This document shows, one piece after another, positions 1-48,168 of a stretch of DNA of 48,168 nt. Origin of the DNA: a bacterium. GTDB lineage: Bacteria; JACRDZ01; JAQUKH01. Where the stretch lies: contig JAQUKH010000021.1 in the NCBI GenBank assembly GCA_028719205.1, forward strand, positions 1-48,168, written 5' to 3'. The first letter of the stretch is position 1. Every line of letters begins with the position of its first letter. A program made the position numbers and the translations under genes. The notes under the pieces were generated by a model. That model saw only the letters and a list, made by a program, of their open reading frames with translations, had not been told where the DNA came from and ran no database searches.

Positions 1-146
1 TTGAATGATCCGGATGGCTGTCAGCCGATATTGCTATAAATACCACATTTTCATTGCATAAATCTTCTATCTTTCTGGAACTGGTTATTCCTCTTGAATA
101 GGCTAGCAATACTATCTTTAACAATATAGTTTTTAAAGCGGGCCAT
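1..146 (-). pseudogene. IS1182-family transposase N-terminus with internal deletion and frameshift
   Basis: ATG at 146 gives MARFKNY. A different frame continues ILLKIVLLAYSRGITSSRKIEDLCNENVVFIAISADSHPDHS, the DUF772/InsH-N-like 'SSRxIE...PDHS' motif. The intervening segment appears to be missing. Confidence 0.75.
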
Positions 147-252
147 TTAAATACTTTCTCCTTTCAGTTATAATATAATATTTACATTATACCTGATATT
201 TTAATCAAAAGAAAGTATTTATTAGGGGAAAATGGGGTTTTTCGACAGCTTC
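1..252 (-). mobile_element. IS1182-family-like insertion sequence, left end plus decayed transposase (runs off window)
   Basis: Minus strand begins GAAGCTGTCGAAAAACCCC at 252, an IS1182-like terminal repeat. It is followed by RBS AAGGAG and transposase-like coding sequence. Confidence 0.65.
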
Positions 253-308
253 AACCTGAAAACTCAGGCGTCGCCATAGGCGGGTCGCCTGTAGTGCAAT
301 TGTTAAAA
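249..308 (-). other. integron attC site (60 bp)
   Basis: Minus strand: TTTTAAC-aattgc-ACTACAGGCG...CGCCTGAGT-tttcag-GTTGAAG. It has AAC/GTT ends and paired L arms with one extra base on the 5' arm. Confidence 0.85.
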
Positions 309-310
309 TC

Positions 311-385
311 TTAATTTATAATTTCAAATGAATTGACCATTCTTGTAATATGGTTCACTAGTAATAGTTTTAAATTATTTTCCAT
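311..385 (-). CDS. 24-aa mini-ORF filling a very short gene cassette (MENNLKLLLVNHITRMVNSFEIIN); possibly a deleted remnant
   Basis: ATG lies just after the core site GTTAAAA and TAA just before the inverse core TTTTAAC. No RBS is visible. Confidence 0.35.
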   Translation of the reverse strand: MENNLKLLLVNHITRMVNSFEIIN

Positions 386-561
386 TTTTAACAGCGAGTT
401 GAGCGTATTTACGGCCGGGTGGTGCGCCGAAGGCGAACCAAGGCTGACGGAAATTGCGCTCGAACGATTTGTTCGGGCGCGCGAATCAGCGCGCGGTCGG
501 ACTAATCGGGCGAATGCGTACGCGCAACTCGCTGTTCGGGCGCGCGCAGCGCGGCCGGACG
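384..561 (-). repeat. geneless cassette with long GC-rich attC-like site, copy 2 (attC-like part 386-540)
   Basis: Direct repeat of 1965-2142 with 5 substitutions. Outer inverted arms are AACAGCGAGTTG(A/C)GCGTA. The 27-bp body is GTCCGGCCGCGCTGCGCGCGCCCGAAC. Confidence 0.8.
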
Positions 562-612
562 TCGAAACTCACTGGCGGGCTACTGCCCGTCCAGTGCATT
601 GAAATGTTGGGA
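554..612 (-). other. integron attC site (59 bp); core reads GTC rather than GTT
   Basis: Minus strand: TCCCAAC-atttc-AATGCACTGGACGGGC-agta-GCCCGCCAGTGAGT-ttcgac-GTCCGGC, immediately after the toxin stop codon. Confidence 0.85.
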
Positions 613-620
613 ATCTTAAT

Positions 621-917
621 TTATTTTATATAATTTTTTAATTCCATTGCGCCGTGAAAGACACCAAGAATATCTATTCTCTGCGAGTCAGCAATTAAGT
701 AAGCAATTCTATAATGTGTATAGTATATTACTCTCACATTTTCTTTGTCTATAGCCTGGTATATCCCGCCAATTTCAGGGAATAATTTTAATATTTGTGC
801 TTTTTCACGTATTTTTGTCACGACATTTTTTGCTGCTCTGGGATTGTCCAGTGCGATGTAATCATGGATGTTCTTTAGACAGGATTTTGCTTCATCGGTC
901 CAATTCAATTTTACCAT
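621..917 (-). CDS. type II toxin, RelE/ParE family
   Basis: 'KLNWTDEAKSCLKNIHDYIALDNPRAA...LKLFPEIG...YRIAY...IDILGVFHGA' is the ParE/RelE pattern. It overlaps the upstream small acidic gene. Confidence 0.9.
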   Translation of the reverse strand: MVKLNWTDEAKSCLKNIHDYIALDNPRAAKNVVTKIREKAQILKLFPEIGGIYQAIDKENVRVIYYTHYRIAYLIADSQRIDILGVFHGAMELKNYIK

Positions 918-1090
918 TTTTCAATTTCTCTACCTAAATCTTCATCGGATGTAATTTTATTTAATTGAGAATCTCTTATTCCTCTTTCAACCATACGTTT
1001 AAATAATAATTCCTTTATAAGTTCATCGTATGAAACATCATCAGGCAGGTCATCTATGATTTTTTTTGCATTATCTTTTATTGATAACAT
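911..1090 (-). CDS. putative antitoxin partner of the RelE/ParE toxin (59 aa)
   Basis: RBS AAGGAG precedes ATG at 1090 (MLSIKDNAKKIIDDLPDDVSYDEL...VERGIRD...EIEKW). It overlaps the toxin start, and an extended -10-like TGTGGTAAAAT lies upstream. Confidence 0.8.
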   Translation of the reverse strand: MLSIKDNAKKIIDDLPDDVSYDELIKELLFKRMVERGIRDSQLNKITSDEDLGREIEKW

Positions 1091-1143
1091 ATTTAACTCC
1101 TTTCTTATCAAATACACTCCTATTTTACCACATAATAGCAAAA

Positions 1144-1563
1144 TTATTTTTGAAAATCTTTTTCATTACAAGATGTTTCAATTACCGAATTAATTAACCA
1201 TTTAAACCAACCATGAGAAATCTTTAAAATATATTCTAGTTTACCACCAGCTCTTACAGACATATTATCTGTTTTTATGAATTGGACATCAAAAGGCAAT
1301 TCCCCTTCATGAACAAGTTCACATCTAAACCATTTATAAAAGATATGTGGAATTGTTTGTAATTCTCCTCTAAATTCAACCTTCAGTACTCCTCGCCATT
1401 TTTTATCCAGTAAATTTTCAAAACATTCACGGTCCCTTGAATTGTCAGGGTATTCACGGCGGGCAGTTGCAGCAACAGCAATAAGAGCATTCAAAAATGC
1501 GCCTTCATATCTTTCGTTCTGATAAAGTAACAAAGCATCTTCAATTCTTGCACGTATACTCAT
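1144..1563 (-). CDS. cassette-borne hypothetical protein with HEPN-like RxxxxH motif (RCELVH)
   Basis: First gene after the core site GTTGGGC. It is predicted helical and contains 'FRCELVHEG'. Confidence 0.7.
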   Translation of the reverse strand: MSIRARIEDALLLYQNERYEGAFLNALIAVAATARREYPDNSRDRECFENLLDKKWRGVLKVEFRGELQTIPHIFYKWFRCELVHEGELPFDVQFIKTDNMSVRAGGKLEYILKISHGWFKWLINSVIETSCNEKDFQK

Positions 1564-1574
1564 TATTATTCCTT

Positions 1575-1635
1575 GCCCAACGGCAAAAGGTCAGCCGCGC
1601 CGTATTCGGCGTCGGCTGCAACGCAATTGTTAAAA
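1575..1635 (-). other. integron attC site (61 bp)
   Basis: Minus strand: TTTTAAC-aattgc-GTTGCAGCCGACGCCG-aata-CGGCGCGGCTGACC-ttttgcc-GTTGGGC. Confidence 0.85.
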
Positions 1636-1646
1636 TCCGAATTATT

Positions 1647-1940
1647 TTAATTATTTGAATTGTTTGTATATTTTTCAATAAATTTATAGAATTTAATTTT
1701 ATTATCAAATATAAAAAATAACAATAATAATATCAATACAGAAAATGATACATTATTCTTTGTACCAAAAAATGATTGGATTATACTTCCAATTAAAATT
1801 ATCCAAGTTACTATCCCAATTATTTTTCTGATATTTTCCAGTTTATGTATTGTATTTTTACGAGCTTCGGCATTTAATGCATTATAAACAAATTCTTCGT
1901 CATCATTCTTTAAATTAAATATGTTTTTAAAACTATGCAT
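1647..1940 (-). CDS. cassette-borne small membrane protein (two predicted TM helices)
   Basis: RBS AGGAGG is present. The gene is bounded by GTTAAAA and TTTTAAC and has two hydrophobic segments. Confidence 0.75.
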   Translation of the reverse strand: MHSFKNIFNLKNDDEEFVYNALNAEARKNTIHKLENIRKIIGIVTWIILIGSIIQSFFGTKNNVSFSVLILLLLFFIFDNKIKFYKFIEKYTNNSNN

Positions 1941-1964
1941 AGAGACCCCTCCTATATTATTTCT

Positions 1965-2142
1965 ATTTTTAACAGCGAGTTGAGCGTATTTACGGCCGGG
2001 TGGTGCGCCGAAGGCGAACCAAGGCTGACGGAAATTGCGCTCGAACGATTTGTTCGGACGCGCGAATCAGCGCGCGGTCGGACTAATCGGGCGAGTGCAT
2101 ACGCACAACTCGCTGTTCGGGCGCGCGCAGCGCGGCCGAACG
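1965..2142 (-). repeat. geneless cassette with long GC-rich attC-like site, copy 1 (attC-like part 1967-2121)
   Basis: Direct repeat of 384-561 at offset 1581. The body is GTTCGGCCGCGCTGCGCGCGCCCGAAC. Confidence 0.8.
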
Positions 2143-2160
2143 ATTAATATACGAACTTCC
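2135..2160 (-). other. candidate attI-like site at the head of the cassette array
   Basis: Minus strand GGAAGTTCGTATATTAATCGTTCGGC: a GTT core with no attC palindrome upstream, followed by AT-rich non-coding DNA. Confidence 0.4.
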
Positions 2161-2351
2161 TATTTATCCTAAATTCCAACAACAAAAATATGCTTTATTG
2201 GTAAATTATGATGCTTTTTGCAATATTTTTGCTTTTTATTTCGTAAAAGGTCTGTAATACCATAAAATATGAACTTCGTAAAATATGGTTTTTTATACTT
2301 TTACATGATATTAAACAAAAAGAGACCGAATTATATTTAAAACATCCAGAC

Positions 2352-3131
2352 TTACTTTTTACCTATAACTTTAAGGCAATCCTGATGTATGGATCCGTTT
2401 GTTGCGAATATTTCTTTTTTGAATATGGAGAATTTTTGGCCTTTGAAATCGGTAACTTTTCCGCCTGCTTCGGTTACTATCAAATACCCGGCGGCGGTAT
2501 CCCATGGGTTTAAACGCATTTCCCAGAAACCTTCAGTCCTTCCACAGGCGACATAACACAAGTCCAACGCGGCGGTACCGTCGCGCCTTACCGCCTGCGC
2601 GGTTTTCAGGAACCTTCGGAAATAGTTGATATTATTGTTTCTGTTCGCTTTGTGGATGTTATACGCGAATCCGGTTACCAGTAAGCTCTTTTGCAGGTTA
2701 TTTATTGAAGATACATTGATCCTTTTATTATTCAGGTACGCGCCTTTTCCCTTTTCCGCGAAGAACAATTCATCCCGCATCGGCTCATAAACAGCCCCCA
2801 GTATGATCTCGCCTTTTTTTTCCAGCGCGATGGAAACGCAGAAAAACGGGTAACCGTGGCTGAAATTCGTCGTGCCGTCAAGAGGGTCAATTACCCAGCG
2901 GTACTCATATTTTTCTTCGCCGATCTTTCCGGCCTCTTCCGTAAGTATGGCATGCCCGGGACAATTTTTGCGGATGGATCCAACAATCATTTTTTCGGCC
3001 CTCAGGTCCACATCGGTTACAATGTTTATATCGTCTTTATAATCTATCTTCCGGATCTTCCCGACCCTTGATTTCAGGAATTTGCCCGCGCTGACCGCCA
3101 TTTCTTTGATTAATATATTATATTTTTTCAT
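2352..3131 (-). CDS. suhB: inositol monophosphatase family protein
   Basis: Motifs 'WVIDPLDGTTNF', 'AALDLCYVACG' and 'PWDTAAG'. Confidence 0.92.
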   Translation of the reverse strand: MKKYNILIKEMAVSAGKFLKSRVGKIRKIDYKDDINIVTDVDLRAEKMIVGSIRKNCPGHAILTEEAGKIGEEKYEYRWVIDPLDGTTNFSHGYPFFCVSIALEKKGEIILGAVYEPMRDELFFAEKGKGAYLNNKRINVSSINNLQKSLLVTGFAYNIHKANRNNNINYFRRFLKTAQAVRRDGTAALDLCYVACGRTEGFWEMRLNPWDTAAGYLIVTEAGGKVTDFKGQKFSIFKKEIFATNGSIHQDCLKVIGKK

Positions 3132-3166
3132 TTGTTTTTATTAACATTCTAACATATAATTTGGTT

Positions 3167-3565
3167 ATGTTTAAAAAAATTTCTATACAGACAAGCGGCC
3201 AGGCCGATTTTGTGAACATTACTAAAGAAATAGAAAAATTTATCGCGGCGGAAAAAATTTCAAACGGCATTATTTCAGTTTTTGTGCCTCATACCACCGC
3301 GGGTATAACGCTAAATGAACAGGCTGATCCAGATGTTGTTGCTGATATCCAAAGCGAACTCGAAAAAATGGTTCCGCGTAACGCGAATTTTCTTCATTCA
3401 GAGGGCAATTCATCCGCGCATATTAAAGCAAGTATCATAGGCTCTTCCGTCCAGATCATCATAGAAAAAGGAAAACCCCTGCTGGGAACATGGCAGGGGG
3501 TATTTTTTTGCGAATTTGACGGGCCGCGCCACCGTGAAATATGGATGAAAGCAATTTCCTGTTAA
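3167..3565 (+). CDS. yjbQ: YjbQ/UPF0047 family protein
   Basis: Motifs 'VPHTTAGITLNE', 'HSEGNSSAHIKAS' and 'LGTWQGVFFCEFDGPR'. The ATG at 3167 is preferred. Confidence 0.9.
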   Translation: MFKKISIQTSGQADFVNITKEIEKFIAAEKISNGIISVFVPHTTAGITLNEQADPDVVADIQSELEKMVPRNANFLHSEGNSSAHIKASIIGSSVQIIIEKGKPLLGTWQGVFFCEFDGPRHREIWMKAISC

Positions 3566-3568
3566 TAT

Positions 3569-4726
3569 TTATCCGACAAGCACTCCTTCTTTCTCCCTGA
3601 CAGCCACCTGCTGTTCTGCCTGCGGTTCATAATATTCATAGATCTTGTTTTGAAAATTTCGCAGGACAAATTTATCCTTAACATTAGATAAAACATAATT
3701 CGGGTTAATAGGTATCTTCCCGCCGCCGCCGGGCGCGTCAATGACAAAACTCGGGATAGCGTAGCCGCTTGTATAACCTCTTAATTTCTCAATAATACTT
3801 ACACCCGTCATGACAGATGTACGGAAGTGTTCTGTCCCCATCGCAAGGTCGCACTGATAAAGATAATAAGGCCTGACCCTCATTTTTAATAACTCATGAA
3901 GCAGTTTTTTCATGGTCTGAGCTTTATCGTTAATATTTTTTAAAAGGACCGTCTGGCTTCCCAGAGGGATACCGGCATCCGCCAGCATATTACACGCCTT
4001 TTGAACGTCCGGGGTTATTTCCTTTGGATGCGTAAAATGAATACTTAAATATAACGGGTGGAATTTTTTTAATATTGATACGAGCTTCTCTGTTATTCTG
4101 AACGGCAAAGTAACAGGAGCCCGTGTTCCGATCCGTATCATTTCAAGATGTGGAATTTTCCTCAACCGGGTTAATATTGCTTCTAATTGATCATCCGGCA
4201 AAAGCAGAGGGTCTCCGCCTGAAATAAGACAATCCCGAATTTTTTTATTCTTCTCAATATATGAAATCGCTGCATCGAGTTTGCTCCCTGTCGCGATATC
4301 TTCATGAGCTCCTACTATTCTTCTGCGGGTGCAATACCGGCAATAAGCCGCGCACCTGTCTGTAACTAAAAGCAGTACTCTATCCGGATAACGATGGACT
4401 ATTCCCTGGACAGGAGAATCTTTTTCCTCACCACAAGGGTCAACCAGATCGTAGGATGATATATTTAATTCCTCCTGCTGGGGTATCACCTGACGGCGAA
4501 TGGAACAATTTGGGTCAACCGGATCCATTAAAGAGGCAAAATACGGTGTAATAGCCATCGGCATCCTGTTGTGGCCCGCCATTACCCCCGCCTCTTCTGA
4601 CGGAGAAAGATTAATTATTTGTGATAATTCATTATGCCGGACGATCCGGTTGCGAAGCTGCCATTCCCAATCATACCAATCATTCGATGAAACATTCTTC
4701 CATAAGCTGCACTGGTGATAATCCAT
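3569..4726 (-). CDS. kamA: KamA-family radical SAM/PLP aminomutase (lysine 2,3-aminomutase-like)
   Basis: 'HRYPDRVLL', CxxxCxxC (CAAYCRYC), 'SGGDPL', 'YLYQCD' and 'DAPGGGGK'. GGAGG RBS precedes ATG at 4726. Confidence 0.9.
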   Translation of the reverse strand: MDYHQCSLWKNVSSNDWYDWEWQLRNRIVRHNELSQIINLSPSEEAGVMAGHNRMPMAITPYFASLMDPVDPNCSIRRQVIPQQEELNISSYDLVDPCGEEKDSPVQGIVHRYPDRVLLLVTDRCAAYCRYCTRRRIVGAHEDIATGSKLDAAISYIEKNKKIRDCLISGGDPLLLPDDQLEAILTRLRKIPHLEMIRIGTRAPVTLPFRITEKLVSILKKFHPLYLSIHFTHPKEITPDVQKACNMLADAGIPLGSQTVLLKNINDKAQTMKKLLHELLKMRVRPYYLYQCDLAMGTEHFRTSVMTGVSIIEKLRGYTSGYAIPSFVIDAPGGGGKIPINPNYVLSNVKDKFVLRNFQNKIYEYYEPQAEQQVAVREKEGVLVG

Positions 4727-4802
4727 TCGTCCTCCATTAGTAGAACCTGGCTTGAGATTTATGGCAAATCTCATTCTCGGATATTCTCCTGGTTTTTTAT
4801 CA

Positions 4803-5915
4803 TTAAGTTAATATTTTTGTTTTATAATATCCATTGCCGTTTGCCCTGCCCATGGCAGAGTGAACTATCCTATTTATCAATTCAGGGTATTCTATCCCCG
4901 ATACTTTCGCAGAGATCGCCAGGCCCGCGTCTTCATCAAGGCATGGATTAGGATTAACATCTATCACGTAAGGGATATTGTCTTCTGTCAAACGGATATC
5001 TATCCGCGCGTAATCGCGGCAGTCCATTAAACGAAACACCTTTAAGGCAATATCTTTTATTTCATTATAAGTTTCCCGCGGAAGGTCAATGGGACAAACA
5101 GGAACGGTTTCCTGATACTCCGCGCTTTCTGTTTCCCATTTACCTATATAACTTAGAATTTGAAAATTATCTTTCGGCATTTGCGTAAAATCTATTTCCG
5201 ACATAGCCAGAACAACTTCTTCATTTTTATTCCCGATAATGGGAACATATATTTCTCTTCCGGCAATAAACTCCTCTACAATTGCCGGCTGTTTATGTTT
5301 TGAGATCAACGCGTTTACCTGCGCCACTAACTGTTTGCCGGAAGTTACAACTGATTTTTGGCTGATACCCAGGCTTCCGTGTTCCAATAACGGCTTAATA
5401 ATGAGCGGAAATTTAAGCCCGTCAATTATTGAATCATCTGACTTTCCGATTTCTTTATAAAAAATCCTGCATTCCGGTGTTTTAATTTTGTTGGAAACCA
5501 GGATCCTTTTTGCCATACCTTTATCCAGTGTCAGGCCCAAAGTTAGCGCTCCGGAACCGGTATAGGGAAGGTTAAGCAAATCCAGCATAGCGGGAATATT
5601 CATTTCTTTTGTGCTTTCCCCAAAAACGCTTTCACAAAGATTAAAAACGAGATCCACTTTTCCATCCCTGATAGTTTGCAAAAAACATACCACGTCACTT
5701 CCGATACTTATCGGAAATACGGAATAATCCATATCGCTTAAAACAGAGTTAATAAGTTCTATTTGTTTGGAAATATCCTGATAAGCCGTTAAATTCTCAC
5801 GGCTGCCCTCACAGGTACAGGCATAATCGTAAATAACAGCTATATTAAGTTTATTTGTTTTATCTTTTTTTCCCATTTTACCTGTATCTAAATATCCGAA
5901 ATTTTTTATTATCAA
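4803..5915 (-). CDS. ATP-grasp ligase, D-Ala-D-Ala ligase-like family
   Basis: 'VFNLCE', 'PYTGS', 'IIKPLLEHGSLGI', 'VEEFIAGRE', 'DYARIDIR' and 'DVNPNP'. The start could be the downstream MGKK. Confidence 0.88.
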   Translation of the reverse strand: MIIKNFGYLDTGKMGKKDKTNKLNIAVIYDYACTCEGSRENLTAYQDISKQIELINSVLSDMDYSVFPISIGSDVVCFLQTIRDGKVDLVFNLCESVFGESTKEMNIPAMLDLLNLPYTGSGALTLGLTLDKGMAKRILVSNKIKTPECRIFYKEIGKSDDSIIDGLKFPLIIKPLLEHGSLGISQKSVVTSGKQLVAQVNALISKHKQPAIVEEFIAGREIYVPIIGNKNEEVVLAMSEIDFTQMPKDNFQILSYIGKWETESAEYQETVPVCPIDLPRETYNEIKDIALKVFRLMDCRDYARIDIRLTEDNIPYVIDVNPNPCLDEDAGLAISAKVSGIEYPELINRIVHSAMGRANGNGYYKTKILT

Positions 5916-6964
5916 TTTTCTCCAAGCCTTTTTATAGCGCTATTTAAAACCGAATTGATCATCTCGTCATAACTGATCCCGGCTGACCTCGCGGCTTTCG
6001 GGAAACATGAATTATCCTCCGGATTCGGCAAAACACCCGGCAGCGGATTAAGTTCAATTATGTGCGGCTCGCCATTTTTGTCCAGCCTGACGTCAATACG
6101 GCACCAGTCACGGCACCGCAATACATTAAACGCCTTTTTACACAGGTCTTCGATCTTTATTTTAAGCTTTGGGTTTAACCTTGCCGGGCATTCAAATATA
6201 TTTAAAGGTTTATCGCTTGTATCCCAAACCCATTTCGCTTCATAGGAATACATCTTATTCGATCCTGGCGGCAATTCATCCAGTTTTATCTCCACAATAG
6301 GAAGAATCCGCGCGTTATCTTCATTACCTAACACCGCGACAGTAAATTCTCTGCCTTCAAGAAATTCCTCCACTAACGCGGGCTGGTTATAATCATTTAC
6401 AACCCGTTCGACCTGTTCCCTGAGCTCTTTTTTTGTCCGGACAAGCGAATTATTTATTATCCCTTTACTTGAACCCTCCCACACAGGTTTAACCACGGCA
6501 GGCAATGAAATATTTTCTAATTCTTTACCTGATGATACCGTTAAAAACTTAGGCGTTGAGATATTGTGAAAGGATAATATCTCCTTCGTCCTTTGTTTAT
6601 CAAGGCAAATGCCCAAAGTCACCGGATCTGAACCTGTATAAGGGATATTAAGCATATCTAAGATCGCCGGTACCTGCGACTCCCGGCTCGCGCCGTAAAA
6701 TCCTTCAGCCATATTAAAAACGATATCCGGCTTTTCTTTAACAAGCTTATTGAACATTTTATTATCTGCCTCAATAAGAACAACCTCTCGCCGGCCGGTT
6801 CCATTAAGGCCGTTCTTTAAAGCATTAGCCACCGCGTTTATGGTTTCCGGGCCGTCCCATTCAGCGTACATATCAATATTTTCATGGCTTATCTTTTTTG
6901 GCTTTTGGTTAAACACCAATCCTATTTTCATTTTTTTATCCATTTTTATCATTTTATCTGACAC
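5912..6964 (-). CDS. ATP-grasp ligase, D-Ala-D-Ala ligase-like family
   Basis: 'VFNMAEG', 'PYTGSD', 'VKPVWEGSSKGI', 'VEEFLEGREF', 'RIDVR' and 'ELNPLPG'. Confidence 0.88.
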   Translation of the reverse strand: MSDKMIKMDKKMKIGLVFNQKPKKISHENIDMYAEWDGPETINAVANALKNGLNGTGRREVVLIEADNKMFNKLVKEKPDIVFNMAEGFYGASRESQVPAILDMLNIPYTGSDPVTLGICLDKQRTKEILSFHNISTPKFLTVSSGKELENISLPAVVKPVWEGSSKGIINNSLVRTKKELREQVERVVNDYNQPALVEEFLEGREFTVAVLGNEDNARILPIVEIKLDELPPGSNKMYSYEAKWVWDTSDKPLNIFECPARLNPKLKIKIEDLCKKAFNVLRCRDWCRIDVRLDKNGEPHIIELNPLPGVLPNPEDNSCFPKAARSAGISYDEMINSVLNSAIKRLGEN

Positions 6965-7364
6965 CCTGTATCCCCAGTGCCTGCTCCGCTACAGATATCA
7001 TATCTTTCATGCGAAAGGGTTTTTTCAAACAGCTGAACGCCCCTATTTTATTCGCGCCCTCCATGGAATTGGGCTCGCCGTAAGCGGTAATAATAATTAC
7101 TTTAGTTACCGGGTTTATATCCTTCAGGGCCTCCAGGATCTCAAGGCCGCTTTTTCCCGGAAGTTTTAAATCGGTCACAACCAGGTCGTAAGAATCCTCA
7201 TTGATCAACTGAAAACCTTTTTCACCATCAGAGGCAATATCCACTTTGCAGTCCATTTTTAAGAATATATCTCTTATCGCGTCGAGTGTATTTTCTTCAT
7301 CTTCAATAACAAGAACCTTTTTCTGCAGCCGCTCATGTTCTTCAAATAATATTTCCTGCTTCAT
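6954..7364 (-). CDS. stand-alone response regulator receiver protein
   Basis: 'VLVIEDE', 'DLVVTDLKLPGKSG', 'ITAYG' and 'KKPF'. The start is moved to ATG 7364 because the longer ORF overlaps the sigma54 promoter. Confidence 0.88.
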   Translation of the reverse strand: MKQEILFEEHERLQKKVLVIEDEENTLDAIRDIFLKMDCKVDIASDGEKGFQLINEDSYDLVVTDLKLPGKSGLEILEALKDINPVTKVIIITAYGEPNSMEGANKIGAFSCLKKPFRMKDMISVAEQALGIQGVR

Positions 7365-7377
7365 ATATATAATATGT

Positions 7378-7393
7378 AGCAATTTCCGTGCCA
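7378..7393 (-). promoter_or_regulatory. sigma54 (-24/-12) promoter
   Basis: Minus strand TGGCAC-GGAAA-TTGCT matches the consensus TGGCAC-N5-TTGC(A/T). It lies downstream of an NtrC-family activator gene. Confidence 0.85.
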
Positions 7394-7442
7394 CAAAAAA
7401 AGTTTTAAGTCACAAGTCACAAGTTTTAAGCAAATATTAAAC

Positions 7443-7478
7443 AAAAAAGAGCCTGTTCCCTAAGGAAACAGACTCTTT
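7443..7478 (-). terminator. intrinsic terminator after the kinase-NtrC operon
   Basis: Minus strand AAAGAGTCTGTTTCC-tta-GGGAACAGGCTC-TTTTTT. Confidence 0.7.
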
Positions 7479-7556
7479 ATATTATTAAAAATATTTTTAA
7501 TTTATTTTTTTAAACTTAGAACTCATAACTAAAAACTTATAACTTTTTTAAAATAA

Positions 7557-7612
7557 CTATCAATTTGATAGGTTTAAGTTTTTATCGCCGATTTTAATTC
7601 TCATTTTGATAA
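7557..7612. promoter_or_regulatory. tandem candidate enhancer (UAS) palindromes for the NtrC-family activator
   Basis: CTATCAatttTGATAG-type palindrome at 7557-7571 and TTCTCAtttTGATAA at 7598-7612, about 190-240 bp upstream of the sigma54 start. Confidence 0.55.
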
Positions 7613-8940
7613 TCCTGCAATTTACGATAAAGCGTAGCCACACCGATCCCCAAAATATTTGCCGCCTCTTCGCGGTTCCCGTCCGCGAAATCAAGCGTCC
7701 TCAGGATCGCGTTTTTTTCCATATCTTCCAGTTGCGTCCCGATGGAAAAGGTTATATCCGGCTGCTTTTTCCCGTTTTGTATGGACTGGGGCAGGCAGTC
7801 GGTTGTAACAATATTATTCCTGCACATAATAACCGCGTGCTCAATAGTATTTTCCAGCTCCCGGACATTACCGGGCCAGGTATAACTTTTAAATATCTGC
7901 ATGGTTTTATCATCTACCGCTTTAATATCTTTATTATTTTCTTTTGAATATTTTTCCAGAAAATAATTTACTAGAAGCGGTACATCCTCTTCTCTCTCAC
8001 GCATGGGAGGCAAATGAATATTAATAACATTCAGACGATAATAAAGATCCTCACGGAATTTTTTTTGTTCTACCGCATCCTTAAGATCATGATTAGTCGC
8101 CGCGATAAGCCTCGCGTCAACTTTTAGTGTTTCTGTTCCTCCAACCCGCTCAAACTCCCCTTCCTGTAAAACCCGCAAAAGTTTTACCTGCAGGTGCGGG
8201 CTGATATCACCAACCTCATCAAGAAAGATCGTTCCGCCGTTAGCCAATTCAAAACGCCCCGGTTTTTCCTTTATCGCCCCGGTAAACGCCCCTTTTTCAT
8301 GGCCGAACAATTCGCTTTCAATCAGATTTTCAGGCAGGGCGGAACAATTAATTTTTACAAGCGGTTTATCCTTCCGGGGGCTGTTATAATGGATAAGCTC
8401 AGCAATGATCTCTTTACCCGTCCCGCTTTCCCCCGTTATCAAAACCGTTCCGCGCGTCGGCGCGATCTGATAAACAACCTTTAAGATCTCCTTAAAAACA
8501 CGGCTTGAACCGATCACCTTGCTGGAAATTGATTTACCAAAAAGCTCCGCTTTCAGAGATTTATTTTCTATGATCAGGCTGTGCTGTTCCAGCGCCTTGC
8601 TGACTACGCGCCGAATGTCCTGCATCCTCAACGGTTTTGTAAGGTAATCATACGCCCCTTCCCTCATTGCCTCCACAGCGGTCTCAACACTTCCAAAACC
8701 GGTGATGATAACGATCGTAATATCCGGATATAATTTTTTTATCATTTTCAAAAATTTCAGGCCATTCATACCGGGCATCATCAGGTCGGTCAAAACCAGG
8801 TCAGGTTCTTTTTCATTGATCTTTTCCAGCGCCTCTTTGCCGTTATTCGCGGAAGAGACAGTATAACCATCCGCAGTCAATCCCTCAATAATGGCGTCAA
8901 CCGTATTTATGTCGTCATCGATCACTAAAATATTCGCCAT
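7594..8940 (-). CDS. sigma54-dependent NtrC/AtoC-family response regulator
   Basis: Receiver domain, 'GESGTGKE', 'ESELFGHEKGAFTGA', 'FLDEVG', 'WPGNVREL' and a C-terminal Fis-type HTH. Confidence 0.95.
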   Translation of the reverse strand: MANILVIDDDINTVDAIIEGLTADGYTVSSANNGKEALEKINEKEPDLVLTDLMMPGMNGLKFLKMIKKLYPDITIVIITGFGSVETAVEAMREGAYDYLTKPLRMQDIRRVVSKALEQHSLIIENKSLKAELFGKSISSKVIGSSRVFKEILKVVYQIAPTRGTVLITGESGTGKEIIAELIHYNSPRKDKPLVKINCSALPENLIESELFGHEKGAFTGAIKEKPGRFELANGGTIFLDEVGDISPHLQVKLLRVLQEGEFERVGGTETLKVDARLIAATNHDLKDAVEQKKFREDLYYRLNVINIHLPPMREREEDVPLLVNYFLEKYSKENNKDIKAVDDKTMQIFKSYTWPGNVRELENTIEHAVIMCRNNIVTTDCLPQSIQNGKKQPDITFSIGTQLEDMEKNAILRTLDFADGNREEAANILGIGVATLYRKLQDYQNEN

Positions 8941-10028
8941 TACAAAACTACCTCCTCAACCGGCAAAAATATATTTACCTTCGTCCATTTTCTTTCTTCA
9001 CTGTCTATTTCTATCAGGCCGTTATGGACATTAATTATTTCCCTCGTCAGATAAAGCCCCAATCCTGTGCCGCCTCTTTTGGACGAATAAAATGGCGTAA
9101 AAAGGTTCAACATCTCTTCTTCGGGTATCCCTTCTCCTTTATCATAGATCTCTATACCGACATGATCCTCATTAAATAAGGTTGTTAATCTTAAATATCC
9201 CTGCTCAGGCAGCGCCTGGACTGAATTTTTTATTATATTTATAATGGCCCGCCTCATTTGTTCATAATCCACTGAAACCTCCGGCATCCCTTTAGTAAAT
9301 TTTTCGTCTATCTTTATTTTTTTACTGTAAATTAATTTATTAAGGCTGTCGAGGCTGTCTTTTATCAAACGGTTAACATCCGTAAGTGTAAGGTCAGTGG
9401 CTGAAAGCTTTGATAACGACAGGTAATCGTCCACAATATCATTTAACCGGTCTATCTCTTTGCGGATAATACCCAGCCGGTGTTCCAGTTTAGGGGTAAA
9501 GTCCTTGACTAACCTGCGAATCTCATCTTCCAGAAGGTCTGTATTCAGGAAAAGTGAATTCAGGGGGTTTCGTATTTCATGCGCCACGCAGCCTGCAATA
9601 GTTCCCATTGCCGATAATCTTTCCGTTTCCAGAAGCCTTTTCTTAACTTCCATCAATTCACTTGTGTCACGGAAAGTAATAAGTATCCGGGGTAAACCTT
9701 TTTCTTTGCTGTCAAGACGGGTAAAAGAGATCGTTATCGGGATCCGTTCGCTGTTCTTGTTGATTATTGTCGCCTCGCGGTGTTTTAATTCCTTCCGTCC
9801 CTGGATCTCGATCAGAAAATCCTTTATCTGGAGCGGATCAGAAAAAAGATCCGAAACATCCGTCCCTTTTTTTTCTTCAAGGTCCAGCCCGGTAAGTTTT
9901 TCCGCCACCTTATTCCATGACAGGATCTCACCCAGTTCGCTCACCGTGATCATCGAGTCCGGATAATACCGGATAAACCCCGTAAGATAATCTTTTAACT
10001 TATCTTCTTTCTCAACTCTTTTTTTCAT
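8940..10028 (-). CDS. cytoplasmic PAS-domain sensor histidine kinase
   Basis: PAS ('WNKVAEKLTG'), H-box 'AHEIRNPL', N box, 'DKGEGI', 'FTPFYSSK' and 'GTGLGL'. No TM segment. Confidence 0.92.
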   Translation of the reverse strand: MKKRVEKEDKLKDYLTGFIRYYPDSMITVSELGEILSWNKVAEKLTGLDLEEKKGTDVSDLFSDPLQIKDFLIEIQGRKELKHREATIINKNSERIPITISFTRLDSKEKGLPRILITFRDTSELMEVKKRLLETERLSAMGTIAGCVAHEIRNPLNSLFLNTDLLEDEIRRLVKDFTPKLEHRLGIIRKEIDRLNDIVDDYLSLSKLSATDLTLTDVNRLIKDSLDSLNKLIYSKKIKIDEKFTKGMPEVSVDYEQMRRAIINIIKNSVQALPEQGYLRLTTLFNEDHVGIEIYDKGEGIPEEEMLNLFTPFYSSKRGGTGLGLYLTREIINVHNGLIEIDSEERKWTKVNIFLPVEEVVL

Positions 10029-10089
10029 TATAAAAATATAATAGCATAATTCTATTTTAATTCAAGAAAATTTGGATATAATATAAATA

Positions 10090-10890
10090 ATGGATAAATT
10101 ATTTTTATATTTTTTTTCAGTGTCTTTAGTTTTAGCCGGAATTGGTTCTTCCGCCTCTATAACATTTTTTGCTTTCCCCCGAAAAAGTTTGCTTAACATT
10201 TTAAAGCATATTCTATTTGTTACTCTTTTTACATATTCCGTAAGCCTGATATTACGGACCATACTCTGCCGGTATGCCCCGATGACAGGCTTATTTGAAT
10301 CGCTGTTTTTTTTCGGCTGGTCAATATGTTTTATGTGTTTCATTGTCTGGCTTCGTTTCGGGGAAACATTTTTTTTGCCATTCTCTTTCCCGATGCTTTT
10401 CCTTTTAACGCTAAAGGCTTATTTTTCTTCGTGGAAGATCAATCCTCTCTTCCCCGCGCTAAAAACCATTTGGTTCGCGCTTCATGTTTCGACTTCTTTT
10501 CTGGCATATAGTATTTTCTTAATAGGTTTTGGCGGAGGAGCCTGCTACCTTTTAAAAAGCGCTTCGCGCTACAGTGATGTTTTACCTGAACGAGATAAAA
10601 TGGACTTCATTACTTACCGGGCTTCAGCCTGGGGGTTTTTTCTGTTCACATTCTCGATGTTTGCCGGCGGGATATGGGCATACCTTGCGTGGTGCAATTA
10701 TTTTATCTGGACGCCAAAAGAGATCTGGTCCATCCTGCTCTGGACTTTTTACGCCTTTTACCTGCACGCGAGGCTGTTAAATGAATGGTCCGGAAAACGC
10801 TGCGCGTGGCTGGGGATCCTGGGATTTATTTTTACAATGTTTACTTATCTGGGCGTAAGCCTTTTAATGAAAAGTTCACATTCCCTTTAG
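10090..10890 (+). CDS. ccsA: System II cytochrome c biogenesis heme lyase (CcsA/ResC)
   Basis: Multi-TM protein with 'PALKTIWFALHV', WWD-like 'GGIWAYLAWCNYFIWTPKEIWS', 'FYLHAR' and C-terminal 'SHS'. Confidence 0.88.
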   Translation: MDKLFLYFFSVSLVLAGIGSSASITFFAFPRKSLLNILKHILFVTLFTYSVSLILRTILCRYAPMTGLFESLFFFGWSICFMCFIVWLRFGETFFLPFSFPMLFLLTLKAYFSSWKINPLFPALKTIWFALHVSTSFLAYSIFLIGFGGGACYLLKSASRYSDVLPERDKMDFITYRASAWGFFLFTFSMFAGGIWAYLAWCNYFIWTPKEIWSILLWTFYAFYLHARLLNEWSGKRCAWLGILGFIFTMFTYLGVSLLMKSSHSL

Positions 10891-10930
10891 GAAGCATGGA
10901 GCAAAGAGCATGGCGCATGGGGTATAATTC

Positions 10931-11983
10931 ATGAAATTAATTTGGAAATTTTTTAAATCTATAAGGCTCACAATTTATCTTTGCGTAATTTATATCATAT
11001 TATCTTTATGGGGATCTTTTTCTCTTCAGATAGACGGGGATCTTTATAAAACAATTGATAATGAAGTCCTTTTTAACTGGCTAAGACAAACGGGCCGGCC
11101 TGCGATAAACAAAACTTCCTGGATATTTCTTTTGATAATTAATATAGTGTTTCTTGGCATTAACACCTTAGTATGCACCATTGACCGGCTCGCTAATATC
11201 TGGAAAAGGGTTTTTAATCGCAATTTAAATATCCAAATAGAATTTTTGAATAGTCTAAAGTTCCGCAGCGAAAAAATTGCTGAGGGGGATCCTGAAGTTA
11301 TAAAAAATGTTATTCTTACTCAACTGCACAGGAAGGGATACAATACCATCACTTCTGTTCCTGACAAACAACAAACAACGGATAACGCTTGCCCACGAAT
11401 AATTATTTACGCGGACAAAAACTGTTTCTTCGCGTTTGCCGAAGTAATAGTTCATTTCGCCTTTATCCTGCTGCTTCTGGGGCACTTGATCACAAGCATT
11501 TACGGTTCTAAAAGCATAGACAACGTCGCGTGGAAAAACTATAAGACGGTAATTCCAAACAAAACTTTTTCAGTTTTGCTGCATGATATAAATATGAGAT
11601 TCTATCCAAGCGGCCAACCGGAGGACTTCTCCGCCGATATCGGTATTATTAAGGATAACAACGAAGTTACAAGAAAAGTAATCAAAATTAATTATCCTCT
11701 TTTTTATGACGGAAATGTGGTTTATCTTACAAACCTCGGTTATGACCAGTCCGCCAACTGGCCTTACGCGGTTTTAACTGTCAACAGCGATCCCGGAGCT
11801 AAATTTGTTTTATGGGCAGGGATCTTTTTTATGATCGGACTTCTGGGAACATTTTTCGTTACATACCGCCGGATATGGATCTTTATTACTTCATTAGAAA
11901 ACGGGCAGATTGAAATTAAAGCCGGCGCATGGATTAATCAAACAGGATATAAAATGGATAAAGAATTAGAAAATATTATCTAA
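10931..11983 (+). CDS. resB: System II cytochrome c biogenesis protein ResB/Ccs1
   Basis: 'FFKSIRLTI', 'NTLVCTIDR', 'IVHFAFILLLLG', 'KINYPL' and 'SDPG'. Adjacent to ccsA. Confidence 0.85.
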   Translation: MKLIWKFFKSIRLTIYLCVIYIILSLWGSFSLQIDGDLYKTIDNEVLFNWLRQTGRPAINKTSWIFLLIINIVFLGINTLVCTIDRLANIWKRVFNRNLNIQIEFLNSLKFRSEKIAEGDPEVIKNVILTQLHRKGYNTITSVPDKQQTTDNACPRIIIYADKNCFFAFAEVIVHFAFILLLLGHLITSIYGSKSIDNVAWKNYKTVIPNKTFSVLLHDINMRFYPSGQPEDFSADIGIIKDNNEVTRKVIKINYPLFYDGNVVYLTNLGYDQSANWPYAVLTVNSDPGAKFVLWAGIFFMIGLLGTFFVTYRRIWIFITSLENGQIEIKAGAWINQTGYKMDKELENII

Positions 11984-11991
11984 AATAAATT

Positions 11992-12495
11992 TTATTTTTT
12001 TTCCTTTTCTATTATAAGAAGGATCAATCCGCAATCAGGGCATTCAACAGCGCCCGTTTCCACAGGCGACCCGCAAGCAGGACATTTTCCTTTACTGATC
12101 ATCTCGTTCGAGGTTTTCAGCTCAGGATATTTTTTCATACAGTACTCTTCGATCTTCTCATGAGCCTTTTCCATATCTTTTTCAGAAACCAAAAGCATGC
12201 TTTTATCCCCGCAACATCCTTTTCCACAGCCATCATCTTGACTGATCGCGCAGGGAATATCCGCTTTAACTAAAACAATAAATATTTCTCTGATCCATCC
12301 TGAATCCCCTTCCCGTACCGCGACCGGATTTTCCAGAACTACATTATCAAATTTCATTATTTCTTCACTTGTTAATTCTTTTTTTTCATCCTTAATCTCT
12401 TCAGGCGGCACCAGAATCGTTCCGCAATGCACGCATTTTATAATGTGAGGTTGATATTCTTCCCTGCATTCAGGACATATTTTTATTTGTGACAT
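11992..12495 (-). CDS. hypothetical protein with N- and C-terminal zinc ribbons
   Basis: CPEC...CVHCG and CPACG...CPDCG, with a central 'GCGKGCCG' loop. Confidence 0.75.
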   Translation of the reverse strand: MSQIKICPECREEYQPHIIKCVHCGTILVPPEEIKDEKKELTSEEIMKFDNVVLENPVAVREGDSGWIREIFIVLVKADIPCAISQDDGCGKGCCGDKSMLLVSEKDMEKAHEKIEEYCMKKYPELKTSNEMISKGKCPACGSPVETGAVECPDCGLILLIIEKEKK

Positions 12496-12498
12496 TGT

Positions 12499-13071
12499 TT
12501 ATCTCATAACTCCAATTCGCCTGAGCTCAAAGTAGCATTTCGAACAAGCCCTGACATCGACAAGCGCATTGTGGGCGTCATCAAATCCTTCCTCAAAAAG
12601 CCTCGCGTGCAGTTCCTGTAATTTTGGCCACTTGTTGCCGTAAGGGCCGGGAATCTCACAAAAGTTTGTTGATGACAGCATTGTGCATTTCCTTGGTTTT
12701 TCATCTAAATGGTTAAAATATCCCATTCGTAAAAACTCCGCGCCGAGGATCTTTTCATCAAACTGCATATTATGCGCGATTAAGGTAAATACTTTAGAAA
12801 TATCCGCCCTGATCTCATCAAGAACCGGCTTTAAATCAACACCATCCTGGTTGGCAATCTCGTTAGTAATTCCATGGATCCTGGATGCTTCTTCGGGAAT
12901 CGAGAATCCGTCCGGTTTAATAATATACTCCGCGCTTTTGATCTCATCCCCGTTATTGTCAGTAACTAACCACGCAAGCTGTACAAGCCGCGGCCAGTTT
13001 CTAAGATCAGAAACCGGCGCTTTGTAGTTTTTTGGAATCCCGGTTGTTTCTGTGTCAAAAAATAAATACAT
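12499..13071 (-). CDS. DEDDh 3'-5' exonuclease (DnaQ-like)
   Basis: 'FFDTETTG', 'AHNMQFD' and 'AHNALVD'. Confidence 0.9.
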   Translation of the reverse strand: MYLFFDTETTGIPKNYKAPVSDLRNWPRLVQLAWLVTDNNGDEIKSAEYIIKPDGFSIPEEASRIHGITNEIANQDGVDLKPVLDEIRADISKVFTLIAHNMQFDEKILGAEFLRMGYFNHLDEKPRKCTMLSSTNFCEIPGPYGNKWPKLQELHARLFEEGFDDAHNALVDVRACSKCYFELRRIGVMR

Positions 13072-13226
13072 GTATCTCCCCCGCGTACTTTTCGTTTAAA
13101 GATAGAAACAGTATATCAAATTAAGGTTATTATTCCATCAAAATTTTTATTTTAGATACAGTGGATTTTCAATAGCAATTGATCAATTTAGAAAGAGGAT
13201 CTCTATTCGAGCTGAGCAGTCAAACC

Positions 13227-13260
13227 AACCGTAGGGAATAATATGATATCCCCTACGGTT
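13227..13260 (-). terminator. hairpin, probable terminator downstream of the PEP-CTERM gene
   Basis: AACCGTAGGG...CCCTACGGTT perfect 10-bp stem. The U-tract is weak. Confidence 0.5.
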
Positions 13261-13289
13261 CAAAGTTCGATATTAATTATAACTGATCT

Positions 13290-13916
13290 TTAAATCTTTT
13301 TCCGCAAACTTACCGCACCGAACAAACCAGAAACTAAACTTCCAAGTAAAAATATTGTTGAGGGTTCCGGAACTTGCGGCGTTTGTTCGTTTTCTCTTAT
13401 ACTAACCGCATCCAGGTACCCGCCCAACGAATCACTGGTACCTCCTGCCCTAAATTCTAACTTTGAGCCATTGTTTCTTGCAGTTACAGTATAATTATAA
13501 ACCGTCCAGCTGGTAACATTACCACCTTGAGCACTTATTGAAGCAAATAGAGAGCCTTCAAAATAGGCGTTGATCCAATTTGAAGCATAACTAACGCTCG
13601 GCCTGGGAGAATATGCAAAACTTAAATTGTAAGTTTGCCCCTGTAAAGTAGGAATTAATTGTTCCATGCCGCTATTACTATAACTATCTAATTCCACATG
13701 CTGAAAACCTTGATATGGGGCTCCTGCCACATTATTCTGGATTTCAATTGTTCCGAAAGTAGCCGTCCATCCCGGAATAGAAGTATAGGAACCGTACCAA
13801 GTGCCATAAGCTAATACCGGCTCTTCAAAACCGCCATTTACTATTGAAATGGCGTGTGCTGATGTAATTGCAAAACAAAAGGCAATTACAAATGTAAAAC
13901 AAAATAACTTTTTCAT
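13290..13916 (-). CDS. PEP-CTERM sorting-domain protein with DUF642-like beta-sandwich
   Basis: Signal peptide (MKKLF...AHA), 'IVNGGFEEP', 'YNLSFAYSPR', 'LDAVS' and C-terminal VPEP-TM-RKK. GGGGA RBS precedes ATG at 13916. Confidence 0.88.
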   Translation of the reverse strand: MKKLFCFTFVIAFCFAITSAHAISIVNGGFEEPVLAYGTWYGSYTSIPGWTATFGTIEIQNNVAGAPYQGFQHVELDSYSNSGMEQLIPTLQGQTYNLSFAYSPRPSVSYASNWINAYFEGSLFASISAQGGNVTSWTVYNYTVTARNNGSKLEFRAGGTSDSLGGYLDAVSIRENEQTPQVPEPSTIFLLGSLVSGLFGAVSLRKKI

Positions 13917-13975
13917 TTTCCCATCCCCCTTTTTAAGTGTTCTTAACAATTTTCTTTAAAAAAACTACCTTAAAT

Positions 13976-14008
13976 AAAAAACCAGCTAAACACAAATAGC
14001 TGGCTTTT
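13976..14008 (-). terminator. intrinsic terminator inside the 5' leader of the PEP-CTERM gene
   Basis: Minus strand AAAAGCCAGCTA-tttgtgtt-TAGCTGGT-TTTTT. Confidence 0.65.
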
Positions 14009-14079
14009 GTCCTATATCAATAAGATTTACCAAAGATGAATGACCTATGCCCTATACAAAACCATTATAAATTATATAT

Positions 14080-14108
14080 ATTATACATTAAATTATAACT
14101 TTTGTCAA
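14080..14108 (-). promoter_or_regulatory. sigma70 promoter
   Basis: Minus strand TTGACA-17 nt-TATAAT, an exact consensus match. Confidence 0.75.
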
Positions 14109-14198
14109 ATAAAAAATATCCTCAATCAAGAAAAGAAGCTAAAATATTTATTTTTTATTGACGATTATTTTAATCTGGCATATATGGTAAATAGAAAT

Positions 14199-14356
14199 GG
14201 GCATGGGATACAATTATAGATCCCGCTAAATGCCCACAAATAATCCCGGCCTATATTGGAGACAAATGGATTAGGGTTAAAAAAATAGTTGGAAATGCTT
14301 ATTGCACCAACGATCGGCCTTAATAATCCGTCTCTGAAAGGCGCGGGATTTTTTTT
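14199..14356 (+). ncRNA. candidate structured intergenic RNA (short hairpin, then long interrupted hairpin with T-run)
   Basis: Nested pairs AATCCCG/CGGGATT, GCCT/AGGC, GAGAC/GTCTC, GGATTA/TAATCC and GTTGG/CCAAC. Preceded by a GGGCAT.GGGAT/ATCCC.ATGCCC hairpin. Strand is uncertain. Confidence 0.35.
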
Positions 14357-14458
14357 GCCAGACACCCTGCGGGCAATTCCTCTTTTCACATTTCCAAAAT
14401 TAAATTAATTTAATAACTCTTTTTTCCGATAAATTAATCTTAGCAAAGGATTTAAATT

Positions 14459-14905
14459 ATGAAAAATATAAATTCCCCCCGAATTCTAATGTTTTTATTC
14501 ATTTTCCCGCTTATAGCCGTTCCGAATATCAAGGCCGCGGAAAAACAAAAATTAGCTGTTGTAATCATTAAAAAAGATATCCAGCCGGTTAACATTAAAA
14601 TAAAATGTGAACGAAAAAACGATGATATGGGTAAATGCCTGTCATGCCATGAGAAAAATGGATGGAAAGATATGAAGTTTGTTCACGGGCCATTAGCTAT
14701 AAATGACTGCCGTCCGTGCCATATTAAACCGGACAAAGAAGTTTTAAAAAAAGCTGAGGTTGATTTCAGAAAAAATCCATGCAATTTTTGCCATCAGGAT
14801 TCTGAAATTAAAAACGCCCACCCTGAAACTTTAAAGAAGGAAAAACTTAACTGTCTGACCTGCCATAATCCGCACGCGTCAGATAAGGAATATTTTTTGA
14901 GATAG
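14459..14905 (+). CDS. exported tetraheme cytochrome c
   Basis: Signal peptide; CLSCH, CRPCH, CNFCH and CLTCHNPH; 'VHGP' distal-His motif. Confidence 0.85.
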   Translation: MKNINSPRILMFLFIFPLIAVPNIKAAEKQKLAVVIIKKDIQPVNIKIKCERKNDDMGKCLSCHEKNGWKDMKFVHGPLAINDCRPCHIKPDKEVLKKAEVDFRKNPCNFCHQDSEIKNAHPETLKKEKLNCLTCHNPHASDKEYFLR

Positions 14906-14934
14906 TTGGCAGCTGATAACGAATGTCTGATTTT

Positions 14935-15858
14935 TCAACTTATATTGATATCTAACGTGTCCAGAATTCTTCCCAGATCATCTTTTGAATAATATTCGAT
15001 CTCAATATGCCCGCCCTTCCCTTTCGCGTTTATTTTCACCTGCGTGCCGAAAAATCTTTTCATCGACTCTTCGTATTGGAACAGGAACGGGTCTTTAGGT
15101 TTTTCTTTCGACTCTTTTAATCTAATTCCACCCTGGCGGTTAGCCACCTGAACTATCCGCTCAACATCTCTTACGGAAAGATTTTTTAAAATAGTTTTAC
15201 CGTACACCATTAATTGTTCGACTTCAGTCTTTAAGCCTAATAAGGCCCGTCCGTGTCCGTATGTTATTTTTTCTTCTATCAGCGCCCGTTGGATCTCTTC
15301 CGGCAATTTCAGAAGCCTGAGAGTATTTGCCACGTTTGATCTTTCCTTGCCGACCTTCTTTGACAGGGCATCCTGGCTTAAACCGAATTTATCCATCAGC
15401 TTTTTATACGCCTTAGCCTGTTCCATCGGGTTCAGGTCAGCCCGTTGTATATTTTCGATCAGTGCAAGTTCCAGAGATTCTTCATTATCCACATCCCTGA
15501 CAATAGCCGGAATATCTGAAAGCCCCGCTTTTTTTGCCGCGCGGAACCTGCGTTCTCCGGCTATCAGTTCATACGCCTCGCCTTTTCTCCTGACCAATAT
15601 AGGCTGAATTATACCTTTTTCTTTAACAGATTCTACAAGCTCATCAAGTTTTGCCTGATCAAAATCCTCCCTCGGTTGAAACTCGTTGGCAATAATAGAA
15701 TTCAATGGAACTTTTACAACATGTATTCCGCTTAAAGGGATATGAGCTATTTGCGCCTCTAATTTATCTATACCGCTTCCGGACATTGGTTCTGTTTCCA
15801 TCTTTCCATGCGGAATAAGAGAATCCAAACCCCTGCCCAAACCACTTTTTTTCATCAT
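14935..15858 (-). CDS. parB: chromosome partitioning protein ParB/Spo0J
   Basis: 'GLGRGLDSL', 'QPR', 'LIAGERRFRAA' and 'ALIENIQRADL'. Confidence 0.96.
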   Translation of the reverse strand: MMKKSGLGRGLDSLIPHGKMETEPMSGSGIDKLEAQIAHIPLSGIHVVKVPLNSIIANEFQPREDFDQAKLDELVESVKEKGIIQPILVRRKGEAYELIAGERRFRAAKKAGLSDIPAIVRDVDNEESLELALIENIQRADLNPMEQAKAYKKLMDKFGLSQDALSKKVGKERSNVANTLRLLKLPEEIQRALIEEKITYGHGRALLGLKTEVEQLMVYGKTILKNLSVRDVERIVQVANRQGGIRLKESKEKPKDPFLFQYEESMKRFFGTQVKINAKGKGGHIEIEYYSKDDLGRILDTLDINIS

Positions 15859-15874
15859 AATCTTTCCTCCTCTT

Positions 15875-16726
15875 TTATTCTATTATACGCGGCAGATAAT
15901 TTTCTTTTTTTTCCTTTAATATATCTAATTTTTTCAAATCTACATTCGGACTGTTCACAAAAATCTGCGCGGATTCCAAAACTTCATTGCAAAATTGCAA
16001 ATATGTCTGCGCGCCGCGGCATTTTATATCATAATATATTATCGGCTTGCCGTAACTCGGAGATTCGCTCAACCTGACGTTTCTGGGTATTATAGTTTTA
16101 TATACTTTATCGGCAAAATATTTCTGGATCTCCTGTATTACCTGCTTCGATAAATTTGTTCTGTCATCATGCATTGTTAAAAGCGCGCCGTCAATCTCTA
16201 ACCTGGGGTTTAAACGTTCCTTAATTAATTTGATCGTGTTCAGTAACTGGCTTAAACCTTCAAGCGCGTAATATTCGCACTGGACCGGAATTATTACGCC
16301 GTCAGCCGCGTTAAGGCTGTTAATGGTTATAAGCCCCAGAGAAGGCGGACAATCAATAACAATATAATCATAATTATTCTTTATTCCTGCTAACGCGCTT
16401 TTTAACCTTGACTCTCTTTCCAAAACATTAACAAGCTCAACTTCCGCGCCTGTCAGGTGTATATTAGAAGGAATAAGGACCACACCGTGGCTTTCCGTAA
16501 GAATAATTGTATCTTCAATATTAACATTATTAATTAAAACATCATAAATACTCTTTTCTACCGTATTTTTATTTACACCAAGGCCGCTTGTGGCGTTTCC
16601 CTGAGGGTCCATATCGATAAGTAAAACCCTTTTTTCCGCCCTCCCTAAACTTGCGGCTAAATTAATAGCAGTAGTAGTCTTTCCCACTCCGCCTTTTTGA
16701 TTTACAATAGCAATTATTCTGGACAT
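15875..16726 (-). CDS. parA: chromosome partitioning ATPase ParA/Soj
   Basis: 'NQKGGVGKTTT', 'DMDPQGN', 'IDCPPSLG' and 'IPRNVRLSESPSYG'. Confidence 0.96.
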   Translation of the reverse strand: MSRIIAIVNQKGGVGKTTTAINLAASLGRAEKRVLLIDMDPQGNATSGLGVNKNTVEKSIYDVLINNVNIEDTIILTESHGVVLIPSNIHLTGAEVELVNVLERESRLKSALAGIKNNYDYIVIDCPPSLGLITINSLNAADGVIIPVQCEYYALEGLSQLLNTIKLIKERLNPRLEIDGALLTMHDDRTNLSKQVIQEIQKYFADKVYKTIIPRNVRLSESPSYGKPIIYYDIKCRGAQTYLQFCNEVLESAQIFVNSPNVDLKKLDILKEKKENYLPRIIE

Positions 16727-17404
16727 TTACTCCTCTTCAAACACATCCGCGAAATACGTATAAACCTCAACGCCTTTTCCCTTCCACGCGTCAGGCATAT
16801 TCCCGCCTTTTAAACTTAACTGTGATAAAAAATCTGTTTTATTCGGCAGGCTTTTCCACACCTGAGGAAGAAAGGTAGAGCTTGCCATGCCGATCTTCAG
16901 GATAACACCGTCGCGCATCGGCACTAATTTGCTTAAAAGTTCATTTGGCGAATCAAATTCCAAATCCTTAAGGCTGCTCAAAATACTTATTTCTATTTTA
17001 ATATCCTTTAATTCTTCATGCTTCACCGCGCGAAACCGCGGGTCATTTGTCGCGGCGTTCACAGCATTTTCCATAACTGCTTTATAAAGCGGCTTTATCG
17101 GCTGTAAATATCCGATACATCCGCGGAGCTTGCCGTTCAGGTTAAGCGTAACAAAACAGCCATATTCTATTTTCATTGTATGCGTTAATTCTTTTTCGTC
17201 TATTTTCGGCATACCTCCGGTTTTTAAATATTCTTCCAAAGTATTTCTTGCTAATTTTAACAGAAACTTCTTTTCTTCTTCGTTTACAATCTTCAATTCT
17301 TCCGTTTCCATCTTAACGGGCTCCTTCTCGTCGCTGCCTTTTACACAATAATAACAGGATAGCACATTTAGCACTAAAAAAACAATAAAAAATATCTTTT
17401 TCAT
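16727..17404 (-). CDS. AMMECR1-family protein (AmmeMemoRadiSam protein A) with N-terminal export signal
   Basis: 'GCFVTL...LRGCIG', 'DPRF', 'IEISILS' and 'TFLPQVW'. The N-terminus is hydrophobic and ends in VLSC. Confidence 0.85.
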   Translation of the reverse strand: MKKIFFIVFLVLNVLSCYYCVKGSDEKEPVKMETEELKIVNEEEKKFLLKLARNTLEEYLKTGGMPKIDEKELTHTMKIEYGCFVTLNLNGKLRGCIGYLQPIKPLYKAVMENAVNAATNDPRFRAVKHEELKDIKIEISILSSLKDLEFDSPNELLSKLVPMRDGVILKIGMASSTFLPQVWKSLPNKTDFLSQLSLKGGNMPDAWKGKGVEVYTYFADVFEEE

Positions 17405-17409
17405 ATTGG

Positions 17410-18678
17410 TTAAACCTCCTTAACATGAACCTTTCTTTCATAATATTTTTTATTCTTAAACAGATAATTCTGCTCAACTTTCGCGTCTTTGTAATTATGA
17501 GGATATTTATACCCTTCGCCCGCGTTTTGATTTGAAGAATGTGTGTCCTGCAAATGTATTGGAACATCCTGGACCCGTTCTTTGCTTACATCTTCCATCG
17601 CCTTCTCAATAGCCATATAACACGCGTTGCTTTTCGGCGCGCAAGCTATATAGATCGCGGCCTCCGCCAAAGGGATCCTCGCCTCGGGCATTCCGATCAT
17701 TTCACTTACCTGGTAAGCCGAGTTCGCGATGACTAACGCCATCGGGTCCGCATCCCCTACATCTTCCGCGGCACAAATAACTATCCTTCTCGCGATAAAT
17801 CTCGGATCCTCGCCCGCGCATAGCATCTTCGCCAGCCAATAAATCACCGCGTCAGGGTCCGACCCCCTCATACTTTTAATAAAAGCGGAAATCGTATTAT
17901 AATGCTCATCCCCGTCACGGTCGTATAAAACTTTTTTCCTTTGAATTGACTCTTCCGCGACTGGTAAAGAAAATATTATTACATTATTTTCGTCCGGTTC
18001 GGTTGTCAACGCCCCCAATTCCAGCGAGGATAATGCTTTACGAGCGTCGCCTTCGGACATTTTAATTAAATGCTCCATAGCCAAAGGGTCCATTTTTATC
18101 TTTAACTTGCCCAACCCCCGTTCTTTATTTTCGATCGCGTTTTTCAAAATGATACGAACATCATCATCATTTAATTTATTAAGTATAAATACCTGCGCTC
18201 TTGAAGTTAAAGCGGAAGTAATGGCAAAATTCGGATTTTCCGTAGTAAGACCTATCAAAATAATAGCACCTTCCTCAACTGACGGCAGAAGCGCGTCCTG
18301 CTGCACTTTGCTGAAACGGTGTATTTCGTCAACAAGAACTATTGTTTTTTTACTTTTCGTCTTGATCTGGTACCGGGCACCTTCAATAACTTTTCTAAGA
18401 TCATCGACCTTAGCGGTTACAGCGTTTAAAGATATAAAGTGTGATTTTGTTAAACCGGCAATTAATTTAGCCAGCGCTGTTTTACCCGATCCCGGCGGGC
18501 CCGCTAAAATTATAGATACGATACGGTCAGCCTCGATCAAACGCCTTAAGATCTTACCCTGTCCGAGAATATGATTTTGACCGACAAATTCACTTAAGGT
18601 TTTCGGCGCCATCCGCGCGGCTAAAGGCGTATTTTCTTCGACATTGCTTTTCTCTTCCTCTTCAAATAAATTTACCAT
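17410..18678 (-). CDS. rarA: replication-associated recombination AAA+ ATPase RarA/MgsA
   Basis: 'PLAARMAP', 'GPPGSGKT', 'DEIHRF', 'ISAFIKSMRGSDPDA' and 'APKSN'. Confidence 0.95.
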   Translation of the reverse strand: MVNLFEEEEKSNVEENTPLAARMAPKTLSEFVGQNHILGQGKILRRLIEADRIVSIILAGPPGSGKTALAKLIAGLTKSHFISLNAVTAKVDDLRKVIEGARYQIKTKSKKTIVLVDEIHRFSKVQQDALLPSVEEGAIILIGLTTENPNFAITSALTSRAQVFILNKLNDDDVRIILKNAIENKERGLGKLKIKMDPLAMEHLIKMSEGDARKALSSLELGALTTEPDENNVIIFSLPVAEESIQRKKVLYDRDGDEHYNTISAFIKSMRGSDPDAVIYWLAKMLCAGEDPRFIARRIVICAAEDVGDADPMALVIANSAYQVSEMIGMPEARIPLAEAAIYIACAPKSNACYMAIEKAMEDVSKERVQDVPIHLQDTHSSNQNAGEGYKYPHNYKDAKVEQNYLFKNKKYYERKVHVKEV

Positions 18679-18688
18679 AAATTTAACC

Positions 18689-19459
18689 TTACACCCTTTT
18701 TCCTAATTCCTTATATAAACCAAAATGAAAAACCGTTAACCACAGGCTTAAAACATTTGAAATAATTGTCGCGGCTAATTCTCCGAAGGCCAAAAGTGTT
18801 GTTGATTTAGAAAAAATCAATTTAAAAAAACCGGTTAATCCGATATTTATAAAAACCAGGATCCCGATCATAACCAGCATATTGCCGACAAATTTCGCTA
18901 AATCCTGTCTCACGATCTTTTTACTTGAAGATAAAGCGTCTTTTCCTGTTTTCCCTTTAAGAATTACTTCATACGGGACAAAAGAAAACCATATAAGAAA
19001 AAGCACTCCCGGCGCGAATAATAATAAACATCCCGCAAAAACAATAACCCAAACCAGAAGCTGGGCATTACATAAAGCTCCCATCTTCGGCCATACCTCT
19101 TTTGTTAGTTTAATTAATTCCAGATAATACTTTTCTTCCGGCTTTTCCCATAATTTATCCATTATTGTTACCTTCATCAGCTTATCCATTAACAAAACGA
19201 GAGCGAGTATGCCAAAAACAGTAAGCGTTAATATTCCGCCTGCAAGAATAACCTTAACTGAAAATAACAATTCCGTATTAGTTTTTAAAGAGTTATAACT
19301 CGTCCATAAGAAAGACACTAACGGAAGTATCATCACGGCAGGTATCCAGACAAAAAGGGATATCTGAAAAAGAATCACCCATCTTTTCGCGAAAAACCCC
19401 CAGGACTCCTTTATTAGCACGCTTAAATCTTTTTTTCCAATTATATCAGCCATTAACAT
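18689..19459 (-). CDS. hypothetical polytopic membrane protein
   Basis: Several hydrophobic helices. It is translationally coupled to rsmG. Confidence 0.75.
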   Translation of the reverse strand: MLMADIIGKKDLSVLIKESWGFFAKRWVILFQISLFVWIPAVMILPLVSFLWTSYNSLKTNTELLFSVKVILAGGILTLTVFGILALVLLMDKLMKVTIMDKLWEKPEEKYYLELIKLTKEVWPKMGALCNAQLLVWVIVFAGCLLLFAPGVLFLIWFSFVPYEVILKGKTGKDALSSSKKIVRQDLAKFVGNMLVMIGILVFINIGLTGFFKLIFSKSTTLLAFGELAATIISNVLSLWLTVFHFGLYKELGKRV

Positions 19460-20135
19460 TTCCTTTCACTATCTTTATTAATTTTCCTTTTTTCCCTGAA
19501 ATAAGCTCATAATCCAATATTTTATCAATGAGGCCTTTCATCTTTTTCAAATCCTTTTGGCTTTTTGCTACCTCTTCGTCTATTATTACTCCTTTTAAAG
19601 CCAAAAGGCATCCTCCGTTTTTGATAAAAGGAAATGAATGTTTCACCAAAAGTTTCAATTCTCCAACTGCTCTTATTACTACAATGTCAAACTTTTCCTG
19701 TAATTCCATTTTTTTGGATAATTCTTCCGCCCTGCCGTGAAGTATAGAAACATCTTTAATATCCAATTTTTTTAAAAGCTCTTCAAGAAAACGGATTTTT
19801 TTTCCCGTAGCTTCCATCAAAGAAACAGAAAGATCCGGACAAAATATTTTTAATGGCAATCCCGGGAAACCCGCGCCGGTACCTATATCAAGCAGCTTCG
19901 GCGCTTTCTCTTCATCCAAAACGATCTCTTTTAAACACACCAGTGAATCCAGAAAATGTTTTACAATTATATCTTCAGGAACCTTAATTGCTGTTAAATT
20001 TATTTTTTGACTCCAGTCAATTAATTCATTAACATATATTAAAACCTTTTCTTCGGATCGCGGACCGGGCTTAATCCCTAACTGCAACAAACCTTTATTT
20101 AATATATCTGATAAGCGCTGTTTACTCTCATCCAT
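19446..20135 (-). CDS. rsmG: 16S rRNA m7G527 methyltransferase
   Basis: 'INLTAI', 'KHFLDSL', 'DIGTGAGFPG', 'GRAEE' and 'RAV'. Confidence 0.95.
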   Translation of the reverse strand: MDESKQRLSDILNKGLLQLGIKPGPRSEEKVLIYVNELIDWSQKINLTAIKVPEDIIVKHFLDSLVCLKEIVLDEEKAPKLLDIGTGAGFPGLPLKIFCPDLSVSLMEATGKKIRFLEELLKKLDIKDVSILHGRAEELSKKMELQEKFDIVVIRAVGELKLLVKHSFPFIKNGGCLLALKGVIIDEEVAKSQKDLKKMKGLIDKILDYELISGKKGKLIKIVKGNVNG

Positions 20136-21244
20136 TATTTAACCACTGCCCACTTGTTCAGTTTCTTATTAAAATCAACTTTAACTCCCAGCTTTTTTAA
20201 AATATCCATGGCTGTAAAACTTAAGATATCTTCTTTACTATTTAGAAGATCATATTTAACAATATCTTTAATCGCAAGGTCTTTATCTAAACACTGCAGG
20301 GCAAGCATTGCTTCCATTACAACCTGGCCGTCTTTATTTTGCAATTCCTTACGAACCACCCCTAAGCCTTTTTTCTCACCTAATAAACACAATATCTTTG
20401 CAGATAAAACTCTAGACATAGGATCAGCGTTATCTAAAAGCTTTATAAGTCTTTTTATCGGGAATGCACCATATTTGACAATTGCTTCAACACATTTATT
20501 TCTAACCACCTCATTTTCACTTAATACTAACCGGCTCAATAAAGAATCCAAGGCCCAACCATTTTTCAGATCGCCCAGCAGCTCCGCAACTTTGCTTCGT
20601 TCCCCCCAGTAAATAGATTCATTAGTCAATCTGGCAGTTAATTTTGCAACCTCATCCTTAGACATTTCATCTATGTTAAATGTAATTGCGTTCGATTCCA
20701 AATCTCCGGTCCATGCATACATTTCCATTAACTTATCGCCATCATCACCCGACATCAAATATCCCGACATATCATTATGATAAATACACTTAAATGCATA
20801 CGGTCCTGACGCACCTAACTCTTTCCAATACCACGTATTGACAGCTAACTGTTTTTCATATTTTCCTTTTGATTTTATTTTTACAAAATCAGTTTCAGAC
20901 AATGGTGCAACCTCAGACGCAAATTCAATATTAGCATTCCCGCCATTTGGTTTAGTTATTTTAAAACTTATGTCACTTTTTACCTCTGCGCCCTGTTGTT
21001 TAATTACTGCGAATCGCTTATTAAAGATTACTTCATTTGGAGTATTATTAATAACAGTAATTCTTATATTTATTGGCTGGAAAGGTTGATATTTTTTTCT
21101 ATCCGACGCTATCTGCATTATTAACCCACTCTTAGTAGTATCATTAGCTTGCAAGTCGGAAGCTGTATCATTTGAAGCTTTTACTGTAAAAAAACAATTT
21201 ACCAAAACTAAAAAAACAATCAAAATTAAAATTCTTTTATTCAT
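20135..21244 (-). CDS. exported protein with N-terminal beta-sandwich-like domain and C-terminal HEAT/PBS repeats
   Basis: Signal peptide. Repeats such as 'RSKVAELLG', 'VRNKCVEAI' and 'SRVLSAKIL'. Confidence 0.7.
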   Translation of the reverse strand: MNKRILILIVFLVLVNCFFTVKASNDTASDLQANDTTKSGLIMQIASDRKKYQPFQPINIRITVINNTPNEVIFNKRFAVIKQQGAEVKSDISFKITKPNGGNANIEFASEVAPLSETDFVKIKSKGKYEKQLAVNTWYWKELGASGPYAFKCIYHNDMSGYLMSGDDGDKLMEMYAWTGDLESNAITFNIDEMSKDEVAKLTARLTNESIYWGERSKVAELLGDLKNGWALDSLLSRLVLSENEVVRNKCVEAIVKYGAFPIKRLIKLLDNADPMSRVLSAKILCLLGEKKGLGVVRKELQNKDGQVVMEAMLALQCLDKDLAIKDIVKYDLLNSKEDILSFTAMDILKKLGVKVDFNKKLNKWAVVK

Positions 21245-21322
21245 TTACCCCCCTCCTGAAGTTTATCATTTTATTATTAATTCATTAAAAAATCTACAAA
21301 TTACTACTTACAATTTTTGGAA

Positions 21323-21338
21323 TGTTTCACGTGGAACA
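21323..21338. other. parS centromere site
   Basis: TGTTTCACGTGGAACA, one mismatch from the TGTTTCACGTGAAACA consensus. It overlaps the mnmG stop codon. Confidence 0.9.
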
Positions 21339-23189
21339 TTTTTGATTTTTCTTTAAATGAATCATTAAAACATCTATATCTGCCGGGGTAACACCGGTTA
21401 TTCTTGATGCTTGCCCAATTGATATTGGCCTGATTTTCATTAACAATTCCTTTGCCTCACGACAAAAACTTGTTATCTTGCTATAATCAAAATTGCCAGG
21501 AATTAATTTATTTTCCAATGTTTTAAATTTGTCAATTTGCCAAAGCTGTCTATTTATATATCCTTCGTATTTGATTTGAATTTCAACCTGATTTATTATA
21601 TCGGAATTATACTTGTCTAAGTTTATCGATTTTGGATCTATTTTCTCTAATATGTGTTTTAAGCTTACTTCCGGCCTTTTTAAATATTGTAATAATGTAA
21701 CATTTTCCGGTTTGTCAGTAATATTACATTTTTTTATATCAAACTTAAGCAGTTCCTCTTTGAATTTTGCTACATTTTTTAATTTTTTCTCGAATATTTT
21801 ATAGTTTTTTTCAGAAATTAACCCAAACTTGTAACCATATCCCATTAATCTCTGATCAGTATTATCAATCCTTAACACCAATCTATATTCAGCCCTGGAA
21901 GTAAACATTCTGTATGGTTCGGATATTCCCTTGGTGACCAGATCATCAATTAAAACCCCAATATATGCCTCCGACCTGTCTAATATAAAAGGTTTATCCT
22001 TTTTTATTTTTAAAACCGCGTTAATACCAGCCATTAATCCTTGAGCTGCCGCTTCTTCATATCCCGAGGTACCATTTATCTGACCGGCTAAAAAAAGCCC
22101 TTCAATTGATTTTGTCTCCAAATTTAATTTTATCTGGTCCGGATAAACAAAATCATATTCAATCGCGTATCCGGGCCTTATTATTTCAGCATTCTCCAAC
22201 CCATCTATTGTTCGCAGGAACTTAAGTTGAACATCATATGGCAGGCTTGTGGATATACCATTCGCATAGATCTCTGATGTTTCTCTGCCTTCCGGCTCAA
22301 GAAATATTTGATGCCGCTCCTTATCCCGGAATCTAACTACTTTATCCTCTATTGACGGGCAATATCTCGGCCCTATACCCTTTATCTTGCCTGAATAAAG
22401 AGGAGATCTTTTAAGGTTACTTAAGATTATTTTGTGTGTATTCTTATTTGTGTATGTCAAAAAACATGGGACCTGCGCCTGCGGCAATTTCTTTGTAAAA
22501 TAAGAAAATGGAACAGGAGGGATATCGCCATATTGAGGTATTGTCTTTGAGAAATCGATACTTTTACTGTCAAGCCTTGGATTAGTGCCTGTTTTCAATC
22601 TTCCTAATCTTAATCCTAACCTGCTTAAGCTTTGAGAAAGACCTACTGACGGAAACTCAACCATCCTCCCGGCAGGAAAAGATGTAAGGCCGATATGGAT
22701 CAATCCGTTCAAAAAGGTTCCTGTGCAGATAATAACGGTTTTAGACTTATATACAGTGCCTATATTAGTCCTCACACCTTTTATTTTTTTACCGGAAACC
22801 ATTATCTCCTCAACTATCCCTTGTTTTATATCTAACCCTTCCTGATTTTCCAGAATCCTTGTCATTTCCAGCCGGTATTCCAGTTTGTCGGACTGCGCGC
22901 GGGGAGATTGAACCGCCGGCCCTCTGCTTTTATTCAATATCTTAAACTGAATTCCTGTTTTATCAGTAACCTTAGCCATTTCACCGCCTAAAGCATCAAT
23001 TTCTTTGACTAAATGCCCTTTAGCTAAACCGCCTATTGCAGGATTGCAAGGCATCAACGCGATACTATCAATACTTATAGTTAAAAGAAGCGTTTTTATC
23101 CCCATTCTCGAGCATGCAAGCGCGGCTTCGCATCCAGCGTGGCCGGCACCCACAATAATACAATCATAATCTTTTGTATAATTATACAT
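21327..23189 (-). CDS. mnmG: tRNA uridine-5-carboxymethylaminomethyl modification enzyme MnmG/GidA
   Basis: 'VGAGHAGCEAA', 'CNPAIGG', 'GPRYCPSIEDK', 'AGQINGTSGYEEAA' and 'EPYRMFTSRAEYR'. The start is placed at ATG 23189. Confidence 0.96.
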   Translation of the reverse strand: MYNYTKDYDCIIVGAGHAGCEAALACSRMGIKTLLLTISIDSIALMPCNPAIGGLAKGHLVKEIDALGGEMAKVTDKTGIQFKILNKSRGPAVQSPRAQSDKLEYRLEMTRILENQEGLDIKQGIVEEIMVSGKKIKGVRTNIGTVYKSKTVIICTGTFLNGLIHIGLTSFPAGRMVEFPSVGLSQSLSRLGLRLGRLKTGTNPRLDSKSIDFSKTIPQYGDIPPVPFSYFTKKLPQAQVPCFLTYTNKNTHKIILSNLKRSPLYSGKIKGIGPRYCPSIEDKVVRFRDKERHQIFLEPEGRETSEIYANGISTSLPYDVQLKFLRTIDGLENAEIIRPGYAIEYDFVYPDQIKLNLETKSIEGLFLAGQINGTSGYEEAAAQGLMAGINAVLKIKKDKPFILDRSEAYIGVLIDDLVTKGISEPYRMFTSRAEYRLVLRIDNTDQRLMGYGYKFGLISEKNYKIFEKKLKNVAKFKEELLKFDIKKCNITDKPENVTLLQYLKRPEVSLKHILEKIDPKSINLDKYNSDIINQVEIQIKYEGYINRQLWQIDKFKTLENKLIPGNFDYSKITSFCREAKELLMKIRPISIGQASRITGVTPADIDVLMIHLKKNQKCST

Positions 23190-23239
23190 AAGATATAAGG
23201 ATATCAAATTGCGGGAAAAAATCAATCTTATTTTTTTTA

Positions 23240-23268
23240 TTGACTAGCAAAGTGTTCCATGTTACGAT
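23240..23268 (+). promoter_or_regulatory. sigma70 promoter for the 15-heme cytochrome
   Basis: TTGACT-17 nt-TACGAT with an extended -10 TG. Confidence 0.55.
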
Positions 23269-23298
23269 TTGGTCTTATAAATTTGAGTTTTCCGAACA

Positions 23299-25038
23299 AT
23301 GAAAAAGTTACATTTGTTTCCTCTTATTATTTTAGTTTTATATATTTTCTCTCTTTTATTATTCCCTGTAACTGCCGAAGAATACGGCGGAGGCGGAGTA
23401 TATGGAACGAAAAGTCCAGAGGATATACTTAATCAGATGAAAAAAGAAAAAGAGGAAACTTCAGACACGGAAAATCCGGTTGAAGATACAACCGGCAGTA
23501 AAGAAAATATTGTTACACAGGAAGAGCCCGAGGCTAAACCGAAACCTTTATTTGATGAAATACCCAATCCGCATCTTGGTATTAGCTGCGAAAACTGTCA
23601 CAAACAAAAACCTATACCAAGCTCGACGGAAAAAGAAATTTATACGTTTTCAAACACATTTGAATTTGATGAAATAAGTTTATGTGAAAGCTGCCATAAA
23701 AAAGTAAATCTCCACCCAACAGGGGTGAATCCAAAGAAACTGGAAAAACCTATGACAATTCCCGATATTTTTCCCACAGGGAAATATGGAAAATCAGCAG
23801 GCACCGTTGTCTGCTCGACTTGTCATGACCTCCATGTCAGTGTAGGTAATTTTCAAATGCTCAGAGGCTTCCAAAAAACTGCGTTTGATTTCGAACCTGT
23901 TTTTGAAAATCGCGAAACTTTTTGCAAAAGCTGCCATGGAGAAAAAATAATTTCTCAAAATCCTCATAAAGGGGATCATTCTCCATGCGGGTTCTGTCAT
24001 GCGAGCGACCCTAAGATAAGCAGTAATCCCAAGCAAACCCTTCGTCAGGACGCGGAAAATATCTGTTATTTCTGCCACAATAAAATAAATTCTAAACACT
24101 ATAGTGATGCAAACCCTTACCCGGAACTAAAAAAAGAACCGGTTTGCGAGACCTGCCATGATGTTCATGGTTATTCCAAAAAAGGATATTTTGTTACTTC
24201 GGAATATGAAAGTTTAGCGACAGAATCATTAAAAACAAACCCTCATTTAAAAAACGCGTTTTGCTTAACTTGCCATACGGAAGAACCTGTGAAAGGCATT
24301 CCAAATATCCGGTTCGGCGGCAATACGATTGAGACTTGTATGCGCTGTCATAGAGATGAATTTCCATGGAGAAGCGCGGATTTTCATCCGATCAATGTCT
24401 CAGCGGATGCGCCCGGAAAACATAAACCAAAAAATCTTTCTCTGTTTGACGGTAAAATCACATGCCTTACATGCCACTACGCGGACTGCCGGGTAGAAAA
24501 TAAAAAGGAAGTTAAAAAAACTAATAAAATATTTCTTCGCGGCGGGCCGTATCAGTACCGCAGCGATATCTGTTTTGAATGCCATGAACGCGACGCATAT
24601 GTAAAATATAATGTCCATGATCAAATTGATTCCAGGGGAATCATAAGAGAGGGTGTTTGTTTATATTGTCATCGCAATCAGCCCGATAGAAAAGTCAGGG
24701 CGCAAAAACAGGATTTTAAAAATCTTATTGCTCCAATGACCGATTTATGTGTGCGCTGCCATAGAGATAAAGTCCATCCCGGCCAGAAAGATCATATAAA
24801 ACATGCATCAGTTGATATGCAAAAAAGAAAAAGCGTTTACGAAATTGAACAAAATGTTTTTCTTCCGGTGGATGAAAAAGAAAATGTAACGTGCGCTACC
24901 TGCCACAATCCTCACGAAAAAGGGATCATTCCATGGGGGGCGGGAACAAAGGGCGCGGATGAACCGGCCAAACTTCGCTTAGTGAAAAAAGACGGATTAT
25001 TATGCCAGGTTTGTCATACGGGGCAAGGGCTGAAGTAA
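23299..25038 (+). CDS. exported 15-heme cytochrome c (paralog of 44118-45599)
   Basis: Signal peptide, acidic linker and 15 CxxCH motifs counted, with NPH/HP distal-His motifs. Confidence 0.9.
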   Translation: MKKLHLFPLIILVLYIFSLLLFPVTAEEYGGGGVYGTKSPEDILNQMKKEKEETSDTENPVEDTTGSKENIVTQEEPEAKPKPLFDEIPNPHLGISCENCHKQKPIPSSTEKEIYTFSNTFEFDEISLCESCHKKVNLHPTGVNPKKLEKPMTIPDIFPTGKYGKSAGTVVCSTCHDLHVSVGNFQMLRGFQKTAFDFEPVFENRETFCKSCHGEKIISQNPHKGDHSPCGFCHASDPKISSNPKQTLRQDAENICYFCHNKINSKHYSDANPYPELKKEPVCETCHDVHGYSKKGYFVTSEYESLATESLKTNPHLKNAFCLTCHTEEPVKGIPNIRFGGNTIETCMRCHRDEFPWRSADFHPINVSADAPGKHKPKNLSLFDGKITCLTCHYADCRVENKKEVKKTNKIFLRGGPYQYRSDICFECHERDAYVKYNVHDQIDSRGIIREGVCLYCHRNQPDRKVRAQKQDFKNLIAPMTDLCVRCHRDKVHPGQKDHIKHASVDMQKRKSVYEIEQNVFLPVDEKENVTCATCHNPHEKGIIPWGAGTKGADEPAKLRLVKKDGLLCQVCHTGQGLK

Positions 25039-25144
25039 GAGGGTAATTTAATTAAGCATTGACAATTGAAAATTTGGCCTTAAAATATCATTGTAATAAA
25101 AATTTTTGAATTGTTAAAATTTAACAAAGAAAGGAGTGAAGCTA

Positions 25145-25333
25145 ATGAGCATAGGAAAATTTTTACAGGTTATATGTGTTTGGGTACAGACAATATCTTA
25201 TACGCTAGGCGGGTATTTTTGTTTAAGGAGCGGTGGAATAATGGCAATAACAGGCGCATTTTTTATTTTTATTGGAGTTGTGCATGTAATAAAAATATTT
25301 AACGGCTCGATATTAAAATTTCAATCACACTAA
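25145..25333 (+). CDS. small membrane protein (62 aa)
   Basis: AAGGAG RBS before ATG 25145 and two hydrophobic stretches. TTGACA-16-TAAAAT lies at 25059-25086. Confidence 0.55.
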   Translation: MSIGKFLQVICVWVQTISYTLGGYFCLRSGGIMAITGAFFIFIGVVHVIKIFNGSILKFQSH

Positions 25334-25343
25334 TTTTTTCTCC

Positions 25344-25373
25344 TTGACACAAGAATTATTATTGTGTTAACAT
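25344..25373 (+). promoter_or_regulatory. candidate sigma70 promoter for the cytochrome c/b operon
   Basis: TTGACA-18 nt-TAACAT with TG extension. Confidence 0.45.
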
Positions 25374-25439
25374 CGTTGCTGTTTTAATTAATCTATGGGG
25401 GATATGCTTTTTATTTATTCCTAAAGAGGGGGTGAAATC

Positions 25440-26585
25440 TTGAACAAAAATTTTTTGATTAAAAACTTTTTTGTATTATTTGCTGTAACCTTCATTTGCA
25501 CTTTTATTATTAATGAACATTCAAGTTATGCCGTGGCTGACCCTGATAACTGCATGATGTGCCATGACCATCCTGGTATTGTACGCATGGACGAAAAAGG
25601 AATAAAAAGAGATTTCTATGTTGAAGAGGATATTTTTATTACCAGATCCGTTCATGGAAATGTCAGATGCGTAGACTGCCATGATTATATTATGGAAGGA
25701 AACGAACCAAAAATTCCTCATCAGCCTTTAATTAAAGAAAAGGTCCGCTGTAATTTAGTATGCCATAGTATAATTGAACCGTCCCGCGCCGATGATCCAA
25801 GCGATAAAAAATATTTTTCTCATGAAAATGCCTATGTTGCTTATAAAGAAAGCGCTCACGGTACTGCAGACAGAGAATTACCTCAGGATAAACAAGATCC
25901 TGACGCGCCTTATTGCACCTACTGCCATGACATAAACCCGATTTATGAAAAAGTCGGCGATGTAATACCAACAGTTAATGAGGCCCAGCTAAAAAGATGC
26001 CGTGGATGTCATAAGGATGATTTTTCCGCGAGATTTTATCGCCACACAAAACATCGTTTTGACATGAAGACCAATAGAACCAAAAACCAGGTTGTCGAGC
26101 TTTGTGTTGAGTGCCATGGAAATGACGATATGATGAAAAGGCACAAACTCAGCGCGGCACCGGTTAAGGAATATAAAACTACATTCCATTATAAAATGGT
26201 TTATCACGGCGGAGAAAGATGGGCAGGCTGCACGGATTGTCATACCAAAGCTAATTATCCAATGGATCCAAATCGCCCATCAGGCGGAGATGCAGGGATA
26301 CATGAATTATTAAGCAAAAAGAATCCGAAATCAGCAGTATTTATTACAGAAGAAAGTCGTCTTAATAAAGAAAAAGATAATTTGGTAAAAACATGCAGTG
26401 TTGATGTCTGCCATCCAAAAGCTAAAGAGTCCAAATCATTTGCGCGTTCAGTCGGACATATTGCGCCGCATAATTTTATCGGGCTGTTTCTTCTGGAAGA
26501 AACCTTTTTCTGGCTTTGCTATGGAGTATTAGCTTTTGTTATTGCACTTATTACAATGGACTTAGTACGAAAAATATTAGGATAA
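25440..26585 (+). CDS. membrane-anchored multiheme cytochrome c (6 CxxCH + CxxxCH + CxxxxCH), CbcL N-domain-like
   Basis: Signal peptide; CMMCH, CVDCH, CNLVCH, CTYCH, CRGCH, CVECH, CTDCH and CSVDVCH; C-terminal TM helix. Confidence 0.88.
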   Translation: MNKNFLIKNFFVLFAVTFICTFIINEHSSYAVADPDNCMMCHDHPGIVRMDEKGIKRDFYVEEDIFITRSVHGNVRCVDCHDYIMEGNEPKIPHQPLIKEKVRCNLVCHSIIEPSRADDPSDKKYFSHENAYVAYKESAHGTADRELPQDKQDPDAPYCTYCHDINPIYEKVGDVIPTVNEAQLKRCRGCHKDDFSARFYRHTKHRFDMKTNRTKNQVVELCVECHGNDDMMKRHKLSAAPVKEYKTTFHYKMVYHGGERWAGCTDCHTKANYPMDPNRPSGGDAGIHELLSKKNPKSAVFITEESRLNKEKDNLVKTCSVDVCHPKAKESKSFARSVGHIAPHNFIGLFLLEETFFWLCYGVLAFVIALITMDLVRKILG

Positions 26586-26603
26586 TTTTATTTAGAAAGG
26601 AGC

Positions 26604-27377
26604 GTGAAGCTTATGGAACATGCTGAGCATAAAAGTTCTGTTGAACCAAGAATATTTGAGAGGCTAAGTACACACCAAATAATTCAGCATCTCATTCTAG
26701 TTATTGCTTTTACCTTGCTTGTCGCAACCGGTATGCCTCAAAAATTTCCGCACATGCCGTATGCCAAACCTTTGTTTAAACTTCTTGGGGGGCCGGAAAT
26801 TGCTCCTGTAATTCATAGGATATGCGGAATACTATCCTGGATACTTTTAATTTACCATTCTATTTATTTGATCAGCCGATGGATAATTGAAGGCTGGAAC
26901 CCGTTTAATAATTTTTTCTCGAGATTAAAAACAGGGGACCTGGCACTAATTCCATCCGCTAAAGATGGAAAAGATATCGTTGATAAAATTAAATATTATC
27001 TTGGGATAAACAAAGAACCGCCGGCATTGAAAAAATGGGCCTATCCTGAAAAATTTGATTATCTTGCCGTATATTGGGGTATGGTTATGATCGGGCTTAC
27101 TGGCCTTAGTTTGTTTTTAAGAGAGTTCGTCATGTCTTTTATGCCTTGGTGGTGGATGACTGCCGCCCTTATTGTTCATAGTGATGAGGCGTTTTTGGCA
27201 ACTGTTTTTATATTTACATTCCATTTTTACAATGTTCATTTTATTCCTGAAAATTTCCCGATGATCAAATCGTGGATTACCGGGAAAATGACTGAAGAAG
27301 AGGTAATTCATGAACATAAAATGTGGTATGATGAAATGATGGCAAAAGAAAAAGGGGAAGAGGGGGGTAAAAAATAA
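26604..27377 (+). CDS. di-heme cytochrome b (FdnI/HydC/CbcL-type) membrane subunit
   Basis: Four TM helices with His ligands 'IQH', 'IHR', 'VHSDEAFLA' and 'FHFYNVH'; also 'EKFDYLAVYWG'. Confidence 0.9.
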   Translation: MKLMEHAEHKSSVEPRIFERLSTHQIIQHLILVIAFTLLVATGMPQKFPHMPYAKPLFKLLGGPEIAPVIHRICGILSWILLIYHSIYLISRWIIEGWNPFNNFFSRLKTGDLALIPSAKDGKDIVDKIKYYLGINKEPPALKKWAYPEKFDYLAVYWGMVMIGLTGLSLFLREFVMSFMPWWWMTAALIVHSDEAFLATVFIFTFHFYNVHFIPENFPMIKSWITGKMTEEEVIHEHKMWYDEMMAKEKGEEGGKK

Positions 27378-28189
27378 TGCTAAAACGTAATTTAATAATA
27401 AGTGCGGCTGTGGCTATGGTTTCTGTCGTAGCATTAGCCTTTGTTGCGCCTGTTAAATCCGGAGAAGAGCACAACCCGTTAACCGATAGGATTGTAGTTA
27501 ATGAAAAGGAATCGAGAGTATTTCATTTTCACAATAAAAATGAGGGTGATGCTGCGTCTTTTGATGATCAAAATCCTCTCATTTGTATCATTTGCCATGG
27601 CAAAATGCCGCATGCTAAAAATAAAATCACAAGGGCAATGCTTAATTTTCACGCCCCATTCATAGACTGCAATACCTGTCATGTAAAGGATGTAAAAGGA
27701 GGTATTAGCGGCTATAGATGGTTTGATGGAACCTCATTCAGCATAGCTAAGTTAAAAAAGGGGACAAGAAAAGTTGACCCATTAATAAGGATAAAACCCT
27801 ATGTCAACCAGCTTATCTCTGCCTTTGATGAAGAAATCACAGGAAGGGACAATGTCCCTTTAATTACACCATACGTTATAGAGAATGGCCGTTTTAAAAT
27901 GATAACTATGCGGATGGATAATGCAAAATTCGCAAAAGCGCTTGCCATGAGAGACAGGTTGCCATCTGATATACAGGGCCAGATGAAAGGACAAATACAT
28001 CAAGCGGTTTCAAACCCCGGATTAGATTGTACGGATTGTCACCGTGTCAAAAGTGTATTGCCGTTTAAGGCCCTTGGATATTCCGAAGAGCGCACGGATC
28101 AAATAGTCGGAACCGAGGCTGCGGGAATTATCGGACGATATGGCAGATTTTTTATGCCTGTCCTCTTTGGAACTAAAAAAGGCAGTTAA
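27377..28189 (+). CDS. exported/anchored triheme cytochrome c
   Basis: N-terminal hydrophobic segment; CIICH, CNTCH and CTDCH. It is translationally coupled to the cytochrome b. Confidence 0.85.
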   Translation: MLKRNLIISAAVAMVSVVALAFVAPVKSGEEHNPLTDRIVVNEKESRVFHFHNKNEGDAASFDDQNPLICIICHGKMPHAKNKITRAMLNFHAPFIDCNTCHVKDVKGGISGYRWFDGTSFSIAKLKKGTRKVDPLIRIKPYVNQLISAFDEEITGRDNVPLITPYVIENGRFKMITMRMDNAKFAKALAMRDRLPSDIQGQMKGQIHQAVSNPGLDCTDCHRVKSVLPFKALGYSEERTDQIVGTEAAGIIGRYGRFFMPVLFGTKKGS

Positions 28190-28224
28190 AAGCTAATTAT
28201 TATTTTTTATATTTAATAACTTTC

Positions 28225-28263
28225 ATAGGGGGGCGGAGGAATATTCTTAGCCCCCTTATTTTT
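28225..28263 (+). terminator. hairpin with T-run between the triheme and NHL genes
   Basis: ATAGGGGGGC...GCCCCCTTAT followed by TTTT. Confidence 0.45.
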
Positions 28264-28267
28264 CAGT

Positions 28268-29200
28268 ATGATTATATTTAATAAAAAATTTATATTTATT
28301 TTTTTTATAACTCTTCTTTTCAAGAATTACTGCGCATTCGGAGAAGAAATTCCGGTAAAAGCCACTCTTCTTTTCGAAATAAAAGGTCCTGCAGCTTCAC
28401 CTTTAAACCAGCCAAGTGATATAGCTATTGGGCCAAACGGCAACTTATATATACTGGATGGGGTAAATAACAGGGTGGTCGTAACTACCAAAAAAGGCGA
28501 ATTCATTAAAGAATTTGGTAAAAAAGGCGACCAATCAGGTGAATTATTATATCCTTTGGGTATTACCACTGATACTGATGGAAAAGTATATATAGCCGAT
28601 TCAGGAAATCATAGAATTACAATATTTGACGCTGATGGAAATTTCCAAAATCAATTTGCTATAAAACCTGGTGAAGAAAAAGTTCCGGCGGATCCGACTG
28701 ACATTATTGTTGTTAAAGATAAATGTTTTATTGTAGATAATGATAACCATAGAGTTGTAGTGTATAACAAAAAAGGTGATTTTATAAGAGAGTGGGGCAA
28801 CAATGGCAGAAGAAAAGGGGAATTCAGATTTCCTTTTATGCTGGCAAGCGACAGTAAAGGTGAAATTTATATAGTTGATGTTATTAACGCTCGAGTACAG
28901 GCATTTGATCAGGATGGAAATTATTTGCGGCAAATAGGCCTTTGGGGAATAAAAAAAGGAACTTTTTATCGCCCGAAAGGCATTACTATAGATAAACAAG
29001 ATAGAATATTTGTAAGTGATAGTTTCCTTGGGGTCATTCAGGTATTCAATAGGGATGGCGAACTCATTTCTTTAATCAACAATGAATTGAATAATCGTAG
29101 AACTTTTATTACACCTGTTGGAATTTTAGTCGATGACGCTAACCATCTCTATGTGGTTGAAATGATCGCCAACCTGATTGAAGTCTTTAATCTACAATAA
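28268..29200 (+). CDS. exported NHL-repeat six-bladed beta-propeller protein
   Basis: Repeats 'PSDIAI..GNLYILDGVNNRV', 'PLGITTD..GKVYIADSGNHRI' and 'PKGITID..RIFVSD'. Signal peptide present. Confidence 0.9.
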   Translation: MIIFNKKFIFIFFITLLFKNYCAFGEEIPVKATLLFEIKGPAASPLNQPSDIAIGPNGNLYILDGVNNRVVVTTKKGEFIKEFGKKGDQSGELLYPLGITTDTDGKVYIADSGNHRITIFDADGNFQNQFAIKPGEEKVPADPTDIIVVKDKCFIVDNDNHRVVVYNKKGDFIREWGNNGRRKGEFRFPFMLASDSKGEIYIVDVINARVQAFDQDGNYLRQIGLWGIKKGTFYRPKGITIDKQDRIFVSDSFLGVIQVFNRDGELISLINNELNNRRTFITPVGILVDDANHLYVVEMIANLIEVFNLQ

Positions 29201-29214
29201 TTATTATTAAATTA

Positions 29215-32200
29215 ATGAAACGTCTTTTCTTCTTTTCTCAGATAATATTTTGTTTGTTTTTTATCCAAAGATACGCATTGGCTAGAAGTGTTATGCCCGG
29301 AAGCTCCAAGCAGGAATGCGCTGTCTGCCATTATGAATGGCATCCTGATCACTCAATAAAAGATAATCCTGACCGCATACCGCGCTATATCGGACATAAA
29401 CGCTATGTAACAGATGAATGGATATGTTACAGCTGTCATGACGGTTCAATGGTTGATTCCCGCGCCAAAGTCTGGAAAAAAAAGATAACCCATCCGACAA
29501 AGATAGTTCCCTCTAAAAAAGTAAATATTTCAGAAAAATATCCTTTATACTTTATGAATAATTTCGCTTATAAAGATGATTCTGACAAATTTTATGGTGA
29601 ATTAGACTGTGGAAGCTGTCATACAGCACACGCGGTAGGTTCTCAGGATGGTTCGGTGCCGGAAAGGGCTACTTATCTCAGGGAAGCAAACGAGAACTCA
29701 GAGATGTGCATGGATTGCCATAAAGATAAGTCTAATGGAACAAAAGAAGGAATGCATCCTATAAATGTTGAGTCAATCGTTTTTCCAAAAGAATTAAAAG
29801 AATCCGGGGCATATAGCGGAGATAAAGCTAATAAGGTAATTTGTGAAAGCTGCCATAAAATCCATTCCGCGGAAGCAGACAATCTTTTATTGCTTCCGGT
29901 AAAGGGCCCGGATGTTAAATCCTCGGAGCTTTGTGAAGCCTGCCATACAAATAATCCAAGCAAGAAAGAAGGTCCCGGGCATGATACCCATCCGGTAGAT
30001 GTTCCTCAAACAAAAGCATCAATCCCTTATCGATGGCATTCAGGAAAACCGTCTAACACAGGTAAAAATAATAGCTTAATTTGTGTTTCCTGCCATTCAC
30101 CGCATTACGCGGCAAAAGAAACACATCTTTTAGCTGATAACAACAAAAAATCTTCTTTTTGTGAAATATGCCATATCGACAAGCTTAACAAAGGCACAGG
30201 TGAAAAAAATACGGGGACTCACCCGGTAGATGTTCAATTGACCGGTGAAATGCACCCTATGGGTTTGCAATTCGGGCCTGACAGCACAGTCATCTGCGAA
30301 AGCTGCCACAAGGTCCACAATGCCGCGGACAATGCGGCAAATGATGGAACGGACGGTAAAATTATGGCTGTTTCTAATAAAAATTCCGCTTTGTGCCTTG
30401 AATGCCATGAAACAAAATATGCTAATGGGATACAAGATGGCGAACAAAAAGGAACACATCCGATTAATGTAATTCCTTCAGAAGCAGTTATTTCCCCATC
30501 CCTATTGGGGCTAGGCGCAAGAAAGGGCGTAGACGAAAAGTTAGTCTGCGAAAGCTGCCATAAGATCCATGATTCCGCGCCAAAAACAAAAAACCTCCTG
30601 GCGGATAATAAATTCTCCGGATTATGCAACACCTGCCATCAAAACAAAATAATCCGCGGGATCCGTGATTCTATAGCTTCAATAAAACATCCCGTAAACA
30701 TCATTTCTGATAAGGTAAAAATCGCCGAGGATATTATAAAAGCAGGCGGCAATTTTGGCCCAAACAAGGAGATGATATGCACTACATGCCATCTTCCCCA
30801 TAAGGGTGTTAAAAATACCCCGCTTTTAGTCGCGGTCAATAATCAGTCTTCTATTTGCCTGGACTGTCATAAAGATAAAAAGTCCGTAATTTATTCCGAC
30901 CATAACCTGGCAATTACAGCCCCTGATGAACCAAACATCAGAAATCAAACAGCCGCGCAATCAGGAGTTTGCGCGCCATGCCATTTCTCTCACGGATGGG
31001 CTAAAAAACTTTCGGGTGAAGGCGATTTCGTTACACAGCTTTGCGTAAGTTGTCATAATAAAGATGGTTCCGCGAAGAATAAACCAATTGATAAATATTC
31101 TCATCCGACAGATAAGTCAATAAAAAAAGCTGATGGCACATCTTCTATGCCATTATTTGACGAAATGGGTAAACAAAAACCGGAGGGGAATGTCCTCTGC
31201 ACAAGCTGCCATGACCCGCATGTATGGGATCCAAAGAAGCTGGATACAACTTTTAACAAAAACAGGGAAGGTGATTTTACTAATAGTTTCCTGCGTAAAC
31301 CAAACAATGCCAAATCTGAATTTTGTAAAGATTGCCATGAGGATAAATTCTTTGTTGAAAATACTGAACATGACATGTCGGTAACTGCGCCTAACGCAAA
31401 AAATATCGAAGGGAAAACGAGTTCTGAAGGAGGAATTTGCAGCGCCTGCCATTTGGTGCATAATGGAAAAGAGCGTAAAATATGGGCCAGAGAGGTTTCG
31501 CAGATCGGAAAAGATACTTCCGCCAATCTTTGTTTCAGCTGTCATTCTGAAAAAAATCCAGGCGAGGCTAAAAAAATTGTAACCTTTACGCATCCAACCT
31601 CAGTATCCATTCTAGGCGCGGACGGAAATTCTACGTTGCCGTTATTTAATAATAAGGGTGAACTTTTAGAAAATGGCAGTGTTTATTGTAATACATGCCA
31701 TGATCCGCATACATGGGATCCGTCTAAAAAGAAAGTATCCTCCCGTAAAAATACAGAAGGGAATCAGACTAATAGTTTTTTAAGGATATCCAACTTTCCG
31801 TCACCTGATTTGTGTAAAGATTGTCATGGAAAGAAAGTTTTAGTTGAAGGAACAGATCATGACCTTGCGAATACCGCGCCTAAAGTCAAAAACTTTGAAG
31901 ATAATACCCGGAAAACAGGCGGACTCTGCAGTCCATGCCATGTAGTCCATAATGGATTAGGGCCAAGAATGTGGTCAAGGGAAATAAGTGGTGACGCTGA
32001 CTTTTCCTCAAAATTCTGTTTTTCCTGCCATGCGGACGGCAAATGCGCGGAAAAGAAGCAACTTGGTAAATTTTCACACCCGGTCGATGTCTCCATTTCA
32101 AAGGCTGGAGGGATAACAACTCTGCCTACGTTCAATAAAGAAGCACAAAAACAGGAAGGCGGCAATGTCTACTGCTATTCCTGTCATGATCCGCATATCT

Positions 32201-33378
32201 GGGATCCTAAAAAGAATACAAAGGGTGAGGCTAAAGAAAATATAGAAGGAACGGCTTTAAACAGTTTCCTGAGGCTTCCTTCCGACCCGGAGGCAACTCT
32301 TTGCAGGGACTGCCATGGCGCTCAAGGCCTTATTGTAGAAACAGATCATGATCTGAAAGTTTCCGCGCCGAAAGAAAAAAATATGCTGGGTCAAACTGTT
32401 TTTGAATCCGGACCTTGCGGGGCTTGCCATGTACCTCATAATGCTGTTGCGGAAAAATTATGGGCGAAACAAAAAGGTAAAGGAACCGATAGCATCTCTC
32501 CTTTGTGTGAAAGTTGCCATGGTAAAAACGGATGCGGAAATACTAAACAAATCGGTGAAACGCATCCTGTAGGCGTAGATTTCAGCCGGCTTGGATTTAA
32601 AGGAGAACCCCCGTTTCCGATATTTACCTTGCAAGGCGCTAAAGATATGGAAACCGGTAAAGTGCTTTGTTCTACCTGCCACAATCTTCATCAATGGGAC
32701 CCTGACAAAAAAGAACATGGCCCCGGTATAAAAGTTGAAGGAGATATTACAAACAGTTTTTTACGAAAAAACAATAAAAATTCTGATATGTGTACGGGCT
32801 GTCATTTAAATAAAAAATATGTTGTTCGTACGGAACATGATATGAGAATAACAGCGCCTTCTGAAAAAAATGTAATCAACCAGACGGCTGAAGAGGGCGG
32901 CCCATGCAGCGCATGTCATATTCCCCATAACGCGTTCGGTAAATTGTTAATATGGGCTAAATTGCCGCAGGCAAGCCTGGAAACACCTTCTATGCTGTGC
33001 AAAAGCTGTCACGCGCCAAAACAGTGCGCGGAAAACAAAGTTCCTGTTGTTGATATGCACCCTGCCGATATTGTAGTTACAAATATCGGCAGACGGAATG
33101 ACCGTGAACCCGGCTCACTTCCGATGTTTAATAAAGATGACGGCCTTAGGGCAAAACACGGAATTGTGTCCTGCGGATCGTGCCACAACCCGCATCAATG
33201 GGAGGCAGGAAACCCAAATAACGCGCCGGGAGAAAATACCGAAGGAACAGCGTCTAACAGCTTTTTGCGCCAGAAAGATTTTACCATATGCGCGGACTGC
33301 CACCGTTTTGACGCACTTTTCCGTTATAAATATTATCACATCCCAAGGATACGGGAAATTGGAAGGGGATTAGAATAG
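29215..33378 (+). CDS. giant exported 34-heme cytochrome c: six diheme repeats plus five tandem tetraheme modules
   Basis: Signal peptide (…ALA) and 34 CxxCH motifs counted. The repeating unit is HD(L/M)...CxxCHxxH...W...CxxCH...HP...CxxCHxxHxW...EG...NSFLR...CxxCH. Confidence 0.92.
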   Translation: MKRLFFFSQIIFCLFFIQRYALARSVMPGSSKQECAVCHYEWHPDHSIKDNPDRIPRYIGHKRYVTDEWICYSCHDGSMVDSRAKVWKKKITHPTKIVPSKKVNISEKYPLYFMNNFAYKDDSDKFYGELDCGSCHTAHAVGSQDGSVPERATYLREANENSEMCMDCHKDKSNGTKEGMHPINVESIVFPKELKESGAYSGDKANKVICESCHKIHSAEADNLLLLPVKGPDVKSSELCEACHTNNPSKKEGPGHDTHPVDVPQTKASIPYRWHSGKPSNTGKNNSLICVSCHSPHYAAKETHLLADNNKKSSFCEICHIDKLNKGTGEKNTGTHPVDVQLTGEMHPMGLQFGPDSTVICESCHKVHNAADNAANDGTDGKIMAVSNKNSALCLECHETKYANGIQDGEQKGTHPINVIPSEAVISPSLLGLGARKGVDEKLVCESCHKIHDSAPKTKNLLADNKFSGLCNTCHQNKIIRGIRDSIASIKHPVNIISDKVKIAEDIIKAGGNFGPNKEMICTTCHLPHKGVKNTPLLVAVNNQSSICLDCHKDKKSVIYSDHNLAITAPDEPNIRNQTAAQSGVCAPCHFSHGWAKKLSGEGDFVTQLCVSCHNKDGSAKNKPIDKYSHPTDKSIKKADGTSSMPLFDEMGKQKPEGNVLCTSCHDPHVWDPKKLDTTFNKNREGDFTNSFLRKPNNAKSEFCKDCHEDKFFVENTEHDMSVTAPNAKNIEGKTSSEGGICSACHLVHNGKERKIWAREVSQIGKDTSANLCFSCHSEKNPGEAKKIVTFTHPTSVSILGADGNSTLPLFNNKGELLENGSVYCNTCHDPHTWDPSKKKVSSRKNTEGNQTNSFLRISNFPSPDLCKDCHGKKVLVEGTDHDLANTAPKVKNFEDNTRKTGGLCSPCHVVHNGLGPRMWSREISGDADFSSKFCFSCHADGKCAEKKQLGKFSHPVDVSISKAGGITTLPTFNKEAQKQEGGNVYCYSCHDPHIWDPKKNTKGEAKENIEGTALNSFLRLPSDPEATLCRDCHGAQGLIVETDHDLKVSAPKEKNMLGQTVFESGPCGACHVPHNAVAEKLWAKQKGKGTDSISPLCESCHGKNGCGNTKQIGETHPVGVDFSRLGFKGEPPFPIFTLQGAKDMETGKVLCSTCHNLHQWDPDKKEHGPGIKVEGDITNSFLRKNNKNSDMCTGCHLNKKYVVRTEHDMRITAPSEKNVINQTAEEGGPCSACHIPHNAFGKLLIWAKLPQASLETPSMLCKSCHAPKQCAENKVPVVDMHPADIVVTNIGRRNDREPGSLPMFNKDDGLRAKHGIVSCGSCHNPHQWEAGNPNNAPGENTEGTASNSFLRQKDFTICADCHRFDALFRYKYYHIPRIREIGRGLE

Positions 33379-33389
33379 GAGGTAAATAT

Positions 33390-33551
33390 ATGTTATTAGT
33401 TGGTTTAAAAAATATTATAATACTGCTTATTATTTTAGTTGTCAGTTATATTATTTTTCTATTTCTTCCAGCTTCTTTGACTGATTTAAAAATAGATAAA
33501 AAAACAGAAAAAAAGTTAGAAGAAGAGTTAAAAGAAAATTTAAAAGAATAA
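33390..33551 (+). CDS. small single-TM protein with charged tail (53 aa; not in ORF track)
   Basis: AGGAGG RBS overlaps the giant cytochrome stop. Sequence: MLLVGLKNIIILLIILVVSYIIFLFLPASLTDLKIDKKTEKKLEEELKENLKE. Confidence 0.7.
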   Translation: MLLVGLKNIIILLIILVVSYIIFLFLPASLTDLKIDKKTEKKLEEELKENLKE

Positions 33552-33556
33552 AATTA

Positions 33557-34087
33557 TCACTCTATCTCAAGACATTTCTTACATTCCGCTTCAGACATGC
33601 TTTTTTTACAAAGATCAAGTAATTCTTTTATAGGTATCTTTCCTTTTAAACTTTTAAATATTTCGCAATTTACATTAACAGTATTTTTTGATTTGCCAAT
33701 AGAGTCATTATTAAACTGTGTTCCGCACGACCACTCAACAGATTTAATTTTAGCATCTAATATTTTAAGTTTGGCTTCTAATATTTTCAGCTTTTCTTCG
33801 TGATTTTTTCTTAATAATTCACAATCTAAACGTAAACTTTGCCCATTATCCCATGTCGGAGAAGCCACATCCGGATTTTCAAGGCACTTTTTTAATTCAT
33901 CGTTTTTAGATTCTAATTCTTCACGGGCGGATTCCGCCTCTTCAGCGGCTTTAGAAGCGTCACTAACGGCTTTCCCTAACTTATCCAGATCTTCAACACA
34001 ACCACCCAATTCTTCTTCCAGGCAGACAGCGGATGCGGTAATTATAAATAAAATTACAAAGATATTTTGAAGTGTTTTTTTTAACAT
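33557..34087 (-). CDS. hypothetical exported Cys-rich coiled-coil protein
   Basis: Signal peptide, heptad-like helices and scattered Cys. No CxxCH. Confidence 0.65.
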   Translation of the reverse strand: MLKKTLQNIFVILFIITASAVCLEEELGGCVEDLDKLGKAVSDASKAAEEAESAREELESKNDELKKCLENPDVASPTWDNGQSLRLDCELLRKNHEEKLKILEAKLKILDAKIKSVEWSCGTQFNNDSIGKSKNTVNVNCEIFKSLKGKIPIKELLDLCKKSMSEAECKKCLEIE

Positions 34088-34169
34088 ATTTTTTTATTTA
34101 TTTTACTAATTATATTTTTCATTATATAACTAATTTTTAACACGTCAATTACTTTATTTTTTTACGATC

Positions 34170-35264
34170 CTAATCTTTTTTCACCTGTCCCTGCTCCACC
34201 TTAAACCATTCGCCGCTTTTACTTTTAATCTTTGACTTATCAACCTCGGTTATAAATATCTGAATATCTTTTGGTAAGGCATTAAAGATATTCTCGATCC
34301 TTTTGTTGTCTAATTCCGAAAACAACTCATCAAATAAAACTATAGGGTACTCCCCGGATTCCTCAAAAACAAAATATATTTCCGCTAAATTTAACGCCAG
34401 TAAAATACTTTTTATCTGCCCCTGCGAGGCAAAACTTTTAACCTCTTTTCCGTTCATAAAAAAAGAAATTTCATCCCGGTGCGGCCCATACAATGAAAAT
34501 CCTTTTTTAATCTCCTCATTTCTTGTTTTTAAGGTCATTTTCTTCCAGATATCTATTATTTTATTTTTATCAGATAAAACATCGTTTATTATAAATGTTT
34601 TATAAACCATATCTATTTCTTCGTGTGATATTATATTTTTATAAATACTTTTCATTAAGCTGTTTATCTTCTTTACCACCATATCTCTTTTTATTATTAA
34701 TTCAGCGCCATATTCGATCAATTGCTGGTCCCATGAATCCAATATATCCATGTTTTTCGTTCTTTCCTGTAGTATGATATTTTTCTGAATTAAAATTTTA
34801 TTATATTGTTTAAGATTGTGAAAATATTGAGGGTTGATCTGGGATATTTGAAAGTTCAGGTAACTGCGCCTGTGAGAAGGCATACCTTTTATAATATTAT
34901 AATTTTCAGGGGTAAAAATAACGGCTGGAAATCTATTACCAAGATAATCAGGGTTTGTCTGGATCTTATTATTAATTCTTAATCTTTTTCCTTTTCCTTT
35001 TTCTCCAACAACCTCTATTACCTGATTCTTATCTTTTATTATTAATAAACCTTTTATATAAAAAAAATCAGACCTAAAACTGATCATATCCTCATAATAA
35101 TTAGTTTTTAAAGATCTAAATGTTAAAAGTAAATATATTGCCTCAATTAAATTACTTTTCCCTTGGCTATTCTCTCCAATAATAAAACTTAAACCTTTCC
35201 CGAATTCTATATTAACTTTACCTAAATTACGAAAACTGTTTAAAATAATATTTTTTAAATACAT
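34170..35264 (-). CDS. recF: DNA replication and repair protein RecF
   Basis: 'GENSQGKSNLIEAI', 'GPHRDE', 'ASQGQ' and 'LFDELFSELD'. Follows dnaN. Confidence 0.93.
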   Translation of the reverse strand: MYLKNIILNSFRNLGKVNIEFGKGLSFIIGENSQGKSNLIEAIYLLLTFRSLKTNYYEDMISFRSDFFYIKGLLIIKDKNQVIEVVGEKGKGKRLRINNKIQTNPDYLGNRFPAVIFTPENYNIIKGMPSHRRSYLNFQISQINPQYFHNLKQYNKILIQKNIILQERTKNMDILDSWDQQLIEYGAELIIKRDMVVKKINSLMKSIYKNIISHEEIDMVYKTFIINDVLSDKNKIIDIWKKMTLKTRNEEIKKGFSLYGPHRDEISFFMNGKEVKSFASQGQIKSILLALNLAEIYFVFEESGEYPIVLFDELFSELDNKRIENIFNALPKDIQIFITEVDKSKIKSKSGEWFKVEQGQVKKD

Positions 35265-36367
35265 TAAATTCTAATCGGCATTACTATATAAATTGGATTT
35301 TTCTCTGATTTCGGCCTTATTAGTCCGGGATGAAATGGTTTTGTAAACTCAAACATTATCTCCTTCTCATCTATATTCTTATATATATCCAATAAATAAC
35401 GGAAATTATAACCAAACTCTATATCAGGGCCATTATAATCAATATTTAATATTTCCTGCGCTTCCCCCTCCTCCGGATTTTTAATATTAATATTTAATGT
35501 TCCCTTTGTTAACTTATAAACAACAGCCATTGTTTTTGAGCTGGTTAATATAGAAATTCTCTTTGTTGCCTGTAAAATCTTGTCTCGATCAACTAAAAAT
35601 GTATGATCAGTCTTTACAGGAATAACCTTTTTATAATCAGGGAATTGCCCGTCAATAAGCCTGGAAATTAAAATAATATTACCAATAAGAAATATAATCT
35701 GTTTTTCCTCAACAATAACTTTTATATCTTTATCGGCCTCCATAAGCAGCCGGCCTACTTCTTTTATAGATTTATAAGGAATGATCACTTTAAAATCCTT
35801 TACTTTCGCTTCTAATATTTTTTCTTTTATAAAAGCTAATCGATGGCTGTCTGTCGCGACTAAATTTATCTCATTTTTTTCTTTTTCTATTAATATTCCA
35901 TTTAAAACATATCTGGTTTCATCATGGGATACTGAAAAAATAGTATTAGTTATCATATTTTTTAAGATCTTAGCCGGAATTAAAAAATAATTTTCATTTT
36001 CCTTATAAAAAGGGAATTTAGGGAAATCATCAGAAGAAATAGTGTTTATATTGAAAGATATGGAACCGCTTTTAATATTTATTAAATTCTCTCCAATCAG
36101 CTCAATTTCAATTTCGCCATCCGGTAATTCATTAATGATCTCGCTAAATTTCTTAGCTGGAACAGTAATTATTCCTTTTGTTTCTATTTTTGCCGTGAAA
36201 AATGTTTTTATTCCGATTTCCAGATCAGTGCTTGTGAGTAATATCTCATTTTTTTGTGTTTCTAATAAAATATTAGAAAGAATAGGTAAGGTATTTTTAT
36301 TCTCAATAATATATTGCACACATTGTATACTTTTTAAAATATCTTTCTGTAAACATTTAAATTTCAT
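35264..36367 (-). CDS. dnaN: DNA polymerase III beta clamp
   Basis: 'LPILSNILL', 'TDLEI', 'ATDSHRL', 'RLIDGQFPDY' and 'VMPIR'. Confidence 0.96.
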   Translation of the reverse strand: MKFKCLQKDILKSIQCVQYIIENKNTLPILSNILLETQKNEILLTSTDLEIGIKTFFTAKIETKGIITVPAKKFSEIINELPDGEIEIELIGENLINIKSGSISFNINTISSDDFPKFPFYKENENYFLIPAKILKNMITNTIFSVSHDETRYVLNGILIEKEKNEINLVATDSHRLAFIKEKILEAKVKDFKVIIPYKSIKEVGRLLMEADKDIKVIVEEKQIIFLIGNIILISRLIDGQFPDYKKVIPVKTDHTFLVDRDKILQATKRISILTSSKTMAVVYKLTKGTLNINIKNPEEGEAQEILNIDYNGPDIEFGYNFRYLLDIYKNIDEKEIMFEFTKPFHPGLIRPKSEKNPIYIVMPIRI

Positions 36368-36619
36368 TTTTTCTCCTTAATACCCACAATAGGCAGGTAT
36401 TATTATTTTATTATTTTACATGTTATATATAATAATAATACTCATATGCTCTGTTAGTATGTTGAAATGTGAAAAAATTTTATATATAGTATAAGAAATT
36501 TAATAGAATAAACTATGGATAACTTGTTATAGTTATCCACATGATTAACATTTAATTGAAAACTTTTTTTTATTAATAACTTATTAACACTTAATACATA
36601 TTTATCCGCCGCAGGCGGG
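36368..36619. other. oriC element between dnaA and dnaN
   Basis: Very AT-rich. Perfect DnaA box TTATCCACA at 36533-36541, a one-mismatch box at 36514-36522, further degenerate boxes, and TAT/ATA trinucleotide runs near 36397-36440. Confidence 0.75.
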
Positions 36620-37933
36620 CTAATTTTTAAGTTTACTAATAATCTCTTCGAGTTGGATATTAAAGTTTAGGTCTTTTTCTTTTAAATTTTTTATCTTTGA
36701 ACAAGCGTGAATAACGGTTGTATGATCTCTGCCGCCGAAATTTACGCCTATTTCAGGTAAAGAGGAATTAGTTAATGTTCTGCTTAGATACATTGCCACC
36801 TGTCTTGGAAACGCGATAGATTTCGATCTTTTCTTTTTTTTCATATCTGAAGTCTGGATGTTGAAATATTTAGCAACTAATTCCTGGATGGCATCAATAT
36901 TAATATTATCAAAATCTTTAGGGAATATGTCTTTTAAAACCTCTTTAACTAATTCCAGGTCAATAGTTCTTTTATTTAAAAAAGCGTAAGCAACAGTGCG
37001 GATAAGCGAGCCTTCTAATTCTCTTATGTTTGATTTGATTTTATTTGCTATAAATAAAGCGACATCATCGGGCAGGTTAATTCTATCTTTTTCCGCCTTT
37101 TTTTTCAATATCGCGATCCTTGTTTCCAGGTCAGGCGGTTGAATATCGGTGATCAATCCCCATTCAAAACGGGAACGCAGCCGCTCTTCCAATGTGGGGA
37201 TATCCTTAGGCGGGCTGTCGCTTGAAATAACTATTTGTTTGTGCGCGTCATAAAGAGTGTTAAAGGTATGGAAAAACTCTTCCTGTGTTCTTTCTTTTCC
37301 CGCTAAAAATTGTATATCGTCAATTAATAATAAATCTATGTTTCTGTATTTATTGCGGAATATAATATCTTTTCCGTCACGGATGCAATTAATAAATTCG
37401 TTTACAAATTTTTCAGAAGAAAGATACATAATTTTTAAATCAGGATATTTTTTTATAACGGAATTCCCTATAGCATGCAGTAAATGGGTTTTTCCTAATC
37501 CGACACCGCCATATATAAAAAAGGGATTATATGTTTTAGCTGGGGATTCGGCAACAGCCATCGCGGCCGCGTGCGCGAACCGGTTGCCGTTTCCGACTAC
37601 AAAATTTTCAAATATATATTTAGTATTTAAGTTGTTCTCAAAGGAAAAATGTTCTTCTTTTGTGGCCGCGCGTTTAACCTCTACAGGGTTTAATTGTTTT
37701 TGAGTAATAGAAAAAACAATATCTTTTTCTTCGTTAGTAATTTCTTTAATAATCTCTTTAATTATGTCTGTATAATGAGTTGAAAGCCAATCCCGATAGA
37801 TAACATTAGGAACTTCGATCTGAATATTGCTATCAGATAAAGAAAGCATTTGCGTGGGGCGGAACCACGTATCAAAGGCCTGAGACGGTATTTTTGTCTG
37901 TATATTTACTTTAATTTTTTCCCAAAGGTTCAT
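36620..37933 (-). CDS. dnaA: chromosomal replication initiator DnaA
   Basis: 'YNPFFIYGGVGLGKTHL', 'LIDDIQF', 'RLRSRFEWGL' and 'GGRDHTTVIHA'. The start is placed at MNLWEK (37933). Confidence 0.97.
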   Translation of the reverse strand: MNLWEKIKVNIQTKIPSQAFDTWFRPTQMLSLSDSNIQIEVPNVIYRDWLSTHYTDIIKEIIKEITNEEKDIVFSITQKQLNPVEVKRAATKEEHFSFENNLNTKYIFENFVVGNGNRFAHAAAMAVAESPAKTYNPFFIYGGVGLGKTHLLHAIGNSVIKKYPDLKIMYLSSEKFVNEFINCIRDGKDIIFRNKYRNIDLLLIDDIQFLAGKERTQEEFFHTFNTLYDAHKQIVISSDSPPKDIPTLEERLRSRFEWGLITDIQPPDLETRIAILKKKAEKDRINLPDDVALFIANKIKSNIRELEGSLIRTVAYAFLNKRTIDLELVKEVLKDIFPKDFDNINIDAIQELVAKYFNIQTSDMKKKKRSKSIAFPRQVAMYLSRTLTNSSLPEIGVNFGGRDHTTVIHACSKIKNLKEKDLNFNIQLEEIISKLKN

Positions 37934-38284
37934 ATTAGTTAACCACAAACTTATCCACATATGTGGATAACTGAAACAACATTTATTTATAAGAAGTTAC
38001 CGATTATTATTTAAGTTATAATATATTTTTTACTAATAATTTTCATTATACAACAAATATATGATTTTACGCAATATTTTTAATATAAAAATGTTTTTTT
38101 TGCTTAAATATAAAAGTTATTAACATATTTTCCACAAGATTAAATTTTTTATTTGATTTTATTAGAAAGGCTTGACTTTAATCTAATATTTAGATATAAT
38201 CTTCTTTTTAATTTTTAATTTATAATATTAATATAGAAATTATACTCTAAAAAAATATATAGTCAAACATAAAAAGGAGAAAAA
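37934..38284. promoter_or_regulatory. dnaA/rpmH intergenic region with DnaA boxes
   Basis: Perfect inverted boxes TTATCCACA (37951-37959) and TGTGGATAA (37962-37970), plus degenerate boxes at 38117-38136. AT-rich. Confidence 0.8.
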
Positions 38285-38419
38285 ATGCATTTTACTTATA
38301 ATCCGAAAAAACGAAAAAGAAAAAAGACCTGTGGTTTTCTTGTTAGGATGAGTACCCCTGGCGGACGGAAGATCATTAAAAGAAGAAGAGCTAAAGGAAG
38401 AAAGAAGTTAGCTGTATAA
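38285..38419 (+). CDS. rpmH: 50S ribosomal protein L34 (not in ORF track)
   Basis: [44 protein letters not shown] with AAGGAG RBS, in the canonical position. Confidence 0.95.
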
Positions 38420-38436
38420 TCGCAAAAGGACAATAT

Positions 38437-38796
38437 GTGAAAAAATTTGGTTTCTCCGGGCATGAGAGATTAAAAAACACAATAGATTATAATCATGCGC
38501 TTAAAAAAGGAGAAAAGGTTGTACATCCGTTTTTTTACCTTTATTATATTAAAAATAATTTATTGTATAGCCGGCTGGGTATTAGAATAGGTAAAAAGTT
38601 TGGCGATGCGCATGCGCGAAACAGGGTAAAAAGAATAATTAAAGAAGTTTACCGCATAAATAAAAGCTTTATAAAAGGGTTTGATTTAGTTTTTATCCCG
38701 CGTTTTGGCGCAAAATATGTTTTTTCGGATGTGAACAATGCGATTAAACAAGTATTTTTAAAGGTAGAAGAGGGCGCAAAAAAGTACAATATATGA
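38437..38796 (+). CDS. rnpA: ribonuclease P protein component
   Basis: '[21 protein letters not shown]' RNR motif. Confidence 0.93.
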
Positions 38797-39002
38797 AAAA
38801 AATTTTGATAAAAATAATTAGTTTTTATCGTTTTTATATCTCGCCCTTAACATTTCCTTCTTGTCGTTTTATCCCTACATGTTCGGCATATACTATTGAG
38901 GCATTAGAAAAACATGGTTTAACGCGCGGGATTTATTTGGGAATATCCCGTGTCTTAAAATGCCATCCGTTCCATAAAGGCGGATATGACCCAGTCCCTT
39001 GA
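38793..39002 (+). CDS. yidD: membrane protein insertion efficiency factor YidD
   Basis: '[10 protein letters not shown]' and '[14 protein letters not shown]'. Confidence 0.95.
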
Positions 39003-39018
39003 AAATTGGAGTGATTAA

Positions 39019-40602
39019 ATGGAAAAAAGGTTAATAATAGCTTTAGTATTAAGTGGATTAGTCCTTGCTGTTTTTGGTGTTTTAGGGCCAAAATATAACA
39101 AAAAACCGGTTGTAAGGCAAGATAAACAGGAATCAGTTAAGCCGGAAGAAGCAACTATACAGCCGTCAAATTATTTAGATCTTAGCGGCAAAGAGGTTAC
39201 GGTAGAGACGGATGTCCTTAAAATAGTATATTCTGAAAAGGGCGGATGGATAAAAAATATTTTTCTAAAAGAATATAAAGACAAGGAAGGAAAAGAGCTT
39301 GATCTTATTAATGGAGAGGGTACCGGCGGATTGTGGTTTAACAGTAAAGAACTGAACCAGGAAGATTTTACGATCCTTTGTAATGACACAGTTGGCGGGA
39401 ATAAAGAAGTAAAATTAAATTTCTTATATCCGAACGGTTTAGAAATTAAAAAGAATTTTGTTTTTATTCCTCATGAATATAATTTTAAATTCTCTCTTGA
39501 GTTTATTAATCATTCAAATGAAGAACTTAAATTGGATTCACTTTATCTGCAATGGGGCCCTGGGATCAACGCAGAGGAGGAAACTAAGCAGGAACGCGAG
39601 TTGTATAATGTACTGAATATCAACCAGGGAAAAGAGTTAAAAAGAATAAAGTGGGCTAAATTAAAAGATCCTTTGAATGTTAAGGATGAGATAAAGTGGT
39701 TTGGTTTAAATAGTAAATATTTTCTTGTGGCGTTCATTCCTTCAGAAAAGGAGTCTAATCTGCTTATCCGCAAAACAGCGGATAAGGGAATAGAAACAGG
39801 ATTAAATGTTTCTGCGCCGTCCATAGCGCCAAACGGAAAAAAGGAATTTAGCGCTAATATATTCGCGGGGCCGAAAAAGTACAATTTGCTGAAAAAACAG
39901 GGAAACGGATTAGAAAAAAATATTGATTTTGGCTTTTTTAGTTATTTAAGCATAGGGCTTTTATACATACTCAACGGAATAAATAAATTCGCGCGTAATT
40001 ATGGGATAGCTATTTTTATACTGACGCTTGCGGTAAAAATTGTTTTAGGGCCTTTAACTAAAAAGGGTTTTGTGTCTATGCAGAAAATGCAGAAAATCCA
40101 GCCGGAAGTAGAAAAACTGCAGAAAAAATACAAAGACAGCCCAAAAGAACTAAATACAGAAATAATGCAATTGTATAAAGAAAGAAAAGTTAATCCCTTT
40201 GGCGGTTGTTTGCCTATGGTCTTGCAAATCCCGATATTTTGGGCATTGTTTAATACATTAAGAAGCACTATTGAGCTTAGGCAGGCAAAGTTTTTTTGGT
40301 GGATAAACGACCTTTCCCGGCCGGATACGATTTTTAATATACCGTTTCATTTACCGGTGATGGGTAATAATATAAATTTATTGCCGGTTATTATGGTTGC
40401 TACTCAGATAATACAGCAAAATATGATGCCCTCGGGCGCGAAATCCAGTGAACAAAAAATGATGTTTTACGCCATGCCGGTTATTTTTATGGTAATGTTT
40501 TATAATTTCCCGTCAGGACTGGTTTTATATTGGACGCTGAATAATCTATTTACGATCATTCAACAGTATTTCCTTATAAAAGACTTAAACACTTCAAATT
40601 AG
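39019..40602 (+). CDS. yidC: membrane protein insertase YidC
   Basis: Large periplasmic domain; 'GGCLPMVLQIPIF', 'WINDLSRPD' and 'PSGLVLYW'. Confidence 0.95.
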   Translation: MEKRLIIALVLSGLVLAVFGVLGPKYNKKPVVRQDKQESVKPEEATIQPSNYLDLSGKEVTVETDVLKIVYSEKGGWIKNIFLKEYKDKEGKELDLINGEGTGGLWFNSKELNQEDFTILCNDTVGGNKEVKLNFLYPNGLEIKKNFVFIPHEYNFKFSLEFINHSNEELKLDSLYLQWGPGINAEEETKQERELYNVLNINQGKELKRIKWAKLKDPLNVKDEIKWFGLNSKYFLVAFIPSEKESNLLIRKTADKGIETGLNVSAPSIAPNGKKEFSANIFAGPKKYNLLKKQGNGLEKNIDFGFFSYLSIGLLYILNGINKFARNYGIAIFILTLAVKIVLGPLTKKGFVSMQKMQKIQPEVEKLQKKYKDSPKELNTEIMQLYKERKVNPFGGCLPMVLQIPIFWALFNTLRSTIELRQAKFFWWINDLSRPDTIFNIPFHLPVMGNNINLLPVIMVATQIIQQNMMPSGAKSSEQKMMFYAMPVIFMVMFYNFPSGLVLYWTLNNLFTIIQQYFLIKDLNTSN

Positions 40603-40610
40603 GAATAGGG

Positions 40611-41996
40611 ATGCCAGAAGATACTATTGCGGCCATTTCTACACCGTTAGGACAGGGGGGTATTGGAATTGTAAGGATTAGCGGAACGCAGGCTTTTCCT
40701 ATCACACAAAAAATATTTTTCCTTTCCAAAAAGAATACTTTTAAAATAGAGAAAAAAAGAAAAATACTGTATGGATTTATCCGTGACCCGAAGACCGGAA
40801 ACACCGTAGAGGAGGTTTTAGTTTCTTTAATGAAAGGGCCAAAGACCTACACGCGGGAAGATATCGCGGAAATAAATTGCCACGGCGGATTTTTATCTTT
40901 ACGCAGGGTACTAGAGATTATTTTAAGGTGCGGAGCAAGGCTTGCTGAACCGGGAGAGTTTACCAAACGGGCGTTCCTTAATGGTCGGATAGATCTTATT
41001 CAGGCGGAGGCAATAGCTGATTTTATCCGTTCTAAGACTGAGAGAAGCCTTCAAATGTCTTTTCGTCAGATAAAAGGCGGGTTATCAAAAGAAATAGATG
41101 GTTTAAAACAGGGATTAAAAAGATTAATTGCGCAGGTTGAAGCAGGAATTGATCATCCGGAAGATGATATAAAAAAAATATCAAAAAAAGAAATTGGCAA
41201 AGAATTAAAAAAACTGGATAAAGGTTTTTCTGACATTTTGGGAACAGCGGATGACGGAAAAGTGTTGAGAGAGGGTATAAAAATAGGAATTATTGGAAGG
41301 CCCAATGTCGGAAAATCAAGCCTTCTTAATAGATTGCTGGATGAAGACAGGGCAATTGTTACACATATTCCGGGAACGACGAGAGATACTTTAGAGGAAG
41401 AAATAAATATAAACGGTATTCCTTTAATTATTATTGATACGGCAGGGATCAGAGACACAAAAGATTTTATTGAAAAAGAGGGAGTTTCCCGCAGCCGTAA
41501 AGTATTATCTGACTCAGACCTTTTGCTTTTGGTTATTGATGGAAGTGAACGTTTAACAGCTGAAGATAAAAAGTTATTAGAATTAACAAAAAGCAAAAAG
41601 GTTGTTATAGTAATAAATAAGGTTGATTTAGAAAAAAATATTTGCTACAATGAAAGCCTGTGCCTATTGAAAAGAATGGATATTGTTCAGATATCCGCTT
41701 TAAAGAATCTAGGGATAGAAGCATTAAAGAAGAAAATCAGAGATATTATCTTAAAATGCGGTTTGTTCTCGGGCGGCAAGGAAATAAAGATCAGCAATAT
41801 TCGACAGATCGAATTGCTTCGCAAAGGAAAAGAATTTTTAAGTAAGGCCAATGAAGCGGTTGTGCAGGGATTATCAGAAGAGTTTATATCGCACGACCTT
41901 ATTTTATGTCTGGAATCTCTTGAGCAGATAACGGGAAAACTGGTTAGAGAAAATATAATTGAAGAGATATTTTCACAATTTTGTTTAGGCAAATGA
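40611..41996 (+). CDS. mnmE: tRNA modification GTPase MnmE/TrmE
   Basis: 'DTIAAISTP', 'GEFTKRAFLNG', 'GRPNVGKSSL', 'GTTRD' and C-terminal 'FCLGK'. Confidence 0.96.
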   Translation: MPEDTIAAISTPLGQGGIGIVRISGTQAFPITQKIFFLSKKNTFKIEKKRKILYGFIRDPKTGNTVEEVLVSLMKGPKTYTREDIAEINCHGGFLSLRRVLEIILRCGARLAEPGEFTKRAFLNGRIDLIQAEAIADFIRSKTERSLQMSFRQIKGGLSKEIDGLKQGLKRLIAQVEAGIDHPEDDIKKISKKEIGKELKKLDKGFSDILGTADDGKVLREGIKIGIIGRPNVGKSSLLNRLLDEDRAIVTHIPGTTRDTLEEEININGIPLIIIDTAGIRDTKDFIEKEGVSRSRKVLSDSDLLLLVIDGSERLTAEDKKLLELTKSKKVVIVINKVDLEKNICYNESLCLLKRMDIVQISALKNLGIEALKKKIRDIILKCGLFSGGKEIKISNIRQIELLRKGKEFLSKANEAVVQGLSEEFISHDLILCLESLEQITGKLVRENIIEEIFSQFCLGK

Positions 41997-42016
41997 TTCT
42001 GTAAAATTATTATCTC

Positions 42017-44104
42017 ATGAAAGAAAAAATGGGGTTATTAAATTTTAGAGTTTTTAGATTTAAAATTTCCTACTACGCATTAATATCCTTACTGATGTTA
42101 TGTCTTTTTATCAGAAGGAAGAATGTATATGCGGATGTATGCGGTAATGCCAAGGCTGAAGAGGCTTATAAAGAAGGTATGGCTTCTTTTAAGGAAAAAT
42201 TATATAACGCAGCTAGACAGCAATTTGAAAAAGCTATCCGTTATGACCAGAATTGTGTTGAAGCGCATTATCAGTTAGGTTTGGCATATACTTTCTTAAT
42301 CCCCTACCAGGATCTGGCTATCGTAGAATTTAGAAAGGTGCAGGAATTAGTGCCTGATAATACGGCGGCTACTCATGTCAAAGCGGTTTTTAATGAAGGA
42401 TTAGCCCATTTAAGAATGGGCGCGTATGAAGAGGCTATTGTAGTCCTAAAAAAAGTAAAAGAATTAGATCCCACATATAAAGAACTTGATAAACTTCATA
42501 ATTATTTAGGGGTTGCTTATTGTTTTTTAAACAATTACGAAGACGGTATCAGGGAATTTAAAAAAGCCATTCAGGAAAATGCTACCTACCGCGAGGCGAA
42601 TTATAACCTAAAGAGTGTTAATATGCGATTGCTTTATTTTAATGTCGGTGTTACATATGGTTTTATGGGTAATTACCGGCAGGCGATAGAACAGTTAAAT
42701 AAGGCGATTGAGATATCTACCAATTTTTATAACGCGCACATGGAGCTTGCCCGCATATATATCCGTGAAGGTATGTATGGGGATGCTATAAGTGAATTGA
42801 TCCGTTGCGACAGGATAAACCCTAATCATAGGAATAACCGTAAAGTATATATGAACCTTGGAATAGCTTACTATAACCAGGGAAGCCCGAAGATTGCAGT
42901 TGAATATTTAAGGAAAGCCTTAAGATTACAACCGGACTACGAAGAGGCTATTAAAAATTTGCGAAGCATATTTCAGGGCTATGATCCTTTAAAGGAAGAA
43001 AAAACAAGTTTCACGGAAGACCCTAAAAAATATATTGAAGTTCGTATGGAAGTTGCAAGGGATTATTATATGGTGGGTTTGTATGACAAAGCAGTTGCCG
43101 TTTGTAATGAGATTTTGAATGTAGATTTTCAAAATAAAGAAGCGGCAGATTTAATTTTAACATCCTATTCCGCGCGAGCTGATTATTATATAGACAAAAA
43201 AGACTATTCAAACGCGATCAAAGCCTTAAAAGCGCTTTTAAAAATTACTCCGGAAAATACGGATGTATGGTATAAACTGGGGATCTCCTATTTTTCCATG
43301 CCGGGTAATTACTGGTATAAAGAAGCAGAAGAGGCGTTTAAAAAGGTTATTTCATTTAAAGGGAAAGAAGAGTTTATCGGGGAAAGCCATTATTATATAG
43401 CTCAGATTTATTATACCCAAAAGAAAAATGATGAGGCAAGGACAGAGGTCGAAATCGCTATTAGAAATAACACGGATAACCCTGATTACCATTTATTAGC
43501 AGCAAAGATAAACAGAACTCTTGGTGCGTTTAATGATGCGGAGGCTGAAATTAAGCAAGCTATTGAATTGGATGCTGAAAATGAGGAATATCCGAAATTA
43601 TTGCGTGAAATTATTAAAGATAAGCTTAAAGAGGAGAGAGGGCTTAATAAAGGCGGAACGGAAGATCAAGATTTATCTGAAGGTGGAGAAGTGGTTGTGG
43701 AAGATTATAAGACACTGATCCGGCGGGGCTTAAGTTATGTAAAACGGGAAGAATTTGATAACGCGTTAGGAGTATTCCGCAGCGCGTCTGAAGCTACCCC
43801 CGAAGGGATGGAGGCTCACAATAATATTGGCGCCTGCTTATTGCGTACCGGGAAGTTTAACGAGGCATTAGTGGAATTTATGGTATGTGAAAGTATGAGC
43901 CCAAAAGACGCGGAAATACATATTAATTTGGCTATTGCTTATTACTTTTTATCAGACTTTAAGAATGCAAAAGAAGAATATCTCAAGGCAATAGCCATTA
44001 ATAGCGAATTTTCCAAGGACACATTATATATAAAATTGATAGAAAGCGGTACAGTTCCGAATAAGGACTTTTTCCCTAAAATTATATGGAAAAATCCAAA
44101 ATAA
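42017..44104 (+). CDS. exported multi-TPR protein
   Basis: N-terminal hydrophobic segment and many TPR repeats ('AHYQLGLAY', 'HNYLGVAY', 'YMNLGIAY', 'HNNIGACL'). Confidence 0.88.
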   Translation: MKEKMGLLNFRVFRFKISYYALISLLMLCLFIRRKNVYADVCGNAKAEEAYKEGMASFKEKLYNAARQQFEKAIRYDQNCVEAHYQLGLAYTFLIPYQDLAIVEFRKVQELVPDNTAATHVKAVFNEGLAHLRMGAYEEAIVVLKKVKELDPTYKELDKLHNYLGVAYCFLNNYEDGIREFKKAIQENATYREANYNLKSVNMRLLYFNVGVTYGFMGNYRQAIEQLNKAIEISTNFYNAHMELARIYIREGMYGDAISELIRCDRINPNHRNNRKVYMNLGIAYYNQGSPKIAVEYLRKALRLQPDYEEAIKNLRSIFQGYDPLKEEKTSFTEDPKKYIEVRMEVARDYYMVGLYDKAVAVCNEILNVDFQNKEAADLILTSYSARADYYIDKKDYSNAIKALKALLKITPENTDVWYKLGISYFSMPGNYWYKEAEEAFKKVISFKGKEEFIGESHYYIAQIYYTQKKNDEARTEVEIAIRNNTDNPDYHLLAAKINRTLGAFNDAEAEIKQAIELDAENEEYPKLLREIIKDKLKEERGLNKGGTEDQDLSEGGEVVVEDYKTLIRRGLSYVKREEFDNALGVFRSASEATPEGMEAHNNIGACLLRTGKFNEALVEFMVCESMSPKDAEIHINLAIAYYFLSDFKNAKEEYLKAIAINSEFSKDTLYIKLIESGTVPNKDFFPKIIWKNPK

Positions 44105-44117
44105 TTAGGATATAGAA

Positions 44118-45599
44118 ATGTTTAATTTAATGAAAAAAAACAAAAATTATATTATTCTATCAATAACGATATCATTATTGATAGGGCATACCGTATTTTC
44201 CGCTTCGGCAAATGAAACTAAAGCCATAGAGGAATTTGCGAGGAAAAAAGGCAGGCCGAATCCGCATAACGAAATAGAATGTATTGATTGCCATAAAACT
44301 AAACCGGGCAAGGAAGAGACAAGAGATAATGTAACATTTAAAACAGCTATAGATGAACTTTGTGTAGAATGCCATGGGGCAGAGAGCAATATTCATCCTA
44401 CGGGAGTAATTCCTTCTATGAAAATTCCAGCTCATCTTCCTTTAAGCAAAGAAAAAAAGGTTAATTGTGTTACCTGCCATGATATGCACGCTAAAGATAC
44501 TAAATTCAGTTTACTTCGGGGATTTGAAGAAGGCAAATATAAGTGGCGGACGGATATGTGTTATGACTGCCATGGAATGGAATTCCTTAAGAAAAATCCG
44601 CATCGTATTATGGAAGGGAAGCGCAAATGTAATTATTGTCATGCCACTGAGCCCAAGGTAAGTGATACTGAAAAGACGGTAGGATTTAGAATTAGTGTTC
44701 TGACGTTATGTAATTTTTGCCATAATGTCGCGGCAAAAAATCATCCTATGAATGTGGATACTACCATATCTCCCCCGGCAAGCCTTCCGCGTGACGCCGA
44801 TGGGAATATGACTTGCGCGACTTGTCATGATCCGCATGGGGCCTCGGCAACCGCGCATTTTTTAAGGCCGGAATATATTTACACTCTGGAAGAGGGAAGA
44901 TATATTAAACCCCATTTTGATGATAGCCAATGTTTAGTTTGTCATATTACTATGCCAAAGGAAGGTGCTACCCCGGACGAGGTTGATTATAGGTTTGGAG
45001 GCAATTTCACGCTTCTTTGCAACAGCTGTCACGGGACAGAAGCTAATATGCATCCTGTAGATATTTTGCCTCCGCCGGAGATGAAGATTGATCCGATCCT
45101 CCCTCTTCGAAATGGCAAAATCACCTGTCAGTCATGCCATAACGCAGGATTTGTAAGCAGGTCCAGCCTTTACTTACTTCGGGGATTTGAAGAAGGCGGG
45201 AAAAATAAGGAAATTAATGATCTGTGTTTTATGTGCCACGATAAAGAGGAATTTAAAAAATTGAATCCTCATTTTGAAATGAAGGCAAAACGGAAATGCA
45301 TGTATTGTCATATTACCCCGCCGGATACCGGAGATAAAAATGATGAAGAGAGCGATAAGGGTATTAAGGGAGGAAAGATTAAGATGCTTTGTATCAGGTG
45401 CCATTCTCACAGGCCGCATCCGGCATCGTTTTCCCATGTTGTAAAACCAACAATGATCGTACCAAAAGGATTTCCTCTGGATACAAACGGAGAGATTACA
45501 TGCTCTTCCTGCCATGACCCTCATTTTGAAGGTGAAAAGGCTTCAAAAACTAAGAGGCTTCGGAAAGGGTTTGCCTGTAATTTGTGCCATCTAGTTTAA
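44118..45599 (+). CDS. exported 15-heme cytochrome c (paralog of 23299-25038)
   Basis: Signal peptide and 15 CxxCH motifs counted. Confidence 0.9.
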   Translation: MFNLMKKNKNYIILSITISLLIGHTVFSASANETKAIEEFARKKGRPNPHNEIECIDCHKTKPGKEETRDNVTFKTAIDELCVECHGAESNIHPTGVIPSMKIPAHLPLSKEKKVNCVTCHDMHAKDTKFSLLRGFEEGKYKWRTDMCYDCHGMEFLKKNPHRIMEGKRKCNYCHATEPKVSDTEKTVGFRISVLTLCNFCHNVAAKNHPMNVDTTISPPASLPRDADGNMTCATCHDPHGASATAHFLRPEYIYTLEEGRYIKPHFDDSQCLVCHITMPKEGATPDEVDYRFGGNFTLLCNSCHGTEANMHPVDILPPPEMKIDPILPLRNGKITCQSCHNAGFVSRSSLYLLRGFEEGGKNKEINDLCFMCHDKEEFKKLNPHFEMKAKRKCMYCHITPPDTGDKNDEESDKGIKGGKIKMLCIRCHSHRPHPASFSHVVKPTMIVPKGFPLDTNGEITCSSCHDPHFEGEKASKTKRLRKGFACNLCHLV

Positions 45600-45659
45600 C
45601 CAAAAGCAAAATATTTTTTGTAGTGATGGAATAATTTTGATTGATGAGGAGGTTCAAAC

Positions 45660-46229
45660 ATGGAAGCAAAATTAAAACGCAGCAATTATTTTATTAAAAA
45701 AACGTTTCAGCTGAAATTTATCGGCGTTTTTTTAGCTCTAATTATTTTAGGCAGTATGATTTTAGGGTGGGTAATCTACCGAATAACAAACCAGTCATTA
45801 GCACGGGCTTTTTACCAGTCGCATCTTCAAATTAAATCTACATGGGAAATTCTTTTTCCATCGGTGGCAGTTGCCACTTTGCTTGCTATTTTTATCTCAG
45901 GAACCATCAGCGTTGTTATGGTTCTTATTTTCTCCCATAAAATTGCGGGGCCATTATTCCGTTTTGAAAAAAATTTGGAAGAAGTTGCTAAAGGGGACTT
46001 AACGGTTAAAACCAAATTAAGAGATACTGATCAGCTCGAAATGCTGGCTGATAAATTAAATATTTTAACTAAAGAATTAAACTTACGGATAAAAGAAATT
46101 AAAACAGAAACTGAAAAACTTTCAGAATGTCTTCAAAAAACAAATTATCTGGATGGTTCTGCGAAGAGCAAAGAAATCAAAGACAGCCTGGACCATCTTG
46201 ATAAGATCATCAGTCAATTTAAACTATAA
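45660..46229 (+). CDS. two-TM HAMP-domain protein without output domain
   Basis: 'SHKIAGPLFRFEKNLEEVAKGDLT...LRDTDQLEMLADKLN' HAMP after two TM helices. Confidence 0.8.
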   Translation: MEAKLKRSNYFIKKTFQLKFIGVFLALIILGSMILGWVIYRITNQSLARAFYQSHLQIKSTWEILFPSVAVATLLAIFISGTISVVMVLIFSHKIAGPLFRFEKNLEEVAKGDLTVKTKLRDTDQLEMLADKLNILTKELNLRIKEIKTETEKLSECLQKTNYLDGSAKSKEIKDSLDHLDKIISQFKL

Positions 46230-46238
46230 GACAAATAC

Positions 46239-46805
46239 ATGAAAATAAAATTCAAATTTTTTAAATGGGTAATTTTAGTATTCATAATATTTTTTTGTGC
46301 TATAGCTTTGAATACAGCCCTGGAAAATGATGAAAAAAATCCGCATAATCTTGCGGCTAATCCCGAAAACTGTTTTTATTGCCACAACAAAAGCAGTATT
46401 CCTACGGAAGAAGCGAAATTTATGAAAGTTCAATTAACACATAAATTTAAATTAGAAACAGAAGACTGCGAACAATGCCATAGCATGGATGATAGTTCTC
46501 AAACAAAACAATCGAGATATAAAAAAAGCATTCCTGAGTTATGTGTTGAACCCTGCCATCGCGATGGGGCGTTAGGCCTAAATCATCCGGTGGAGATTGT
46601 TCCTGATTTTGAGGTGCCGAGTTCTCTGCCCCTGGAAAATGGAGAGATTACCTGCGGGACATGCCACGATCCGCATAGCAGCCCGACAATAAAAACTAAA
46701 TCTTTTATCGGCTGGAAAGAGGGAAAATCTTATTTTCTTAGGATTGATAATTCACATGGAGATCTATGCCGGGTGTGTCATACCGATTATCCGGTTTTTA
46801 ATTAA
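46239..46805 (+). CDS. exported/anchored pentaheme cytochrome c (4 CxxCH + CxxxCH)
   Basis: CFYCH, CEQCH, CVEPCH, CGTCHDPH and CRVCH; 'NHPV...ITCxTCHDPH...FLR...LCxxCH' doubled-heme motif. Confidence 0.85.
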   Translation: MKIKFKFFKWVILVFIIFFCAIALNTALENDEKNPHNLAANPENCFYCHNKSSIPTEEAKFMKVQLTHKFKLETEDCEQCHSMDDSSQTKQSRYKKSIPELCVEPCHRDGALGLNHPVEIVPDFEVPSSLPLENGEITCGTCHDPHSSPTIKTKSFIGWKEGKSYFLRIDNSHGDLCRVCHTDYPVFN

Positions 46806-46839
46806 CCTCCCCTTTGTCCCCTCCTTCGCAAGGAGGGGA
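46805..46839. repeat. REP-like palindrome
   Basis: ACCTCCCCTTTG-TCCCCTCCTT-cgc-AAGGAGGGGA, a perfect 10-bp stem with no U-tract. Confidence 0.5.
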
Positions 46840-46875
46840 TTATGGGTGGTAAAAAATTCAATTTAGGCTGAAATT

Positions 46876-48000
46876 ATGAATAATAAAAATCTGAAAAAAT
46901 TAGTCAGGCCAAACCTTTTTAAGATTTCCCCATATATCCCGGGCCGGCCGAAAGAGGAAATCTGCAGGGAATTTAACCTGGCAAAAAAAGATGTAATAAA
47001 AATGGCCTCAAACGAAAATGCCTTGGGGGTATATGAAGTTATTGCTGATGAATTGAAAAAGTGCCTTGAGGAAATATATTTATATCCTGAAGGAGGAGGA
47101 AAAGAAGTTTGTAAAAAGCTGGGAGATCAATGGGGCCTTTCTCCTGATAATTTTATTCTTGGGAACGGGTGCGATGAAATTATCTCTATGGTTTGTGAAA
47201 CATTTTTAAAACCGGGGGATGAAGCAGTTATAGGTAAGCCAACATTCAGTTATTATGAAATCGCATGCCGCATAGCTGACGCTAAATGTGTTTTTGTCCC
47301 GTTAAGAAATTATAAATATGATCTTACGGATATCCTTAAAAAGATTACCTCAAAAACAAAGCTGGTTTTTATCTGTAACCCTAATAATCCTACAGGAACT
47401 ATTGTAACAAAAAAGGAAGTTGATAAATTTCTTCATTTGTTGCCGGATCATGTAATAGCGGTATTTGATGAGGCGTACGCGGAATATGTGGATGATGTAA
47501 ATTTTCCGAACAGTATGGAATATCTCCGCGGGAAAATAAATAAAAATATTATTATTTTAAGGACCTTTTCTAAAGTTTATAGTCTCGCGGGATTAAGGAT
47601 AGGATATGGTATTTCAAACAGCGAAATAATAAAATACCTTAACCTTGTGAGAAAACCTTTTAACGTAAATAGATTAGCCCAATGCGCGGCATTGGCTTCC
47701 CTGGAACACAAGGAATGGCTGGATAGATCACGGGAAATGGTTTTTGACGGTAAGGAATATCTTTATAAACAATTGGATAAGTCAGGAATTAAATATGTTC
47801 CATCGCAGGCTAATTTCCTATTAATTGAATTAGCTCGAAAGGGAGAAATAATTTCTGATAAATTGCTGGCCTATGGGATAATCGTCCGGCCAACAACCAG
47901 TTTTGGATTACCCGATTGTATCCGGGTGACTGTAGGCACAAAAAAACAGAATAAAAGATTTATTGAGGTTTTAAAGAAGATTCTACTCTTGAATTTTTAA
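46876..48000 (+). CDS. hisC: histidinol-phosphate aminotransferase
   Basis: 'KMASNEN', 'GNGCDE', 'CNPNNPTG', 'DEAY' and 'RTFSKVYSLAGLRIGY'. Confidence 0.92.
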   Translation: MNNKNLKKLVRPNLFKISPYIPGRPKEEICREFNLAKKDVIKMASNENALGVYEVIADELKKCLEEIYLYPEGGGKEVCKKLGDQWGLSPDNFILGNGCDEIISMVCETFLKPGDEAVIGKPTFSYYEIACRIADAKCVFVPLRNYKYDLTDILKKITSKTKLVFICNPNNPTGTIVTKKEVDKFLHLLPDHVIAVFDEAYAEYVDDVNFPNSMEYLRGKINKNIIILRTFSKVYSLAGLRIGYGISNSEIIKYLNLVRKPFNVNRLAQCAALASLEHKEWLDRSREMVFDGKEYLYKQLDKSGIKYVPSQANFLLIELARKGEIISDKLLAYGIIVRPTTSFGLPDCIRVTVGTKKQNKRFIEVLKKILLLNF

Positions 48001-48168
48001 TGATTTGAGCATATCGAGGTTGCGTTTGGACGTGAGATCCATCGGGTTGAGTTTTACGGCAGTAGTGAACTCCTGGATGGCGTCTTTTATCATGTTTTTG
48101 TTATAGAATGAGACTCCCAGATGATAATGCGCGGCTGCGTCGTCAGGGCTACCGTTAACAACCTTTTT
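47983..48168 (-). CDS. C-terminus of a TPR protein (runs off window)
   Basis: ...PDDAAAHYHLGVSFYNKNMIKDAIQEFTTAVKLNP...SLKIQE*. It overlaps the hisC 3' end by 18 nt. Confidence 0.75.
   Translation of the reverse strand, partial: KKVVNGSPDDAAAHYHLGVSFYNKNMIKDAIQEFTTAVKLNPMDLTSKRNLDMLKSLKIQE

Follow-up and report, generated by a model that had tools for sequence, protein, structure and literature searches.

A recurrent gene-less integron cassette that carries an antisense copy of its own attC and may travel as a selfish passenger of the integron integrase

Whether the non-coding cassettes of integrons are selfish or useful has been a question since at least 2006, when paralogous non-coding Vibrio cassettes were described with the suggestion that they are selfish or regulatory (Boucher et al. 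2006, PMC1382264). These cassettes lack an ORF, are conserved over their whole length and occur in many copies per array; the available portions of that report place them only within vibrios and mention no self-complementary layout. The gene-less cassettes of Vibrionaceae (PMC11014356) and Treponema (PMC6557892) are presented, in the sections consulted, as promoter-bearing units of several hundred base pairs (matched controls 450-650 bp) with a classical attC at the 3' end. Canonical attC sites such as VCR, aadA7 and oxa2 combine conserved boxes, a bulge in L'', an unpaired spacer and a variable terminal structure (excerpts of PMC2727003 and PMC5027507), and cassettes can become fused through attC loss (PMC8876359, in part). 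Here we describe a 168-bp unit that is a real, recurrent element and a new variant among gene-less cassettes. It shares its lack of an ORF, whole-length conservation and copy number per array with the Vibrio paralogous cassettes as far as those are described in the portions cited, but almost all of it is recombination site and it crosses phyla. It shares the 3' attC with the promoter-bearing cassettes as excerpted, but its body is only ~80 bp, GC-rich, without a sigma-70 consensus and runs antisense to the attC that it carries. The literature searched, which covered few subscription papers, gave no description of a cassette that combines an attC with an antisense copy of it.

The window (the whole stretch of DNA that was analysed, 48,168 nucleotides) is contig C21 of a 2.6-Mb genome. 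A cassette array occupies bases 1-2350 on the minus strand, after an inositol monophosphatase gene, and comprises in order the element, a cassette with a 97-aa ORF, a cassette with a 139-aa ORF and a ParE toxin pair, the element again, a short cassette and an IS. The genome has a single integron integrase (IntI) above the family cut-off, on contig C35. The ~140 bp upstream of the first element are homologous to the attI beside that intI (68.5% over 143 nt, E 4e-7), so that copy 2, which ends at 2141, stands first behind an orphan attI, in agreement with the first array position proposed for one copy in the preliminary description. The features are as follows.

1973..2140, minus strand: gene-less cassette, copy 2, in the first array position
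2115..2141, minus strand: cap 1 of copy 2, a 27-nt palindrome from the 5' G|TT to the outer AAC
2081..2117, minus strand: antisense arm of copy 2, the reverse complement of both inner-attC arms without the terminal structure
2052..2083, minus strand: cap 2 of copy 2, a second palindrome that ends in the inner R''
1967..2058, minus strand: canonical inner attC of copy 2, 92 bp (R'' 2058-2052, L'' 2046-2039, L' 1985-1979, R' 1973-1967)
392..559, minus strand: gene-less cassette, copy 1, with the anatomy of copy 2 shifted by 1581 bp (inner attC 477-386)
2142..2278, minus strand: orphan attI and integrase-promoter region, homologous to the attI beside intI on C35, no adjoining intI
1571..1634, minus strand: ordinary attC after the 97-aa ORF cassette (ORF 1647-1940), with similar sites on C30
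554..612, minus strand: ordinary attC of the cassette with the ParE toxin gene (621-917) and its upstream partner
246..308, minus strand: ordinary attC, its G|TT joined to the end of an IS whose DUF772 transposase runs off the contig

The element is an integron cassette without a gene and measures 168 bp from one crossover point to the other. The repeat first noticed at 384-561 and 1965-2142 is real but was mis-parsed. Its 178-bp copies differ at exactly five positions, and they contain the 27-bp palindromic body, the diverged second palindrome and a 155-bp span that opens with the first AAC box and closes with the last core. The cassette proper runs from 2140 to 1973 and from 559 to 392, neighbouring bases having been wrongly included; the supposed mini AAC...GTT hairpin consists of R'', a 5-nt spacer and the start of L'' of a canonical 92-bp attC; and the stretch between the palindromes is an antisense copy of the attC arms that had been missed. 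In copy 2, 2117-2099 mirrors L'-spacer-R' and 2099-2081 mirrors R''-spacer-L''. The reported near-perfect pairing of the outer arms is borne out, with 18 of 19 positions paired in copy 2 and 17 of 19 paired in copy 1, and the reported lack of a spacer or extrahelical base is true of this outer stem but not of the inner site, which has an unpaired spacer and a bulged base (2043, within L'' of copy 2). Both copies do precede a GTTAAAA core, but this is merely the commonest core in the genome's arrays. The inner 92-bp site has the features of an integron-cassette attC (R'', L'', L', R', the bulged base and the unpaired spacer), and a generic whole-genome attC scan picked it out in both window copies with no L-box mismatches. 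The 5' core triplet of copy 1 is mutated at position 558, and the antisense 70-89 aa frames of the unit have no Pfam match.

An assembly artefact is an unlikely source of the repeat: three copies have distinct flanks (the third, at C30:28398-28569, differs from the window copies in its terminal structure), and relatives carry the unit. Reads across the copy junctions reach fewer than 31 letters per side, below the requirement of the tool used, and so are not proof of the assembly. Sites near-identical to the attC at 554..612 occur on C30, C43 and C12 without an element behind them. Furthermore, C43:11661-11721 is an empty-site analogue, in which an attC of the type upstream of copy 1 joins at G|TT to a cassette whose start matches that of the cassette behind copy 1.

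Searches beyond this genome place the element in a family. Among 40 relatives, five had matches at E <= 0.01, three of which are clear homologues in the window's own phylum. A genome scan returned 32 stretches, six of them chance, with carriers in Syntrophaceae, Smithellaceae, Syntrophales, Syntrophobacterales, Thermodesulfobacteriota, delta-proteobacteria and Hydrogenedentota, and a metagenome scan returned 96 stretches, about 18 of the matches listed being chance matches in ORFs. Many carriers are sediment and groundwater bacteria, and they span at least three lineages, across phyla. The 93 distinct matches include 72 complete copies (36 full, 26 of 105-106 bp, nine of 47-54 bp and one of 113 bp); the other 21 are cut, truncated or chance. 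All 72 end at G|TT, partly by the rule of classification, and most begin with G|TT, about 10 having a changed 5' triplet. An attC or attI lies upstream of all complete copies but three, whose upstream neighbour is ambiguous (L035, L079, L121), and the next cassettes behind full copies are nearly all different. One genome (G041) has 18 matches, and one array holds five copies or remnants of the element. The earlier suggestion of a selfish attC-only element fits a unit that is gene-less, bounded by G|TT, multi-copy and found among changing neighbours, and the unit probably spreads by parasitising the integron integrase.

The short forms stop at a direct repeat of 5-6 bases of the 3' end, which would fit deletion by slippage between direct repeats. 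The 105-bp form lacks L', yet it is about as common as the full form. We found no support for the idea that short forms are older relics: the 105-bp form is not more mutated than the full form, with a change in 14/25 vs 4/12 copies (p = 0.30). In three loci (L026, L073, L090) the same pair of 105-bp form and next cassette lies behind different upstream sites. Like the fused cassettes of PMC8876359, as far as these are described in the part consulted, the 105-bp and ~52-bp forms have lost most of their attC and at least some travel with the next cassette; unlike them, the upstream partner is gene-less and the remnants keep part of the outer stem. At a further locus (L222), a form consisting solely of cap 2 and the inner attC stands first at an attI. 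Other copies (L194, L196, L241:926) are truncated at the 5' end and start at an internal GTT or with cap 1 fused to cap 2, which may reflect slippage or IntI use of internal sites. At L195:1563-1652, a group II intron (RF00029) lies with its 3' end directly against the terminal structure of an element copy. Locus L005 has no Rfam intron match, and no transposase or maturase ORF was recognised in the unit, which gives no support to an attC-targeting group II intron or IS.

The preliminary description also entertained a MITE mimicking attC, a structured RNA and a regulatory cassette. We regard a non-coding RNA gene or a transposase-driven MITE as highly improbable, strong and conserved as the structure is and despite the RNA-producing ORF-less cassette known in Xanthomonas (PMC6557892, cited from an excerpt). 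Folding of both strands, as had been suggested, gave structures far better than shuffled sequences (z = -5.3 for the top strand and -7.7 for the bottom, with 0/200 shuffles reaching either), and it is the bottom strand that folds best, as in attC sites. The unit ends at IntI crossover points and not at terminal repeats, no copy was seen with a transposase-type target duplication, and the repeated arm is internal. It has no Rfam match, and sequence prediction gave no consensus for a promoter or a terminator within it: all 15 sigma-70-like sites lie elsewhere, although promoters of such cassettes are not predictable in silico according to the available part of PMC11014356. Copies lie in arrays, and no family member was found in the plasmids searched or, by the cap-1 pattern, in 124 genomes of the phylum of G021; viral contigs gave no sequence match and 69 motif matches, none of which passed a filter for a palindrome plus AAC. 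A search of sequencing runs returned a single strong DNA run, perhaps that of the source sample, and small shares elsewhere; one RNA run contained two short assembled contigs of relatives, and assembled contigs cannot show transcription.

Position within arrays bears on whether the unit serves its host. As a GC-rich hairpin block, it could damp transcription or translation from the array promoter, or stabilise toxin-gene arrays, and be kept by host selection. In an attI-based search, the class stands first in 6/23 scorable attI sites, compared with ORF-less first cassettes at 1/42 in marine integrons (PMC6557892, in part), and it is first at 3/3 attI of one family in G041; some first-position copies (L027, L032, L056, L110) have a mutated core. 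By a motif rule that misses a few, 17 of the 93 matches are attI-adjacent. Outside G041, however, first positions (4/21) do not differ from later junctions (2/11), in small numbers that rest on a heuristic attC finder with one likely false site left out, and enrichment at the first position was not demonstrated. The unit has no recognisable promoter or terminator consensus, the frequent decay to short forms argues against a fixed function, and most attI of that family lack an intact intI whichever cassette is first. A host-selected regulator is therefore distinctly unlikely. We also rejected the idea that the element is tied to integrase-less attI or aids attI movement: most sites of the attI-based search lack an intact intI with or without the element in first place, and the left junctions of orphan attI vary.

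The layout of the unit is kept beyond its sequence. An upstream antisense arm was found in 26 of 197 distinct attC-like sites, all of this class, and in none of the about 170 others; the count describes specificity and not frequency, because the set of loci was enriched for the family by its collection. In a 401-genome sample of G041's phylum, the cap-2 motif occurs in 40 genomes, and nine of the 30 loci returned are elements, the other 21 being chance; a reversed-pattern control gave zero despite these chance loci and was thus uninformative. Seven loci (L118, L202, L224, L252, L258, L259, L268) keep the caps but differ in their L boxes and spacers, and in each the antisense arm matches these, as judged by eye (folding covers family copies only); three of them (L202, L224, L259) have an AT-richer insert of 30-50 bp between the antisense arm and cap 2, possibly cargo or a promoter. 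The spacer before R', which is normally free, changes together with the arm in 4/26 copies of the first family and also in these seven relatives, and the bulge of the inner site is kept in all diverged variants read. Unrelated sequences with the same layout form a second family (L243:10132-10266, L227, L231), found in the window's own genus and in the phylum of G041; in L227 a change to AAT/ATT affects the outer and terminal triplets jointly and leaves the inner AAC intact. The layout recurs more loosely in L148, the first cassette at an intI, and L009:1330-1620, which are nested gene-less units with palindromic caps, perfectly paired outer arms and less canonical inner sites.

Template-switch correction is a mechanism that can keep inverted arms matching, and arm matching can arise in this way without selection. 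The unit might be a neutral by-product that arose when replication folded back at a palindrome within a very small, empty cassette, its match kept by template-switch repair and its numbers set by drift. The arm does lack the terminal hairpin, as if a polymerase had skipped it, and many copies have been deleted between short direct repeats. This origin nevertheless appears quite improbable given the recurrence of the layout in unrelated sequences (L243/L227, L148, L009), its restriction to this class among the attC-like sites surveyed and the high copy number.

We modelled two competing folds, at equilibrium and 37 C, without IntI, SSB or supercoiling. The outer fold, a rod, is both the minimum-energy fold and the alignment consensus, and the long, fully paired site of the preliminary description is the predicted dominant structure. 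Across 26 aligned full copies, the rod is 96.3% paired, and 6/44 pairs have two-sided changes, a figure matched by 0/500 shuffles, although these changes come from few lineages and the shuffle control ignores relatedness. The terminal stems covary strongly and are common to both folds. At the inner site of the same copies, 8/10 R and L pairs are kept in 26/26, one in 25 and one in 24, and 3/5 spacer positions never pair. The canonical fold of the inner attC has a median probability of 1e-2.1 alone, 1e-8.4 within the element and 1e-12.3 in the excised circle (29 copies, for three of which the site finder took the outer span), whereas the outer stem reaches a median of 0.97 in the circle (16/19 copies parsed). 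In the array, the upstream attC and the outer stem form jointly with a median of 1e-1.5, and the upstream attC and the inner site with 1e-11.2 (16/19). The models thus predict that the canonical inner site is masked while the outer stem of the rod dominates. The inner site resembles the canonical attC described in the excerpts cited above; unlike these, the unit has a second, fully paired and bulge-less R-spacer-L stem that is predicted to out-compete it, and which instead resembles engineered attC mutants with a paired spacer or no bulge.

We put at roughly 0.5 the reading that the unit is a selfish passenger of IntI, probably recombining through this pre-folded, fully paired outer stem. On excision, the bottom-strand circle would fold into a closed, hairpin-capped rod. 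DNA loops of the GNA type are stable. The rod would resemble the covalently closed linear molecules that are abortive products in PMC2727003, as given in the part available. The site cut by IntI would be the outer stem, comprising the AAC of cap 1 with the G|TT core and the next 8 bp, and in the array this stem and the attC of the upstream neighbour could form together, supplying the two sites that excision requires. The ancestral donor site would be the inner attC, and loss of the DNA between short direct repeats would account for the 105-bp and ~52-bp forms, in which 6-9 bp of the outer stem survive. Use of the outer stem is supported by L227, because its joint AAT/ATT change spares the inner AAC, and by the 105-bp form, which lacks L' but is abundant, young and retains part of the outer stem. 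Published mutants, as far as the excerpts go, are mixed: bottom-strand recombination did not change noticeably when aadA7 and oxa2 attC lost their bulged bases, and removal of all bulges from VCR2 lowered recombination 50-fold (PMC5027507), while pairing of the spacer lowered recombination 27-fold (PMC2727003). As spacer pairing and bulge removal lower recombination, the outer stem should be a poor site per fold; an always-folded substrate may offset this cost, so that the unit would often be excised and re-inserted. Against outer-stem use, the inner site keeps every canonical mark and the cap-2-only form stands first at an attI. The 105-bp copies that share a next cassette behind different sites are as expected of an immobile hitch-hiking remnant.

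These latter data could instead point to a cassette that locks itself: the inner attC would work, caught transiently by IntI, and after insertion the arm and cap 1 would hide the sites, so that the unit, and perhaps its neighbours too, resists excision. The inner site folds well alone and poorly in the element, its canonical pairs and unpaired spacer are kept, the cap-2-only form of L222 stands first at an attI, and sites of low folding probability excise poorly (PMC5371416, in part). An inner fold of about 1e-12 in the circle, however, leaves no easy way in, and wide, recent spread suits a mobile unit better than a locked one. A 1000-fold block of the upstream attC by cap 1 was rejected as mostly an artefact of truncated context, because the 3-log drop obtained with cap 1 on its own (38 sites) shrinks to about 1 log, or 10-fold, in full context (16 copies). 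We therefore think self-locking rather unlikely. Both this and outer-stem use make the unit a parasite.

Extended beyond this family, recombination through the outer stem leads to a tentative proposal that falls short of even odds: that integrons host widespread, undescribed DNA parasites in the form of gene-less cassettes whose single-stranded circles are hairpin-capped rods, with a fully paired site that has neither bulge nor open spacer and an arm re-templated upon changes of the attC, and which can make up about one fifth of the cassettes in some anaerobe arrays. If so, IntI would have a second, symmetric natural substrate and arrays would carry MITE-like cargo. If the outer stem works, it would be a natural exception to the requirement of attC for bulged bases and an open spacer. 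The unit is short enough to be made synthetically and its two alternative folds make opposite predictions, so the question is directly testable. Automated counting of attC in environmental integrons would also be prone to error where such nested sites and remnants occur.

Several further observations concern the arrays around the element. The ParE toxin pair at window 621-1141 recurs at C30:29936-30405 as the same pair in two arrays, and the pair on C21 is fused behind the 139-aa ORF without an attC between them. An IS with a DUF772 transposase is joined to the G|TT of an attC in several arrays (window 1-250, C35:1-420, C43:15500-17011, the end of L006 and upstream in L079), which suggests attC targeting. 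Elsewhere (C35:2300-3760, C43:11720-12570) a transposase gene interrupts an attC in opposite orientation at the same relative position, intact on C35 and deleted on C43; it resembles an attC-targeting element of the IS110/IS1111 type. Orphan attI and integrase-promoter regions that lack an intact intI are found at various positions in chromosomes and often retain a stub of the intI 5' end (window 2143-2351; L008; L027, L058, L073, L076, L078, L081, L086, L114, L118; L200-L224), and in one attI family across 401 genomes most members lack an intact intI, with up to three per genome. Outside the array, window positions 24800-46700 hold many CxxCH-type motif repeats in long ORFs, a multiheme cytochrome gene cluster.

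Follow-up and report, generated by a model that had tools for sequence, protein, structure and literature searches.

The window analysed here is a stretch of 48,168 nucleotides (contig JAQUKH010000021.1 of assembly GCA_028719205.1) from the genome of an uncultured bacterium, designated G000 and 92.7% complete. Seven conserved genes, all of them intact and one of them a small ORF, lie on its + strand at 23299-33378, where the initial annotation had placed a co-oriented cluster with 60 c-haem motifs. Every gene named there was found, and a motif scan gives 58 canonical and two atypical motifs, 60 in total. The counts far exceed chance: when each protein was shuffled 2000 times, motifs averaged 0.01-0.21 and numbered at most 1-3, compared with the 3-34 observed. 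As had also been claimed, the cluster contains no molybdopterin, NiFe or flavin subunit. Tentative promoter-like sites on the + strand lie 5' of A15, the first gene (23240-23268; TTGACT-17-TACGAT, extended TG), in the gap between A15 and the small ORF (25059-25086; TTGACA-16-TAAAAT, 11/12) and 5' of B8 (25344-25373; TTGACA-18-TAACAT with TG, 10/12), the latter two being consensus matches only. Such sites do not exceed the shuffle background across the region (40 versus 33.0 ± 5.6), so that the A15 site is a lead only.

Of two small proteins originally listed, one stands. The two-helix membrane ORF at 25136-25333 (+; 65 aa, two hydrophobic stretches) opens with GTG at 25136; the ATG at 25145 has AGGAG ahead of it and is the likely start. 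An open frame of equal length, with 63% amino acid identity, occurs in both sister genomes (G001 and G002), and no match was found in the four other loci searched (G003, G005, L027 and G024); judged by these comparisons, the ORF is restricted to the genus. The 53-aa single-TM ORF at 33390-33551 (+), which has a well-spaced GAGG, is doubtful because it has no counterpart even in G001 and G002.

The genes from B8 to F34 are tightly spaced (intergenic gaps of -1 to 78 bp). B8 (25440-26585, +; 381 aa) has a signal peptide, six CXXCH, one CX3CH and one CX4CH motif, and a C-terminal TM helix at residues 355-373. All 20 homologues have at least six CXXCH motifs and CX3CH, and 14 of them have a second atypical motif. 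B8 is 27-30% identical to Aquificota-type homologues, and its motif pattern matches that of Dester_0351/Theam_0871 as given in PMC4245776. Cb (26604-27377, +; 257 aa), which contains HSDEAFLA, matches PF01292 (33.5 bits, cut-off 30.1) and, below the cut-off of 115.85, the formate dehydrogenase gamma family TIGR01583 (E 1.4e-14, 54.6 bits); a single-sequence search of the PDB gave no relative. It has four TM helices, and its His29, His71, His192 and His207, invariant in 19 homologues, lie on TM1, TM2 and, in the case of the last two, TM4. Cb is a four-helix dihaem cytochrome b of the FdnI/Ni_hydr_CYTB type and probably has the quinol/quinone site, its quinol activity being suggested by family resemblance.

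The start of D3 (27377-28189, +; 270 aa), a trihaem cytochrome c with three CXXCH motifs, shares one base with the Cb stop. In 110 members of its family the three motifs never vary, nor do H79, N90 and H92, while H52 is nearly invariant; 581 representatives are found at E ≤ 1e-3, and D3 is present in all six genomes of the phylum. Its N-terminal helix (residues 2-23) is confidently modelled and is retained as an internal TM helix in Cb-D3 and B8-Cb-D3 fusions. These features point to an uncleaved N-terminal helix as the anchor and to D3 as the third subunit of a membrane complex, a role that the initial annotation missed, although the trihaem gene itself was correctly called. The TM helices of the fusion proteins sit exactly where a 1+4+1 topology requires. 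The evidence thus points to a single complex of B8, Cb and D3 with six helices and 13 haems (eight c-haems and one helix from B8, two b-haems and four helices from Cb, three c-haems and one helix from D3), in which a cytochrome b of the FdnI type would bear two multihaem arms on its periplasmic side. In Sedimenticola, a polyferredoxin membrane domain of the NapH type, joined to the B8 homologue in one protein, takes the place of Cb, and the membrane module is therefore interchangeable.

The membrane part of E. coli formate dehydrogenase-N consists of the four-helix dihaem cytochrome b FdnI and the C-terminal helix of FdnH. The predicted complex resembles it in its four helices with histidines on TM1, TM2 and two on TM4, and in the extra helix supplied by a periplasmic electron-transfer subunit. 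It differs in having a multihaem cytochrome as periplasmic partner instead of an iron-sulfur protein with a molybdoenzyme.

A15 (23299-25038, +; 579 aa) is an exported cytochrome c with 15 CXXCH motifs and an acidic low-complexity linker after the signal peptide. It matches Paired_CXXCH_1, cytochrome c7 and MtrC/MtrF domain II/IV, and has orthologues in the same position in G001, G002, G003 and G005 (33-78% identity). Its C-terminal half (residues 339-579) is 28% identical to the second heptahaem protein of barrel-linked clusters (E 6e-20), and a paralogue (34%) is encoded on contig C42, where an island contains two NHL genes amid 8- to 15-haem cytochromes. The NHL gene of the window (28268-29200, +) encodes an exported six-bladed beta-propeller of 310 aa (NHL repeat, E 1.2e-28; DUF5128 six-bladed propeller, E 9e-20). 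It lies directly 5' of the large cytochrome gene in all 19 core loci listed below, adjoins an F34-like gene in the variant locus of G219, and is fused to the large cytochrome in locus L030 of a Sedimenticola MAG. Propeller and large cytochrome form a unit, with NHL as the probable docking partner of F34. F34 itself (29215-33378, +) is an exported single chain of 1387 aa with 34 CXXCH motifs and 76 histidines. Its N-terminal half is built of dihaem units and its C-terminal half of five tandem tetrahaem repeats of approximately 163 aa each, 35-44% identical to one another; Paired_CXXCH_1 is matched in 10 stretches and cytochrome c7 in five. Orthologues have 18-38 haems, and a paralogue on contig C12 has 37 (37% identity).

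A15, NHL and F34 all have ordinary signal peptides without a lipobox, so that nothing in their sequences puts them beyond the periplasm. The system might be confined there, with B8-Cb-D3 exchanging electrons with the quinone pool, NHL-docked F34 and A15 serving as a static wire or capacitor that would buffer electrons or distribute them to periplasmic reductases, and no crossing of the outer membrane. We regard this as unlikely, if the strongest of the alternatives. The plain Sec signal peptides of the exported components agree with it, as do the c7-like and paired-CXXCH units of F34, given that multi-domain c7 polymers of Geobacter have been discussed as periplasmic electron-storage nanowires (PMC10138318); the partners could be among the molybdopterin oxidoreductases (four matches) and NiFe hydrogenases (two loci) of G000. 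However, no linked periplasmic reductase gene was found in the loci examined and, by analogy, propeller and multihaem pairs were detected among the extracellular proteins of D. ferrophilus (PMC8322314, Table 2).

Nineteen loci, representing at least eight families, share the order B8-Cb-D3-NHL-large cytochrome (G000, G001, G002, G003, G005, L027, G024, L029, L031, L032, G306, G193, G152, G344, G357, G288, G133, G225 and G060). Fusions join B8 to Cb in G004, Cb to D3 in G357, B8 to D3 on contig C12 of G000 and in G219, and all three in G225 and G060; fused versions of the same cytochrome b in other genomes have 11-19 haems. Accessory genes in homologous loci encode an MtrC/MtrF-like 10-haem lipoprotein, a PpiC isomerase, TPR proteins and ResB/CcsA and are, by the predicted identity of their products, of the extracellular electron transfer kind. 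A catalytic subunit was seen in none of the homologous loci examined, where 41 neighbouring proteins were scanned. Every haem motif and all four b-haem histidines are retained in three congeneric genomes (68-90% identity) and throughout the phylum (33-52%). This conservation, the intactness and tight spacing of the seven genes, and the paralogous expansions on C12 and C42, which argue for active use, make it very improbable that the cluster is an evolutionary remnant whose genes are kept while the pathway no longer works, as was once proposed for the cluster of Deferribacter desulfuricans; in favour of that proposal, the barrel module is unlinked in the phylum of G000.

The initial annotation reported no MtrB-like porin. 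This holds for the window, which has no barrel gene, and for MtrB/PioB matches in the whole 92.7% complete genome, but not for the genome as such: a Pcc-type barrel gene, followed by genes for 5-haem and 4-haem cytochromes, is divided between the ends of contigs C8 and C22. This barrel gene is the only member of its family in G000. An iterative HMM search gave a clean set for the family; hhalign gives it a probability of 89% (E 2.3e-6, 362 columns), and in the ESM Atlas the nearest cluster carries the automatic name 'Beta-barrel porin 2 family protein' (score 0.98). Barrel genes lie inside seven of the 19 core loci, together with small cytochromes, and also in the G219 variant; in G020 the barrel gene is beside a fused multihaem-Cb gene. 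The family occurs in 9 of 20 genomes with D3 and in 35 of 381 others (odds ratio 8.1; Fisher p 7e-5, related genomes being non-independent). At E ≤ 1e-8 it was not found in the remaining 11 D3-carrying genomes, or in eight of 13 families; G344, which is 99% complete, is among those without it, although its relatives G024 and G193 carry a member. This barrel is thus dispensable for the persistence of the core, which fits a periplasmic system. Against such a system stand the enrichment among D3 genomes and the repeated physical linkage of the core to an outer-membrane barrel, lipoprotein cytochromes and an MtrC/MtrF-like decahaem protein. Synteny in other lineages suggests that the G000 cluster works with the C8/C22 barrel module.

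Because barrels, lipoprotein cytochromes and one MtrC/MtrF-like decahaem protein adjoin homologous clusters, a membrane-to-surface conduit, as first proposed, is favoured, with the qualification that 11 of 20 carriers show no barrel of this family. The best reading, which we consider somewhat better than an even chance, is a quinone-linked, envelope-spanning electron conduit; with similar, limited confidence, the cluster itself would encode those components of a quinone-linked multihaem pathway for electrons that sit in the inner membrane and the periplasm. The pathway would exchange electrons with substrates external to the cytoplasmic membrane, the likeliest site being the outer membrane or the space beyond it.

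In such a conduit, Cb would oxidize menaquinol or reduce menaquinone; MqnA/MqnD of the futalosine pathway are present in G000. Also in favour of the conduit, this genome has 44 ORFs with at least three CXXCH motifs, whereas it gave no DsrA above the cut-off, nothing for COX1 and, for NrfA, a marginal match. From the b-haems of Cb, electrons would pass to B8 and D3 and on to the exported A15 and the NHL-docked F34. A15 might hand them to the Pcc-type barrel and its 5-haem and 4-haem lipoproteins, whose genes are at the C8/C22 junction, while F34 would either span the periplasm or project from the cell surface; estimated from haem spacings, a chain of 34 haems would measure a few tens of nanometres if extended. 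Outward flow seems the better guess, with an insoluble acceptor such as Fe(III), Mn(IV), S0 or a partner cell, although the sequence leaves the direction unfixed. With inward flow, Cb would serve as one arm of a proton-motive redox loop, the part that FdnI plays in formate dehydrogenase-N.

The conduit could also be dedicated to S0 or polysulfide rather than metals, moving electrons to or from elemental sulfur at the surface. Desulfurobacterium and Thermovibrio are S0 reducers (PMC4245776), the cluster occurs in one Desulfurobacteriaceae MAG and one Sedimenticola MAG, and rhodanese-domain proteins flank it in both f58 genomes. Yet such neighbours were seen in only two of the 11 loci L079-L089 (scan of 16 selected proteins, seven loci), G000 has no DsrA above the cut-off, no sulfur gene lies in or beside the cluster, and Fe(III)-reducing Deferribacter species have a cluster of the same layout (PMC13186404). 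We regard this specialization as quite improbable.

The system is real, occurs in many bacteria and has been noted before, though it is functionally uncharacterised; the initial description of it as 'undescribed' has to be withdrawn, since parts of it are in the literature, both as porin-cytochrome (Pcc) clusters (2014) and as the '19-gene cluster' of Deferribacter. The Pcc clusters, of phylogenetic group III, were described in Desulfurobacterium thermolithotrophum and Thermovibrio ammonificans by Shi, Fredrickson and Zachara (2014), who placed with them the barrel, the heptahaem proteins and the 6+2-motif cytochrome Dester_0351/Theam_0871 (PMC4245776; Aquificota). Aquificota-type loci (G024, G193, L029, L031 and L032, the last labelled Desulfurobacteriaceae) likewise have the barrel, two heptahaem proteins and a 6+2-motif B8 homologue, and the G000 barrel family is homologous to the Aquificota-type barrel. 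In contrast, the accessible text of that paper ascribes cytochrome-b likeness to the 8-motif cytochrome and makes no mention of a separate Cb, D3, NHL or 21-28-haem protein. In G000, moreover, the barrel triad is on other contigs, one 15-haem protein replaces the two heptahaem proteins, and the wire has 34 haems.

The Deferribacter cluster (DEFDS_0741-0760; FHQ18_02900-02990) encodes 10-haem and 28-haem cytochromes, with a 'formate dehydrogenase / cytochrome b561' gene third (PMC6896113, PMC13186404; Takaki et al. 2010 as cited there). Its layout is that of G288 and G133: a 10-haem MtrC/MtrF-like protein, B8, Cb, D3, NHL, a 28-haem protein, TPR, two 8/7-haem proteins, barrel and small cytochrome. 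The G000 cluster is shorter, has no decahaem protein or linked barrel, and belongs to another phylum. In the accessible parts of these papers, Cb is taken as formate dehydrogenase and no B8-Cb-D3 complex is proposed. The cluster is also present in the non-iron-reducing D. desulfuricans, and its role was called unresolved (PMC6896113); published carriers, as far as these sources go, thus include organisms not known as reducers of solid Fe(III), among them also the sulfur reducers Desulfurobacterium and Thermovibrio (PMC4245776), which counts against the conduit reading.

Propeller genes also adjoin large multihaem genes in D. ferrophilus (DFE_0448-0451; PMC8322314) and, as UetH/UetI, multihaem genes in the Uet system (bioRxiv 10.1101/2022.05.06.490989; PMC10734462), and omcE nanowire clusters have two beta-propeller lipoproteins and a large barrel near the cytochromes (PMC13712944). 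The likeness seen is one of arrangement. In the published accounts available, no cytochrome b, B8 or D3 lies beside these propellers, and the wires are small-subunit polymers or 11-14-haem proteins rather than a single 34-haem chain. A profile of the F34 tetrahaem repeat gives weak matches to OmcE-type filament subunits (9yuq, E 1.2e-4; 7tfs, E 1.2e-3), in short stretches around haem motifs only.

In Geobacter sulfurreducens, CbcBA (GSU0593-0594) and CbcL (GSU0274) are inner-membrane quinol oxidoreductases (bioRxiv 10.1101/2021.04.15.440034, PMC6295460), and the reduction of Fe(III) and electrodes at low potential depends on CbcBA (bioRxiv 10.1101/2021.04.15.440034). Compared by design, not sequence, they share with the present module a dihaem b-type membrane protein and a periplasmic multihaem cytochrome c. 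This likeness does not show membership of either family, because the papers call CbcB and CbcL mutually non-homologous. D3 is extra, B8 has eight motifs compared with seven in CbcA and nine in CbcL, and the window cluster has no adjacent sigma-54 regulator of the BccR type. With CbcBA it shares a separate c subunit with a C-terminal helix anchor, and with CbcL the fused versions of approximately six helices seen in relatives of the window cluster. The initial annotation spoke of a split CbcL-like module; the split into multihaem protein and cytochrome b stands, as do the fused counterparts, but by analogy of arrangement the two-gene layout of CbcBA and the anchoring of FdnH on FdnI are closer than CbcL.

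The host genome (2.59 Mb in 68 contigs, 37.6% G+C, 92.7% complete) belongs to a small candidate phylum with six genomes in the collection. The window covers the surroundings of its replication origin: the cytochrome cluster stands between mnmG, rsmG and a RarA-type ATPase on the left and recF, dnaN, dnaA, rnpA, yidC and mnmE on the right. The cluster is on the forward strand and begins with A15, a cytochrome with 15 CXXCH motifs (23299-25038). There follow B8 (25440-26585), with six CXXCH motifs, one CX3CH and one CX4CH; Cb (26604-27377), a cytochrome b of family PF01292 containing HSDEAFLA; D3 (27377-28189), with three CXXCH motifs; an NHL propeller (28268-29200); and F34 (29215-33378), with 34 CXXCH motifs. 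All genes listed in the initial annotation were found. In 2000 shuffles per protein no more than three heme motifs arose, and the intergenic gaps from B8 to F34 are between -1 and 78 bp. A 65-aa ORF is conserved within the genus only, and a 53-aa ORF showed no conservation. The 400-bp spacer between A15 and B8 (25039-25439) is 76% identical to that of the sister genomes; it holds the genus-specific 65-aa ORF, which has two transmembrane (TM) helices and is flanked by two strong sigma-70-like consensus sites. In the cluster region as a whole, promoter-like and terminator-like sites were no more frequent than in the shuffled background, and Rfam gave nothing credible between 22800 and 34200 (one sub-threshold match, E 0.055). 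No sigma-54 activator, such as the BccR-type regulator associated with CbcBA, was found among the 22 window proteins scanned. Just past mnmE there is a second group of cytochrome genes (42017-46805, forward strand), comprising a 695-aa tetratricopeptide repeat (TPR) protein, a 15-heme cytochrome (44118-45599), a 189-aa membrane protein (45660-46229) and a 4-heme cytochrome (46239-46805), all on the forward strand. An isolated gene for a 148-aa tetraheme cytochrome c is located at 14459-14905, also on the forward strand.

The sequences of B8, Cb and D3 fit a membrane complex of 1+4+1 helices, with both cytochrome c domains predicted to face the periplasm. Cb matches PF01292 at residues 25-209 (E 4.6e-8; 33.5 bits against a cut-off of 30.1) and has four TM helices by hydropathy. 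Exactly four histidines are invariant in 19 homologues, namely His29 in TM1, His71 in TM2, and His192 and His207 in TM4; to judge from the sequences, this layout is the pattern of the diheme FdnI-type cytochromes b, and we take the four positions to be equivalent to the heme ligands of FdnI. Cb scored 54.6 bits against the formate dehydrogenase gamma equivalog TIGR01583, under the cut-off of 115.85, and no molybdopterin or iron-sulfur subunit, such as FdnG or FdnH, is encoded in the cluster. The label ‘formate dehydrogenase’ used in the Deferribacter papers is therefore unsupported here. The absence of any catalytic subunit, already noted in the initial annotation, extends to the 41 neighbouring proteins scanned in homologous loci, a subset of the flanking genes. 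B8 has a signal peptide, eight heme motifs and a C-terminal TM helix at residues 355-373; the CX3CH motif occurs in all 20 homologues and a second atypical motif in 14 of them.

The arrangement of the three subunits can be followed in natural fusions. B8 is joined to Cb in another genome of the same phylum (G004), Cb to D3 in G357, all three in G225 and G060, and B8 to D3 both on contig C12 of the host itself and in G219. Hydropathy of the fusions gives one helix after the B8 hemes, four in Cb and one before the D3 hemes. Because the fusions keep a helix at that place, the N-terminal hydrophobic stretch of D3 is considered a genuine anchor rather than a signal that is cleaved off; the predicted model of D3 (pLDDT 76.5) also shows it as a confident helix. 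An alignment of 110 members of the D3 family shows the N-terminal membrane helix, three CXXCH motifs and the conserved distal histidines H52, H79 and H92. Among 1.84 billion proteins the family has 581 representatives at E<=1e-3 and 103 at E<=1e-30, and no Pfam name was found for it. Foldseek returned no solved relative of the D3 model at E<=0.001, and the best VIA-align match, 1sp3_A (Z 5.5, rmsd 3.7, 116 residues aligned), is not a convincing relative. Single-sequence searches of the PDB with Cb, B8 and F34 gave nothing meaningful. Menaquinone synthesis in the host follows the futalosine route.

The two sister genomes have the complete order A15-B8-Cb-D3-NHL-F34 at 68-90% identity, and another family of the same phylum has it at 33-52%. 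The core was located in other genomes by three scans: that with Cb gave 15 of 41 genomes, that with the D3 alignment eight loci in the species collection, and the third D3 at E<=1e-8 in 20 of 401 broadly sampled genomes. The core, that is, B8-Cb-D3-NHL followed by a large cytochrome, keeps its order in 19 loci with at least eight family codes, well outside the phylum; the last protein carries 18 to 38 hemes. A scan of metagenome contigs with the D3 alignment gave a single locus of 1666 bases, too short to show gene context. Accessory genes in homologous loci are of kinds seen in clusters for extracellular electron transfer, namely NosD-like beta-helix lipoproteins, a PpiC isomerase, a BamB-like propeller, TPR proteins, ResB/CcsA, rhodanese-domain proteins (in one family) and an MtrC/MtrF-like decaheme cytochrome, which in G288 is encoded directly upstream of B8.

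Variations on this core are of several kinds. In a Sedimenticola metagenome-assembled genome (locus L030) a NapH-type polyferredoxin membrane domain is fused to a B8 homologue (7576-9810), with no cytochrome b, and an NHL propeller is fused to an 18-heme protein (10561-13788). As the NapH-type domain stands in the place of Cb, the membrane module is exchangeable between two known quinol-interacting kinds. Split and triple-fused copies of B8-Cb-D3 lie side by side in each of two high-G+C genomes of one family (f58), where the clusters are flanked by rhodanese-domain proteins (L087 14512-15450; L088 3684-5510). A further cluster type (L015, L017, L018 and L019, from G006, G028, G037 and G014, respectively) has two or three tandem pairs of B8-like and Cb-like genes and then a 16-17-heme protein, without D3 or NHL; G006, G014 and G028 have matches to the barrel family described below elsewhere in the genome, outside this cluster.

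F34 consists of an N-terminal half of about seven diheme units and a C-terminal half of five tandem tetraheme repeats of ~163 residues each, which share 35-44% identity; with 76 histidines, the protein could supply bis-His ligation to all its hemes. A profile of the five repeats matched OmcE-type structures (9yuq, E 1.2e-4; 7tfs, E 1.2e-3) over stretches of 25-35 residues and at heme motifs only. The match is weak and confined to the surroundings of the motifs, and it is therefore counted as a lead. The NHL protein is covered over its whole length by PF01436 (E 1.2e-28), and it also matches the DUF5128 6-bladed propeller (E 9e-20). It can be argued that the propeller and the large cytochrome are a physical pair, because the NHL gene immediately precedes that of the cytochrome in all core loci and because the two are fused in Sedimenticola. 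A NosD-like right-handed beta-helix lipoprotein gene adjoins F34-type genes in unrelated loci (L037 859-1770, L027 9519-10565 and L079 3158-4192).

In the host, 44 ORFs contain at least three CXXCH motifs each (429 motifs). On contig C12 a paralogous mini-cluster (L037 859-12307) comprises the NosD-like lipoprotein, then a natural fusion of 509 aa and 7 hemes, in which a two-helix hairpin connects a B8-like part to a D3-like part, and then a 37-heme F34 paralogue of 2526 aa (37% identity); it includes neither a cytochrome b gene nor an NHL gene. Contig C42 is in its entirety a cytochrome island (L036 1-17417) encoding 14-, 5-, 8-, 14-, 15-, 14- and 10-heme cytochromes, the 15-heme protein being an A15 paralogue (34% identity), together with two NHL propellers, a TPR lipoprotein and a 419-aa heme-free protein. 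The last of these was considered as a barrel and rejected, being a thioredoxin-like plus TPR protein. The genome also encodes three secretins and two NiFe hydrogenase loci and has four molybdopterin oxidoreductase matches; it has no DsrA above the cut-off and no heme-copper oxidase, and its match to NrfA is marginal.

The initial annotation noted that the cluster has no MtrB-like porin. Within the window no porin gene adjoins multiheme genes, the arrangement that defines a porin-cytochrome cluster (Pcc), and the MtrB/PioB porin (PF11854) has no match in this 92.7% complete genome. Elsewhere in the genome the Pcc arrangement is found: on contigs C8 and C22 a gene for a candidate Pcc-type outer-membrane barrel is followed by genes for a 5-heme protein, a 4-heme protein with a lipobox and a small lipoprotein, and the claim of a porin-free system is not upheld. 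The contig ends C8:3-920 (reverse strand) and C22:2-559 (forward strand) overlap inside the barrel gene with 99% identity, from which it follows that the contigs are neighbours and that the break in the assembly falls inside it. In G001, a sister genome, and in G003 the module is intact.

Loci of the Aquificota type open with an exported heme-free protein of ~420 aa, followed by two heptahemes and the core; the split host gene on C8 and C22 encodes a homologue of this protein. The Aquificota-type protein belongs to no Pfam or NCBIfam family. The ESM Atlas model of one example (from G024) is confident (pTM 0.75); the cluster closest to it carries the automatic name of a beta-barrel porin family, and among clusters with a Pfam family the closest are outer-membrane barrels. 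The candidate has a signal peptide and an aromatic C-terminus, as judged by eye. An AlphaFold2 model of the Desantisbacteria barrel, built with a two-sequence alignment, was unusable (pLDDT 28). Full-length alignment of the two barrel groups gave an hhalign probability of 89% (E 2.3e-6), and an iterative HMM search of all loci and all host ORFs gave a clean barrel family with one member in the host. The same family occurs inside the loci of G288, G133 and G219 and adjoins a fused 19-heme-Cb gene in G020. Used as a single-protein query against five genomes of the phylum, the G024 barrel found nothing, whereas the host fragment as query gave matches. A 436-aa Sedimenticola protein in the barrel position fell outside the family in the iterative HMM, and an iterative HMM of the first heptaheme drifted into generic multiheme matches and was discarded. 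The barrel is present in nine of the 20 genomes with D3 and in 35 of the 381 others (odds ratio 8.1, Fisher p 7e-5, related genomes not being independent), and in five of 13 families carrying D3; it has been lost from G344 and is kept by the relatives of that genome. The association of D3 with the barrel is thus enriched, not universal.

Two readings have to be weighed. The best supported, and on balance the one that we think probable, is that the cluster would be a conduit from the quinone pool to the cell surface. The main rival, in which a wire or electron store would be confined to the periplasm, we regard as rather unlikely. We tentatively raise the possibility that B8-Cb-D3 represents a distinct, widespread and unnamed class of inner-membrane quinol:multiheme oxidoreductase. 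Such a complex would have six helices, two b-hemes, eleven c-hemes and two separate periplasmic exits, one leading via A15 or a heptaheme to a Pcc-type conduit and the other to a propeller-docked single-polypeptide wire of 18-38 hemes, which would span the periplasm or project from the cell. If this is true, the class would stand beside CymA, ImcH, CbcL and CbcBA, the wire would be a covalent counterpart of polymerized cytochrome nanowires, and a single operon would be enough to connect the quinone pool over tens of nanometres, with no need for filament assembly.

To our knowledge, little is known of how the quinone pool is linked to outer-membrane conduits outside Geobacter and Shewanella, and genome surveys for extracellular electron transfer depend on a few marker families. 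The B8-Cb-D3 module is a testable candidate for the missing inner-membrane step. The core module is found in at least eight families, including cultured thermophiles, so that its function is open to experiment by knock-outs, transcriptomes and cell fractionation; the natural fusions provide a ready-made subunit map, and the family of D3, with several hundred sequence clusters, lacks a Pfam name. Two printed annotations are corrected, namely the cytochrome b as a ‘formate dehydrogenase’ and the likeness to cytochrome b credited to the 8-motif cytochrome. It should also be noted that the barrel of a seemingly porin-free cytochrome cluster may be encoded at another locus of the same genome.

Among described systems, CbcBA of Geobacter is, in the available text, a four-helix diheme cytochrome b with a separate, C-terminally anchored multiheme c subunit, and its authors state that many uncharacterized pairs of b and multiheme genes exist (bioRxiv 10.1101/2021.04.15.440034); by description, Cb and B8 match this two-subunit architecture. 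CbcL is reported as the fused form of the same design (PMC6295460, in part). It is a single polypeptide with an N-terminal multiheme c domain and a six-helix b domain, in contrast to the separate B8, Cb and D3 genes of the host; fused relatives occur in other genomes. The host differs from MtrCAB in having no MtrB/PioB, and Cb from formate dehydrogenase gamma (FdnI) in score and in gene neighbours. In the accessible parts of Shi et al. 2014 (PMC4245776), Pcc clusters are listed for Desulfurobacterium thermolithotrophum and Thermovibrio ammonificans, and a Pcc-associated cytoplasmic-membrane cytochrome is given six typical and two atypical motifs, the pattern of B8. The Deferribacter ‘19-gene cluster’, with 10- and 28-heme cytochromes and a ‘formate dehydrogenase / cytochrome b561’ in third position (PMC6896113, PMC13186404), is laid out like G288 and G133 as far as the excerpts describe it; it also occurs in a species that does not reduce iron, and its role was called unresolved (PMC6896113). 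Units of propeller plus cytochrome appear, in the text available, in D. ferrophilus (PMC8322314), in Uet (bioRxiv 10.1101/2022.05.06.490989; PMC10734462) and in omcE clusters (PMC13712944). Oet (PMC10553843) was set aside, since OetI is portrayed there as a porin conduit without cytochrome b or propeller. For the exact cluster the literature searched gave partial descriptions only, and in its main texts no description of the B8-Cb-D3 complex, the D3 family or the conserved five-gene core was found; supplementary tables may hold relevant gene lists. The view of the cluster as an undescribed system is not upheld, its kind being already in print as Pcc clusters and the Deferribacter ‘19-gene cluster’. 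The new elements are the subunit map, the wide occurrence of the core module and the variant of this phylum, in which the barrel is unlinked, a 15-heme protein replaces the two heptahemes and the wire has 34 hemes.
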